From NCBI GenBank assembly GCA_965649825.1, contig OZ287696.1:2109724-2173723 (forward strand): DNA of 64,000 bases, given 5' to 3'. Made by a program: the position numbers and the translations under genes. Positions 1 through 64,000 of the stretch are shown piece after piece (position 1 is the stretch's first letter; the number at the start of each line of letters is the position of its first letter). Source of the DNA: Penicillus capitatus (taxonomy: Eukaryota > Plantae > Chlorophyta). The notes under the pieces are model-generated. The model had not been told where the DNA came from. It searched no databases and saw only the letters and a list, made by a program, of their open reading frames with translations.

Positions 1-57
1 TATCATCGGAAACTGCGTCGTCTTGATGAATGTGATAAAGACATAATGCAATCTGTT

Positions 58-1370
58 TCAAACGAAACTCTTATAGGCAGAATGAATACCCCAGTTATCT
101 GGAAGGAAGGCAAGGCCTCCGTCCATCAGATCATCCGTCAGACCAGAACTGTTATGCTCCGGAGCATAAAGAAAGTAGCCCGTTACGAACATGATAGACA
201 TGCAGTAGATTTGAAAGAACCAAGATGGAAGGGCTTCGGTGATCTTGCTGTAAAACTTGCTTGCCTTCTTAACGTGCTTCATCCACTCTTCGAAAAGAAT
301 GACAAGGGCACTAGCCAGAAAGAATAAGCCAATAAAGACCGGGGTCTTAGACATATATCCGATTCGTGGCATGTAAATGTGCAGGAATCCACTCGCAACA
401 AAGGTTGCGAAAAGAGCAATTGACTTGCGAAGTTTAGAAGGTGTTTTTCTATCAAAGTACTTCGAACCACGAATAACGCAACCTGATCACCACACTCAAG
501 TCAGAGGGAACAATGAGCGCCGTTCTGCACACTTTCGCAGATCGGATCGTAGACGATGTCTCTCAGAACAGTGCCGAAGACGAGGTTGTATCGCCTAGAC
601 CATAATTCCTGGACGCTCTGCGAGAGCCACGGTCGATCGAAATTGTGTTCGAGCTTAAGGTTTAAGGTGAAAAGGACGATCAGAGAGACGAGATCTTCGA
701 TTCCGGAGGTGTTGGCATAGAGAAACCATCCAAAGCAGATATCACTCCAGAAAAAGTGTCCCGAGGCACGGAGCAGATTTCGACCGTCCCTTAGGGCAAC
801 CATGAAGGCAATCTAATGCAAACAAGTCACGGAAATGAACAGAGACTGTGTAGAATCAGTCACCTTTGCAATCACCTGCGCCGCGAAGATCAGCGCCTCT
901 CTAGTACGTTCTGTCTCTTGGTAATGGACAACATGAAAGCGGACGTCTTTATAGGGGTGGCGCTTTTCTGGTTTGTCCTCCGTCTCCTTAGAGACCCGTT
1001 CCTTACGAAACTTGACGGTGACGGGAAACAAGAGGGCGAGAACGAAAGCGCCCGTGCTGCCGCTGTCGTAGGCTTTGACTAGTTGCCCGCGGTTCATGCA
1101 GAAGGAGCAGATTTTGCATGGCGTTAGAAACGAGAAAACGCAGATACAGTACAGGGCTGTCGTGAATTCTTCATTTCTATGTGGGAGGAAAAGGACACAA
1201 AAGAAAACCAAAAGCGGCATCAGCATCAACGCACGTAAGAATCGCGATAGACCAGTCGTCGCTGCGGCGACGACGTAACGCGTCCAATAGTAGAACGCAA
1301 AATGGCCGGCGATAAGAATGCCGAGTCGAACAGACAGATCTATATTCCATAGCGCAGACTGCAAAGTCAT
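58..1370 (-). CDS. MBOAT family O-acyltransferase (wax synthase / sterol acyltransferase-like), multi-exon
   Basis: Hydrophobic exons at 813-1370, 501-803 and 58-372. Motif HNFDRPWLSQSVQELWSRRYNLVFGTVLRDIVYDP matches the plant wax-synthase MBOAT signature (F..P.L..SL..FW..RWN). Confidence 0.85.
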
Positions 1371-1752
1371 CCCAAGGCCACACGCAGCACACGGACAATT
1401 GTCCAGACGAAAAGTATTGACACGATTGTTGAGACGAGACGTTTGGCGCAGTGTATTGGCAGTTCAGTCTTATGTAAACATTTGACAAGGATGCGCTCGT
1501 TATTATTACCCTTCGATCAAATTACGAGGCACTGTCGTTCACTGGCGAACGAAGCAGGCCGACGTTGAAGCATGTCGTTTTCTTTCTATGCAAGGAAGCC
1601 AGAAGCGGTAGCGTTCGTGGTGAAATGGACGCTAGGCCTCTTGTTACTAAACCAACCTCCACAATCGATCTTCCAACTCTCATGTCAAAATCATCAACTC
1701 ACATCCACGCCGCCTGAAAGGAGAGAAAGAAAGAGGCGCGAGAGATTTCATC

Positions 1753-4700
1753 CTAATCAGACGAAAGAATGCCTCTCTTTCTGTCCATAAGCAAAAAAAG
1801 CGGATCAAAGTCTGCGGATTTCTTGATCCTCGACGCCGATTCCATCCATATCCCTTTCTTTTGGACCATCACCAACAGGTTTTGTAGGTAGGTGTGAAGA
1901 GGCAGTTGTCCGAGGCATGAGATTACTTCATCGAGAGTGGTTCTATCTCTCTCAATATCTAAATCTGCCTCGAGCACGATCCAGAGTCCCAAGAGTCTTC
2001 TGTAAAGGGCCACAAAGATCTCTCCTTGAGTCGACAACTGACCTTTCCATTCCAATAATCTTTCCATTTCCTTTAACTGCTGTGCGGATTCCAGAAATCC
2101 ATTCAACAACAAAGCCACCCAGTCGTTGACAGTGTTCTTGCATGGTTGTCGCTGCAACTGTTCCAATGCGAACATTGTTGCTGCTTGACTGTTGAATAGG
2201 ATCTCCTGGTACCGATTATCATCTTCCTTATCGAATAATCTCCGTATCTTTCCGGTTGCAATGCTTGTCTGCATCTCTGCTGTCTTTTTGTCAAAGATTG
2301 TTTCCAGCAGGTATTTCAGATAGACTTGTTGGCCATCAAATCTCTGAGTCATGCATTCGAAGAAATGCAGCTTGACAGAAACCGTATGCCCTGATGAATC
2401 TTCTGTCGGCATCTGAGTTCCTGGAAGAGACTGAACGAGGTCGCAAGCGGCTTGCCGCACAGCATCATCTTCATCCTCTAGAGAAAGTGCAAGAACAGAC
2501 CATAAACGTAAAAAGAGAGATGCCTCAAGCTTCTTCCTGACGCCGCCGGCACCAATCTGAGACAGTATCATTTGAGAAAACACAGCTATTCGTGCAAATG
2601 AGTGAGTAACCTTTAGCAGACCGGAAAACCTCAGGGCTTTTACAGTAGCGATTCTGAAAGTCTCTGGCATGTGATAAGCACTGGATTCAATGACATACTC
2701 AGTGAACTGCTCAAGCGCTGTCTTGATGGCAGAATCATCATTGCTGTTTTCAACAAAACTCGACTTCATAAGAAACCCGCGCAGAATTACTGCCAGACAG
2801 ATCAGTGCATATTGCCTGCTCTTTAACAAGGCTCCTCTCATGTGCTGTTCAGAGAGCATCTCCCACATTGACGGAAAATCCAGATCACTCATGTCAGTGT
2901 CGTCTAGCAGACTCAATGCCTTCAAGCATTTGCAGATACACTAGACAGCATAAATCGATGCACTTCGTATTGCCTCTTTGAAAACGGAAATGTACAGCGG
3001 GATGTGTTTCCGAGCTTAGCGCTTGACACATGCGAGCTGTCAGTGAAGACGAGCTCCAATCCAAGAAGCCATCTTTCAGCTTTTTGGTGAGACGTCTCAG
3101 TGCTGCGAGGCGCACTTCGCAATGTGAATGGTCCAATGCCATTTCTATAAGAGGTTGTAGCTGAGAATTATCGTCTGCTTCAAAAACAAACGCAGCACAA
3201 GACTGCAGAAGCGATGTTATCCAGCTCCACATTATGCTCAGTAAGACATACATACCTGAGGGAGTATTGGAATCATGGCATCAATCGAATGCAGTGAGGT
3301 TGTGAGCAGTCCGGTGGCAACTCGTAACAGACATCCCTTAGCATCTGCGGGAAGAGCGTCTTGTTGATGGAAGACTGTTGCAAGTTGAATGAATTCTGCT
3401 TTCACTCCACAGCTGATCTTTTCTTCTGTCATGATCCACAATCGACCAAACAAGGCATGCTGTATTGTATCATGCGCCTGTCCACGGAAGAGATCGCTGT
3501 ACACCGAAACCAAAGTCCTGATAGTCAATAGATATCCATGCATGGCATTGCTGTCGAAGGTGGGAGCTTCATAATCCTAAAAGACAACACACAGACTGTC
3601 AGAAAGAAGGAGCTCGCTGGACAATCAAAGACTACAAGAGGAAGACGGTTGAACAGCAGGGAGATATGTTCCAACACGTCATCACGGATGACTAAGGGCA
3701 CCATGGCGCGTGATGCCAGTCGTCGAATAGCCATTTGTGGGACACCTAAGCACTCTGAAAAGGCATTGTCCCAATCTTTGTCTTAGGTCGGGAAAGCGTG
3801 CCTTGTATGTGAGAAAGCAGTCTTTTTTGATTCTGCATCGAGGTTGCCTTCACTGGAGGGGTCTCACACGGAAGAAGGCGTGCTAAGAGCAAGAGTATAG
3901 GCCCCAAACGTACGGGAACGGCTGTGATTGCAGACTTCAGTACTTCAGCCACTCCTTTCAATTCCTCCAGCATCACTTCCAGAAGTGATGGATATCGGAA
4001 GAAGAACTCATATGCTGAGATGGATTTTTGCAGCGTCCCGCTGCCAATCTTGTTTTTATAACCCACTGTTCTTGTAATAAGGGTGGCAAAGCAGAGAGAT
4101 GCTGCGTTTCGCACTTCCCAGACTTTGTCCGACATGCAGGCAAGACTCAGTTGAACTGTCTGTGCAATAAATGCTGCAGCATCGGTCGACAGTGCTTTAT
4201 CATTGAAGATGTGCCTCAAGATATGAAGGGCGTGGATTCTGCTCCACGAACGGTACAGATCTGGATGAGAGATCACACGAACCAGTGACTTCATGGCAGA
4301 TGGCAGCATTGTCTTCGGGATATTCTTGGGTTCTGCACGAAATATTGCTGCCAGGGCGAACGGCAAACCGCCACTCCGTCGAATAATATCGTCTCTGCAC
4401 TGATCGGTTTCTTTGACACGATCCAACAGAGTCTCGAGCCATTTGCCCGGGAGACTTCTGTATTCCACAAGATGACACTGGAGGAGTCTTTCGCAGACAG
4501 CCTGAAAGGATTCTGCCGTCTTCTCGACAGCGCCTGTATGTTTCAGCTTGACGAGAGATTCCGTAAAGTAGACACCCATGAGCTGGAAGTGCTTCAAACT
4601 CAAAAACAGAGAATCATCCTGAGTTCCCACATCTGCTGACGCTGCAACCGTGTCGTAAGACAGAGAGATATGCTCATACCTTCAACTGGTAGACACTTGG

Positions 4701-7700
4701 CCACTGTTCCGAGAACAACAGAGAGCTCCTTGACGGTTAACCAGGTTCCGGTCATGAGGAACTGCGCTTCAGGCCCCATGGATCCTTCCACATCGTCCAC
4801 TTCATCATCCCCATCTGACACGTCGATATTAACATCCTATCGTCATATCTAAGTCAAATCGCGCGTTGAACACCTACTGAATGTTTGCCTGAGTTTGGAG
4901 GACAGATAAGCAGAGTTCGAGACAAGGCATGATAGATGTGAAGAATTGCCACAAATGCTGCTTCAAGGTCGCAGCAGTGCTGTCTTTGTACATCAGTGCA
5001 GTCCAGTTCGTGGCTTCGATGACATAACGCAGCGTCAATAGCACTCCATGTGCCAGACCTTGTTGACATTGCCCCAAGAGATCTGCTTCTCCTGGACATC
5101 GCACTGCCTTGGGACAATGGAAAACGTGCATTCTGTCTACCCTTCTGCACATTTGCAACAAACCACTGGCACAGTGCGGCAACAAAACACATTTCTGGTG
5201 CAGATGTTGAGCAACATGTCTCCTGAATGTTGATATCCGGATAGAGAGATATGGACCATCCAAGCACGATCGCATATTTCCTGTATACCAATTGAAGCAC
5301 ACGAGCACCACAGTCATTCTCCCTCAGTCTGCACGGCGATGACTCGCGAAATCTCTTCAAGCAGGAGACAGCATGTGTACCTTGGGCTATTGACTAAGCT
5401 CTTCGCCCACTTCACGACCGGTAGGATCTCTGCCTTCTCCGTGAATCCTGGCAAAGGTGTTGGAAATCGCATTAAGCACAATGCCGCTCTGCTTCGCAAG
5501 TAGTCCCATGAATCATTCATGCTTCCGATCACCGTCTGCAAAACGCGTACTGATTGGAAAGCAAATGCGATCATACTGACACCTCGACAGTCGTCTTCGT
5601 CAACAGGGCATTACCGAATGGTTGGAAACGGAAGAGATCTGGATGCATCTGCTGTTTTTCGAGGAATCCGTCCCAGGTGTCTAACAACACGCAGAGCACT
5701 TCTATTGACGCGATTTTGCGGTTCGAGGGTGCTCCAGGGTACAATCCATATAATAACACATGACTTAGCCATTGCATGAACGCCTGGCCTCGTTCCATGC
5801 CCTCCAAACAAAGCTCTTCATTTTTCTGTTTGTTTCCTGGGGACAAGCGTAAGGCAGCCAGGTGGCATCCAACATCGATTTCTTACCCTTCATATGATGC
5901 TTATGACGTTGCCATGTCAAGAAGGCAGAGACAGCGACTTTGACGTGGATCATGAATTTTTCCATCAGTGTTCTCCATTTGCTTCGCATTCCTTCATTCG
6001 ATGATCGGCAGGCAATCAAGTAAGCTTGCTTGACGATTTCGTAATCCGTCTGGCCAGGGAAGTCCGTTGGTCTACAGGCAAATGAGATACTCTGAATGCA
6101 ATAAAGCCATAGAATTACTTTGGATGCACACAAGCAATTTCCAATGTGCTTAAGAAGAGCGATTCGGAATCGCTGTTGATGGCTTTTTGTAGCAAACCTG
6201 ACGAGAACATGACCATTCCATGCTCTTTATCCACGATAGATTCCAGGTTTGGAATGAGGTGTTCTTGCCGAATGATCCGCAGAATTGAGACAACGACTGA
6301 AAGCGTTGCGACAGAAGGATCTGTAACAGAACGCTTATGAGAGATTGCAACCACACCATCGATCAGACCAACCCGTTTCGCTGTCAGAGGGGAGCAGAGC
6401 TTTCAGGATGTGTTGGAACATCTCATTGTCCAGTCTGATGAGAGGAGGAATGACATAAGTGATCAGATTGATCCTCTGCCGTTCGTTTCCCTGACGCAAC
6501 GATTCCGTTAAGAGTGACATCCACGTGTGATGTAGCCACTGAGAAGGATACTCGCACTTGAGCTTCTTAACAAAGCACATAAGGCAATTGCTAGCTGCTT
6601 TGCTCACAGGGGTCTCCACAAATGCAACCATGATTGAAGAAAAGAGAGTCGGCGATGCACTCAGAAAGGCTCCGATTTGCATTTTGGGAATCAAGGCTGA
6701 CAGCAGAGCATACTTGCCTTTTTTGCGAACATCGAGCTGCAGTGCCGTCTCCAACACTCCACGGTAAGTATCCACAGGGACTGGAATTCCCTCTGATCGA
6801 ATGCCAACACATTCCTATGCATCTGTGAGCTTGCGGGTAGCATTGAACACATACCCTGTCTGGGAAAGAGTGAATGCTGTAGCTCCACAATGTCCATGAG
6901 TTTGTTGAATACGGTCACTGCCTGACGCTCTGTTTGGTGAACGGCATCCTCCAGATGTCTCCAAACAGCACGTAGCAAATGGTGATAGCTTCGTTCATCG
7001 AGGAGAACAGACAGATGCGTTTCCTATGGCCACATGTCGATCGAGTTACAGTAGCCAGCGAAGAGAACTGTACGCTGCCGTCGTCATTTGCACGTTCCAT
7101 TTTTTGCTTGACACAGACAAGGCAGTTCTTGTATCGATCCAATGTTGTCGTCAGTGCAGAGAGCAGATGAAAGCACAATGTGACATCGGATGTTTTCGAC
7201 AGTTCATCGCACAGGACAAGCAAGATGCGATTCAACAGAGATTCTGAGAGACAGGAATAACCGTAATAATGACAATGGCATGAATGGATCACTTTTTGAA
7301 ATGGGATGCATCAGCATATCAGATTGCATGACAGATATGATGCCTTTGAGAGAACAGATACGGGAAAACCTGGATACTCTGCTGAATTCTTGAACAAGCG
7401 TCTGTCCATGAGAAGTGTAATGTGCTTCAACGTATGAAGTGCTCAACTTCATGGAGGACCTGCAGTCACAGACACTCAACTGAGCGAGAATGAAGTACAT
7501 AACAGAAACCTGGCAATGGAATCGGTTTCCAGATGGTAGCCGTGAACAATTAAGTCAGCAGCTTCTGCTGTATCAAGAGATGGAAGCGAAATCGCACTCC
7601 ATAGTGTCACACCAACAGAAGGCATGGCTTCATGGACAAGTATCTCATTCTAGAAAAAACTACTGTTGAGAGAATCCCTTGTCTGAATGCTATCCGACAT

Positions 7701-8644
7701 GTAGTAACCAGAACATGGTTTCTGCGATGCATGTAAGCACTGGCATCGTCTCTGATAGTCTCTCTGGATCGGCCAGTGTTTGTTTGCACTGTGAAAGAAG
7801 TGCATAGATCACCGATACGATCTCTTGGGCTTCCTCCACTTGCCAAGGCAAAGGTGGTGAGGAAGATTGCACAGCAGACATCAAAACGGAGCGCATGCGA
7901 TGACAAAAGAACATACAGCACTCGAGAACGGTGTCTCTGAACAGCATATGAGGCTTCACTGTATTCTCAGAGACGGCCTCTGACGGACCTGAGAGCCACG
8001 CTGGCTTGAGATTCTTCGACCAACGTGACAAACAGGACAACCAGCGGCGCCTAAGATGACCACTGAGGGCAGAAGACATGTCAGGAAAACAGACACCTAC
8101 CTCATGGTCTTTGTAGATATCGCGAGCAGAAACATCGATGTATTTTCGTATCAGTGATGTCAATGCCGTTGCTGAACGAGCATAAGAGAGTTCTGTCGAG
8201 ATGCGTCGACTCACAACCGAGCGCACCATCAATGGCAGAAAGCTTCTTCAGTTCTGAGAGCATGTGTTTGTGCATCTGTTTTGCGGGCTCGACAAATAAC
8301 ACTTCCATCAATACATCCACAAATGCCACGAACTGTATCTAGCTCATGGCAGAGGTCCATGTTGGCAATGGATACATACTTCATCTTGGCCGCGTTGCCG
8401 AACGAGCGATACGAGTTTCTGCAGAATTTCGGTTCTCTGGAAGACAGATATGGACTCCAGGTAAGACCAGAACAGATTGGCCATTTCCCCATCCACAGTT
8501 TGAAGGTTCTTAACCTGGCCAGCTCTGTCTAGACAGATATTAGGACAGAGAGCATCATGCCTTCTCTTTCAGTGTGCATGGCACGTGCAGAAGCGATTCG
8601 TTCCATTTTTGCAGTTTCTGTTGTTTCTTGAAACGCGATGTCAT
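1753..8644 (-). CDS. THADA: THADA / Trm732-like HEAT-repeat protein (DUF2428), many exons
   Basis: Motifs QFLMTGTWLTVKELS, IIRRSGGLPF, RIHALHILRHIF, WEVRNAASLCFATLITR and EDEDDAVRQAA lie in collinear minus-strand exons. The start (ATG 8644, MTSRFKKQ) is inferred. Confidence 0.8.
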
Positions 8645-8983
8645 TTCATAAGGAAACAATGGAGATCAGAAGGAGGAAGTGGTGTTCCATCCACATGCTT
8701 GGCGGCTGGCGACCCGTCACATCGCAGTCCTGGGTTGGTGCGTCGTGACAGACTGTTGCTAAAGACGGTTCGCATTAGAAGCAGCGCTATTCTGTACCCG
8801 GAGAGCAGCTAACGTGTGTGTCTCCCTTTGTCTTTAGCCATCACGTCGGGTATGTACGTTCGATTGGAGCTCTACTTTCAGCAACCAGAATAACAGAGCC
8901 CCTTCAACCGCACCATATCGATACAGACGAACGTTTTTTATTCCAGTGATCAACCAATCATCGCCAACACAAGCTGTAGAAGA

Positions 8984-9970
8984 ATGGGAGAACACGAAAC
9001 CGCATCTTCGCCTCCTGAACGTCAGAAAGGCACAGTGAAGTGGTTCAACTCTTCCAAGGGGTTTGGTTTCATCACGCCTGACGAAGGCGACGAAGACCTC
9101 TTCGTACACCAAGTACGACGGCGACATCCACAACAGTGGAAAGCCGACGACGCCACGAAACGCTCGATGAACAACATTTGTGTCTGTCTCAGTCCACGAT
9201 ACGAACGGAGGGATTCAGAAGTTTAAGAGAAGGAGAAAGAGTCGATTTTGATTTGGAGAAAGGAGACGATGGACGCAACAAAGCTGTCAACGTAACTGGT
9301 CCTGACGGTGCCCCGCCGCAAGTAGATCTTCTAATGTTGACCCATAGTGCTGTAATGCATGTGTCTGTCTGTCCGTCTGTAAACAGGGTGGACCTCCCGT
9401 TCGTCCATACCCCGGTCCAGGATTTGGATTTCCACCTCCGCCTCCAGGTGGCTTCTATCCAAACCAGACGGGACCCGAAGGAGCATCTGGACCGCCAGGG
9501 AGTGGATATCATGGATACCATTTCTATTTCTATCCTGGAGCGCGATACCCAGGAGCATATTTGGAAGGTATGATGCCGCCCATGTTATCTCGTCCACCAA
9601 GAAGCATGGCCAGTCCCAACTCTCCATTCAAACCCTCACCATCACATGCCGGAAAAACGAGTGGCCTTCAAGTCTGTATCCCATGGATGATGGATGTGCA
9701 GAGAAGAATGGGATGTTGTGCTGTGTCTGTTTTGGGCAGGTGGTGGTGCATAACTTGCCATGGTCCTGCACGTGGCAGAGACTCAAAGAAGTCTTCAGTC
9801 AGTGGGAAGTTGTACGTGCAGATGTGATTGTCGATGAGTACGGACGGTCGCGTGGATTTGGAACCGTCCGTTTCAGTTCAGAAGAAGATGCAGCAGCTGC
9901 TATCGATGCCATTAACGGAATCGAAATGGATGGTCGCAAAATCACCGTTCGATTAGATCGCTATGCTTAA
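8984..9970 (+). CDS. NAB1: NAB1-type cytosolic RNA-binding protein (cold-shock domain + RRM)
   Basis: CSD: [29 protein letters not shown]|[16 protein letters not shown]-terminal RRM: SGLQ|[17 protein letters not shown]...[10 protein letters not shown]...ITVRLDRYA*, closely matching Chlamydomonas NAB1 as recalled. Three GT-AG introns. Confidence 0.9.
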
Positions 9971-10594
9971 TGTTTGTTTCTATTGCCCCATCTAATACCT
10001 AAACGCCCCACCTTCTCTCTTCTGTACAACGCTCTCATTGTGTGTGCATCCCTGGCTGCCCTGTCCATTCCCTTTTTGATCTCTTGGACATTCTCGTTGG
10101 ACAGATCTACTGTCTGTCCACCCATCCGTCCATCCGTTCGGCCGTCCGTCTATCAGCCATCTGGGTCAATCTATGCACTGCATCAAACTCTCAATACGCT
10201 TCGCTTCATTGTGAGAGTAGTGGACCATTCAAAAGTTTTTATTGTCTGAAGCATCACGGGATCATGGGGCGGGCTGCATGACAGTGTGCCCAAGCACAAA
10301 TGGGGTGTCGCTGTTGTTGTCACTGTTGTGTTATTGTGTGGACCATTTTCTATGCCTGTCTGACATGAATTCATTCTTAACGCCAGACCATTGTGGTAGC
10401 ACGTGCGGCATCAGCACCTTTAGCCCTGCTACTCATTAAAACAGCAACGAATGAAAGATTACAAGCTTTGTGTCTGTCTGTTTCTTGACACTCGGCACTC
10501 CGTCATGCACAAGAGTACCGATAAATGGCTAAAGAGCACCGCTGTCTTCCAGAACAGCATTGCTTGATCCAGTTCCATCTTCTATAAAGGACAG

Positions 10595-13500
10595 TTACTG
10601 TTGATTCCATTGTCGCTCTTTGAGGAAGGGCATGTAATCTTTCCCACTCGGCTTTCTCAAATGTTGTGGACAGGTCTCCAGAACACCATCGATGGTACAC
10701 TTGATATGTTCGGTGTCTGAGGGAACCAATTGATGCAAACCCATTCCAAGTTCCATTGCTTGGGTCAAGATGGCACTCTGTTCCTGATTCATTGGTTCCT
10801 GCTGTTGTTCATGGCAGATGGTCGAACAGGCCACGATCGACGAAAGGACTTCGGCAGCTTCGATGGCATTGGAACCTTGAAGGTGGGAAGAGATCAGGGA
10901 AAAGACAGTGAAGTCTGAAACGACACGGAGAGCAGGGAGGTTCATCGACTGCAAGGCATGTGGGTCTTTGCATCTGTCAAAGATGGATCTGAGCAGCATG
11001 AATCCAATGTGTGTGCATCCATACATCTTGTTCTTCAACAATCCCAGCCAATAGCCTATGATCAGACTCAGCACCTGACTGGGCACCTCATCGCACAAGG
11101 CATCGGCCAGTCGTGTAAGAACCAATTGCAGACAGGCACTCTCTGCACTGGGGATATCCATCAAAGCGGAGCCCACTGTGCTGTATCTCTCTGAGATGCA
11201 AGCTTCTGCCAATGTGTTGCACACTTGCCATGGACCTGTCATTGGAGATCCCTGAAGGATCTTCTGGCACATCCAGGGCAGCACAGAAGCCAACGAAACG
11301 CCAATCTGAACCTGAACACTGCCCAGCAATACAGACACTCCAGAGTGTTCTCCGGTCTTTGGGTGGAGATCATCCAAGTAACTACTGGATTCGAGCGTCA
11401 CTTCTGGCGTCAGAACCAATTCAGAAGCCAAAAGAGCCATCAGTTTGACAGTGATGGCCTCTGTCTGTGTCAGGAAGAGTCCTTTGATCAATAAGTGCTG
11501 AATGGAGAGGATGGGACAATCCTTCGCTTTGGAGGCTGGTAAGAGAATTTGAGTCCCCAGATCCCACAGCTGAATCTCTTTCGTCTCTGCCTTGCTCGGG
11601 GGTTCTTCTTCTTGGATAACACCCATAGAAGAAGACAGGACTGGTGAATACTTGATACTTGTTGGCGTTGTTGCCAACAGAACGTTCAGAATCATGTCGT
11701 TGCTGATTTTGAGTGAATCTAATAAACAGTGTAGCAGTTCCAGCGCCAGACGATACACATGTACATAGTCAGATGCTAGCAAAGAAATGCAAACCCAGAA
11801 CAACTGGGGGTACAAAACGAGTTTCGACGCCTCTGCGTTGTACATCAACATCTGAAACAAGACAGACACAAGGAGTGAAGAATCGACTGTGGCTTGTCTC
11901 ACGCACCTTCATGGTCTCCAGGATCTCCAGAACGCATTCCATGGCAGTAAGGGACGGATCAACGAAACAAGCCTTCAAACAACGAACCAGACTAATGAAG
12001 GCATCACTGGAGGCAGATGGACTCAGTCCACGTAAGACCTATTCGGGCATCATCATATTGCTGGAAAGAATGGATTGTGTATGTCCTGCCTGAAAAGAGC
12101 GACAGGAGAGATGACGACTACAGGATTCGACAGCCCAGGTTAGGGCTTCTCTGATCCAGAGATCTTTAAGATTGGAGCCATCACTTGTGGCTTCAAGCAA
12201 TCCAGCTACAAAAAAACGAACAGGTCCTTCACTGTGAACACGGCCTTCTGTCAGATTGGTATCTTCATAACGCCATGGGGATTGGCCCTTCATGGACTGC
12301 AGAGCAGAAACCAGAGCAGACAGCTAAACAGTGAGCAAGACATTCACACATTCACCACCACGTGATCCATTAAACAGGGATCTCACTTTGTTGGCTTTTC
12401 CGGGAACGCCTACCCGTTTTGATAGCAGGACATTGAGAAGGTTGATCACGAGCTGTTGACAATGGAGACGGACCACTTGTTCCAAACTGTCCATGCAGAC
12501 GACACACATATGAAAGAGGAGGGGAACATGGTCGCTGAATTTGTCTCCTTGTTCGTAAGCAATCTCGGCCAACATACAAACAGCGACATCTGCTCGTTGG
12601 AGGAGCCCCTTGAGAACTGGAGCCACAACTTCACTTCCCCGGCGATCTCCTCCAAGCGCTGAAAGATTGGACATCGATGTCTTTGAGTTCTGAACCATCA
12701 GGCCGTCTGTCTTGAAAGTCTCTTCATAAGAGCCATCGGATTGCATAGAAATGGACACGTTTGATGCGTATGTCCGTTCTCTGTGATGCATAGGTGTCAT
12801 TGTAAAGGAACGAGGTCGTGTCCTGGCACTGCCGGCACTGGTCTCAATGGATCGCACAACCTCCATCTGACTGGAGGTACTGTCCCGTCTCTTGAGAAGC
12901 TGTGTCGAGCAGGAGTGAGACGAGAATTTCAGCGGAGAAGAGATCGTGGTTGTTTCGCCCTCCACTGCCACAACAGCCGGTACATGCATCATGCGTGCTG
13001 CTTCGGAAACGAGGTGATCAATGGTACGGTGGGGAGACGTCCGAGAAAGATACAGACTGATGCGCTTGATGACACTGTGATACTGCAAGAGCAACTCTGC
13101 ATCCTAGAAACACGTATGCATCTATCAGGTGGGAAATCACGCATGCTCCCTGTAGACCTGCAGTATGCATTCGTTGACGGCGAATCCCACCAAAAACGTA
13201 AGGATTGGTCGAACATTTCCTTTACTGGCAACGGTACTCCACAGACGTTCCACTTCGTGGCTGAATTGCTTCCCATGTTGTAATGTGACATAGTACATGC
13301 TTTTTAGCAAACGGTCACCCCATGTCGAATCCCCATGTGCAAAAGAGAGCTGTTCCATCCAAGGAGTCAGGCAGAGTAAGACACCTGGATTCACCATTTC
13401 GTTGCATTGCATCGTCATCAGTTCTTCACACAATTTCTCATTCACTTCAGGGTGTTCTCTAGAACAGAGAGCAGCAACAATCTGGCTGGCTCTCCTGTAT

Positions 13501-16500
13501 GAAGGGAGATGACCTGGCCAGAGATTCTGAGAGTTGGTATTGAAAACTCTGACATGTGTCTTGCAAGGCACCGATGACGATGACATCGTCCTCTATAGAA
13601 TTCCCCGTTGACCACAATGCCCATCCCGTTGTGCATTTCCCTCCCCATTCACGATGTGAAAGACACTTCAACAGATGCAATGAATCTTCACGAACCTGTC
13701 ATCAGAATGCTTGTCATTCATTGCCACCGACGACTTCTTGGAAATGAACTTGAGCAGTGGCATCCACACACTTGTATAGAACGAGACTCAAGATCACATG
13801 GACGTCCACACTCACTTCGTAACTACAGTAGACTTCACACACAACCTGCATGCGATCTTGCAAGCAGATGCAGAGAGCATGAATATCTGACCTGGAAATA
13901 AACAGAGGACACGTCTTGGTTTTGATGATAGCATTTGTTGACATAGCTGTCAAAGAGTGTCATGTTCGAGATGATCAGTTTTGTCAGTGCTTGTCTGGCA
14001 ATGCTGATATTGGACGGGCCAATCAGATTGTGTGGCTCTGCCTGAACAAGGAGATAGTCGACCCATGAGAAGATCGGGTTATTATGGCGTCGATCTGTAT
14101 CCCACACAGGTCCCTGCAACATGGCAACCATTGCCAGACAGGAAGCGACTTCCAGGTAGCCACAAGTCTTCTCCAAATCTGCTTCCATGCGTTCTGTCGA
14201 TTCAGCATCTTTTATCTTTGCCAAAACTGCCTGACGCAGAGCATGTTTCCTTTTTACAGATTCACCTGGAACAGCAATAACCATGACAGATGGAGTATAT
14301 AACGATAATGTACCAGAATTGCCTCCGGGTTTGTTCCATTGCTGTACTGTCTGAAAGAAAGCACGCCTGAAGTCCACATTCAGTCCATCCTGTCCCGATA
14401 CTCCAATGATTTCTGATCCAGCATTTGCGGCAACGGAGCAGAGGCAGTAGCAAAGTTGCAGACAGTCTTGTGCGCTGACTTCTGGAGGGAGTTGAGCAAT
14501 GGACTCCACCAGAGACCCAAGTGGAAGTTGTCGAATAAAATGCAGAGTCTTGACAACGAAGTCCAGCAAACTCTGCCTCAAACGCTTTCTGTACCTCAAT
14601 GTTCCCCTGGGCATCTGATCAGCAATAATTCTAAACACGTTTGCTGTGCTCAATCGCATTTCTTCCATCTTTGACTTCGTTGCCTGCTTCCCTCGATTTC
14701 CACGATCCCTGCCTGGATCTTGCGTCATAATGTTCTTCATCTCGTTTGCAAGGATTTCGTAAGACTCGGAGTTGCAATTGCCAAGGGCCATAACAGCAAT
14801 CTCTTGATAAGTAGGAGAACCCAATGTCAGCAGACTCAGCAACCACTGATCCAGCTGTGCAACAGAGAAAATGACACGACCAATGCCTTCTAGATCAAAG
14901 AGATGAGCATGTCAGACCGTTCATGGCAGTGAATATCGCCATACCTTTGTTCTTGAACGGTGGACATCCGGTCAGAAAACAACAGTAGTTTCGCAGTAGA
15001 TCCGGTGAGATGCTCTCCGAAGATTCTGAAAACCAGACAGGTCGTCCAACACTCTCTGTTCGGCAGAGGGGTCCAAGTTTCTTAGAGATTCGATTGTATG
15101 CTTCTTCAAAGGCTTTTGCACAGAGACTGTAGGCCTCGATAACAATTTCAGAGAGACATCGTGCCAATCGAATGGCAGCAGATTTGTCGTCCAAGGGAGT
15201 AAAGAGGACGTTTGGAAGAGAGATGTTCTCTGGCACAGGTTTCCATCTGCGATGCAGATCGGACCAGGGACCAGCATCCCAGTAAACTCTATGCGCTATA
15301 TCTGTGCCCATCTCTTCCAGAACATCCATGACATACATCGTCTCTCCAAACGGATTCTCCACGCCTGCAGAATCTAACCCACTCTCGATTAGACCACCAA
15401 AGGGTCGTTGTGTTACTCAGTGATGGCATTACTTGGATCGTTCGGTGATGACGCGGGAAACGGATAAAGTTCTTGGATCGGTTGCATTTCTGCTCTCTCT
15501 TTTGATTTTGCAAGTGCTGAGTCGAGCGTGCGGATGATGCCCAAGATATCAAATGCCATTTGTCGTATGAGTGGATCTGTGGAACACAGAAAGCAAAGCA
15601 CTTTCCCTTCCAATGTGGCAGCCGCAAAAGCACGACATTGAGTGCTCTCTTCCATGGGCAAGTCTATTGAAGACAACCAATTCACCAAAAGGGTCTGAAT
15701 ATTTCTCAGCCCATTCAGAATGGCTTCCTTGTTGTCATCAGGGATCGACAGCACGCGTGCTGTCAAGCTTTGCACCACATTATCCCTCGTTCGCGGAATC
15801 CCCACCAGCACATTGTTGAGAGACCGAAATGCGACAGTGCTGATCAATGCATCCATGTGGCCGGTATACTTCGCCAGCATATTAACGAGATGTTCAAGAG
15901 AGAAATCATCTGGTAGGATATAGGGGATCGTCCGCAGCGTCCATGCCATGACATTCAGTCCGATCGAGACATCTTTGGCATTGCCGTCCATAGAACTGCG
16001 ATAGGTGGGAACCTGCATTCCGAAAGAGGACTCTGAAATTCTGAGTAGTTTGCCAATCTCTTTTGAAAAAAGGTGACGTCGATCTTCCAGCTTTAGAAGA
16101 CTCAAAGCACTGTTTCCCCTTCTAATGTATTCCAGTAGTTGAGATTCCTGACTGTTCGTCTCTAAAGACACCATCATTCTGCGTATTCCCTTTGCTTCAT
16201 CTGTTGTTGTTTGCATTCTTCGTGCCACAGTCACAAACATCAGCTCCAAGATTGAGCGCAAAGATATCGTAATCTTGTCCAACGGTTCATGCTGCATAAG
16301 AGGCAAGATGATATACTCCGCAATAAAACTTGGGCGATGACAACCAACAGTAACGCATAGGCGTATTGCCATATCCTGCACGCATTGATCTCCATCTATT
16401 GTTATCTGCTAAGATGTGTTTACGTGAAGGTCAGGAGAAGGCCCTTTTTTGATGGCCGTTGTGATATCCTTGACAGAGTTCTCTAGCAACTCATCCAATT

Positions 16501-17779
16501 GAGTTCTTTCTGGTCCATGTTTCTTGTCGCCGAGACGCTGTAGCGCCACTTCAAAACACTGTGTGAGGCAACGAATGGCCAAACACTTATAGTCCTTCGT
16601 TTTGAGAGTTTTCCTCAACATCTTAATCACCTACATCACAGATCACGGTTGTTCCGGAGAGAGTCCCAACAAACACGAAAGAGACATTGTCCCCTTTGCT
16701 GACGAGACTGTCATTGCTTTGAAGACACCAGAGATCCACAATTAAAGGAAATCCATCCATGAAATGCTTATTCTTCTCCTCTGCCCATTTTCGCAGATCA
16801 AAGAGCATATCGTCTATCTGCTTATACCATCTCTTTCGGAGATCCAATGAAATGTGTTCCAGATCCACCGTTCCAGATTCGACCAAAGGATGCAGCCACT
16901 GATGCATCATGTTTGACAGACTGTGGCGCACTTGGCTCTTTTTTACAGTTGCATTGTGCTTTAGTGGATTGGCCTGTTGGATCAGATTCAGCGAAGCAGC
17001 GAAGAGATCATCTGTGGCAAAGCTCAGTTGAATACATTTCATGGCACCGCAGAGTGAAACCAGCTGGGGACGGACAGCAATATCTTTACGTTCTCGTGAA
17101 TTGATCTCGTTGAAGAGTAATGCTGAAACAGCCTCCAGACGGCCACGGGCTAGAGCACCTATGATCTTCGGCACGGCATTCCGAATGTTCCCACAGAACT
17201 GATTCATGTCCGAGCGGATTTGAATTTGATCCACAGACATGGCCCAGTTAAAAACAATGCGTTCCATTTCGGCAGTGCTGTTGGCCAAGACGTGTTCGCA
17301 CGAATAGGACTTGTCTTCCAGCAACTGTACACATGCTTCCAAGAATGTCGATTCTATGACAGTCTAAACAGGCCACAGGCAGGTACGGATGGGCGGATGG
17401 AGAGAGAAGAGAACAAATTCCGCACCACTTCTTTGTTCGGATCGTTGCCTGTACCAGGGAATTCTTTGTTCTGTGCGTTTCCTGCTCCCGTCAGTCTATT
17501 CAGCGATTTCTTTCTCCATTGCCAAACCGATTGGAAAACAGTCGGGGCTTCGCTGACGCCCACGAGACGCAGGCTTTTCATCAACTTATCATAGCGAGCT
17601 GTCTCTTGTCCACTCGAACTCGAATCCTGTCAGCCGGACATTCATGTGAACGACGCGGTTCGTCGGACAACAGAGAATGTTACGCTGGACAACGAACCAG
17701 TTGCCCTTTCCAGCAAGGAATTGGCAACGTTCTCGAATTCAGAAGATACATACGCGGCGACTGTAAATGCAGTCGACAT
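10595..17779 (-). CDS. FRY: Furry / TAO3 / MOR2-like cell morphogenesis scaffold protein, multi-exon
   Basis: Motifs LKSMYYVTLQHGKQFSHEVERLWSTVAS, SRTSPHRTIDHLV and YPQLFWVCISLLASDYVHVY, within a long HEAT-like exon series. Start MSTAFTVAA at 17779 is inferred. Confidence 0.85.
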
Positions 17780-18106
17780 CAGGTGCCAAAGACAAACTGC
17801 CGAGGACAGGATAGTCAGAAGGGACGTCACATCTTTAATGAACAGCCGCCTTTCGAAGCCAAAGGCAAACAGGCCCACCTATGGATCTTATCTCTGTGAG
17901 ATCTTTCCCGGCAGTCCAGTCTGGTAAGCTGTGCTGGACGCCATGCACTTGAGGGGGCAGAAGGGGGGTGAAGTACAAAGAAACGTCCCTTGAAGTGAGT
18001 GACCCGTCGACGTGGCCTATGACGTCACTTCATCTCTGCTCGGCGGATCGATTCTAGCGTCTGTTCTCGAGGTTCTTCCCGCTTCGGCTGAATCAATCCT
18101 TCCAAT

Positions 18107-19905
18107 GCGTTATCCAATTTCCCGTTCGCATTCGGTCGCGAGTCTGCGGCATACCTCAGAAACGCAATACTACCGCGGGCTGCGTTCCTTCCGCGAGTAT
18201 GCTGAAACGGAGTCGCAGCACCGAAACCAGTCAGCCGTGAACGCGGAAGGGGAACTGTGGGAACAAGAAACCCTACAACTCAGAGTCACACCACCGATGA
18301 TTGCAATCGACAACACCGTCTCCGAAGACGCAACCAAAATCACGCTCTGCAGTGCCAACCGACCTGGAACATTAGTAGAAGTAAGGCAACCGTCAAGGAG
18401 TTGAGTGGACCAGAGATATACCATATCCCTTCTAGGTTGTTACCCGCTTAGTCGAGCTATCACTCATTGTCAAGCGCGCCTGTATATCATCTGACAGGGG
18501 ATGGTTTGCTGATGGTACTTCTCACTCTTTTCTGATGGAGATGGATTGAATTGGTTGGTGTTTGGCTGTGGCAGACTTCCACGTCACGGAACGGAATGGA
18601 GAGAAAGTTACGGATCCTGTAAAGATTGAGCAAATGAGAAAGGTCCTGCCTGTGCTGACTGACCTCTGTGTATATGCTGACATGGTGATAAATCCCTTTG
18701 GTCACAGATTCTGTGTGTGGAACCCAGTGGTCAAGTATCGGTCTGTGGGGATGTAACTGTGCTGGAGATGTCTGGTCGGGACCGACCGGGATTGTTGGCA
18801 GACATCACTCAATTGCTTTCCAATCACGGATACAATGTTAATTCTGCTGCTGTATGAGATTTGTGTTCATCCTCTCGCAGTCCTGTATCGAGAGAGATTG
18901 TTCGCAGGTGTGGACCCAGGGAGAGAATGTTGCATTTGTTATGGACATGATGAATATGAAACATAACGAGAATACACGTTTGCCTGAAGTCTGTCAGAAA
19001 CTGGAAAAGGAATTGAGTGGACCCTATGATTGTGCTGTTGTCAGTCCTACACGATGTCGAGGGCACGTGCATCATGAACATCGATTACACTTTATGCTGC
19101 TGAGAGAGGCCAAGAAACGAGAGCATTTTCAACAGAGCCGTGATTGTGCACTGTCTGAACGAAATGAAATGCCAATCCATTCTGTGGAAGATGTCTCTTG
19201 CAAGTATCGCTCGCCGAAACTTGGAAAACCAAATGTCAGCATTCAGTCAGATCAAAGGAGAGGGTACTGGATCGTGAGCATAGAGTGCAAGGATCGAAGC
19301 AAGTTGCTCTTTGACACTGTCTGCACCTTGGCAGATTTGGATTTCGATGTTTATCATGGCAGCGTTGATTGTCAGAACGAACTGGCCACTTTAGAGTTGT
19401 TCGTACGTCCTCGCTATCATCACTTAGAATCCATCCACGATCGAATCGAAGAACTTCAACATTTTCTGGAAGATGCCATCATTAGAAGATTCCCGAAGGG
19501 TCTCAAGTTACATGTTCGCCCATCTGGACAACCAGGGTGTCTAGGAGGATTGCTTCACGCACTCAAGGCAGCGAATCTGTGCGTGACGCGGTCAGTATCT
19601 CATTTCTTATGCCAGCTCTTCTCTTTACAAACCCTCATCTGTTTCTTAGGGCTAAGGTGCGATGCAATGACCATGGGAATACTGTCCATACAGTCTATGT
19701 CATGAACTCAAACGGGACACCACCCGAACAGACCGTGGTTGAAGATGCCTGCCGGGCTGCTGGCGGCAATCTGATTTTCTGCGAATGTCATGGAAAAGAA
19801 TCTGACGGAGGCGGTGATGCAGAATCGCTCAACGAAAACTGTGCATTCTTCCTGAATGAACGGACATTGGATGTTGAGTGGACTGGGAAGTCATGCAGCG
19901 TGTGA
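18107..19905 (+). CDS. ACR: ACT domain repeat (ACR) protein
   Basis: Motifs VTPPMIAIDNTVSEDATKITLCSANRPGTLVE, LEMSGRDRPGLLADIT, IECKDRSKLLFDTVCTLADLDFDVYHG and DAIIRRFPKGLKL are typical of plant/algal ACR proteins. Confidence 0.85.
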
Positions 19906-20351
19906 TCCCAAATTTTAACCATCACCCTGTTGTGCACTTCTGACATTCCAGATATTATGTACAAAACGGTGTCTGCAGTATCTGTGACAGTATCTACAAT
20001 TTTTTCTTGCATGTCACAACCAACAGAGTTTGTGGTGGTGGTGGTGTTCATCGGCCTAGAAGTTAAAATCGAAGTATCGGTGAAATTCTTTGTTTTAGGA
20101 GAGAGGAATACATTGCTTTGCATGTGCGTTTTTAAATAACCACCCAAATCCGGATCCTGTGTTTGTTTATTTGTGTTAAATATGTGTACTACAATCAACA
20201 CTTCACTTTAGCTTCGAATGTCGGGATTTCCGCTCCCGGCCAAGAATGGCATCCTCCTTCTACTCCTGCAAATCTGTACACTGGAAAGATCTACACCGAT
20301 GTACATTAAATCATTTGCTGATGATACACAATTCAATTTCTATCGACGTCC

Positions 20352-21280
20352 ATGGCCTCTCGAGATCGCGCCGAGAAAAGTGCTCATGACGCAGGTTGGG
20401 ATCCAATCACCGATGAATTCGACACGTGAGCCAGCAACATGCTGCATGCACCCAATGCTTAATACAGTTCATTAGTTATGAGGCATACCTCCTCAGTCAA
20501 GTGAGCAAGAAGGACATCTACTACTTGGAAGATGTCGAGATAGCAAGTCAATTGGTGGAGTTGGGGTGATTTCCTTCGTTGTCTGGACCGATGGCGTTGA
20601 GTTTGATAGTCTAGCATTCGAGGAAATGGGGAGACAATCTCAAAAGAAGAATTCGAACAGAGAAAGTCAGCATCTGAGAAACTGCGTCAGGAGATGCTGA
20701 ACAAAAAACCGAGGCGGTTGATTTCGCAAGGAATGGATTTTTCCGACGAACCGTTGCTCAGAGTCGGTTGTCTGTCCTTAATACAGATGCATTTAAACAT
20801 CTGTGATTGCGGTAGGCCTTACAGTTACGAGAAGAGGCGGTGCGAAATGGAAAACTGGCATCCATTGTGTTTGTTCGAGATTTCAATTGCAAAGGACAAG
20901 AAATATCTGGCTACATTGATTACGCGGACCGACTGCGTACCGAACAAATGGAAAAGATCTTTCGAAAACAGAAAAGGCTGTTGCCCACGCCTTTAGACCT
21001 AAGCTTCTACAATTGGAATACGCAAACTCCCGCCGTAAACTCAACACCCGAATTTCATGTCGTGACAACTTTCACTTCTTACTAGATTTTCACAGGCATG
21101 TGTGACTAGGTCATTACAGATGACGCGAAAGGGATGCTGTTCAAAAACAAAAGAGATCGAAAGCTCATTAATGTGAATCCAGATGCATCGCCAGGTGATA
21201 ATTCGACAAGAACTGTCATTAAAACAGATGCCTATCTTCATGTCGCGATCTACGACCATGTCACCCGTCGTCGTAACTGA
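20352..21280 (+). CDS. CFAP299: Cilia- and flagella-associated protein 299 (DUF4464)
   Basis: Spliced sequence DPITDEFDT|YEAYLLSQVSKKDIYYLEDVEIASQLVELG; GKLASIVFVRDFNCKGQEISGYIDYADRL; MLFKNKRDRKLINVNP...IYDHVTRRRN*. Confidence 0.85.
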
Positions 21281-21643
21281 CAGGTGTTTTCAATCGACCG
21301 GTCATCAAGATCGGTTCTTCGATTCGTCCCCTTCAATTCGCAGTTCCTTGACTCTAAGAAACCAACTCCGTTTCGCGCTTCACTTGTTTAGCATGGAAGA
21401 CAAAGGGCCTAACTTATGTACTGTGCGCCGGTTTGATCTATCCGCGTGCTATCTCGAACATAGCTATTTGCAGATTTAGTTCCCAGACGGAGATGAAGAT
21501 TAGAGAGTATTTCGACGACGGATCTCGAGTTACCAAGATAAGCGTAATGGCATTCATTATCTTTGGATCACTTGACTTGATGCGTGTTTCAGCTGCTCTA
21601 CATTTGCTGCGGGCATTACAACTCTCAAAAAGCATAAGAAAAA

Positions 21644-21712
21644 GCCCTCGTGGTGTAGTGGTTGGCATACTTGATCTTCCAAGAGGCATGGGTTCGAATC
21701 CCACCGAGGCGC
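21644..21712 (+). tRNA. tRNA-derived relic (pseudo-tRNA or SINE head), isotype unresolved
   Basis: A-box TGGTGTAGTGG and B-box GGTTCGAATCC; acceptor stem GCCCTCG/CGAGGCG is partly paired. The anticodon arm and variable region are shortened (~68 nt in total). Confidence 0.5.
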
Positions 21713-21924
21713 TGGTGTGACTCACTCGGGTGATAATAGAAAGCTGTCAGAAGGCGAATGGCAACCCCATTGCGACGTAAGCGGACGTCTAGCACGTAGT
21801 ATATCCGAGGCCCTACTATCAAAATGGCAGCTGCCGATACGAAGAGCTGTGTCCGTCGTTTTTTGTCATTTTCTCGTCTCAAACGCCACAAACGGGTCTC
21901 ACTTCTTTATTGTCGCCATTGATA

Positions 21925-22066
21925 GCGTTCGGTGCGTTCGGTGCGTCTTAAGCGTCCGGAGCGTGCGGTGCGTCTTAAGCGTTCGGTGCGTTCGGTGCGT
22001 TCGGTGCGTCTTAAGCGTCCGGAGCGTGCGGTGCGTCTTAAGCGTCCGGAGCGTGCGGTGCGTCTT
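21925..22066. repeat. 9-bp variant minisatellite (GCGTNNNNN), 15 units plus a partial unit
   Basis: Units GCGTTCGGT (A), GCGTCTTAA (B), GCGTCCGGA (C), GCGTGCGGT (D) in order A A B C D B A A A B C D B C D b. Confidence 0.95.
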
Positions 22067-22119
22067 CTGTTATTCGCGCGGCCCGACCGGCGAAACTTCC
22101 CTCTCGACCGAAGAAGAAA

Positions 22120-22686
22120 ATGGCAGCCCCGGCACCGCATGTCCAAGCCATCCTCGGTCGTCTCGACCAGCGATTCATCTTCGTCCGAGGATACAACATG
22201 TTCAGGGGCACGCTATGGACGTCTTTGTTGTTGCGGAAAGCATGGATCCCACGCTTTCCGCAACCTGTGTAATGCCGTGCCGTTCAACAACAACAAGTTG
22301 TTGTATTACAAGACGTTCGAGGTGCTAAGACTGATGAATGACTTACCGGTCAAGGGCCGAGCAGGAGGAAAAGGAGACATCAGAACGTGGCCCCGTCCGG
22401 TGCGTCTAGAGCGTCCGGTGCGTATGGCATGTTTGAAGCGTGCGATGCTTTCGGTGCGTTCGGTGTGTGTGCAGCCGCACACAACATCTTCGTCGCGAAG
22501 CAATACATCCTGGACGGCGATCAAGACGCCTTCTTCGCCATCGCAGAACGCATGGAACAATTGCGCACGGACATTGCCGTACGGAGGGTTGCGTTCATAC
22601 GACGATCCAAGAAAAGAATCGCCAATCGCTTTATAGCCTTCATTGCAAGGGTCATTCATGTTGCGGACACACAGGCAGATGTCTGA
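22120..22686 (+). pseudogene. Orphan 164-aa family, copy 1 (frameshifted, with a minisatellite insertion)
   Basis: Starts MAAPAPHVQAILGRLD like the intact copy at 37857. There is a frameshift near 22235 and a degenerate 9-mer array at ~22393-22464. The C-terminus QYILDGDQDAFFAIAERMEQLR aligns with copy 3. Confidence 0.85.
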
Positions 22687-24343
22687 CAATCGTTTTAACA
22701 AAATACACATCATCTCACGGCCTCGTCGCGCTAACGCACTGAAAACCCCCGGAAAACGAATTCACCACGACGGCTTATATCGCTTACAAAGACTGTCTCA
22801 ACGTCCGACGTCGGTAATTTATACATTAGTGAACAAACCAACGCGTCACATCGGCCGTTCTCCACCGTTCCTTGACTAGCCGCACGAAGGTGGGCAGCTG
22901 TCTTGCAACACATAAGGTGTGTTATCAGTCGGGCCGCGCAGCGTGAGCGATGAAGAGGAAAGGCTTTACATGACGTGGACCGAGAAGATCTTCTGAGTGT
23001 CGTTGAAATGGGAAGTTCTTAGGAATAATGAAATGCATGATGGTGAGGAGAGGTGAGTTAAGGGGACAGCCAACGACTGGTCGTGAGACTATCGCCAAGA
23101 CTTCCTTGGCCTAGGGGACTGCCTTGTTCGACGGGTGTGGTGTTCTTCGAGGGGCGTTGCCTGTCTTGTCAGGCGGGACTCGCGTGCGTTAGGTGATGCT
23201 TTTCTTTGGCCCCGGCGCTTTGTCGATCCGCGTGCCTAGAAGTCATGTCACGAAGCAGGGAGAGGCGGCGCAAGTCGAGTTGTGAACCGCTCTTGCTCTT
23301 TAAAGCGCTCTTACCTCCACCCTAGCGGCCGACAACCGTGAGCGCGAGATTCCGCAAGCACTCGTGCCCTACCCGCCGCTATGTCAAGCGCCACCCTTCC
23401 GAGCGGTACTGGATCGCTTCCGCCGGGAGGAGCTGCTTCGCCGGGGAGCTGAGCACGTCGTCCACAATATCGGCGTCTTCGACACCCTACACAGTTCGGA
23501 AGACTCCAGTGCTGAACTGGAGATCTCGAATCCAGGAGGTGTGGTGACTCTAGACCGGCCAGAAGAGTCGATCGAGGAAGAAGCACAAGCCGAGGTTCCA
23601 ACAAGAAGATGATGACTCGCCTGAAGGCAACAGGACCGTTGATAATTAAACGGGCGAGCATTTGTCAAAGCACCGTTCTTAAAATGCTAGTTAGCATTTG
23701 TTTTCACGGTGCGTGCCTGCGATATCTACGACTACACCGGGCGATTTAGTTTTTTTCTACCCGCATCCGTTCTCAGGAGTCCTGCTCGCGACAGTGGCTT
23801 CCGATCAAAAGCAATTTAAGCTGCTCCTTTGGTAGTTTGGGATTTTTTCTATCCTCACAGGCTTTCATTCATTTGTTTCTTTAGTAGACAGATCATCATT
23901 TTAAAAAACAGGCATTTTTTATTCTGATAGCGAAAGGCATTTTTTAGCACGGCATGTTGATATCTGCTCGTGCAATTAACAGACTTCGAACAATTTCCGT
24001 GAACATCACTTTAAGTTGCGCATTGAGAATTTATTCTTCGTCAAAAGTAAGTTGTATTCCGATCCACATTTAATGCCGCCTCCGATCGCCGACACATTGC
24101 ATCGCCGGCCACTTTTCTTCTGTCGGCCTTCGAATGCTCGTAGTCAAGGGATCAATGAATTTCTTTGGCGAAACCATCTTCGGATGCTAAGGCCTGGAGA
24201 GCAGAAAGATCTGTGATCGCTGTGCGATGACAGATCCTTCTGATCAGTCAGTCTCTGTTCGTAGCTAAAAGAATCCAAGTGTCAAATCGGACAGCTGCAG
24301 AAAAGCCGTAGAATAGTGTTCTTCAGACTATTCATAGACACGT

Positions 24344-24671
24344 AGCCAGAGGGCACCAAGGCTGCAGTCAACGTCAATCACACGTAATCGTTCCATCAAA
24401 ACCTGTCCAGAATATGGATCTAACAGATCCCATTAACCGATACACACTTGGTACCTGTCGATTTGAATGAGATCCTCCTGCAAGTGGATACCCAATGCCC
24501 GTGATCCGGTGAAGGCGAACGGCTTGCAAGAGTGAGAGAAAGCTTCTCAGCATAGGAACACCCGGCTGTGTCGACAGGGGTCTGGGAAAATGCGTCCTCG
24601 CTCTTCATGTGCAGCGATTCGACTACTCGAGAAGGAAACTTCATTGCCTTGGTGAGTGTACTGACACCAGG
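24344..24671 (-). repeat. Duplicated ~328-bp fragment of the 5' region of the EamA pseudogene (31339-31665)
   Basis: Direct, collinear DNA similarity with scattered substitutions, from AGCCAGAGGG to CTGACACCAGG. Confidence 0.95.
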
Positions 24672-25152
24672 GGCTTTGACTGAGGAGGTCAGCGATGACG
24701 TTCGCCACGCCATCCACGTGCTTTACCTTTCCTGCAGAGAGGTTGAGGGCGTCTAGATGACGCTGCACGAGGAAGCTCTGCACGCTGCTTCCACTCGCTT
24801 GCTTGACAACGGTGGCGTCAGTGAAGACGGTGAGATGTTTGCCCATGAGCAGGTGCCTGTTTCTCGAGCGCTTTTTCTTTTCCGAGTAGCTCAGCTTTGC
24901 CACTAGGTCGGAATTGTTCACGTTGGAATCCGCCAGCTCAAAGGCGGAGAGACGTCTAGAGTCTGTGTCGAACAACGAGTACCAAAAGCCATCTCTGCTA
25001 GCATCGACATACAGATCGACAGAACGGCCAGCTGCGTCAGGCCGGTTCTACCAGATGCGGTTGAGAGAGCGGAGGAGGGTGGCCTAGCGGTTGGGATCCT
25101 CCGCCCAGTATCGTCCGATGACTTTGGTATCGGCGCTCGTGAGTTTCGACAG

Positions 25153-25398
25153 GGCCGCTAAGCTGCGGCGGAGGTCGCACTTGCAATAGTCCAGCAAGGT
25201 GCGAAGGAGTCCCGAAAACGATCGGACTGCGGTCTTCGTTTGAGGCTGCGCTGCAGTGGGCGACTGCTGCAGCGTGGCCGCTAAGCTGCGGCGGAGGTCG
25301 CACTTGCAATAGTCCAGCAAGGTGCGAAGGAGTCCCGAAAACGATCGGACTGCTGTCTTCGTTGACGCGGCGCTGCAGTGGGAAACTGCTGCAGCGTG
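25153..25398. repeat. 123-bp in-frame tandem duplication within the RT thumb region
   Basis: GGCCGCTAAGCTGCGG... starts at 25153 and 25276. It duplicates the peptide KTAVRSFSGLLRTLLDYCKCDLRRSLAA. Confidence 0.95.
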
Positions 25399-25834
25399 CT
25401 TTTGGGGGCAAAACGCCTTGGGGCGTGAAGCGGTGTCCGAGGAGCTCGACCTCGTTAACACCGTACTGGCACTTCTTCGGGGATGCCGTCCACACGTATT
25501 TGTCATAGACCGTCAGCAGTTCTCCAACTGCTCTCTCGAGAACTTCTTGTGTCCGTGCTCCTACGCAGACGTCGTCGGCAAAGCTCTCGATTGCCGCTCG
25601 AGTCTTCTGCTGCTTCAACTGGTCTCGTGCTTCCGCTGTGGTTTCTTGAACATCTTGGTCGAAGAAAGCCATTGAGTCGATCCAACCCATCGGAAGCCGT
25701 GTGAAGGCGTAGGGCTTTCGGTCGAGCACGGTGACGAAATACGGCCGGAGGCCATGTGCCAGAGGAATCGGATAGGTTTTGAACTGCGCCTTCTCGATGC
25801 ATGGGCAGCGCGGGACTCTTTGTGGTCAGCGTGT

Positions 25835-26018
25835 TGTCACCACCACGAAGTCGAAGAAGGAAGAAGAACTGAGGGGGAAGGTGATATCATGACATAAGGC
25901 ATGACGCAATCATAACGTCATGCTAAAAAACCATATAAAAAGGGGTGTTTGAGACAAAGCTTTATCCTTTAAGAAAAGAACGTTTATCTGTTTCAAGACT
26001 TGATATTTGCGCGTATCA
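25835..26018 (+). mobile_element. 184-bp TG...CA insertion (solo-LTR-like) nested in RT with target-site duplication
   Basis: Flanked by GTGT(T) at 25831 and 26019; removing it restores RT DFRGLNTLTTKSPALP. It contains a purine run followed by TGATA (25882), a TATA-like CATATAAAA, and ends in TATCA. Confidence 0.8.
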
Positions 26019-27900
26019 GTGTTGAGTCCGCGAAAATCTAGCACCACTCGCCGCTCGAGCGAGTTTTCTTCGGAACAGAAAACCAAGGGATGATGTGCTT
26101 CGGTTTTCCGTGAAATCGGCTGACGACTCCGGCGTCGATGAGTGCGTCGATCTCGTTTCTGCATGCCGTCGTTTCAGCAGCGAACGTATAGGGAACTTTC
26201 GTAAAGACCGAATGTAGTTGCCCTTGTACTTCGCGGATGCCGACCTCCCATCCCGAAAAACGTCCAATTTTTTTACAAAGTACGTTTGGGAATCGGGCCA
26301 GCAGCTGTTCGAGACTGCAGCAGCCAATTTTAGGCTTCTGCGACAGTATGCCTGACTGCAAGCCTACTGCCGCTTGGGAAAAGATCGCCGGTTGCATCTT
26401 AACGGATGTTGCTTTCCGTTGCAATCGCACGCGGTATAGTTAATGCCTTGTCTTGCAGGCACTTCGAAGATCGTCGTTCTTCCAGTTATCTTCACTGGTT
26501 CCGCAGCATGGTTGGTGAGCGTCAGCGTTGAGAACGTGTGGTACTGCACACCGAGGTGTACCGAGAATCGTGGGGCCATAGTGGGAACCCTCTTGTACAC
26601 GAGTGCGCCTGGGAGCACGATCGGCGTCTTGAGCATCTTGCTCTCTCGTGGTCCGAGCACGATTGACCGGTTCAACGGCACTTGCAGCCGTTCTTCGGTG
26701 ATTCTCGGTAGGTGTTCGACTTTTTCGGTGAAGCGGCATATCTCTTCATGCGCGATCTCATTGGCCGCACTCTTGTCGGCCTTTGGTCCTGCGAAAAGGC
26801 ATTGACCTGTCGTCCTCCTGTGCTGATGGACCTGTCGTGGGGGTGGGCGGAGATCTTACTGTCGATCATCGCGTCCATGCCCAATAGCAGATCATAGCCA
26901 GGCCTCGGTAGTACGAGGCAACTCATGGAGAAACGCTGATCGGAGGATTGCGCCAGAGTTACTTGGAAGTCGCATCTTCCGGTGACCTTCGCGGTCTCTC
27001 CATGGGCCAACAGCAGACGAGTCTCGTCTGGCCTAATCTATACTCCCAGTTCCTTCGCTAGTGCCAGGGATACAATGGACGACTCGGCGCCAAAATCAAC
27101 TAAAGCGTTAATATGGCGTGGATATGCCAAATGACTCGGGGATACGAGACCGAGTTTCAAGACTCTCCTGGGCTTGGTCACCGCTCTGGCGGTGTGTGCG
27201 AGCTGCACATCCTGTTCCGTTAGGTCTTCTCCTGTCTCGCTAAGGGTTTCGCAGACGTGTGCTTCGTTTCCTTTCGGCGGAGCATTTTCTGCCGCGAAGG
27301 CACGACGCCCATTCCATTTCTTCGACTGGCTTCCTGGTCTTCGTGGCCCTGTCGATGCATTGCTCGAATTGTCGATCTTCTGTAAGAACTTCAGCATGTT
27401 GAGCGCCTCTTGTCTGGAGGTTCTGCAGATTCCCTGGCTCCGATCATGACTCTTCCAGCGTTAGTGATCGCTGAAAAGTTGATCGAGCCGTCGTTGCCGA
27501 TCACTCTTCCGTCGGTGGCAACGTTGACCAGTGGCGTCGTCGCCACATCGGGGTCAATGGCATCATGATCTGCGTCCGTTCGCGTCAACATGCTCGACTC
27601 CCAGAAGCTAGCATTCTTGAGGACAGTGGTCATGTCTTCAGTTTTGAGGCGCAAAACCTCGTCGGCGAAGATAGTACGAACTATGGCCGCGGGTCCGGCA
27701 AAGGCCTCATTGAATGCTGCCTGCGATCGAAAGTGCGGTCCGACTCGCTCGAGAACTCGCTATATCAGATCGAAGGCAGGCGATCTGGGCTCCACTCTTT
27801 TGAAGCACGTACTTGATCCGAGGGCGGTAATCGTCCTCGACGAAGGCTGCCGAGTTGAGAAGGGACGTGAACTCCTCACAGTCCATCTTCGAAAGTCGCC

Positions 27901-27912
27901 GCTCCGAAACCA
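27901..27912 (-). promoter_or_regulatory. Primer-binding site of the Gypsy element (tRNA-iMet-like)
   Basis: Minus strand TGGTTTCGGAGC matches the iMet PBS TGGTATCAGAGC at 10/12. It lies 1 nt after a CA LTR end (27914) and just upstream of the gag ATG at 27886. Confidence 0.65.
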
Positions 27913-28340
27913 ATGGACATGGGCAAGTACGTGACGGTGGTAGACGCAACAAAGTTCTTACAAAGATGATTAATGTTGACAATAATCCTCCTTTTATAAT
28001 GCAGGGCTTTGATGTGACGTTGGCCATTTATAGCTGTTGGCCATCAGTGCCTCTTACGATGATGAGGCATTTATTGGACCATCATCCTTCAGCTCTTCAT
28101 CATCATGACAGTACCACAGCGAAGCGAACAGCTATCCCTTGACAGCTGTGTCGCCAAGATTTTCATTGGCGATGTGACTGTCACGTTGCAGAAGGGGCAC
28201 ATTTATTGTGGGACGCTTGTTGTCACGTCAAAGGGGTTTTCTGTGATGTGAAAGGGTCTGTTTCTCTGGCTCTGCATGCGAGTTGAGTCAACTGCCTAGA
28301 AAGTCGTGTCACCGCACGCATACTTAATGAACACTCCGGA

Positions 28341-28412
28341 CCATTCGAAAACCTTGCTCTGTAAACTGTAAGTCTTCCGCTGTTGTATCTTCTTCGCTCG
28401 GCCGACCGGCGA
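28341..28412 (+). repeat. Isolated copy of the orphan family's 5' flank, without an ORF
   Basis: ATTCGAA..ACCTTGCTCTG..AAG.CTTCC.CTGT..TCTTC.TCGC.CGGCC.GACCGGC resembles 37749-37832 and, in part, 22063-22092. Confidence 0.7.
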
Positions 28413-28893
28413 CAAGCTGAACAATACCATACAAGAACATTTTAGATCTACACATCTTTATCTTTCGTCGTGTAAGACTTTACGTTTCAAAAGTGTACGC
28501 TCTCATACGATTCTAATCAATTCCATCAAACTACCTACGCGACACCGGCCGTGTGCCCCTTGACGCGCCCGACCTCAGCCGAACGAGACAGTCCGATTAC
28601 CATGGCCATCTTGGCGACAGTGCCGCCGAATGCAAATCGACCGTCGAAGTTATTTCACTAATTGATAAAAAGTTGACGACTCGGTATTCTTCGGAAGGCG
28701 GAGTTGAGCGTTTAGGAATAAAACATTCGATGTTCGCCAACTCGACATTAGTACAAACGGCGTCGATGCGTCTCAAGTCGGTAATATGTTTTATCGACGA
28801 ATCGTATAGGCCGCGAGAGTGACACCACGAGCTTCGAATTGCGATTTTGTAAAGGCGCACAACCAACCGCTCATGTTTATTGTAAACGCTCAA

Positions 28894-29396
28894 TCACACA
28901 TCACTTGGCACATTGGCACGATCAATAATGTGTGCAATAAAATGAATGTAGTCGCGAGCCCACCCCCTCCGATAGAGTCGGACGCCATGCTCATTCTCTT
29001 GGTCAATCTCGAACCTCATTCGTTTCGTGCGCAACGCGATCTCATGGCGGGAATCCAAATCGTTGCCCATGATGTAATTCTTCTCTACTAAGACATTCCA
29101 CAACGCATTGGCGTGATCCCCCACGTGCGAATGGCCCCTTGTCCGCTAACTCCATGTTGTCCAACAGGCGCCCGCAAATTCATTAACCGAAAAACCTCCA
29201 TGGTTTTGTAAAACAACCTCGATGATCCCTTAAAAGGTGGGCCGGCGTCCAAACCCATATAGCATCGCCGAGAATAAATCATAAGTTGCTTCTCCAACGC
29301 ATCAATAAAACTCATGTACCCGGGCACCCATACGAAACAGTCGTTCAACTCTTGCAGAATAATTGCAATTGCTGTGGCTGCTTCTACTGCTGCCCT
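28894..29396 (-). pseudogene. Orphan 164-aa family, copy 2 (diverged; ATG>AGG, -1 frameshift)
   Basis: RLFYKTMEVFRLM and IRTW(G)DHANALWNVLVEKNYI...YIHFIAHIIDRANV align with copy 3. One G is missing from the G-run at ~29118-29122. Confidence 0.8.
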
Positions 29397-29422
29397 TCTC
29401 GTGCGAAAATAAACCGTATCGC

Positions 29423-29525
29423 TGATATGGATAAGTACGTGACGATAGAGAACGCAACAAGGTTTCTTACAAAGACGTATAATGAATGCTACACGAACCC
29501 TCTTTTTGTAGGGATAGGGTGACGG
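29423..29525 (-). repeat. Diverged direct repeat of the Gypsy LTR 3' end (27914-28020)
   Basis: AAGTACGTGACG...ACGCAACAA.G.TTCTTACAAAGA...CCTC.TTTT.TA is shared with 27914-28020 in the same orientation. Confidence 0.65.
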
Positions 29526-30364
29526 GAAATCATACGACGGGCGCGCCGCGGTCAGCGCGAACGCGCAGCGTCGGACGGAAGAGACAGGGCCTGAGTGAAT
29601 GCAAACACTACAGGTTGAGGTATGACGTCAGCTTTATACCCTCGGTCCCCGCGGACTGTCGTCCCATCAGGAAGCGGACAGCGTGTCCGGTCCGCGGGGC
29701 CAGAACCGTAGACGCGTACCCGTCATAGGGTTTTGTGGACGTGTCCTGTCTTATCAACTGCTGTTTGACTAGAATGATGAAGTGACAAACACTCTGCGAG
29801 CGAAGGCACACTCAGAACTGAAATTAAAGGTACGATATCGATGCCGAAGTGCAGATCATCCTCAACGCCTCGACTCTCAACGCTGTCGGCGCATGCGGTC
29901 TGCAACTCTATCGTTTTGGAAAAGTGCGATGCAACGTCGTCTCACTTAAACGCCGAAAGGACTTCGTTTGATGCCCAGACCATCTCTATCCTCTTTTTCG
30001 CTCCTACCTGGACGCCAGAGAGCTTCTATGACAAAATTGCAGCGAACCGTTCTAGGGAAGTAAGTGCACAGTTTGTGCCTGTTGGACATGAAGACAAGAT
30101 TCCGTCTGAAGAGGCGCTTTACAAGAGAAAAAAGAGCTACGATCCTCCACGGTACATGAGCATCCAGACTGTCGTACCTTCCTTCGGATCGATACATTGA
30201 GCTTCCATACAACCGAGAAGAAAGACCGAGTCGTGAATTGCCATCCGGTTCAAGACTCATGATCATCACATTTCGACACGAATAAGAATGTGCATCGTCT
30301 CAGATCTGTTCAGCGAAAAGGCAACAGAACGGTTCAGCTGCCAAGTTCTGCATCCTCGGCAACT

Positions 30365-31690
30365 TACAGACACTGATATCCTTCTTCGACAGTTTTAGTC
30401 TCCGAAGAACTTGACGTTATGATAACAGGACAGAGATAGCAATAATGGCTGTCCCTGGACCAGTAAGCCATGAAATAGTTTCGGAAAAGAAAAAGACTCC
30501 GATTATTGCTGACATCAGCATGTTCATCATGAGCAGTGCAGATGTCTTTGCCGGCATGCCAGTCTGCAATTCACGCGACAGGATCCATTGAACGAAAGCA
30601 CCAGCTGTGCAGAACGCTGCATAAGAGATGACGAGCAGTGGAGGATGTTGTGTATTCATCGGCCTCGGCATACCACGCTCCAAAAATGAAATCGCCAAGA
30701 TGAAACAGCAGATGCGCGTACGTTATCGGTACCGAGCTGTCCACACTCTCACCGATGTAGCTACACCAACAGAGTCCCTTCATTGATGTGGAGGGACACA
30801 AATGTTACCGTGCGAGGACTGAAACGCCTCTACGGCTATACTGCTCGCAGTGTGGGCAGAGATACCAATAAGACGTTCTGTGCACCATTCGACATTCCCT
30901 CCAAGAGAAAAGGCGGTTTTGCCCCCAAGGCATTGCCCATGACACCATCCGAAAAACCCTCCTCCGGCCACGAACGAACACTCAGCAGTTCAAAACCCAG
31001 TATTCATGAGAAGCCAGCTGTCGCAGCTGCGCAGCAAGCACACAGCAAAGGACGTCCAGTTCTCAACAGTGAGGAGAAACTAATGAACTGTTCGACAGAA
31101 AAGCGACGCCAGAATGGGGAAGCAAGAAGGTAGAGAGACAGAGGGAAGCATTCGACATGCTTCCAACAACGCCTCGAGTATTACAGAGCGAGATCTTTTC
31201 GTGAGGTTGAATCATCGATGCTTGTTTCCAGTGACATGTCGAGAGCATAACCATGCCGCCGACAAGCGCTCTTACTGTCATGGCTTGGAAGACCGAGACA
31301 TCATCTTCTGACAGCACTTCGTAGAAGCCCAACGAAAAAGCCAGAGGGACCGAGGCTGCAGTCGACGTCAAGCACACGTGGTCGTTCCAGCAAAACCTGC
31401 CCAGAATATGGATCTGACGGATCCCATTAGCCGATACGCAATTGGTACCTGGCGATTTGAATGAGATCCTCCTGCAAGAGGATATCCAATGCCCGTGATC
31501 GGGTGAAGGCGAACGGCTTGCAAGAGTGCGAGAAAGCTTCTCGGCATAGGAACACCCGGCCGTGTCGACAGGGGTCTGGGAAAATGCGTCCTCGCTCTTC
31601 GCGTACAGCGATTCGACTACTCGAGAAGGAAACTTCGTTGCCTTGGTCAGTGTGCTGACACCAGGAGGCGAGCGCTTTCCGAGGCAATGT
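30365..31690 (-). pseudogene. EamA/DMT (SLC35G-like) transporter pseudogene
   Basis: Fragments VFQAMTVRALVGG, RGVVGSMS, ALGAKPPFLLG and MSAIIGVFFFSETISWLTGPGTAIIAISV are spread over several frames, with apparent frameshifts near 31075 and 30420. Confidence 0.7.
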
Positions 31691-31889
31691 ACAACATGCA
31701 AAACGAGTCGGACAAGATTCGAAAATGGGAAGCGACTAGGCGGGAGTCGCCATTTGCCCGTCGCGATCGGGAACAAGGTCCCGTCTGTCGCGCCTCTCGT
31801 CGGACAAACGCCACAGACGAATGATTTTCTGAATGGGTTGAGAGATGTGCATTTAAGCTGGGCGACAAAAAGAGTAAACCCATCGAAGG

Positions 31890-33256
31890 AAGAGAATGCC
31901 GAATCGGCAGCATCTCTCTCTCCACTCGGCAAGGCGTCGCGAGTATCACTCTCTGGTCGCGATCCTGTGGATCGGCAAACAACGCCCACTCACCACACTG
32001 GTCGAGTTCGAAGTCGTCCGGCAAGTGATGGAGAACAGAGGCCGACAAGGGGCGCGATTCCGATGGACGATAGAACAGAATCGGAGAATGGATGGATGGT
32101 ACTTGCAAATGCGAGAAAGGTGGCCCTGACCATGTCTTCAAGAAATCGGAGACGGGATTGTCGAATGGTGTTAAGAGATCCTCTTCTTTTCCCCATAAGA
32201 CCAACATGGGACATTCGATTTGCCGCACCACATCCTGTGGACGCGGCCCTCCAGGACTTGAATTGGTTTCGGACAAGGTAGTGGGCATCAGGATAGGTGA
32301 TGACCTGCTAGGACGGAGACGAAGACATCGAGGGCTCCTTCGTCTTGGGAAGGGGATAAGAAGATCTTAACCAGTTCATCGTCCACCGCCTCTTTGTTGC
32401 GATAGATATTGGTAAGAACCGATCGAATGGTCTCTTCTGTTGCCAGACGATCGAAGAGGTATTGAGCAATGGGCCGAATCGAAAGCAAGAGATCAAAGAG
32501 CAAAAAGACCGGCAAGAACACACGAATCCTCCAGTCGTCTTTGAGGCCTTTATTGTTCATCGCACCGGCACAGTTGAGCAGCGCAATGCCTATGACTCGC
32601 TCCTGCATCTTGACGGTGGCCTAAGAAAAGCATTGAGGTGGTGAAAATGTGTGAGAGATAGAGGAAGGATGTCACCATGAGAGAGGCCAAACTGCCGATG
32701 GAGTTGCCGACGATGACGAAAGGTGCGTCGATCTATTCCGTTGCGAAATCGATGATCAGATCACGCCAGAGTTCCATACTGTACTAAACAGGCGCTTTCT
32801 CAGATCCTCCGAATCCAAGCAGATCCACAGCATAAACCTCCATCCACACCACTCCTTGTCAACAAGAGCCAGGTATGAAGCAGCGTGGACCCTGTACGGT
32901 GCAGGACTGTGCCAGGACGGGGATGTTTTGTCGGAAATGCAGGAGGGATGCGGCGAAGCCGTGTGCGAGGAGCACAGGGGGTCCCTCTCCAACGATCTAC
33001 ATTCCAGACGCACGTCTCATTCCAACCGCGTGCGTACGTGCATGCGTTCGATCAGACCAAGTAGTTAATGCTTTTATCCCGCCACGTCCAACTTCGCGTT
33101 TTCTTTTGCATCTCCGCCACGGTTTTTCGTCTCCATTTCGCAACGGCGACAGTTCAACCGACGTGCTTTCGTCGAATCTTGCTCGACAGACAATCGAATG
33201 CCTCCGGGGCGCGTCCCGTTGCTGATGGAGAAAGAGTGGCGTGACACGAGAGCCAT
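31890..33256 (-). pseudogene. Alpha/beta hydrolase pseudogene (plastid-type, pheophytinase-like family)
   Basis: GPPVLLAHGFAAS, VYAVDLLGFGGSEK, nucleophile elbow GNSIG, IALLNCAG and CPMLVLWG. In-frame TAG codons at 32784-32786 and 32733-32735. Confidence 0.8.
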
Positions 33257-33366
33257 CAACGCCGACACAGCGTCCGAGTGTTTGGCCGCTGCCGGCCGCG
33301 GAGATGATGTGCATAGTTTCTTGTGTTCGTACACTGACCGACAGCACACAAGTCGTGTCGAATCTG

Positions 33367-34212
33367 ATGGATGCCAAGTCTTCTCGCGAGGCTCAAAACG
33401 CCTCTAACACACGACGCGCGTCGCTCGTTGGCTGTAATTATCTTAGCACAAAAACAGCGTTGAAGGGATGCGTGGCGGACGTCGAGTATTGGCGCAGTGT
33501 ACTCACTCGCACTTTTGGCTTTGAAGACGGCAACGTGACGCGTATCGTCGACGAAGGGGACGATTCTGTAGGCCGGCCAACTGGCAGAAACATTAAACGG
33601 GAGCTGCGACGCATTGTCAAAGCCTCCCAGCCTGGAGATGTCGTTTTCTTTCATTTCAGCGGTTACGGCGCTCAAGTGTGCCTGCAGACGAAAACGGCGA
33701 TGACGAAGACGATGGTCTCGACGAGACGATCGTCCCAAGCGATCTCAATCTCATCACGGACGATGAGTTGCGAGGCATTGTATCAGATCTTCCATCAGGT
33801 CACAATGATTGTTGGATGGGATGCTTGATAGATGTGGCGATTTGCCAGGTGTCAAATTCACAATGGTCGCTGATTGCGGTCGGAGTGGTGGTCTTCTCGA
33901 CCATCGCCGTATCGCAGTTAAAGGCCGGACGACAGATAGCGAGGCTTCGGAGAACGGTCCTTAAGAAGATGCCGCCGAGATAAGAATCCTCCGCAGTGCA
34001 GCAGACAAACGAGATCGCTGCATCTCGCAAAAGACTTTCGCCGCCATGCGAGAAGAGAGCATCGATGCTCTGAATGCCGGTCTGTATCCGGACACTCAAC
34101 TGTTTCGAAATGATGGAGTGCTGTTGGTAGTCGCGGACGATGAAGACGACGTAGAATTTCGCTCCGACATTGACGATCCAGGTTTCGTAAATGATTATCG
34201 GGTCATCCTTTG
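33367..34212 (+). pseudogene. Type II-like metacaspase pseudogene
   Basis: RRASLVGCNY, LKGCVADV, PTGRNIKREL, GDVVFFHFSGYG, DETIVPSDLNLITDD and TMVADCGRSGGLLD. A 2-nt frameshift at ~33677 and TAA at 33962. Confidence 0.85.
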
Positions 34213-34669
34213 AAAAACGAGGACTTTGTGTGTTGTAGCTATTCTAGTATCACCATGTCAGTCGTACGAATCTGCGTACGAAGTTACAGGTGTGTTTGTG
34301 TGACATCTCACGCTTTGCATGAAGACAGACATGCATGCGTCATTGTAGACACGGAAGGACGGTCGTTTGGTGTGTTTACGCATTCTCTCGTACATATCAT
34401 TTCAAGTTATTCTGCTCAAGAACTGCACTCCCTGACGTATCGCGGTCTCATCATGAAGGTTCACGAAGTCACTCTTTTTATTCGCTTTTAGATCATACTT
34501 TTCTTCGTTTTAAGCGCGTCGATTACTCAAGCTTTCGTCGTTTGATCAAAGTCCTGGGCTGGAATGTACACCAAACAATGCCGGTCGACATCTGTTCATT
34601 GATTGATGGATAAAAGAGAGGTGCATGTATGGATATCATTAGTATGCGACCACAATGATGTCGTACGCT

Positions 34670-35053
34670 TTGCAATGCAAGTGACCCTTGCGGTAGTGAT
34701 CGGCTTGGTCCGGGGCTTCACCAATCCGTTAATCAAAACTGGCAGCGCTTGTCTTAAGGAAAAGCGATTGGCACAGCGCGCAACGGAACGAATCGCGTAG
34801 CAAAGCGTACGACTTCTACTAACGACGCCTTCTTTTCTCGTACCTCAAGTACTCAACGTGTGCGGCTCGGTGGCCTTTGCGGCATTGCTGACGGTTGGAG
34901 ACCTGAGTATCGTCGCACCGGTCGCAAACGCAGTCTCACCTCGCCGCGAACACCGTCGTAGATCTGTCACTCGGCGAGAGGTTTCGTCCGGGATATCTGC
35001 TAACGGGATTGAGCGGTGTGGCCATTGGAATTGCGTTGTGCTCATCGAGCTGA
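34670..35053 (+). pseudogene. TMEM234: TMEM234-like small membrane protein, frameshifted
   Basis: VIGLVRGFTNPLIKTGS (W>R in WGxTNP) and LNVCGSVAFAALLTVGDLSIVAPVANAVS. A +1 frameshift near 34939 precedes LAANTVVDLSLGE. Confidence 0.7.
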
Positions 35054-35121
35054 AGAAATGCGGGGGGATTTGAAGGAGGAGCTAGGAGGAATCCACAGCC
35101 TCACGCGCACAGGTCTTCCGT

Positions 35122-37437
35122 GTGATACAGAAATGTCAGTCCGTGGGGAAGATGCCACCGTCCATCTGTCATGAGGTTCTCGTTCGACTGATGGACGTCC
35201 TGAGAACCTACGCTGCTTCAAAATTGAAACTTGTTTCAGCAGAATGCGCATCGAGCGTCTTCAGAAGCGAAGCAGTGACGGAAAAGTGTCTAGGTGAGTT
35301 ACTCTTTTACACAAGATGATGTGACAGAAGAGTGATTTCGCAGAGACGCTGCTTCACCTGCTTAAAGAGAATGATATGACAAGTCTTGTACCAATGTATT
35401 GGACGCTGTTTCAGCATCTCCTCAATCTTATGTACTTGAAAAAGAGGCAGACGACAAACGAAGTGCGCGAGGTTGATGTGACCGCTAGATGCTGTACTCT
35501 TGGCATTGCAGATCAGGATTTTGACGTTGCAGTGTTTAGCAGTCTTGCTGCGAACGGTGATTGCGGAATAGAAGAGACTGAAGGAAGAAGCTCTTTACCA
35601 GACAAACTTGAACAACTGCCTTGCCTTTGCTGTTTACCAGTGCTTTGCCAAAATACACGAAGAACATCCTCGAGGCATCTCACTCTTTTCTCATTCATTT
35701 CTGAGCCAGATCACTCTTCCAGGAGACAAGGAGGTTGCAAAGGGAGCTTTTGCTGTGTTACGGTTGTTGCTGGATTTGTTCTCCGTCCGCGCTTTGTGGT
35801 TTGGAGTGCTGCCCGCTGCTGCAACAGAACTCTCAGCGTTGCTCAGTGCCGTAGGTAACAACTCTTTTATGGCGGTCTCGGCATGCGTGTGACCAGATGT
35901 CTGTCTCTTCAAGAAAGATGGTGCAGAGCAGAGAGGCAGTTCTGCCATGGTCTCGAACGACAGAGGATGCCATTCACCTCCTTTCACACCTCCTATGCTT
36001 TGTCCTGAACGACGAGCACGTTCGTCAATTGGTACCACCTCAGACAATGAAACCGTACGTTCCCTTGAAGAGCGACCTTTCCTTGTCATGCATAACATCC
36101 CATTGTGGTCTAGTAAATCGCCTCTGCTTCAACTGCAAGAAATGAGTGAGAGGGTGTGCCGAGATGGGAGTCACACAGAGAAGGACACGGATCTATTGCA
36201 AATGGAAGACATCAAGAAATCGTCAGCTGTTGAAGGTGACGCATGCAAAAGGGTTCACATTTTGGGGAAGGATCGTGGTGAGGGTAGGCTCATGGGAATG
36301 GTTTCAGTTTAGTAGCAAAAAGGTCGAGAAGCTGATTGAACAGTGTCTCGGCCCACTCGTGCATCATACTCATACAAATGTGGAATCGCTTTGGCCGAAG
36401 GTCTGTACGGTGCCAAACGATGGAGGAGGATTTTTGAGATCTTTTTCTTCGCAGGTGTCAGTCAGTTGATCCAAAGCTGCAAGATCTGTTTGCAATCGTG
36501 TGTGCAAGATCTCTTACGTGTCCTTCTGACACTTTCCCTCGATCCCTTTTCCAAAGTGAGCATCTCGCATCGTCACTCCATCGAAACTGAGCCGTCATTG
36601 ACTAAGGTGTCCAGTTCCTGTCAGTCTGCCATTGATTACGTGAAGGAGCAGCTGTCAGGAAAGCCCAAAGCTTGCGATTTCGCACTTGGCTTGGAGACTG
36701 CTATTGAATCGCTGGTCAAGGAGCAGATCACAGGTTTGGCGGATGCTATCAGAAGCTCAGAAGCAAACACGCAAACATCAGCGCACCTGCTGACCGTAGC
36801 ATACGTGTAGCAGGTTCTTTCTAATGATCCTCGACATCAGGTCACATAATTCTGCAGACAGCGATCGCTTTGCTTCGTGGGTCCTGGATGATATGCAGCT
36901 GCTTGAGCGTCTCTATCGTGCATGGATCGCGGCCTTTGCCTTTGACACCAGTGCCATGGATGCACTGTATCGCTGCACAGACGGAATCCGAAGTCTCAAA
37001 GTGTCAGATCGTGGCTCTCTGCTCTCCACTGGCATTCCAAAGATGCCACCTGCTCTGGCGTTTATGACCGAGCATCACACATACACAGCTCTGTCGCAGT
37101 GCATCAGGTCAGCGAGCAGCGCGATCGCCACAAACCGCATATCTGCTTCAGGTATCCCATTTGGTGCATTCAATGACCAACCACCCCAATGTCCACAAAG
37201 TTGGACGGCTACTGCACGACAGTGCCTCTCTCGACGAGATCTGCCAGTCCGGACGCCGTGAAGGCCGATGTGCTGAAGGGATTTGATTGTGTGCAGAACA
37301 TCGAGCTGGTAACTGGGGAGTTCACAGTCGAGCACAGACAGACGACGACATCCTCCCAGAAACTCAGGACACACGATCTCCAGGAGCGCTACAAAGAAAT
37401 CATCGACGCCCTTTACTGTGAATCGAACACGTGTTGA
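35122..37437 (+). pseudogene. Unidentified helical-repeat-like gene, apparently fragmented
   Basis: A series of protein-like plus-strand ORF pieces (35122-35319, 35608-35892, 35897-36469, 36343-36810, 36824-37261, 37189-37437) that switch frame. No family recognised. Confidence 0.35.
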
Positions 37438-37856
37438 AACAATGACAGACATCATTGAGAGGCATGTAACGACAACAGTTCCTGTTCTATTGGATGCAGC
37501 TCCCCTGTGAAAACGAGAATGGCGCGCCGAAATCGATGCTGCTGCGTTCAGACAGCGTTCCAAAGTGTCGCCAAGATTCCCCTGTCGAGGTGACTGTCTT
37601 GTTGATCAAGGGTCAGGTGTTCTCAGGGGCACTGGCTGTCTTGTCACATGGGCTCAATGGGGGCCAAAGGGCCGTTTTCTGTGGTGCTGGCAGCGAGCTG
37701 ACTCACCTGCGTAGGAAGTCGCGTCATCGCGCATGTATTTAATCGGCGATTCGAACCGTTCTAGACCTTGCTCTGAACAACTTTCAAAGCCTTCCACTGT
37801 GTTCTGTCTTCTCGCGGCCCCGACCGGCAAAACTTCTTTCGACAACCGAAGAAGAA

Positions 37857-38351
37857 ATGGCAGCCCCCGCCCCGCATGTCCAAGCCGTCCTCGCTCACCT
37901 CGACCTGCATTTCGTCCACGTCCAGGCATACAACATCTTTCTGAACGCGGTGGAGAGGTCTTTGTTGTTGCAACATGGACCCCACGTTCTCCACAATCGG
38001 CTTGATGCCATACCGTTCCACCACGCCCCGACGTTGTATTACAAGACATTCGAAGTGCTGCGAGAAATGCAGTTGTTGGCGGTCACGGGACAAGCGGGCG
38101 GCGAAAATGACGTTAGGACGTGGGCGGATATTTGCATATCCGTGCGTGGCATCCTCGTCCACAAACAATACATTCTTCCCGACGACCAAGACTCCTTCTT
38201 TGCCATCGCAGAACGCATGGCACAATTGCGCATGGACGTTGCCCAAGGGAGGGTTGCGTTTATGCAACAAATGGGACAAGGAATCGCTAACAACTTTATA
38301 ACTTTGATTGCACACGTCATTCATGTTGCGAACACTGGGGCGCCTGTCTGA
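37857..38351 (+). CDS. Orphan 164-aa protein, copy 3 (intact, intronless)
   Basis: Open ATG-to-TGA frame, homologous to the two disrupted copies. About 60 bp of 3' flank (AAATACACATCATCTCACGGCCTCGTCGCGCTAACGCACT) is shared with copy 1. Confidence 0.7.
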   Translation: MAAPAPHVQAVLAHLDLHFVHVQAYNIFLNAVERSLLLQHGPHVLHNRLDAIPFHHAPTLYYKTFEVLREMQLLAVTGQAGGENDVRTWADICISVRGILVHKQYILPDDQDSFFAIAERMAQLRMDVAQGRVAFMQQMGQGIANNFITLIAHVIHVANTGAPV

Positions 38352-38536
38352 CGATCGCTTTAACCAAATACACATCATCTCACGGCCTCGTCGCGCTAAC
38401 GCACTAAACGTGTGATGTTACCTCTCGTCGAAGAAGTACGTCCCGAAACGCCCTAGTCGACCGCATCTCATCGATTTCGATCGATCTCTACCTCAATTTG
38501 AACGGTTCTCGCGCTTCGCGAGTCATACCAAACCGC

Positions 38537-38930
38537 AGGTCACACAATTCTCACACTTTTCGACCTGTACTCTCAGAAATCCCCGACTGTGGAGACACCT
38601 CATGTCTCTCTATCGTCTCACGGTATACAAGTCACACTTCTCACTCTTTTGCTAAAATACTTTTTGGAAGTGTTAATTGCATGAGTGTCGTCCTGCCTTT
38701 ACCAAGACCCATTCAAATCTCACACTTTTCAGGTCACACTATTTGTTACACTTTCTGGATATCGGTACTGAGAAGTTTTTAACGGCCTGGGTGCGAACAT
38801 TCAAAATTCTCACTCTTTCTGATAGGTCACACTATTTGTTACACTTTCTGGATATCGGTACTAAGAAGTTTTTAACGGTCTGGGTGCGAACATTCAAAAT
38901 TCTCACTTTTTCTTATAGGTCACACTTCTT
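38537..38930. repeat. 93-bp tandem repeat (2 near-identical units, a partial unit and 2 degenerate units)
   Basis: AGGTCACACT recurs at 38731, 38824 and 38917 (period 93), with degenerate anchors at 38537 and 38629. Confidence 0.85.
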
Positions 38931-39487
38931 ACTTATTTGTCGACAACATCCGTTTTTGTCACACTTAGTCTGTGGTGTTCATGGCACCTCAGCCTGCTCA
39001 GATGTGGATTATTGCTATTACCTGGCCGATCTCTCATCTTTCTCACTCTTTTTAGCTTGTGTGTTCGTCATTCATCATCAGGATCTCAATTCTGCTGATA
39101 CTGTTTTTCTGGATGCGTTATTTTACCCCTCCGTTTGATCTGTTGTTTTCAATTGGCTGAATATCACTCATCTCACTCTTTCTGGTCAGTCTGCTGAAGA
39201 TGTGAAGACCTTGTACTCCTCTTCATGTCGCATTGGATGTCGTTTTCGGATGCTGTACTTTCCAGATCTCAGGAAGAGGCTTTTTCTGCCTTCTCCGCCT
39301 CGAACATGTCGTGCTGTGACATTCTACACATTAAGGTCGTCTCACCCTAGTTTCTGTCTGTTCAGCGAAAAGCCTCGAGCTTCTCTGTAAGCCAATCGAT
39401 AGCGCCGTTTTCGCATCGACAGAATCCGCGATCCACTCAGCTACGTCACTGACTGGAAAACTCACATACTCTTACTCGCGAATTGAC

Positions 39488-41345
39488 GTGCGACTCACAT
39501 TACTGGCTGCCAGAACCCTCATGAATCCTGGACCCAGCAACTGTGACACTGTCATGAACGACAACGACTCAGCCAACGATCAAGATCAGAACACGGGATC
39601 CTATGCATCCAAACGGATGCGTATCAGAAAACGAGCTCAAGGACGTGTGACTGCCAAAAAGAAACACCTGCAAGTTGCACAGAAGATACTCAACGAAGAA
39701 GACAACACTGTCACAGTTAAGCGTCTGGATCTCGGCCGTACACCACCTCAAAAAGCCTGGGAACCCCTCTGTATGGACTGTCACACTCCGGCCGAGTTCA
39801 TGTAGGCCTTCAGGAAAACTCTTCTGGAAGACAGAAAGGCTCACATCAATGCAACAGTCAAGAAAAAGGAATTCAAAATCTCCCTCTCCAAGTGGACTGC
39901 AATGGCCAAGAACGGCAAGATACCTTTGCATTTCACAAGGGAGCCTGGTACCAAGCAAACCAGATCTACAGCAGACCAGCTCCTAGCATTCGACGCTGCC
40001 TATAAGAAATAGCTGGAGGATCTGGAGGATCTCATCAGAGCCACAGATCCAGATATCACCAACAGATTTACAGACCGCAGAACCTTCATTCAGAGATCTT
40101 TGATGTGTATCCACATCTATGTGGATGATAGCCATCCTGTAGTTTTCACTGATGATGCCATCAACAGCATGAAAACAGAGCTCCTGGTTCATGCGAGAAA
40201 GACAATTGGACTCGCAGATTCCAATGCCAAGATCACCAGATTAACAGACCAGATGTTTAACATGGCAGCGTACCACGACGATGACAAGATTTCTGATGTC
40301 TACATTCAAAACCATCAGGTCACAGTCCAAGCTGACGAGGCTGTGAAAAACATCAAACCCACCAAACAAGAAGAATCCATGTCTCAGTTGAAGAAAGACT
40401 TTATGAGATGGGCCGATGACAGATTCGAACAACAACTTGGTCGTCCTTTCAGCCTGCCTCAATCTCACCGACAAGGCCACCAGTCTAGGCTCAGAACAGG
40501 CCTAACTTGAGGGGCAAACCTCCATTCAATGGTCCTCCCTCTCAGCCACGGGCTCCTGCCTCATTCCAATCTCAGTTTCCTCCTCACTCTTTTCCGGCAT
40601 ATCACCAGTATGACCCAGATTACTCTATGCATCCACCTCAGATGCATCCATCCTTGCAACATCCTCCAATGCATCATGCTGGCAACCAGTTCATTCCAGA
40701 TCAGGCCATGTTCAATCCTTTCAACCAAGGAAACTACAATCCTGTTCAGCAGAACTTTGTCGGCCCTAGAAACCCTCCCCGGCCCAGCCAGATTTCCCTC
40801 CAGAAAGTCCAAGAACAACAAGAATCAAGCCAAGGAGAAGAATCCAAGCAACAAGGACAACAATCCTCAGTCAAAAAACTGATGTGGTACAGAGCAGAAG
40901 TCCCGTCTCCGTGTCACACTTTCAGCTATATCGTAAGGGGCCATGTCTCCTCCAAGACACCTCTGACTCTCGCTTTCGATCAAGGCGTCTTCTTGACAAA
41001 CTCATTACCTCATTCATGATGCAGACCCAATCTCACTCTGACTCGGAAGAACAAGTCTCAGTTCACATTATCAAACCAGATCACGTAAGAGTACCCTTTA
41101 GTGATCGTGACCTTGAACTACTTTCTAGAGGTCTCAGGTGGATCCCCAGCCAACCCATGGTTCTACATGCTTCTTTGGACACCTCCTTTGAAGGTCACCT
41201 AGCCAGATCCCAGATCCATTACTCTCCTGACTCCTCAAATGCATCTAAACTTGGCAACCTGCCACCGAGTTTCAGCAGCTTTGCCAAAGCTTTCGTCATC
41301 AGTGACTCCAAGAATCGCTCCTCCGAAGATCTCACTCCGACAACA
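39488..41345 (+). mobile_element. Truncated, decayed Penelope-like retroelement (long N-terminal ORF plus pre-RT motif)
   Basis: One frame runs 39488-40510 with two TAG stops (39803, 40010), followed by a Q/P-rich segment. VHIIKPDHVRVPFSDRDLELLSRGLRWIP (to ~41147) resembles the PLE pre-RT motif (E..LLSKGLxFxP). No RT core follows. Confidence 0.5.
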
Positions 41346-41549
41346 GCTCCATCTATGTATGTACCACATATTCTGTTTATCAGAAAGCGCGTACGTGCCC
41401 TCTTTTCTGTAGTCTCACGACTCTTTTCTGTCTCTTTTCCGAGGTCGACCTTCTGCACACACGGTCGTTTTTGAAAGAAGATTGAGATTCCACTCTCCAC
41501 TGGACCGTCTGTACGAACATGCAAAACATTTCTCTCTAAATGTCTTCTA

Positions 41550-43752
41550 ATGGCGCGACGATTCTCTGTGGCAAAAGACGACGCACCAAAACGTTATCTC
41601 TTTGTTGGGAACTGCGGACCAGGTGTTGGATTAAGCAGAGACGATGTGGAAGAACTCTTTTCGCCATTTGGCCCTGCCGAAGTGGATATCACGGACGAGA
41701 AGAAATCGTTCCTCTTCTTAACCTTTCCGGACGTCGAGCGGGCACAGGCTGCTATGCATCATTTCACAAAAGTGGATACAGAAAGACGGTTCATCATCCG
41801 ATATACGGATGTCAAGAAACCCAAAAAACATGTCCGATCATATAGAAATGGGCTTAAGTGGCTAAGGGAGCGTTTGCTTCTATGCAGAAATGCATCCCAT
41901 TTCTGTTCCATGAGGCAGACGACTGTCGCATTCCTGGATTGCAATTACTGAAAGAGTTCATCAGCGTGGAAGAAGAGAACGCGCTGTTGGAATTCTTAAA
42001 GAATGAAGATTCTGAGATCGATTGGATAGTGCACACCGAACGGCGTGTTGCCCACTTCGGCGTTTCCTTCGACTACGCAGTTTTGTCACCTTACTTAAGG
42101 AGAAAGGTGTCGAGAGTGTTCCCTGCAGACAAGGAATGTTGACCTTTCCCGAGTGGCCTCACCGTTTCCCGATTGTCTCTCTCCATTCGTCCAGCGCATC
42201 CAACAGTGCGATCCCGTTCCTGCCGTAAGACTGATGCATGATTTTCAAAGCCCATTCCGTTAACGATGGTATTGCAGTTGGATCAATTGACAATCAATTG
42301 TTATCCATTCGGAATCGGTCTGGCATCCCACATAGATTCTCACACTGCCTTTACTGGTAATCCATCAACTGAACACAAAGGCAGAAGCGATGTTGCCAAA
42401 CACAGGTGCTATTGTGGCTCTGTCTGTTGGCAGTGGTGCTGTTATGCGATTCAAGAAAGGGAGAGAACGTCGACATCTTGTCTTGCCACGTCGATCGTTG
42501 CTCATCTTGGCAGACGAAGTGCGCTATTGCTGGTATGGTCTCATCATTGATCATTACCACTGTATGATATGCTCGCAGGCAGCACTCTATACCACCCAAC
42601 CACATGCAACGTGAAGTATCCGATAGATACTCGTTAACTTTTCGTCAGGCGAGAGGATTTCCATGCAATTGTGCTTATCCACAGTACTGCGATAGTCAAG
42701 AGGGCGCAGGGCCGCCAACTCGAATGCTGCTAGAACGCATACAGAATGAAGATGCGAGGAAGCAAACGGACGAAGTTGCATGTCAGTCTCTGGAAAAGGA
42801 ATACGTGCATCAGGTATACGACGTTATTGCTCGACATTTCAGCGCCACAAGGTAGGAGCTTCGACATTATATTGGTTTAGCAGAACAAACCTGTGACAGA
42901 TTTGCCGTCTGGCCAAAAGTCCGAACCTATCTCGAATCACTCGATCCAGGTTCAACGATGGTCGATGTTGGGTGCGGCAACGGCAAGTACTTCAGTGTCC
43001 GGCGCGATCTCTTCATTACAGGATTCGATCACTCAGAAGGTCAGACGATAAGGCGAAAGAGTGCTCAGTGCTTTTCTGACGGAAGCTGTATCTGAGTAGG
43101 TCTTCTCAGAGCAGCTCTCGATCGACAGATGCCTGGGGGATTGCCTTGCCAACAGAGAAGTGTCATTGACGTTGCTGTTGCCGACGGATTCAACCTACCA
43201 CTGCGAGATGCAACAATGGATGCCGCACTCTGCATTGCTGTGATGCATCACATCAGCAGCATTGATCGACGGTTGAGGATTCTGAAAGAGATGGCGAGGG
43301 TTCTCAAACCGAATGGCACCGCACTCATCACCGTATGGGCCCAAGAACAACAGGACAAAGACAAAACCATCTCCAAATGGAAACCTATTCGTCACCAAGA
43401 CAACCCTGAGTGTGAGAACAGCACACAGGCCTCGAGTCTGTTTCAAACAGCACTGCGTGCACTAGATATTAGGGATGTTGTGGGCGAGTTGCACGGAGAT
43501 GACTATTTCGTTCCTTGGCATCTTCCTTTGCATCGGGTGGAAGGTCAAATTGCAGCTCGAGAGATATTGGACGAAGAAGGAAGCGGAGGGGTTATTAACG
43601 AAGAGAAGAGAAGTGTGATGTTCCATCGTTATTATCATCTCTATGTCAAAGGAGAGCTCGAGTGTCTCTGTGCACACATTACGAACATACGGATAGTGGA
43701 TGCTTTCTTTGATAAAAGCAACTGGTGTGTGATTATACAGAAAAGCCTGTAA
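41550..43752 (+). CDS. ALKBH8: ALKBH8/TRM9-like tRNA wobble-U modification enzyme (RRM + AlkB dioxygenase + Zn motif + SAM methyltransferase)
   Basis: RRM YLFVGNCG; AlkB DQLTINCYPFGIGLASHIDSH and RYSLTFRQAR; CNCAYPQYCD; LEKEYVHQVYDVIARHFSATR; MVDVGCGNGKY; RYYHLY...DKSNWCVI. Confidence 0.95.
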
Positions 43753-44048
43753 TCTCACATCGCTGCCAATTTTGCATTCAGCTGTTGGCTCGTCCACGTA
43801 CAGAATGAGGGACAAGAATGAGATAGACGCGACATGGTCGTCAAACAACTCTCTGTTGATAAACAATCGGATTTTGTGCCGAGGATGTTTGCAGACCTCG
43901 AGAATTCAATAGGCAAGGTCGCGAAGAGAGCGCATGAGTGAAGACATTCGAACAGCTATCAATTCGACCGATTCTGTCATTTTACGCAACGTGGGGCATT
44001 ACCCCTAAAAATCAATATCCGCGAGACAATGACATCATTTGCACGACC

Positions 44049-44935
44049 ATGATGGCGACACCTCACCACCTGCTGCTAGTCATCGGCGCCTTGACGCTCT
44101 TCCGTCCTTGCTTCAGTTCAGTCGCATCAAAAGAAGTGGATCGACTCTTGAACGGTGTGAGGACACCTTGAAGGGAATGCTTGCGACAGGTAACATGTGG
44201 GAGTCTCGTGAAATTGAGCAATGCTGTTACGAAGTATCGATTGCACTCCCATGACATTCCCTACGGCCAAGGCAGCCGTCAACAATCAGTGACTGCATTC
44301 CCTCGACCAGATGATTCCAACAGTTACTGGATTGTCAGGGGAACAAAAGTGCACACCCCCCTCTTACATGCGCCGTCATCATCTTCATTGGGGTCTGTGA
44401 ATCTGTACAGGAGTCACCTTGTCAGCAGGGGACACCGATTACCAAGAAGCAAAAAATACGGCTGCAACACAACAACACGCGACGTTGGCTACACAGCCAT
44501 CTGCATCTATCTCCTCTCTCCCAGAACCAGGAGGTGATATCTCCGCCTCCTCAATCTCCGACCCTCTCACAATCCTGTACCAGGTGAGTGCTTTTGGAGA
44601 TGATGATGTCTCAGACACAGGTGACGTCTGGATCGTTGAATGGGATGGAAAGAAGGCGTCATGGGACAGTTCGATGCAGGTCGTTCGTTCGTTCGTTCGT
44701 TCATTCTTTGGATGCCCTCTTCTGGTCAAGTCAAGGAGGTGTCTGTGTGCAGGTTCGTTTTCATCATGTTGACACGGATGCTTATCTGATGTCCCATCAA
44801 GCACGATACTCAAATCCAATTCCGGGGCAACAAGAGGTATGCGCAGTGAAGACAAAGGACAAGAAGACATTCTGGGAAAGTGCTGAAGGCGTCTACTTTA
44901 CAATACCCGGAAATCCTGTCAAAGATGAACTCTGA
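44049..44935 (+). CDS. SDF2: Stromal cell-derived factor 2-like ER protein (MIR domains)
   Basis: Signal peptide, then VTCGSLVKL, YRLHSHDIPYGQGSRQQSVTAFP..DDSNSYW, LHSHL, VSAFGDDDVSDTGDVW and PIPGQQEVCA; C-terminal KDEL. Confidence 0.95.
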
Positions 44936-44960
44936 TGTGCCAACTCATTTTAATGATTCA

Positions 44961-46712
44961 TCATTGGCTTCGATCTCTAACCTTCCTAGCAGCTTCCCAA
45001 TCAAATCGACAAATTCTGGTCCAGCTTCGCACAGCCTTGAGTAGATGTGGATGCGTTCCTGGTCCGGAAAACGAATTCTCGTGAGATGATAGAAGCGTCT
45101 TGACTGCGCGTGCCTTTTCGGTTGTGCTGAGTGTGATGGAGGATCCAATGAGTTCAGCATCATCTATTCTCAATGGAAGTGCACCCAACAAACGAATGAC
45201 AGAACGGACAACAAATCCATTGGTCGGCATCATTTGACCACTTCCACGGACATCGGCACAAACCTGCAAAACCATACCCCGGACGGATGACGAGCGAAGA
45301 CATGGCAGCATCCAAACTTGAAGAAGAGCATCTCTGAGCTTGGATGCTGTTTCTGCATAGATGATGAGGACCGCATCGGTCAAATCCAATCTGAGTATCT
45401 CGGCCAGATGACATAGAAAGACCACTGGCACCACCCCGGAGGGCAGACCGATTCCTTCCGATGTCAGCAAAACTGTCCTCTTAACTGCAAACCGAAAGAT
45501 GCTTGTGGCAATGTTCATGCTCTGTGTCTTCACTGAAATACAAGCTTCCTGTGTCAAACATCATGTGTACCCGGCCCGCAGCAGTTTGAAAGGACAAGAG
45601 CGATACAGTGCAGATGTGATAGAGATGTGTGATCATATCAAATGTGTAATCTTGGCCTGACAGGCGCATGTCGTCCATCCTTTTGACAATCTGTTGTGCT
45701 TCGTTTCGGGCTTTCTTCTTTTGTGCGTCAGAGACGTGAATATAGAGGCGCGATTTCCACCACGATGGTAGTGACGGTGCTTGCTGTTCACTTTCCTTGG
45801 GTGCATTCTGTCTCTCCTCGTCTGCCCCGAGAGGATTCCAGTCCAGTACATGAGAACTAATGAAGACCTACAGACAAGCAGGCATAGGTGTAACGGAGAG
45901 TCTGCCATACGTGCATCTGTGACCCACTTCTTTCCCTCCGAGGGACCGGTCCCTCACCCACTTGCCACCACGGCCTAGATGTGGACCTTCTCGTTCTCGT
46001 CCACCCGTCCACCTTGAGAATGTTCTCGCGAGTCCCAAGTAGAGAACATAGATGAGTAGTCCCAGCAAAGCACAGCCCGCTATCGGTGACGCATACGCAT
46101 GTATTCTGGAGAAGGCGTCAGAAATCTGATTGTCGCCAAAGGACACGACTGAATGATTTTGTTGGTTCTTTGAAGTCAAAACCATCTAATACCATCTTGC
46201 CTTGTTTCGCAGGACTCTATCAGACAATGACTAGACCTTCTTGACTTTTTTCTTGTTAGGATTCTTGTGGAATCGATGGTGTGCTTTCTTGACGGGTTTC
46301 TCTACGCGTAATGCCGTGTTTGCACTCTTTATGCACAAAACACAGACAGCATTGAAATCCATTGGCATCTGATGCGTTGTGAATGCTCATCGCATACCTG
46401 CCGTTGAGGTCCATAGGTTTCCAGAATAGGTCGGGCATTGTTGCCCTCTCCCAACGATCGATAATGTCGTCGAGGTTTCCACGCTCTTTCAATGGCATGA
46501 ACGGGTGCTCCGTCCAGACGGCTTGCAAGTTGCACCAGAGCAGCAAGTCTCACACCGCGATACAGATTCCTCAACTTCTCTTTGCTTTCTTCCTGCCCGC
46601 GAATGGGTGAGGATGGAAATGGGGGTATGGCATTCTGTGCCGAACAACGATGTGCGACGCGGATAGGACATCGACGCCACTGGCCATGACCAGTAACGGA
46701 GGCCGTCGTCAT
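44961..46712 (-). CDS. Uncharacterised protein with a probable plastid transit peptide and one TM segment
   Basis: S/T/R-rich N-terminus (46712), TM segment PIAGCALLGLLIYVLYLGL followed by GKWVRDRSLGGKEV, and a last exon at 44961-45557. Exon joins not fully resolved. Confidence 0.5.
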
Positions 46713-46834
46713 GTTTGCATTCGTGAAGCAATCTCGAGACGTGACTTGAAGGGAGCTGTCGTGTCTTTGATTAGAACGCGTCGTCCCTGAGCATCGCTGG
46801 ACTGGAGTCGCACTTTGAGCTTGGACAATCGACG

Positions 46835-49647
46835 ATGCGCCGGTCTAATTCTCCAGCTTACGATCGACGCCGTTCACCACCTCGCCGTGACCGCAGAGAC
46901 TTTCCACCTCGCAGAAGACGCAGTTTCTCACGCGAACGTTACGAGGGAAACAGAACACGACGCTCTTCACCGGGCTTCAAGAGATTTCGTCGAGACGAAG
47001 ACCACCACTTCGACAGATAGTACGTACAAACACAGCGCGTCCTATGCGCGACCCGTCTCTCCTATTTTTCTGTCTCGTGTGCGGTCCACTTAGATGACAA
47101 CCGAAAAGGCACTGTGAACCCATGCTGTTGTGTCTGCAGTGAGAGAGGCTCTCCGCACAGAAGAAGTGGCCACGACAGGGACCGGGACTCTCACGATCGA
47201 TACCATGACCGAAGGTAAGGGATAGATGTACTGCTTGCTGGTGGAGATGTGGATGGGTTTGGATGCAGAGATGGTCCCGAGTCCTACAGGGAGTTTATCA
47301 TGAATCTCCCAAATGATGTGACTCCCGATGAAGCACATCGCAGATACCAAAACCATTTAGTGGACTGGTATGGTTCCGTCGTCAAATCAGAATTCGAACA
47401 GTTCAAGGATGAAGAATGGTGTGTGTTCTGCTGCATGGAGATAGCGTGCGATGCACGTTAATGGATGTGGTTCAGGATGAAGACGAAACACGATCCTCGT
47501 ACCATTCTCAAAATCATTGAGAAACACAAGACACACGCGCAGATTGCCGCGAAAGAGTTTGCCGAAGCAATGAAGCCTGGTGGCGAATTGGATGTTGAAT
47601 CTGAGTCTTTTGACCAGGGAGTCTTAAAGACAACAGAAACCGATACCAATAGTGGGATCGATTCTCTGGCAATGAAAGCAGAGATAGATGCACTGCTGTT
47701 TTCCAGAAGAAGAAGAAGACCCAAAGGCAAAAAGCTTTGTTGCTCCCCACGTTTGTTGGTCGAAAGATCGCATCGAGAGTGATCTGAACTTGAGTACGGA
47801 GCTCGTTCAGAAACTTGACGCCGAGAAAGGCATTACAGAGAATCCCATTCTTGCGACAGTGCCGGACAAGAAGCCAGAAGGTCGATTGCATGCAACAGCA
47901 CCATCATGGTTATTGTGTTCGATGAGATACTCGTGTAGTTAAGCCCGAAGGCAATGGCGAGACCTGTGATGGCAAAGAAGTTGATGAACAAATGCTTAAA
48001 GACTCAGACGAAGCAAATGTCAAGAGACTGGATCTGGTGCTGACGTACCTATGGAGGGTGCACATGATCGACTACTATTCGGGTCAGAGATATGCCTTTC
48101 TGCTGGCATGACATTCGAGCAAGATGGGTACCTTGAGTGTAGGACATGAACTCAATGATAAGGAATATGAGAATGCAAAATGCCGAATGCTGAGACCTCC
48201 GAGGGATCACGAGACCGACGAGCAAACGGGTCAGTGTCCTACGCGTCTGCGTTTGGCGGATCCGCTCAGCAATGTCAGTTTGATACAGACAAGAGAATGT
48301 TAGATGAACTGAAGGTAAGGGTGGATAACTTCTGGTCTGAACGCATCAAGAAGGGAGATCCTTTACAGCAGAAGACACAAACTGGCAAGGTTGTCTGCCA
48401 CGAATGCCCTTTGCAGTGTAGCCATTGCATGCGATGGTGGTCTATAGGTGGAGAAGGCCATTGAGGAGTTTGTTGAGTCGCAAGTGATTGAGGTCGATAG
48501 CAAAAAGTGAGATTCCTTAGTGCGCTCCATCCTCCTATAAACACCCCATCCACTCGTTCCTCGTTAAGAAGGCGCTTTGTTTTGCAGTTGCAGGACGTCG
48601 TCCTTTTTGGGAGTGGAAATGAAAGGCTCGAATGGGCATTTTTCTGTTTTTTCTTAAAAGTCTCTTTTTCTCCGATCTCTCACCACTGCGCCGTTCGTTT
48701 CGTTTATGAGAGTGATTTTGGAGACGAGACTATTTTTGACCGTTTGCCCGTAGTCTTGGTCCCTCCAGCCACGGCCAGTTGTACAGTTCGTAACCGCTGT
48801 TGCCTTTTCCTAAGTCCCTTGCGTCCTTGATGTGTTCTCTCTTAATATGTCCCTCTCTCTGATGTAGATGGGGCAATAAGCTGAGCAACAAGATGTTCGT
48901 GGGGAAAGAATTTGTGATCAAGCACATTCGCTTGAAACACAGCGCAGTCGTTGATGCCGAAAGAGAGAAGGTGAGATGACGACCCGTGGCAATGGACAGG
49001 AGATTCATCAAGAATTGTATCCTATCAGATACTAGACGAGATTTATTTTGACAATTTCAGAAAGGAAAAGGAGGAGCAAGAGAGAAAGATGTCCGAGGAA
49101 CGCGAACGTGCACTTCGCTTCGGTCCACAAGTAGCATCGAAGTGCCATGCCAGACGCACCATGATGCACATCGAATGGTGCTCTAGGCCATGGAAGGGTC
49201 CTACAATGGTGCATATCCTGATGGATTTGGGCATGGGGCTCCAGGTGTCATGGCTGGTCAAGGAATGATGGGTCCTCCAATTGTCCCCGCTCCCATGATG
49301 GGTGCAGCTATGGGCCAAATGTTGATGCCTGCTCCAGGTATGGTGGTATAACGCACGCACAATGATGGTCTGTTTTCGATTGTCGTCGTCGATGTGCGTT
49401 TGTGGATGTGACAGGTGCTGGCCCAATGGGTCCTTTTGTCTTACAACCTGTCCCTACAGGAGGTGGTATGGCCCCCATGGATATGGGACCGATGGGTGGA
49501 GCTGGCAGAGGAAGAGGAATGGAAGCTCCTGCTGCGTTACCTGTTGGCCGCGTTGGAAGTGGCCAGAATTGGAGTGGTCAACGCGAGTATTACGATCTGG
49601 ATGCACCGCAGAACAATCGCGCCGTTTTAGATTATGGTGATCTGTAG
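46835..49647 (+). CDS. SE: SERRATE / ARS2 RNA effector
   Basis: RS-rich N-terminus; SYREFIMNLPNDVTPDEAHRRY; FKDEEWFRMKHDP; LDLVLTYLWRVHMIDYY; C2H2 zinc-finger region; C-terminal AVLDYGDL*. Confidence 0.9.
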
Positions 49648-49918
49648 TTTTCGATTTGATGGTGTTTCGAGCATGCCCAATTCCAACTGCACCTCGGCCG
49701 TGTTCAACGACACAACGGAATATGTTTTTGATGCTTGCATTTTTAAAGGGCTCAGATCGTCGGCTCCATCCATTTGTGTGGCGCAACTGTGTACAATTCG
49801 ACAATTCTGCATGCGAAACGCGTTGCGATTTTCTTCCGCGTGAGAAGATAATAGAGAGGACGTTCGTGACGGCCTTCCTCCAGTTGGGTATTTGTGGACG
49901 GACTGCGGTTAAATAGCC

Positions 49919-52900
49919 ATGATGAAAGGGACGAAGAAGAAGACTGGGGAGGGCACTGAAAAACCAGCCAAGAAACCGGGATTGTTGAGTCGGCGTCCTA
50001 AGTCGGCAGCGTCTAAAGAGTCCACCGTAGAGAAAAAAGAAAAGGAGCCGGTGGATGCAAAGAAATCGACAACGAAGACGACGACAACGACGGATACCAA
50101 GAAGGGCCTGAACAAACGCAGTTCGAAAGAGAATGTGGAGCTGCCGGGAAGGAGTCAGTCCGAAACAGCGAAAAAGGCGACAGCAAAGAGCACTGCTCCG
50201 AAAACCGGCGCGGTAAAGAGCGAGAAATCCATCGGAGTGAAGCCGAAGTTGGATAGGACATCGGCACCGCCTGGACCCAAGAATACAAGTTCGACGCCGT
50301 CCCCGACTGCGGCGAAGAAAGCCGTGAAATCGGTACGCACACCAACAAAGAGTCCCAGTCCTATTCCCAAAGGCGTCGCTCCACGCTCAAAGTCAGAGAG
50401 CTCCAAGACGAGTCCATCTCTCTCTGAGATATCGTCAAGCAAGACACCCAAGGCAGCAAAGGAAACGACGACAAAGACAAAAACACCGACGGCGGGATCC
50501 ACACCACCATTGCCAAAAGGGTCTGGCAAGAAAGGACTGACGTCATCGTCTGCGAAAACGGTATCGCCTGTGCCAAAACCGAAAGCGGCACCGGGGGAGA
50601 AGGAAAAGAAAAGCAAAAGCGGTTTTGTAAAAACGTTGACCAAGATCAAGAATGCTGTGACGCCGAGGGATAAGAAAGCCAAACAGGCAAGCAGTGTCAA
50701 AAGTCAGTCTGTATCTTCAAGGAGTGACAGGTCAGCCTTGAGTGATCGCCGAGTCAGTCAGTCTCCTGCACCCGTTGCTAAACCGCGACGTTTGTCGACG
50801 TCCAGTGCCGGTTCAGGCAGATCTCCATCCGTCAGCGAGAAGAGTCTGGATAAGAAAGTGGGGAAGCTGAAGAAGAATACGTCGGAGTCTCCGTCCATTT
50901 CTTCGACGTTGTCTCCCGCTGTCGAGAGTAAGGTCGAGGTCGATGTTGCGAAGGCACATGCCGAAGGTGGTTCTGTGACACCTGTTGTCACTGTCGAGTC
51001 CAAAGTGGAACCTGCGGAACTGGCTGGAGGAGACGATCAAGGTGTTCCATCTGAATCTCCCATCGTGGAGGAAACGATCGATGAGGAATCTGTGAGGGAG
51101 CCATTATCAGAAGCGGAAATAAAAGGGCAGAATGATGATCCAATTGAGCCATCTCTCCGAGTGACGGCCGAGGAGTTGATTCCGCCCGGATCGTCTCGTG
51201 GACTCAGCCCAGCCAGATCGTACGGAGCGACAGAAATGGAACCGCCAACAACGATGAGCACGAGGCCGCAATCATCACGTTCGTTCAATTCTGGATCTCC
51301 CGAAGAATCGGGACCTCAACAAGATGTGCTGTCGAACAATGAGTCAACGATGTCAAAGGAACCAGTAAAAACGGAGGCGGATAACGAAGATCAACCGCCA
51401 GAAGATAGTTCAATCAAAAACGATTTGGAGAAACAGACAGAAGAAGAGACATCTTCTCTTATTCAGAATCAAGACACAGCACCTTTGGATGCGATGGCCT
51501 CGGAAGATTCGAAAGTTGAGCTGGGGGAGGAACCTGTCATTGCTAAAGTGGCCGATCGAAGTTTGCCAATAGATGCGGAAGTGACAGTTACGCAGGCACT
51601 CGGCGAAAGACCGTTCATCCATGACACTGCATTGGAGGATATATCGGAGACGAAGGTCTTTGTGGACAGTCTTGCCGATCCGCACAGCACGGCACTGGAT
51701 ACTCCTGTCACGACAGAAGCATTGCTGGATGAAGAAAACACGGCCGCCAGTCATCAGGAGTCGTTAGATGTGGATGGCGGTTCTGACCAGGATTCATTGG
51801 ATTTGGATCGTGCTCCCTCAGTCGATCGAGCATCCTTGGACTCACACGAGGACCATCGTTCTGATCGATCATCTCTGGACATAGGAAAAGCATCCGCATC
51901 GGACAAGACGTCCACCAGAATGGAGGGTGGTGACGATGACGTGGTGTCGGTTGGGGGTGATATAGATTCAGTGGATGGAGCGTCCCTTCGTGGATCGGAC
52001 GATGACGGTTCGCTCGGAGAGGTTTCTATGGAAATAACAGATGCATTTTCGGACGATAGATCTTCTTTGGAAATGTCGGATATACCCGTCGCGGAACCTT
52101 CTGGTACAAAAGAGGAGCGAAGGCAAAGTATAGATGCATTACTGAAGAGAACTGAGGCAATAATACACGATGCTGCGCGAGATTCCACAAAGGTCGTCGG
52201 ACGCGCATTGCCAACACTCGAGACACCAACAACAAACTTGAGCGCCATCGCAGAATTGCATGCAAGCATGCCGCCAGAAACAAAGGCTCTTTTAGAACGT
52301 GCAAAACCTGACACAGAATCCATCGGAAGTCTGCCTGATGCGGAAGAGATTCCTGATGATATTGCCAAGATGGATGATTTGGACGGATTCAGCGAACCTC
52401 GAAGTCCGACAGCGCAATATGAAGAAATGGATAAGGAAAGCGCTGAACTTACGACACCTCGTGACGAATATCCCGATTACGAAAGTCTTGGGTCGCCGTC
52501 ATGGTCTAGTCACCAGCCCTTCCCTTCTGACGGCGAGCTTGATGATCTGGGTTCCACCCCAGACCCATCGTATCTGTCAGAGGGGGATGAGAATGCAGCT
52601 GCCATGGATCTTGGTGTTATGACGCCGCCAACAGAGCCGCCTGTTTCATCAGCACCGCCTCCAGTGCATCAGGCAGTGGCACAACCGATGCCTGATCTGA
52701 CAAAAGAAGCACCTGCACAAGCCGCCATGACATCGGCGATGAAGACTCCTCCACTTTGGGATCCTTTGCAGAGAAGGAGGACCCCGACACCAACTCAGAA
52801 ACTTCAAGTCCGATCACAATCGGCGGAATCTCCAAGTCCGAAGGTGGAGAAGGAACCAGATGTGCCTGCGATGGAAGGGGAGCCAGTATCAGAGCCAAGA

Positions 52901-53428
52901 TCCCCGCCATTGGAGCATTCTCTGTTTTCAACACGCGATATTGTTCAAGAACAGCCACAAAATGTCTCGAACCAGTTGCCTCGGACGAAGAAAGTGCAAC
53001 AGTGGGATCCTTTGATGAAGCAGACCCGAAGAGTATCGTCGGAGAGTTCCATGCAAAGACCAGGTGTCACAGTGGCTCGAATAGACCAAGGAAAACGACC
53101 GAGCCTCGATTTCGCTAGACAGAATCGGATGCCAATGCCGAGGCCAAAGGCAGAACAGAAGATGGTGGAATCCGACCTTTTCAAAAATAAGCCATCGACA
53201 AGTCATCACTTCTCCCCTGATGATCCAGTGGAAGATGATCCGCCATCGCAGTCATCTCCCGACAGACATCAACGCCTTTCCAATGACAATCCGCCAAACG
53301 AGGAGGAGAAGAAGCCAGAAGAGAGGAATCCGAAGAGAAAGAAAGGAAATTTGATTGTGTCGTGTGCGCTCTATGTTCTCGGAGGAATAGCGGTGACTGT
53401 GTTTTTCTTGAGAAAGAGAGGGGGTTAG
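49919..53428 (+). CDS. 1169-aa intronless low-complexity protein: basic K/S/T/P N-terminus, acidic middle, C-terminal TM anchor
   Basis: Single long ORF. The hydrophobic LIVSCALYVLGGIAVTVFFL is followed by RKRGG*, typical of a tail anchor. Confidence 0.85.
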   Translation: MMKGTKKKTGEGTEKPAKKPGLLSRRPKSAASKESTVEKKEKEPVDAKKSTTKTTTTTDTKKGLNKRSSKENVELPGRSQSETAKKATAKSTAPKTGAVKSEKSIGVKPKLDRTSAPPGPKNTSSTPSPTAAKKAVKSVRTPTKSPSPIPKGVAPRSKSESSKTSPSLSEISSSKTPKAAKETTTKTKTPTAGSTPPLPKGSGKKGLTSSSAKTVSPVPKPKAAPGEKEKKSKSGFVKTLTKIKNAVTPRDKKAKQASSVKSQSVSSRSDRSALSDRRVSQSPAPVAKPRRLSTSSAGSGRSPSVSEKSLDKKVGKLKKNTSESPSISSTLSPAVESKVEVDVAKAHAEGGSVTPVVTVESKVEPAELAGGDDQGVPSESPIVEETIDEESVREPLSEAEIKGQNDDPIEPSLRVTAEELIPPGSSRGLSPARSYGATEMEPPTTMSTRPQSSRSFNSGSPEESGPQQDVLSNNESTMSKEPVKTEADNEDQPPEDSSIKNDLEKQTEEETSSLIQNQDTAPLDAMASEDSKVELGEEPVIAKVADRSLPIDAEVTVTQALGERPFIHDTALEDISETKVFVDSLADPHSTALDTPVTTEALLDEENTAASHQESLDVDGGSDQDSLDLDRAPSVDRASLDSHEDHRSDRSSLDIGKASASDKTSTRMEGGDDDVVSVGGDIDSVDGASLRGSDDDGSLGEVSMEITDAFSDDRSSLEMSDIPVAEPSGTKEERRQSIDALLKRTEAIIHDAARDSTKVVGRALPTLETPTTNLSAIAELHASMPPETKALLERAKPDTESIGSLPDAEEIPDDIAKMDDLDGFSEPRSPTAQYEEMDKESAELTTPRDEYPDYESLGSPSWSSHQPFPSDGELDDLGSTPDPSYLSEGDENAAAMDLGVMTPPTEPPVSSAPPPVHQAVAQPMPDLTKEAPAQAAMTSAMKTPPLWDPLQRRRTPTPTQKLQVRSQSAESPSPKVEKEPDVPAMEGEPVSEPRSPPLEHSLFSTRDIVQEQPQNVSNQLPRTKKVQQWDPLMKQTRRVSSESSMQRPGVTVARIDQGKRPSLDFARQNRMPMPRPKAEQKMVESDLFKNKPSTSHHFSPDDPVEDDPPSQSSPDRHQRLSNDNPPNEEEKKPEERNPKRKKGNLIVSCALYVLGGIAVTVFFLRKRGG

Positions 53429-54001
53429 TCTATCTGTCGTCTTGAAGGGATATGGTCATTGTTCGTCAATGAAGAAGAATAAGAAGAAGAAAGATAGCAT
53501 AAGATATCCGTTTCAGTTTTTCACCGATACTTGTTGTCTGTTCTCAAGGCGAAAGCCTTTTCCTGACCCCGACTTTTCTCCTGCGTCCAAAACCTGATGG
53601 ACTCTAAACTTCATCGTATTTTTACCCTTTCTCTCAACATCGCCTCACATTTTCAACAGTTTCCCGCTTTTGTGTGTCGAACAACGTTCCAAGGAATTAT
53701 CACTTGTGTTTAGCACTCAACAAGAGCATCCCATGTGTACAGGATGTTGCGCTGGCAGGTAGTCGGGCACAGTGCATTCGTGCATTGCTGTTGACCAGAA
53801 ATTTAATGCATCTATCCCATTTGACTGATTCACTGGCCACTGTTCGCACAACGCAGCCAAGTCTGACGCATGACGAAAGGTATATTCCGCAGAGAGAACG
53901 GTGTCCAATAACGACGATACCCGGACAAGACAGATAGCACGCACGACCTGCTTCGAAGCTTCGGTATCTGTTTCCCACTCTATTCTGCACCGTCGCGTTT
54001 C

Positions 54002-55325
54002 ATGCCTCTTCGAATCTTTGGGCGGAGTTTACCGCCAACCATTCTCTCCTCTCTGGAAAATGCAAATGATTCTGAACAAACACTCGGAACTTCGAAGCTG
54101 GAAGTGTTTATCGGGACACGGCTCTTTCGCGAATGCGGTGGTCCGATAGGGAGACGGCTGCCAATTCAGTTCAAGGAATTTGCGAGAACCTGTGGTGCCT
54201 GTCACTACCTTGTCCTCTTTCGATCTCCAAATGGATCTATGGTGCGGTTCGATTTTGGGCCGACTGGAGGAGATGTCTATGGCAATCCCTTCGGCATCCG
54301 ACTCCCCCGTCTGGGTTCGAAGACCAACGCCAACTGTGTACCTGGAGAAATAAGAGAAACACAGGTGCCGTGCAAACACACCTCTGCCACAGTCATCTCA
54401 TCTATCGAGTGATCTATGTGCAGGTGACAGAACTGCCGGCGGATTATGTATACGTGGGCACCACAGATCTGCAACTGGAAGATATTCACCGATTCAATTC
54501 GGAACAGTCCGTCGACTATGAGCTTCACAAGAACGACTGCAGGTATCTTTGCCAGAAATACACATCCATGGATGCTGATGGTGGCCACTGTGTTCCGCAA
54601 CCAGACACTACGTCAACAAGTTAACAGAGTATGCGACTGGGATCGAGAGTATTGCTTCTTACTGTGTGCGCACCCGTTTCAATCTCGTCAAGGACGAGAC
54701 TCCCCTCTGGAGCCTGTGCATGATCCGAATGTTCCAAGTCGTGTCCGATGTCCGTCAGTGGCAACGCGTCAAGGCAGCAGGCAATGCAACAGCTGCTGTT
54801 GTCCTGGCACTTGTCGGACCCTCATTTGCTCGTCGCGTCAACGCTGTTGTCCATTGTGCCATACGACACTCGATCGCTGTCCAAGTGCCACCAGAGAAGA
54901 TGGTTGCGCGTCCAGCGCGCCGTGCAGCAGTGGCAGCCGTGGCTACTGTGGCAGCAACCTGGGAAGAGCGACCCATTCTCAAGAGCATCATCGATATCGG
55001 TGGTAGTTTCAATGAGCGCACGAGATCGTTTTTCATGGCGGCTGGCTCTATCTTCTCTTCCGTTCGTCGTAATGTTGTTCCTTTCCGAATCGGTCCAGCC
55101 CGCATCATTGCGGCAAGATCTGCTGCACAGCCGTTCCCTTTCTACGGAATGGCCGTTGTGCGTCGGATGTCAGGAAGATCTCTTTCTTTTCTGTCGACAT
55201 CATTATTTCGCCCATTCGTTTCTCTCCAACTTGATCACAGAAGTATCCAGTATCCTTCTGGCCCTCGACGACCTCTTGGATCTAAAGGGCGTCGCCATCA
55301 ACTGTCTGTTCCTATGTCCATTTAA
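54002..55325 (+). CDS. Uncharacterised protein, possibly PPPDE/permuted NlpC-P60-like
   Basis: CHYLVLF...FDFGP.GGD and YELHKNDCR motifs (H...NDC arrangement), with short GT-AG introns. Family assignment is tentative. Confidence 0.45.
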
Positions 55326-55870
55326 ATGGCTGTGACTTTTATATGTTATGTTCTGACTAAGGACACGGGTGTGTCTGTTGTCTTCCTGCCCAATTTCCAA
55401 GAAAGCAACACTAAGAGTCCCATCAATTCCTTTAAATTCACTCTTGCAGTGCCAAACACAAAAAGAGATTACGCGTTTTCGGTGGTGGTGGGTGTGGTGG
55501 TGGTCATTCTTGCATGGATTGGTATTCTTGTATTTGTTGACGCATTCCCATACTGTTGTTGTATGGACACAGTTATTGCTGTCGTCTGTCCAAAAGCTGC
55601 CCATTCGCAAATTGAAACTCATTTTCATCTACAGGTCCACGTGTCCAATGTTAACGTCACAAATGTTCCCAATACACTTGAATAATTGCCACGTGTTTTA
55701 TCATCTTGTACAGTAAGTCGTCCATTCAATCCATGATCGAACATGAGACCAACATGTCTCCGACCACTGATTGTTGATACCTCAAAAAGACCTGTTCCGA
55801 AAATCTTCAAGTACTGTAAGAGGATATCTGGAAAAGAAGTGGATAAGGAAGTGGTTGGCTGTTAAACCGT

Positions 55871-57306
55871 CTACTCCAGATTGGTAGACTTCAAGAGCAT
55901 GTCCGCTTCCGAAATGCCCAGTTCGTGCTGAACCAACAGACAGACCGTCTCAAATAGCATCCAAAGGGCAGACTCGTAGGCAGAACCGAGTGGTAGAAAA
56001 CGATCCATCGAAAGCAATGGGTCTCCACTCTGTTGCTGTGGATGAAGTTTGACTGGCTGCGTCGCGGATGCTGGCACTGGTGGGGCAGGGATGCGGATCA
56101 CACTCTCTGCAAAGGGTACAGGAGCTGTCCGATGTGACGTCAGCACCAGGACATGTGCCTTGGCACGAATACCAGCTAAACAGATGGCATTCACCTGCAG
56201 AGACAATGCATGAATGCTGCCTGTGGACTCGCACAAAGCACTAGAACATTACTGTGTTGAAGAAGCTCGGACCGGCGCTTGCCAGCAGAAGATCCCGAGG
56301 TCCAATGATCGGCATGGAAGTTTCGCCAATGAGATGAGCATCCAGTCCTAATTGCTTCAAGCGTATCACGAATGCTTGTAAAGCGCATCTCTCGCGTCCA
56401 ATTCCGTAGCAGCAGATCTTCTGACGACGAATCAATTCTGACGTCAAGAATCGCACGTCCGTAGACGATGTCTGCAACAAGGCATTGGAGACCTCTGCCA
56501 ATGCCATCTTCATGATGCGCCGAACGTCATCCACCACCTACACAACGGACGATATCTGTTGCGTGTGTGTCCATCATCGATGAGTGACCTGTCGAGGAGG
56601 CTGATCCGCCTGTCGCTTCACTCTCTTCGGCGCAAATAGATGATAGTTTGCTGTCAGTCCATGCATGGCGGCCTCCGTGGACAGCATTGTGATTTCGGCG
56701 CTCGACGGCACCTGCGTAAGCATAGTGGCCGTGGACGTCGCTTGTCCACTCGATGCTGAGCGTTTTGTGCGTGCGAGTCTGTTTTTGAGCCAGACACAGA
56801 CCTGCGTCTCCGTCGCTTCGCCTGCACTCCGCACAGCTGCGAATAACTCAGGCGACGCCTTGGAGAAACCTGCAGATGCGACCTGAGACAAACCTGTGGG
56901 TGAAATGCTGCGCACCTGCGTTGAAATGTCTCTCGAGTAGCGTCAGCTGTTGACTATTCGGTCTCCACCTCTGTCTAGGCACCGACGGACAGCTCACTGG
57001 TATTCCAGGCGCCGGATCAAGCTTCGGTTCTGGGTACATGTGTGGCGCAACGTACACGTGAACCTGTCCCGTCGTGAAATCGTGAAAGATGCGCCCCGGC
57101 AGTTCTCTTCGCAACGGCAGCTCCTCAAACGTCGTGAATGGCGGCAGATCTTTTTCTCCTTCCGTTTCTCCACTCGATACCAACAGACTCAACGTATCGT
57201 CTATGACATGGCCTGTCTCGCCGTCCGGGTGCGTTACGCTGTCTCCTCTGCTGAGAGAAGGCGGCGAATCCGGGGCGTCGTGTTCGTCGTCCATCTGTTC
57301 AGACAT
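55871..57306 (-). CDS. Predicted homeodomain (WOX-like) - SIS (PHI/HxlB-like) fusion protein, 426 aa, 4 exons
   Basis: Exons 57306-56916, 56869-56589, 56537-56253 and 56194-55871 are joined by 46-, 51- and 58-nt GT-AG introns, all in frame. Homeodomain PRQRWRPNSQQLTLLERHFNAG...TETQVCVWLKNRLARTKR; SIS domain ICCYGIGRE...LLLASAGPS...PLGSAYE...STNLE*. Confidence 0.75.
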
Positions 57307-57542
57307 GGCGAGGAAAAGACCGCGGCGTTTGGCGCCAAAGACGTCTGCTGCGTTGTACCCCTTAGTCGTCGCCGTTATCCGATTAATCTCGGTTACGTGA
57401 AGCTAACAAGGCGTTCGAGCGTACTTATACTTGAGGCGGTTTTCATCTTATATCCTTCTGATCCGACATTAATCCGAACGAACGAACAAACGAACGCACA
57501 CACCAACCCGTGCTTGTCAAGCCGTTGTTATTTGCGAGCTGC

Positions 57543-60500
57543 ATGGCGTCAGTCGACTTCGCCTTCTTTTTGATCGTTGTGGGTCTTCTTGGAACAAGGC
57601 CGTCGGTAAAGGTCGGGGTGTCCCGTTTCGCGTTTTGCGAGTGGGGGATATGTGCATGATGGGGGTCCCTGTAGGTTGTTTGTGCTTGTCCGGAGAATGA
57701 AACGAGAAGCTGCGTACAGATTGGATCAACAGAGATACACTTTCAAAACAAACTTCAGTTGGAGAATCCAAAATGCAAAACATCTCAAACACCGCAAACG
57801 CTGAAAATGTACTGGAAGCTGCCTGATACCGAGAACGCTCCAACCCACTTTGTCCAGTGCTTTCTTTTTCCACTCGAAAGGGTCGAAATCATGGCAAGCT
57901 CATCCCAATCGATGGCCTTTTGGGGAATGTCCGATGCGGTAGATCAATCGAACAGATTTGACTTTCATAAGTTCATCCGAAGAAGCATTTAAGGGGGTGC
58001 GTGTGTTCCTGATCGAAGAGATCCTCACACGATCGTACAACATCGGCTGTATTTTTTAGGTCTTGCATTCGGCGGCCGTTTTGGCGAACTCCAAGAAGAT
58101 GTTGTGGAAATGCGATATGAGCATTCGTCATGGAATCTGGATTCCTTTTCTCGGCTATTCACTCTCAGATGCTGTTGCCGAGGGCGGTGGGCTATCCGTT
58201 GTTGAAGTCAGCTTCAGCTTTGGATGCTGCTTGATGTCTTTAGATGTTCGAACGTGGGTGTTCTCTGAAGTTGACAAGCGCACAAGAATTGTACGATCTC
58301 AAGTGCTCTCTGTCGAACCTTCTCTATTGGAAGCCTCTTCGACGAGGGACATCATCATTCATGTGCGTCAATTATCGGCAGATGAAGGTCTTTGTGTCGT
58401 CTAACGAGTGTGCCCTGTCAAGGGGCGATTTCTGCATTCTGCTGTCGCCTGTCAAGTCATCCCCAAGAGTCACGGGAGACCTTCTGGCCCAGTTGATGGA
58501 ATCCTGGTCAATTCTACTGTCGCATCATGCAACATACAAGTAACCGACAGCCGTGCCTGTGGAACAGTGTTGTTTGATTGATTGGATTGCAGGGAGAGGA
58601 AGGCAGAGCCACTCTGGTGGTTTCATGGGAAGGCGATTGTTCTGAAGAATTTGAAATAGAATTCTTAACCCGGCCCCGAGTTGTGCAGATCATTCCATCC
58701 ATCTTACCTGCATACGGAAGAAGCCCGCTGAAAGTTCATCTGAGTTCAGGACGACCGAATGCTGAGAATGAGATTGCCCTATTCCTGCCCGCGCAGGTAT
58801 CTACTACAGTTGTAGGCACTGACGAATTTAATAACTTCGACAGGCCGCCCCAGCAATTCGGCTAGACTGCTTGCCGAATCGCACCTTTGACGGAAGCTTC
58901 AGTATCTTGTCTGATAAGGACTGGGAGGCGTCGTTCTCCATCAGAGGGCTGTCCTCGGCTCTTGACAACAGCCACTGCAACGTGTCTTTGTCGCTCAACG
59001 GCAAACATTTCTTCTCAGCAAACCATGTCCACTTCATCCGTCGCAGCATCTGGTCCACTTTTGTCCTGGTGTTTAGAGCGTTCAAGTGAAAGGACCCTTT
59101 GTCAGATTTCTTTCTATGAAGCACGGTGTGGCAGTCGATGGAGAGACACAGTTAATGGTGGAACTCGATAACCCAGTCTCCGTTGAGGTTGCCGTTTCAC
59201 TCAAGATCACTGCTCGCAATAATGATTCGGAGAATGTGATTTTGCGGGAACCGACGGTCACTTGGAAGGCAGGGGAGACGGGCATCAAGCATTTCACGGT
59301 GCTTCACAAGGGCAGACATCAAAACAGAAGGAAGCCTATGCAATTTGTCGGAATGCTCCACAATGCCGTGCATTGTTCCATTGATCATCGACATGAAAAC
59401 ATGACACTCGTTGTCATTGAGAACGAAGAGTTTCCTGTCTTTCGCAGTCCATTGCTTCAGGTTCCCACCATATACTGCACATTCTGATGGTTTATCGTTT
59501 TTTCATTTGATCAGGTGCTATACCCACCATCATCTGAAACAATTGCAGTCAATGTCACTCTTGCACAAGGATCTGATCGACTGAAATCTGTCATAGCATA
59601 CAGAACGTACCTGCATCAACGAAACGCAGGTGAGAGGCTAAACGATTGATCCATGCTAATTGAGCTGCTGTATGGACTGAAGGATGCAATGAACAGAACA
59701 GAGCAGACTTGATTCCAGAAATGACAGGCCGCCTTTATTGGAAGCGGGGAGATGTTCAGAGAACTATTGTGCTGCCTGTGCACTGGGATAACATTGACTA
59801 CTGCGATGCCATCGAAGTGCATTTGGTACTCAAAGGCATCGAAATGGCATCCGTGGAAAGGGAGGATTCCATCGTGGCCGTCATTTACGGCACTCCAGAA
59901 GGATTCTGCAATCCAGGTCTTCCCAATCGGCAATCATTTTCCACCAACTGTCCTATCCAAAGGGACGGTACTCGAGAAACGTCGTCGAAGAGAACTGCCA
60001 TTCGAATTGAACAGAGCAGAGGATATCTCGTTGGACGATGTGAAGATCGAAGGTGACAACCGTGTCCAATGAACAGAATACTCGATCGTCCTCTTCTCCA
60101 GGGCACGATTCTGACAGTGGAGAGCTCATGGAAACAGCACTGGTCCCACCGTTTCTCGTCAATCGACTGAACTACACAGCTATGATTCCCTACGAATTTG
60201 TTTCGACAAAGATGTTGCTCTGGAACAAAGGCGTCTCGACAGTAGAATCGAAAGAGTGATTCTTTAAAATGATAGGTTGATATAGGACATCCGTATCAAT
60301 GATCTGTCGTGTTCCATCGAAGAAGAGCTTCGGTGGAGAAAGAGCGTTGGAGCTACAAGACCTGCGCTTCAGGCAAAGGTTCTGTTTGGAGACGACATGC
60401 AACACTGCGCTCTGCAGGTGCATCATTTGTCGCCTAAGAACAACACCGGATGTACACGTGTCCTTCTGCAGATCATGAGTTTGGACTTTCGAGAGAGAAC

Positions 60501-62691
60501 AGGGATGCAGGACAACTTCGATGAGATCAGTCTAGAAGATGAAGACTTGGAAGATGTGACAGCACTTTCCTCCCAAATGGCTCCGCCGTTTGAAATGGAA
60601 CGGTATACGACGACTTTTCACGTGGATATCTTGAAGCTTAGTGACCCGAATGCTGCTCGTCTGCTGTCCGTCGAAGCTCGAAACGCAACACATGTGATTG
60701 TGCTCTGTGGACCACCAGAGCCATCTCAACACAACCGAGTGCGTGCGTTCAGCTGCATAGGTTTCTTGAACAATGTCCTTTCTGCAGGACTCAGGCAGTA
60801 AAACGGCATTTGTGAGGATTGAAGGCTACCCAAAAAGACACTGTCGTGCCGAAAGAATCAATTACATTCGTGAAACCTTGATTGGAGATAGACTGTTGAT
60901 CATACCGAGACGGCTACAGCCTGAAACGCCCTCAACCAGAATCGAAGTCTCAGGTCAATTCCTCGAAGACATCCACCATGATTATCAAGACACCCCGCTG
61001 TTGAACAAACGCAAAGACCTCTGCCTGCGTTACAGTGGTCTCTGGTCTTAGGGATCAAGATACTGGTGGAGAGAAGATCATGGCTAAGGCGTTTGAGGGA
61101 GTATACCTAACCAATGCGTCGTTGAGTTTTGATGTCCGCGTCACAGCCGAAGACAACGTCACATCAAATCTCTATCGTTTTGTCTTTGGTCCATCAGGAA
61201 GTCCCTATGAACTCACTGCTGCTGGAAGCTCATTTGACATGCAACAGAATCCTCAGGAGGATGAGAGAGCAAACCAGAGCAGGTCTGAAGGACAGATGTC
61301 TCATCAAAGGACATCAAAGAATCATTGGTGTGAGGAGTGTCCTTCTGGAACGTTCTCCATTGGCGTCGACGCACTACAGTGTGCCTTGTGTCGACCAGGA
61401 CGCTATGCCAGTCAGCCTGGCAGTTTTCGGTGCAATGAATGTCCCGAGGGCACATTTACATACACTTGGGGATCCGACAGCTGCAGGTACCGTCTTAAAG
61501 ACAATACGTCTTTGCTGGTATTCATGGCGCAGCACTGGTCGTTTTGGAATTGATAGTCTTCTGATGTCGTTGTCCCAAGAGCTGTTCTTTTGGTGTTTCT
61601 CTCTCAGAATTCCGCAAACCTTCATCCAATGAGATGACTGACAATCGTTACCTCTGCGTTTAGGCCCTGTATGTTTGGCAGTGCAACAAACAGACGAGGA
61701 TCACAGTACTGCCACTTGTGTCCTGAAGGATATATGACAGAAAGAGATGGATCTGCTCACTGTACTGTTCTCATCGAGTCAACAGATCTACGAAGGCACT
61801 ATGCAGTCATCGCCTCTTTTGATGTACTGCTCGACGGGACATCTCTAGAAGAGATTGAGGATCTCGGAACATGTATACCTATCAAAGATCGCTATGGCAT
61901 ACCATACCATCTGTGTTTGTAGCGGTACACGCATCAGGCCTCGTCGTTTTGAAGATGCTGGTCCGAACAGATGTGGCAGAAGCGTTGAACATATCTGTCG
62001 GTGATGTGACAATCAGGGATGTCCTGCCTGTTGGCTATCATGCCTTGTCGATTGATGTGGACACCACTTTCAAAGTGGAGGTGTCAAACGATGCCGAACC
62101 TGAAGAGGTGCATCGTAAACTGGAATACACGCTGTTACATGGCGACGATGCCGTCAGCCAATTGGCTAATGAACCTGATCGTGTCTTCAATCGAACAACG
62201 AGGGCCACCCATACCAAAGCCAAGGTGAGCAACAGCACTGCACTCTGTAAATATCTCTGCCGTTTTTGCGTTAAGATCGCCAAAGACAGCAAGAAACTGA
62301 GGGAATCTCGTCCCAATGATGTTGGGAATGCGGAGACGGAATTCATGTCTCCCATTATTGGCATCTGTTGCCTCATCATCATCGTCTGTTCCTTTTTTGC
62401 TTATGCGAGAATTCGAAAAAACAGGGCGCGGACTAAACATTCCAAATCCTTAACCTGGTATGCATTCTGTATGATACATATATGCGGGGGCGATGGCACC
62501 ATCCTCTTTTATTCCAGGACTGTCTTGGGAGAATCTTCGGAGAGCAGCAGTGGACGCGAAATGGAAGAAAGGACACCTCCAATAAGATCCGTACGGTAAG
62601 GTTCTTTCCTCTTGATCTCCACAGTAACGTCTCTCCATACAACAGCTTCAGGCCCCGAGGGCTGACGACTCCAACCAGCTGGAATCCGTAA
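57543..62691 (+). CDS. Large single-pass cell-surface protein (signal peptide, IPT/TIG-like, Calx-beta-like, cadherin-like, Cys-rich GCC/ephrin-like repeats, TM)
   Basis: Signal peptide MASVDFAFFLIVVGLLG; VVQIIPSILPAYG; VTWKAGETGIKHFTV and LYWKRGDVQRTIVLPV; VRVTAEDNVTSNLY; CEECPSGTF...CRPGRY...CPEGTF...CPEGY; TM segment IIGICCLIIIVCSFFAYARI. Confidence 0.75.
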
Positions 62692-63133
62692 AGAGTTCCA
62701 TGTCTTGTCTCATCATACCGTCTGATTGCTCTCTTCATAGCACACTGAGAGATTATTTTACACCACATCTGTTTGACATAGATTCCTAGAAAGTGCCTTC
62801 TGAATTCCATGAAACACGAGCGAGCCATCCATGGCGATATGCGCGAACGTTCTCTTTCCTTTGTTGCCATCATGAAGAGCCCTTAACCGAGAATCTATTT
62901 CGTGCCACTTCACCATGTGCGATCATCGTAACAGCTGAAAGTCGCACGTCCCATCGCGACTGGGAGGTAAAAAAACAAAACAGAGGGAGGGCACTCACGG
63001 ATGACGAACGGTTGTAAAAGAATTCATACCACCACCATCGTTATCAACAGTTCCCTCAACAACAATACCGCTTGTTCTTTCCCTTCTGAGTATCAGAAAT
63101 CCATTGCTTGAATATCCAACCGCCCCCCCCCAA

Positions 63134-64000
63134 TTAACTGCTGGTCTTGTGTCGACGATCGATATACGGACGAACGGATGCGGATAGATTCTGGATGTCC
63201 TCCCCGATCTCAGATTGCTCGAGATGCTCAGAAAAGTCCATACTGGTTCTCACTGCTTGTTTACGTTTGGCGTCGCCGACGCTCAAGAAGTAGATTCCCA
63301 GCCACATGACTGCCACAACGAAAGCAGGATGTGCGACCCATTGTAGCAACAATAGACGAAGCAGAATGATCCAGAGGACAAGGAAGACAACAATGAATAA
63401 CGCGTTCGCTGGAGCGATGTGCTTGACTAGGAGAGTGGCTTCGCGGACGACGTTCGAAAATCGAATCGCCGGAGGCAGCTTCACCGTAACAGTGTGCCAC
63501 ATCTGAGTCGCTAAGGATGGCCGATACTGATAAGCTGTGGAGCCCGCGGCCTGAGACGGTCGGTCATCCAACAACTGACACATGTGGCCACTTCTTAGAC
63601 AAGTCATACGAGATTCGAGGGTTTCACTTTATAGTATTCATTCAGCAGGAGGGCGACTCCTGGCTGACATAGATCTGTCTGTATCTTGGCTGTTTTCCCT
63701 TCGCATTCGAGGGAAACAGCATCGTTTTCGCTTTCTGGGGTGATTTCGGACGCCGCTGTCGTGGTCGTGTCTGATGTATACTGTTGTTCTCTGGTCGAAG
63801 TTCCGATTCTGAAGCTGTAGTCTGTGTCACTATTGACGACATCGTTTATCGCTGCTATCTGCTCCAGAGACTTCGTTATCGCCACATCTTCGGCGGCGCG
63901 AGGATTGGCGTCGAAATGACAGGGCTCTTCCAGCCAAGAGACTAAGAAGGCGACATTCTCCACAGGAAAGCCAGACTTGGTTTGTGCCATCGTCGACCTG
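63134..64000 (-). CDS. 3' part of an uncharacterised membrane protein (continues beyond the window)
   Basis: Exons 63604-63990 and 63134-63607, with two hydrophobic segments near the C-terminus. Confidence 0.5.

Follow-up and report, generated by a model that had tools for sequence, protein, structure and literature searches.

Gene organization

The stretch of DNA that was analysed (the window) is 64,000 nt long. On its minus strand it carries a gene that runs from an ATG at 57306 to a stop codon ending at 55871 and gives, after splicing, a coding sequence of 1281 nt, i.e. 426 amino acids. Three GT..AG introns (46, 51 and 58 nt) divide the sequence into four exons, which code for a homeodomain, a linker and a sugar isomerase (SIS) domain, with the following features (^ marks an exon boundary):

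Exon 1: 56916..57306, minus strand; start codon, N-terminal region (aa 1-109) and first third of the homeodomain, to ...RHFNA^G
Intron 1: 56870..56915, minus strand; 46 nt, GTGCGC..CTGCAG, phase 1, within the homeodomain
Exon 2: 56589..56869, minus strand; remaining homeodomain (helices 2-3, ...VWLKNRLARTKR), then linker ending ...KRVKRQADQPPRQ
Intron 2: 56538..56588, minus strand; 51 nt, CAG^GTCACT..TGTAG^GTG, phase 0, at the linker/SIS boundary
Exon 3: 56253..56537, minus strand; first half of the SIS domain, aa 225-319, with GIGRE at 56405-56391 and SAGPS at 56279-56265
Intron 3: 56195..56252, minus strand; 58 nt, GTAATG..CTGCAG, phase 0
Exon 4: 55871..56194, minus strand; second half of the SIS domain, aa 320-426, to ...KSTNLE and then TAG at 55873-55871
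Homeodomain coding region: 56754..56979, minus strand; aa 110-169, split by intron 1, WOX-like, with Lys at homeodomain position 50
Linker coding region: 56589..56753, minus strand; aa 170-224, predicted disordered, with a basic KRVKR patch at 56627-56613
SIS coding region (6-phospho-3-hexuloisomerase-like): 55874..56537, minus strand; aa 225-426, split by intron 3

Intron 2 contains an in-frame TGA at 56576-56574, and an ATG AAG ATG at 56513 was confirmed 24 nt into exon 3. These positions, as well as those of the start codon, the three introns and the stop codon, reproduced base for base the coordinates given in a preliminary description of the locus. The end of the protein coincides exactly with the ...NLE C-terminus found throughout the family. 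Among the neighbouring ORFs within the window we found no functional link to the gene, and their sole Pfam match was one Ephrin_rec_like repeat protein.

The homeodomain and the SIS domain belong to one gene

To judge whether the two domains are encoded together, we compared the gene with its relatives. In a near relative (L002, 88% nucleotide identity), the ATG of the window gene and its 5ʹ flank are conserved, and a further relative, the protein P0001, begins at the equivalent Met. The exons are 88.6-92.6% identical to those of L002 with no indels, and the mismatches fall on the three codon positions as 28/13/82. Introns 1, 2 and 3 are 76, 47 and 74% identical, respectively; intron 2 has kept its GT, its AG and its 51-nt length despite the 47% identity, and the indels of intron 3 add up to 4 nt, a length not divisible by 3. 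In a 60%-identical relative (L001), all three introns are absent and a 391-aa ORF runs uninterrupted. The 3ʹ end of L001 bears a convergent neighbour gene, so that it may be intronless genomic DNA instead of cDNA; the ORF is uninterrupted in either case. Two Ostreobium-like JGI contigs (L004 and L005) likewise have an uninterrupted homeodomain and SIS ORF, and the alignment of L004 with the genomic gene of Ostreobium falls into four blocks, leaving out the three introns of the latter.

At all three intron positions of the window gene its Ostreobium orthologue, P0006, is interrupted as well, the counterpart of intron 2 being a 102-nt GT..AG intron within one codon of the window position, and Ostreobium P0012 shares the positions of introns 1 and 3. 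The intron 1 site, HFN(S/A)^G, is common to the Ostreobium clade A and clade B genes, and so is the intron 3 site. At the protein level, P0001 aligned directly across the intron 2 junction (PPRQ^VVDD in the window protein, PPQ^IVDE in P0001). The spliced window protein matched the 391-aa protein over 97% of its length with E=8.5e-142, which is far beyond chance; its other matches include named two-domain proteins from Bryopsis, Ostreobium and Caulerpa.

The fusion would be an artefact if a homeodomain gene ended at the TGA at 56574, a separate SIS gene began at the ATG at 56513, and the GT..AG between them were a chance match. The length of intron 2, which is a multiple of 3, its in-frame stop and the ATG just inside exon 3 speak for this reading. 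However, the two genes would be only about 60 nt apart, and the 24 nt between the acceptor and the ATG are nearly identical in L002, as opposed to the 47% identity of the intron. Homologous residues precede the ATG in all relatives (VVDDVRRI versus IVDEIRKV or SWDDYxKM). In view of this exon-like conservation, of the ORFs unbroken across both domains in L001, L004 and L005 and of the conserved intron positions, the two-gene reading was rejected as extremely improbable. The comparative, intron-position and transcript-type evidence from relatives thus bears out the earlier proposal that one gene encodes both domains and that the 51-nt intron is real.

The dN/dS ratio was 0.117 for the homeodomain, 0.33 for the linker and 0.086 for the SIS domain, the lowest of the protein. 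These ratios indicate purifying selection on both domains, and a pseudogene was rejected on this basis. As judged from sequence comparison, positions 57306-55871 of the window are one nuclear gene of the expressed type, with a homeodomain and a SIS domain, and the green alga that carries it is bryopsidalean-like.

The homeodomain and the linker

The Pfam Homeodomain model (PF00046) matched aa 111-167 (E=3e-4), and the score of 21 bits falls slightly short of the gathering score of 22.9 bits; it matched 10 of the 10 family members tested, at best with E=2.3e-6. In the AlphaFold2 model the homeodomain, which is about 60 aa long and has a basic N-terminal arm, has three helices at model residues 12-23, 31-40 and 45-64, in a block with pLDDT of 87-94. 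The residues R5, W48, K50, N51 and R55 are invariant in the homeodomains of the family, and the window homeodomain keeps all five of these DNA-contact residues; at position 53 it has Leu, not Arg.

The best PDB matches of the family homeodomain profile were STENOFOLIA (6wig, E=2e-6) and WUSCHEL (6ry3, E=4.5e-6). The WOX assignment is taken from these PDB matches only, because a word-indexed search with the homeodomain profile alone gave just five short fragments and no named non-fused relatives. The family shares with the WOX proteins the RW-P N-terminal arm and the A54-R55 pair. However, its alignment to them needs gaps of 4-5 residues, i.e. the loops are shorter in the window family, and helix 3 reads VWLKNRLAR (K50, L53) instead of the YWFQNH/RKAR of WOX. 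WOX homeodomains are extended (65-66 aa), and the modern clade of WOX proteins has a WUS box; the window protein has no clear WUS box (TLSLLV at aa 38-43 is only loosely similar), and WOX proteins differ from the family in its C-terminal SIS domain.

The linker, of about 55 residues, had pLDDT of about 29-39 over most of its length; its basic KR patch is conserved, and K215 is invariant across the family. The KRVKR patch may be a nuclear localisation signal, a role that we infer from the sequence. Of the structure prediction proposed in the preliminary description, the homeodomain helices and the SIS fold were obtained, but no confident relative orientation of the two domains (pTM 0.53).

The SIS domain

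The NCBIfam model RuMP_HxlB (TIGR03127) aligned over its full length (positions 2-178 of 178) with aa 234-426, with E=2.4e-20 and 73.2 bits, which is below the 160-bit equivalog cutoff; a canonical member scored 238 bits and bacterial members of the GVGRE type (see below) 143-160 bits. When the 426-aa protein was scanned with Pfam at E<=1, PF00046 was the only match, and SIS (PF01380), HTH_6 (PF01418) and START were not matched. In sequence searches of the PDB, the SIS domain matched YckF, an HPS-PHI fusion and MJ1247. For the predicted structure, the best Foldseek matches were 1viv, 1m3s, 1vim and 1jeo, with a target TM of about 0.8, followed by the SIS domains of the effector-bound regulators MurR, NanR and RccR. 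The E-values were lower for PHI (about 1e-12) than for RpiR-type SIS domains (about 1e-8), and the NCBIfam matches were HxlB models only. By these sequence and fold matches, the SIS domain is complete and homologous to 6-phospho-3-hexuloisomerase.

The window SIS domain resembles HxlB/PHI (YckF, 1m3s/1viv; MJ1247, 1jeo; AF1796, 1vim) in its end-to-end homology, its fold, the G-x-G-R loop, the conserved Glu (E393) and the ...NLE C-terminus. It differs in its low score, in the fused homeodomain and in its motifs: in place of the canonical GxGRSG, SGSGET and H(A)NLE the window protein has GIGRER, SAGPSFF and STNLE. The Ser of GxGRS is replaced by Glu, and Ser/Ser/Thr of SGSGET by Ala/Pro/Phe-Tyr. 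In canonical SIS domains, the serines and threonine replaced here bind phosphate. Two conserved histidines, invariant in the non-fused relatives (41/42 and 42/42), are also lost (H to Q286 and H to S422). These losses are common to the window protein, P0001 and Caulerpa g1823, and the G of SAGPG is also replaced in the window protein and its two nearest relatives. From the sequence, the two histidine replacements could mean a degenerating pocket. On the other hand, 14 of the 19 near-universal SIS columns are kept in the window protein, including R272, D306, E393, N424 and E426. Statements on the active site are based here on column conservation and on established features of SIS domains.

The sequence comparisons show that the SIS domain descends from a stand-alone subfamily with the motifs GVGRE, SAGPG and RHTNLE, present in green algae, land plants and bacteria and separate from HxlB/PHI. 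The stand-alone proteins (Ostreobium scf_1623.3, Acetabularia P012186, Papaver KAI3899431 and Drosera GAB2255745) share the subfamily motifs GVGREGL, SAGPG, LPMGSxYE and RHTNLE with the fused forms. They are without a homeodomain, many of them have N-terminal extensions, and the fused forms have signatures of their own (SAGPS-Y/F-Y/F and FTAHxTAPLPFA). In the tree, the stand-alone algal and plant proteins branch as the closest outgroup of the fused SIS domains. The Papaver and Drosera proteins confirm the earlier remark that plants carry stand-alone SIS relatives, which we take to be the AT5G52190 family. According to PMC3493653 and PMC11131428, the plant stand-alone gene was acquired from bacteria by transfer and has no known function.

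Bacterial GVGRE members occur in clusters of sugar ABC-transporter, dehydrogenase, kinase and aldolase genes with SorC-type sugar-binding regulators; one such cluster combines Fe-ADH, SDR, HAD and ABC-transporter genes. Unlike HxlB/PHI, they show no association with hexulose-phosphate synthase (a partnership that does not concern the algal gene): none of five distinct bacterial gene neighbourhoods had an OMPdecase/HPS gene close by. The annotation of the subfamily as 6-phospho-3-hexuloisomerase is probably wrong, and the results point to GVGRE-type hexuloisomerase-like proteins as a large branch, shared by bacteria, algae and plants, that is still uncharacterised.

Distribution of the homeodomain-SIS family

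We defined the family by three elements that follow one another on the same polypeptide: an RW(K/R)PN...VWLKNRLAR homeodomain, a KR-containing linker and a SIS domain that has CCYGVGRE and SAGPS and ends in NLE. The window protein belongs to it, being aligned from the homeodomain to the C-terminus with Caulerpa, Bryopsis, Ostreobium and metagenomic members. The preliminary description had suggested that this alga may have built the fusion independently, which did not hold: the family is conserved and multi-copy in Bryopsidales, where Caulerpa has three paralogues (g1823, g474 and g5967, a clade B member with both histidines), Ostreobium no fewer than three and Bryopsis two, and the fusion was also predicted in two Trebouxiophyceae, including Myrmecia (P0018).

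The tree of SIS domains, built by neighbour-joining only with our own distance code, gave the Bryopsidales-type group a bootstrap value of 96 and the clade of the window protein one of 100; a single clade of all fused domains was weakly supported (35%). The Myrmecia gene has about 8 exons, whose boundaries differ from those of the Bryopsidales genes, so that the introns speak for a common origin within Bryopsidales only.

In the databases, family members are uncharacterised entries named "Homeobox domain-containing protein", one of them with a precomputed PF01380 SIS match; PF01380 matches the Myrmecia member, unlike the window protein. We found no paper that describes the homeodomain-SIS architecture. 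Homeobox surveys appear to have overlooked the family.

Possible function

The explanation that we consider best, with an even chance of being correct in all its parts, is that one fused gene encodes a protein whose homeodomain binds DNA and whose SIS domain oligomerises and binds a carbohydrate-type molecule. We infer a nuclear homeodomain that binds DNA. The SIS domain would probably bring two or four homeodomains together and probably bind a carbohydrate-type small molecule, which need not be a phosphosugar, and occupancy by this ligand would change DNA binding or the recruitment of cofactors, a logic known from the bacterial RpiR/MurR/HexR regulators and the plant HD-START factors. A ligand of the carbohydrate type is reasonable because the bacterial members lie in sugar-uptake and dehydrogenase clusters, and the loss of the two universally conserved histidines argues that the SIS domain of the window lineage binds rather than catalyses.

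Alternatively, the SIS domain may be a structural oligomerisation module only, like the leucine zipper of HD-Zip proteins, with no regulation by a small molecule. Hexuloisomerase-type SIS enzymes, the closest solved relatives, are established oligomers and WOX homeodomains bind DNA as dimers, which would suit such a module, as would the replaced phosphate-binding residues and the lost histidines of the window protein, P0001 and Caulerpa g1823. However, the pocket-lining GVGRE, SAGPS and LGSxxE motifs and the exact ...NLE end vary little or not at all even between highly divergent fused proteins, and the dN/dS of the SIS domain reflects more constraint than an interface alone usually needs. We consider a purely structural role unlikely; even if the SIS domain only dimerises, the family is a new class of algal homeodomain protein. 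Retained enzymatic activity, with the SIS domain still an active sugar or sugar-phosphate isomerase that the homeodomain tethers to chromatin, or an enzyme that moonlights as a regulator, seems improbable. It would agree with a domain of full length with no core deletions, and with most of the fused members (clade B, Bryopsis P0003, Ostreobium P0006 and Myrmecia P0018), which keep all the near-universal columns lost in the window protein, including both histidines and the conserved Glu. Yet the window protein and its two nearest relatives have replaced both histidines and the G of SAGPG under strong purifying selection, and selection is therefore not acting on these residues. The window domain also scores 73 bits against the 160-bit hexuloisomerase equivalog cutoff, and no member of the GVGRE subfamily has a known activity.

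The preferred explanation, a DNA-binding protein with an oligomeric, ligand-binding SIS domain, can be extended to a joint reading that is possible but on balance doubtful. It combines "one-component" eukaryotic regulators, paralogue expansion for local sensing and an isoform made by intron retention. A metabolite at the subunit interface of the SIS dimer or tetramer would switch the WOX-like homeodomains on or off DNA; the expansion to at least three paralogues in giant single-celled (siphonous) algae would reflect the reading of local metabolic state in a shared cytoplasm; and retention of the stop-containing linker/SIS intron, a multiple of 3 in length, would give a homeodomain-only, ligand-blind isoform. 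If true, this would couple carbon status directly to transcription. The use of enzyme-derived domains for direct metabolite sensing by transcription factors is routine in bacteria; in eukaryotes it is, to our knowledge, rare apart from nuclear receptors and from the HD-START proteins of plants, which are not yet well understood. The family is a conserved, compact, multi-copy chlorophyte case of a WOX-like homeodomain joined to a carbohydrate-enzyme fold, and a testable system for how green algae link carbon metabolism to gene expression.

Comparison with known regulators

Among eukaryotes, the combination of a homeodomain with a domain that binds small molecules has its precedent in the HD-START proteins (HD-Zip III/IV). 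The window protein has neither START nor zipper, and the analogy is functional only. In 10.64898/2026.05.08.723886, GKRP is presented as a descendant of a SIS enzyme that has lost catalysis and senses fructose phosphates. Animal GKRP differs from the window protein in having no DNA-binding domain and is again an analogy only.

The bacterial RpiR/MurR/HexR/NanR regulators (HTH_6 and SIS) have the same order of domains and the same logic, with DNA binding at the N-terminal side and SIS at the C-terminal side. Their SIS domain binds a sugar-derived effector, and structures with MurNAc-6P, ManNAc-6P and KDPG were among the Foldseek matches. In the window protein, however, the DNA-binding domain is a eukaryotic homeodomain instead of HTH_6, and the gene is nuclear, with spliceosomal introns and a long disordered linker. 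Nor is the SIS domain of the RpiR type; it falls within the hexuloisomerase-like subfamily, and its canonical phosphate-binding residues are replaced. An RpiR-like sensor role is plausible but unproven, and the earlier idea of phosphosugar sensing is an analogy rather than a result. The resemblance to the RpiR-type regulators is one of convergent architecture, not of membership.

The homeodomain and the SIS domain are encoded by one spliced gene

We read the minus strand of window 55400-57900, and scripted splicing yielded a CDS of 1281 nt encoding 426 aa; the gene model of the preliminary description was exactly recovered, from the ATG through three introns to the stop. The TGA in intron 2 and the ATG AAG ATG were likewise found at the positions it had assigned to them.

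Features of the homeodomain-SIS gene, read from the sequence
57306, minus strand, start ATG
56915-56870, minus strand, intron 1 (46 nt, GT..AG)
56588-56538, minus strand, intron 2 (51 nt, GT..AG)
56576-56574, minus strand, in-frame TGA within intron 2
56513, minus strand, ATG AAG ATG
56252-56195, minus strand, intron 3 (58 nt, GT..AG)
55873-55871, minus strand, stop TAG

The proposed junction of the two parts across the 51-nt intron was borne out by five independent lines: the contigs L002 and L001, the introns of Ostreobium, the contigs L004 and L005, and dN/dS. Over the entire gene, L002 (a 100-kb metagenomic contig of a close relative) was 88% identical in nucleotides to the window; the exons showed 88.6-92.6% identity with zero indels, and mismatches at codon positions 1/2/3 numbered 28/13/82. 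Introns 1, 2 and 3 were 76%, 47% and 74% identical, with indels summing to 4 nt in intron 3; in intron 2 the GT, the AG and the 51-nt length were preserved, the rest being unalignable. The 2.2-kb contig L001 carries the complete protein (P0001) as a single unbroken ORF of 391 aa, 60% identical to the window protein. Its nucleotide alignment blocks skip introns 1 and 3 precisely, and the protein alignment is continuous across junction 2 (window ...PPRQ/VVDDVRRI..., L001 ...PPQ/IVDEIRKV...).

Clades A and B are groups of the fused proteins. In the NCBI gene model of the Ostreobium quekettii clade-A orthologue (P0006), introns fall at HFNS/G, EEGADE/ESWDDY and YYNTV/NAICL, matching the window exactly at positions 1 and 3 and within one codon at position 2, with one additional intron past the homeodomain; introns 1 and 3 are also common to the clade-B paralogue P0012. 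Two JGI contigs, L004 and L005, contain an unbroken homeodomain+SIS ORF of 542 aa. Since L004 aligned to the genomic locus of P0012 in four blocks that left out three introns (317, 470 and 681 nt), the simplest explanation for both contigs is that they are spliced transcripts from a relative of Ostreobium. Comparison of the window with L002 by the Nei-Gojobori method gave dN/dS values of 0.14 for the whole protein, 0.117 for the homeodomain, 0.33 for the linker and 0.086 for the SIS domain, which shows purifying selection on both domains.

If the fusion were an annotation artefact of two separate genes, only ~60 nt would be left between them, and it would be unexplained why residues ahead of the internal ATG are conserved; we find this reading barely credible. 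The fusion gene is almost certainly real.

The linker/SIS intron has a length divisible by 3 in all three genomes compared (window 56538-56588, 51 nt; L002, 51 nt; L006 2451-2552 in the P0006 gene, 102 nt), and contains in-frame stop codons in each; therefore an unspliced mRNA would give a homeodomain-only protein. This product could be a regulated isoform or a coincidence, two of the three genomes being closely related.

Neighbouring features were also noted in the window.

Neighbouring features
~54000-55325, plus strand, convergent neighbour gene ending at 55325 as ...GRRHQLSVPMSI and stop; odd amino-acid composition, without Pfam match
49913-53425, plus strand, one open frame of 1171 codons, Ser/Lys/Pro/Thr-rich, low complexity, without Pfam match
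61005-61550, plus strand, ORF with cysteine-rich Ephrin_rec_like repeats (PF07699, E=8e-10)
61859-62596, plus strand, ORF with a hydrophobic, membrane-span-like stretch
21644-21711, plus strand, Rfam tRNA match (31.8 bits, gathering score 29, E=0.01)

A 109-aa alignment of the convergent gene's last exon with the end of L001 on its opposite strand (1742-2164, minus strand) showed 49.5% identity, so local synteny is conserved around the homeodomain-SIS gene. The ORFs at 61005-61550 and 61859-62596 are probably exons of a single surface protein; a weak Ephrin_rec_like match was also present among the genes called on L002. ARAGORN found zero tRNAs across the whole window, including at 21644-21711.

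The homeodomain is WOX-like

The Pfam homeodomain match (aa 111-167, E=3e-4, 21 bits) lies slightly under the gathering score of 22.9 bits; all ten family members tested matched the model. In the AlphaFold2 model this region forms three helices with pLDDT 87-94. Against solved structures, the family profile scored best with the WOX proteins STENOFOLIA (E=2.2e-6) and WUSCHEL (E=4.5e-6), followed by engrailed and bicoid. Residues invariant in the family include R5, W48, K50, N51 and R55 (numbered from the Pfam alignment), and position R53 is Leu. Alignment with WOX homeodomains requires gaps of 4-5 residues, and helix 3 reads VWLKNRLAR in the family and YWFQNHKAR in WOX. Because of these differences from its best structural matches, we call the homeodomain WOX-like rather than an established WOX member.

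Two N-terminal motifs were observed. TGQVHVYV (aa 79-86, window 57049-57075, minus strand) is kept in clade A, with TG(Q/H)VH(V/L)(L/V)VQDL as its counterpart in Bryopsis and Ostreobium, and TLSLLV (aa 38-43, window 57178-57198, minus strand) bears a loose resemblance to WUS-box or EAR-type motifs.

The SIS domain and its parent subfamily

The NCBIfam HxlB (6-phospho-3-hexuloisomerase) model was matched by aa 234-426 over positions 2-178 of 178 (E=2.4e-20), at 73 bits against a cutoff of 160; Pfam's own SIS model gave no match to the window protein in the Pfam scan. Sequence matches in the PDB were YckF/HxlB (1m3s, 1viv), bifunctional HPS-PHI (9lj9), MJ1247 (1jeo) and AF1796 (1vim). A Foldseek search with the predicted model ranked these proteins first (E ~1e-12, target TM ~0.8); next came effector-bound structures of the SIS domains of the RpiR-family regulators MurR, NanR and RccR.

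In canonical SIS domains, certain hydroxyl residues bind phosphate; in the alignment of the fused domains their places are taken by Glu, Ala, Pro and Phe/Tyr. Conservation across 42 non-fused relatives reaches 90% or more at 19 columns; the window protein retains 14 of these (G269, G271, R272, R283, L284, G288, D306, G313, A332, T338, G389, E393, N424, E426) and alters five (L to C275, M to I282, H to Q286, G to S315, H to S422). P0001 and Caulerpa g1823 likewise lack both of these histidines, which most other fused members retain.

Profile searching revealed that stand-alone proteins of ~185 aa form a large subfamily, represented in land plants (Papaver, Drosera), in green algae and in many bacteria and marked by the motifs G(V/C)GRE(G)L, (V)SAGPG, LPMGSxYE and RHTNLE, whereas canonical hexuloisomerases have GxGRSG, SGSGET and HANLE. 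Members of this GVGRE subfamily scored 143-160 bits with TIGR03127, versus 238 bits for a canonical member. The fused SIS domains are descendants of this subfamily, on whose function our literature search found nothing published. Its plant member is presumably AT5G52190. That gene appears only in lists of bacterially acquired genes, annotated 'sugar binding' (PMC3493653, PMC11131428).

We compared five distinct neighbourhoods of bacterial GVGRE genes on the contigs L008-L015.

Types of bacterial gene cluster
Type 1: SorC-type sugar-binding regulator, sugar ABC transporter, Zn-ADH
Type 2: ABC transporter, Fe-ADH_2, SIS gene, SDR (one of two examples adds a SorC-type regulator and a HAD phosphatase)
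Type 3: ABC transporter, three xylose-isomerase-like TIM-barrel proteins
Type 4: FGGY kinase, dihydroxyacetone kinase, DeoC aldolase, ribulose-phosphate-3-epimerase-like gene overlapping the SIS gene

Hexulose-phosphate synthase was absent from all five. On account of these neighbourhoods, the subfamily belongs to carbohydrate catabolism, and the label '6-phospho-3-hexuloisomerase' is probably an over-annotation. IMG and NCBI give this label to the bacterial GVGRE/SAGPG/RHTNLE proteins, which are likely an uncharacterised, misnamed enzyme subfamily. The ligand of the algal SIS domain may reasonably be taken to be of carbohydrate type; that it is a phosphosugar in particular would be a further assumption.

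The family spans two algal groups

The first homologue search returned 14 proteins, almost all with both domains, among them Bryopsis sp. KO-2023, three Ostreobium proteins, two EukProt models and several metagenome/run-assembly contigs. When 1.84 billion representatives were searched exhaustively with the profile, roughly nine clusters at 50% identity spanned its full length from homeodomain to C-terminus. They include Caulerpa lentillifera g1823, g5967 and g474, Ostreobium scf_340.7, Bryopsis BSKO_00197 and BSKO_13711, an MMETSP transcript whose ORF starts within the homeodomain, and two proteins of Trebouxiophyceae, which lie beyond Bryopsidales: [Myrmecia] bisecta KAK9809893.1 and Trebouxia sp. 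C0006 KAL0052458.1. The fusion is thus not an invention of this alga, which the preliminary description had considered possible.

A neighbour-joining tree built from the SIS region placed every fused domain in one group (bootstrap 35), within which the Bryopsidales-type group had bootstrap 96 and clade A (window, P0001, Caulerpa g1823, Bryopsis, two Ostreobium) bootstrap 100. The closest neighbours of the fused domains were stand-alone green-algal SIS proteins, Ostreobium scf_1623.3 and Acetabularia. The window gene is the clade-A orthologue, nearest to metagenomic sequences and then to Caulerpa. Because intron positions of the Myrmecia gene are unlike those of Bryopsidales, a single origin across classes would rest on the near-identical homeodomain signature RWKPN...VWLKNRLAR(S/A)KR and the common architecture. 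The Myrmecia gene is 7.8 kb long for 371 aa, and its last intron (7401-8516 of locus L007) holds about eight partial tandem copies, in differing frames, of the exon segment encoding GAKVVAFTAHLTAALPMADTVVRVPSQTM.

Full-text literature searches combining homeodomain, homeobox or WOX with SIS, sugar-isomerase or phosphosugar gave nothing relevant, and the architecture goes unmentioned in the Caulerpa genome paper, whose focus is homeobox genes. The preliminary view that it is undescribed therefore stands for the literature but not for the databases, where the proteins are already deposited: since the Myrmecia entry has the UniRef name 'Homeobox domain-containing protein' and a precomputed PF01380 match, the architecture is already visible there, but not annotated as such. 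Neither the building blocks nor the regulatory logic is new; what appears undescribed is their combination, with its eukaryotic setting and its phyletic spread. The family is a good, directly testable lead.

Possible function of the fused protein

The product is a single polypeptide, conserved and under selection, with a homeodomain of the DNA-binding type, a disordered linker and a complete SIS fold, which in the window protein stops at the strict C-terminus of the family. A basic patch in the linker, KRVKR, is conserved, with K215 invariant. The protein would reside in the nucleus, where its homeodomain would bind DNA; we consider such a DNA-binding nuclear factor probable. The SIS domain could drive oligomerisation, as in its enzyme relatives, and that it acts as a pure oligomerisation module we regard as unlikely. 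That it is a still-active enzyme moonlighting as a regulator seems more doubtful still. In the window lineage we favour binding rather than catalysis, because the histidines are lost and purifying selection is strong.

A ligand-responsive SIS domain is our tentative suggestion, with even odds at best. A bound carbohydrate metabolite would then regulate the protein, comparably to RpiR, MurR and HexR and, in eukaryotes, to what was proposed for HD-START proteins. The putative preference for binding over catalysis in the window lineage has a parallel in GKRP, which is reported to be a descendant of a SIS enzyme that turned into a sensor (10.64898/2026.05.08.723886).
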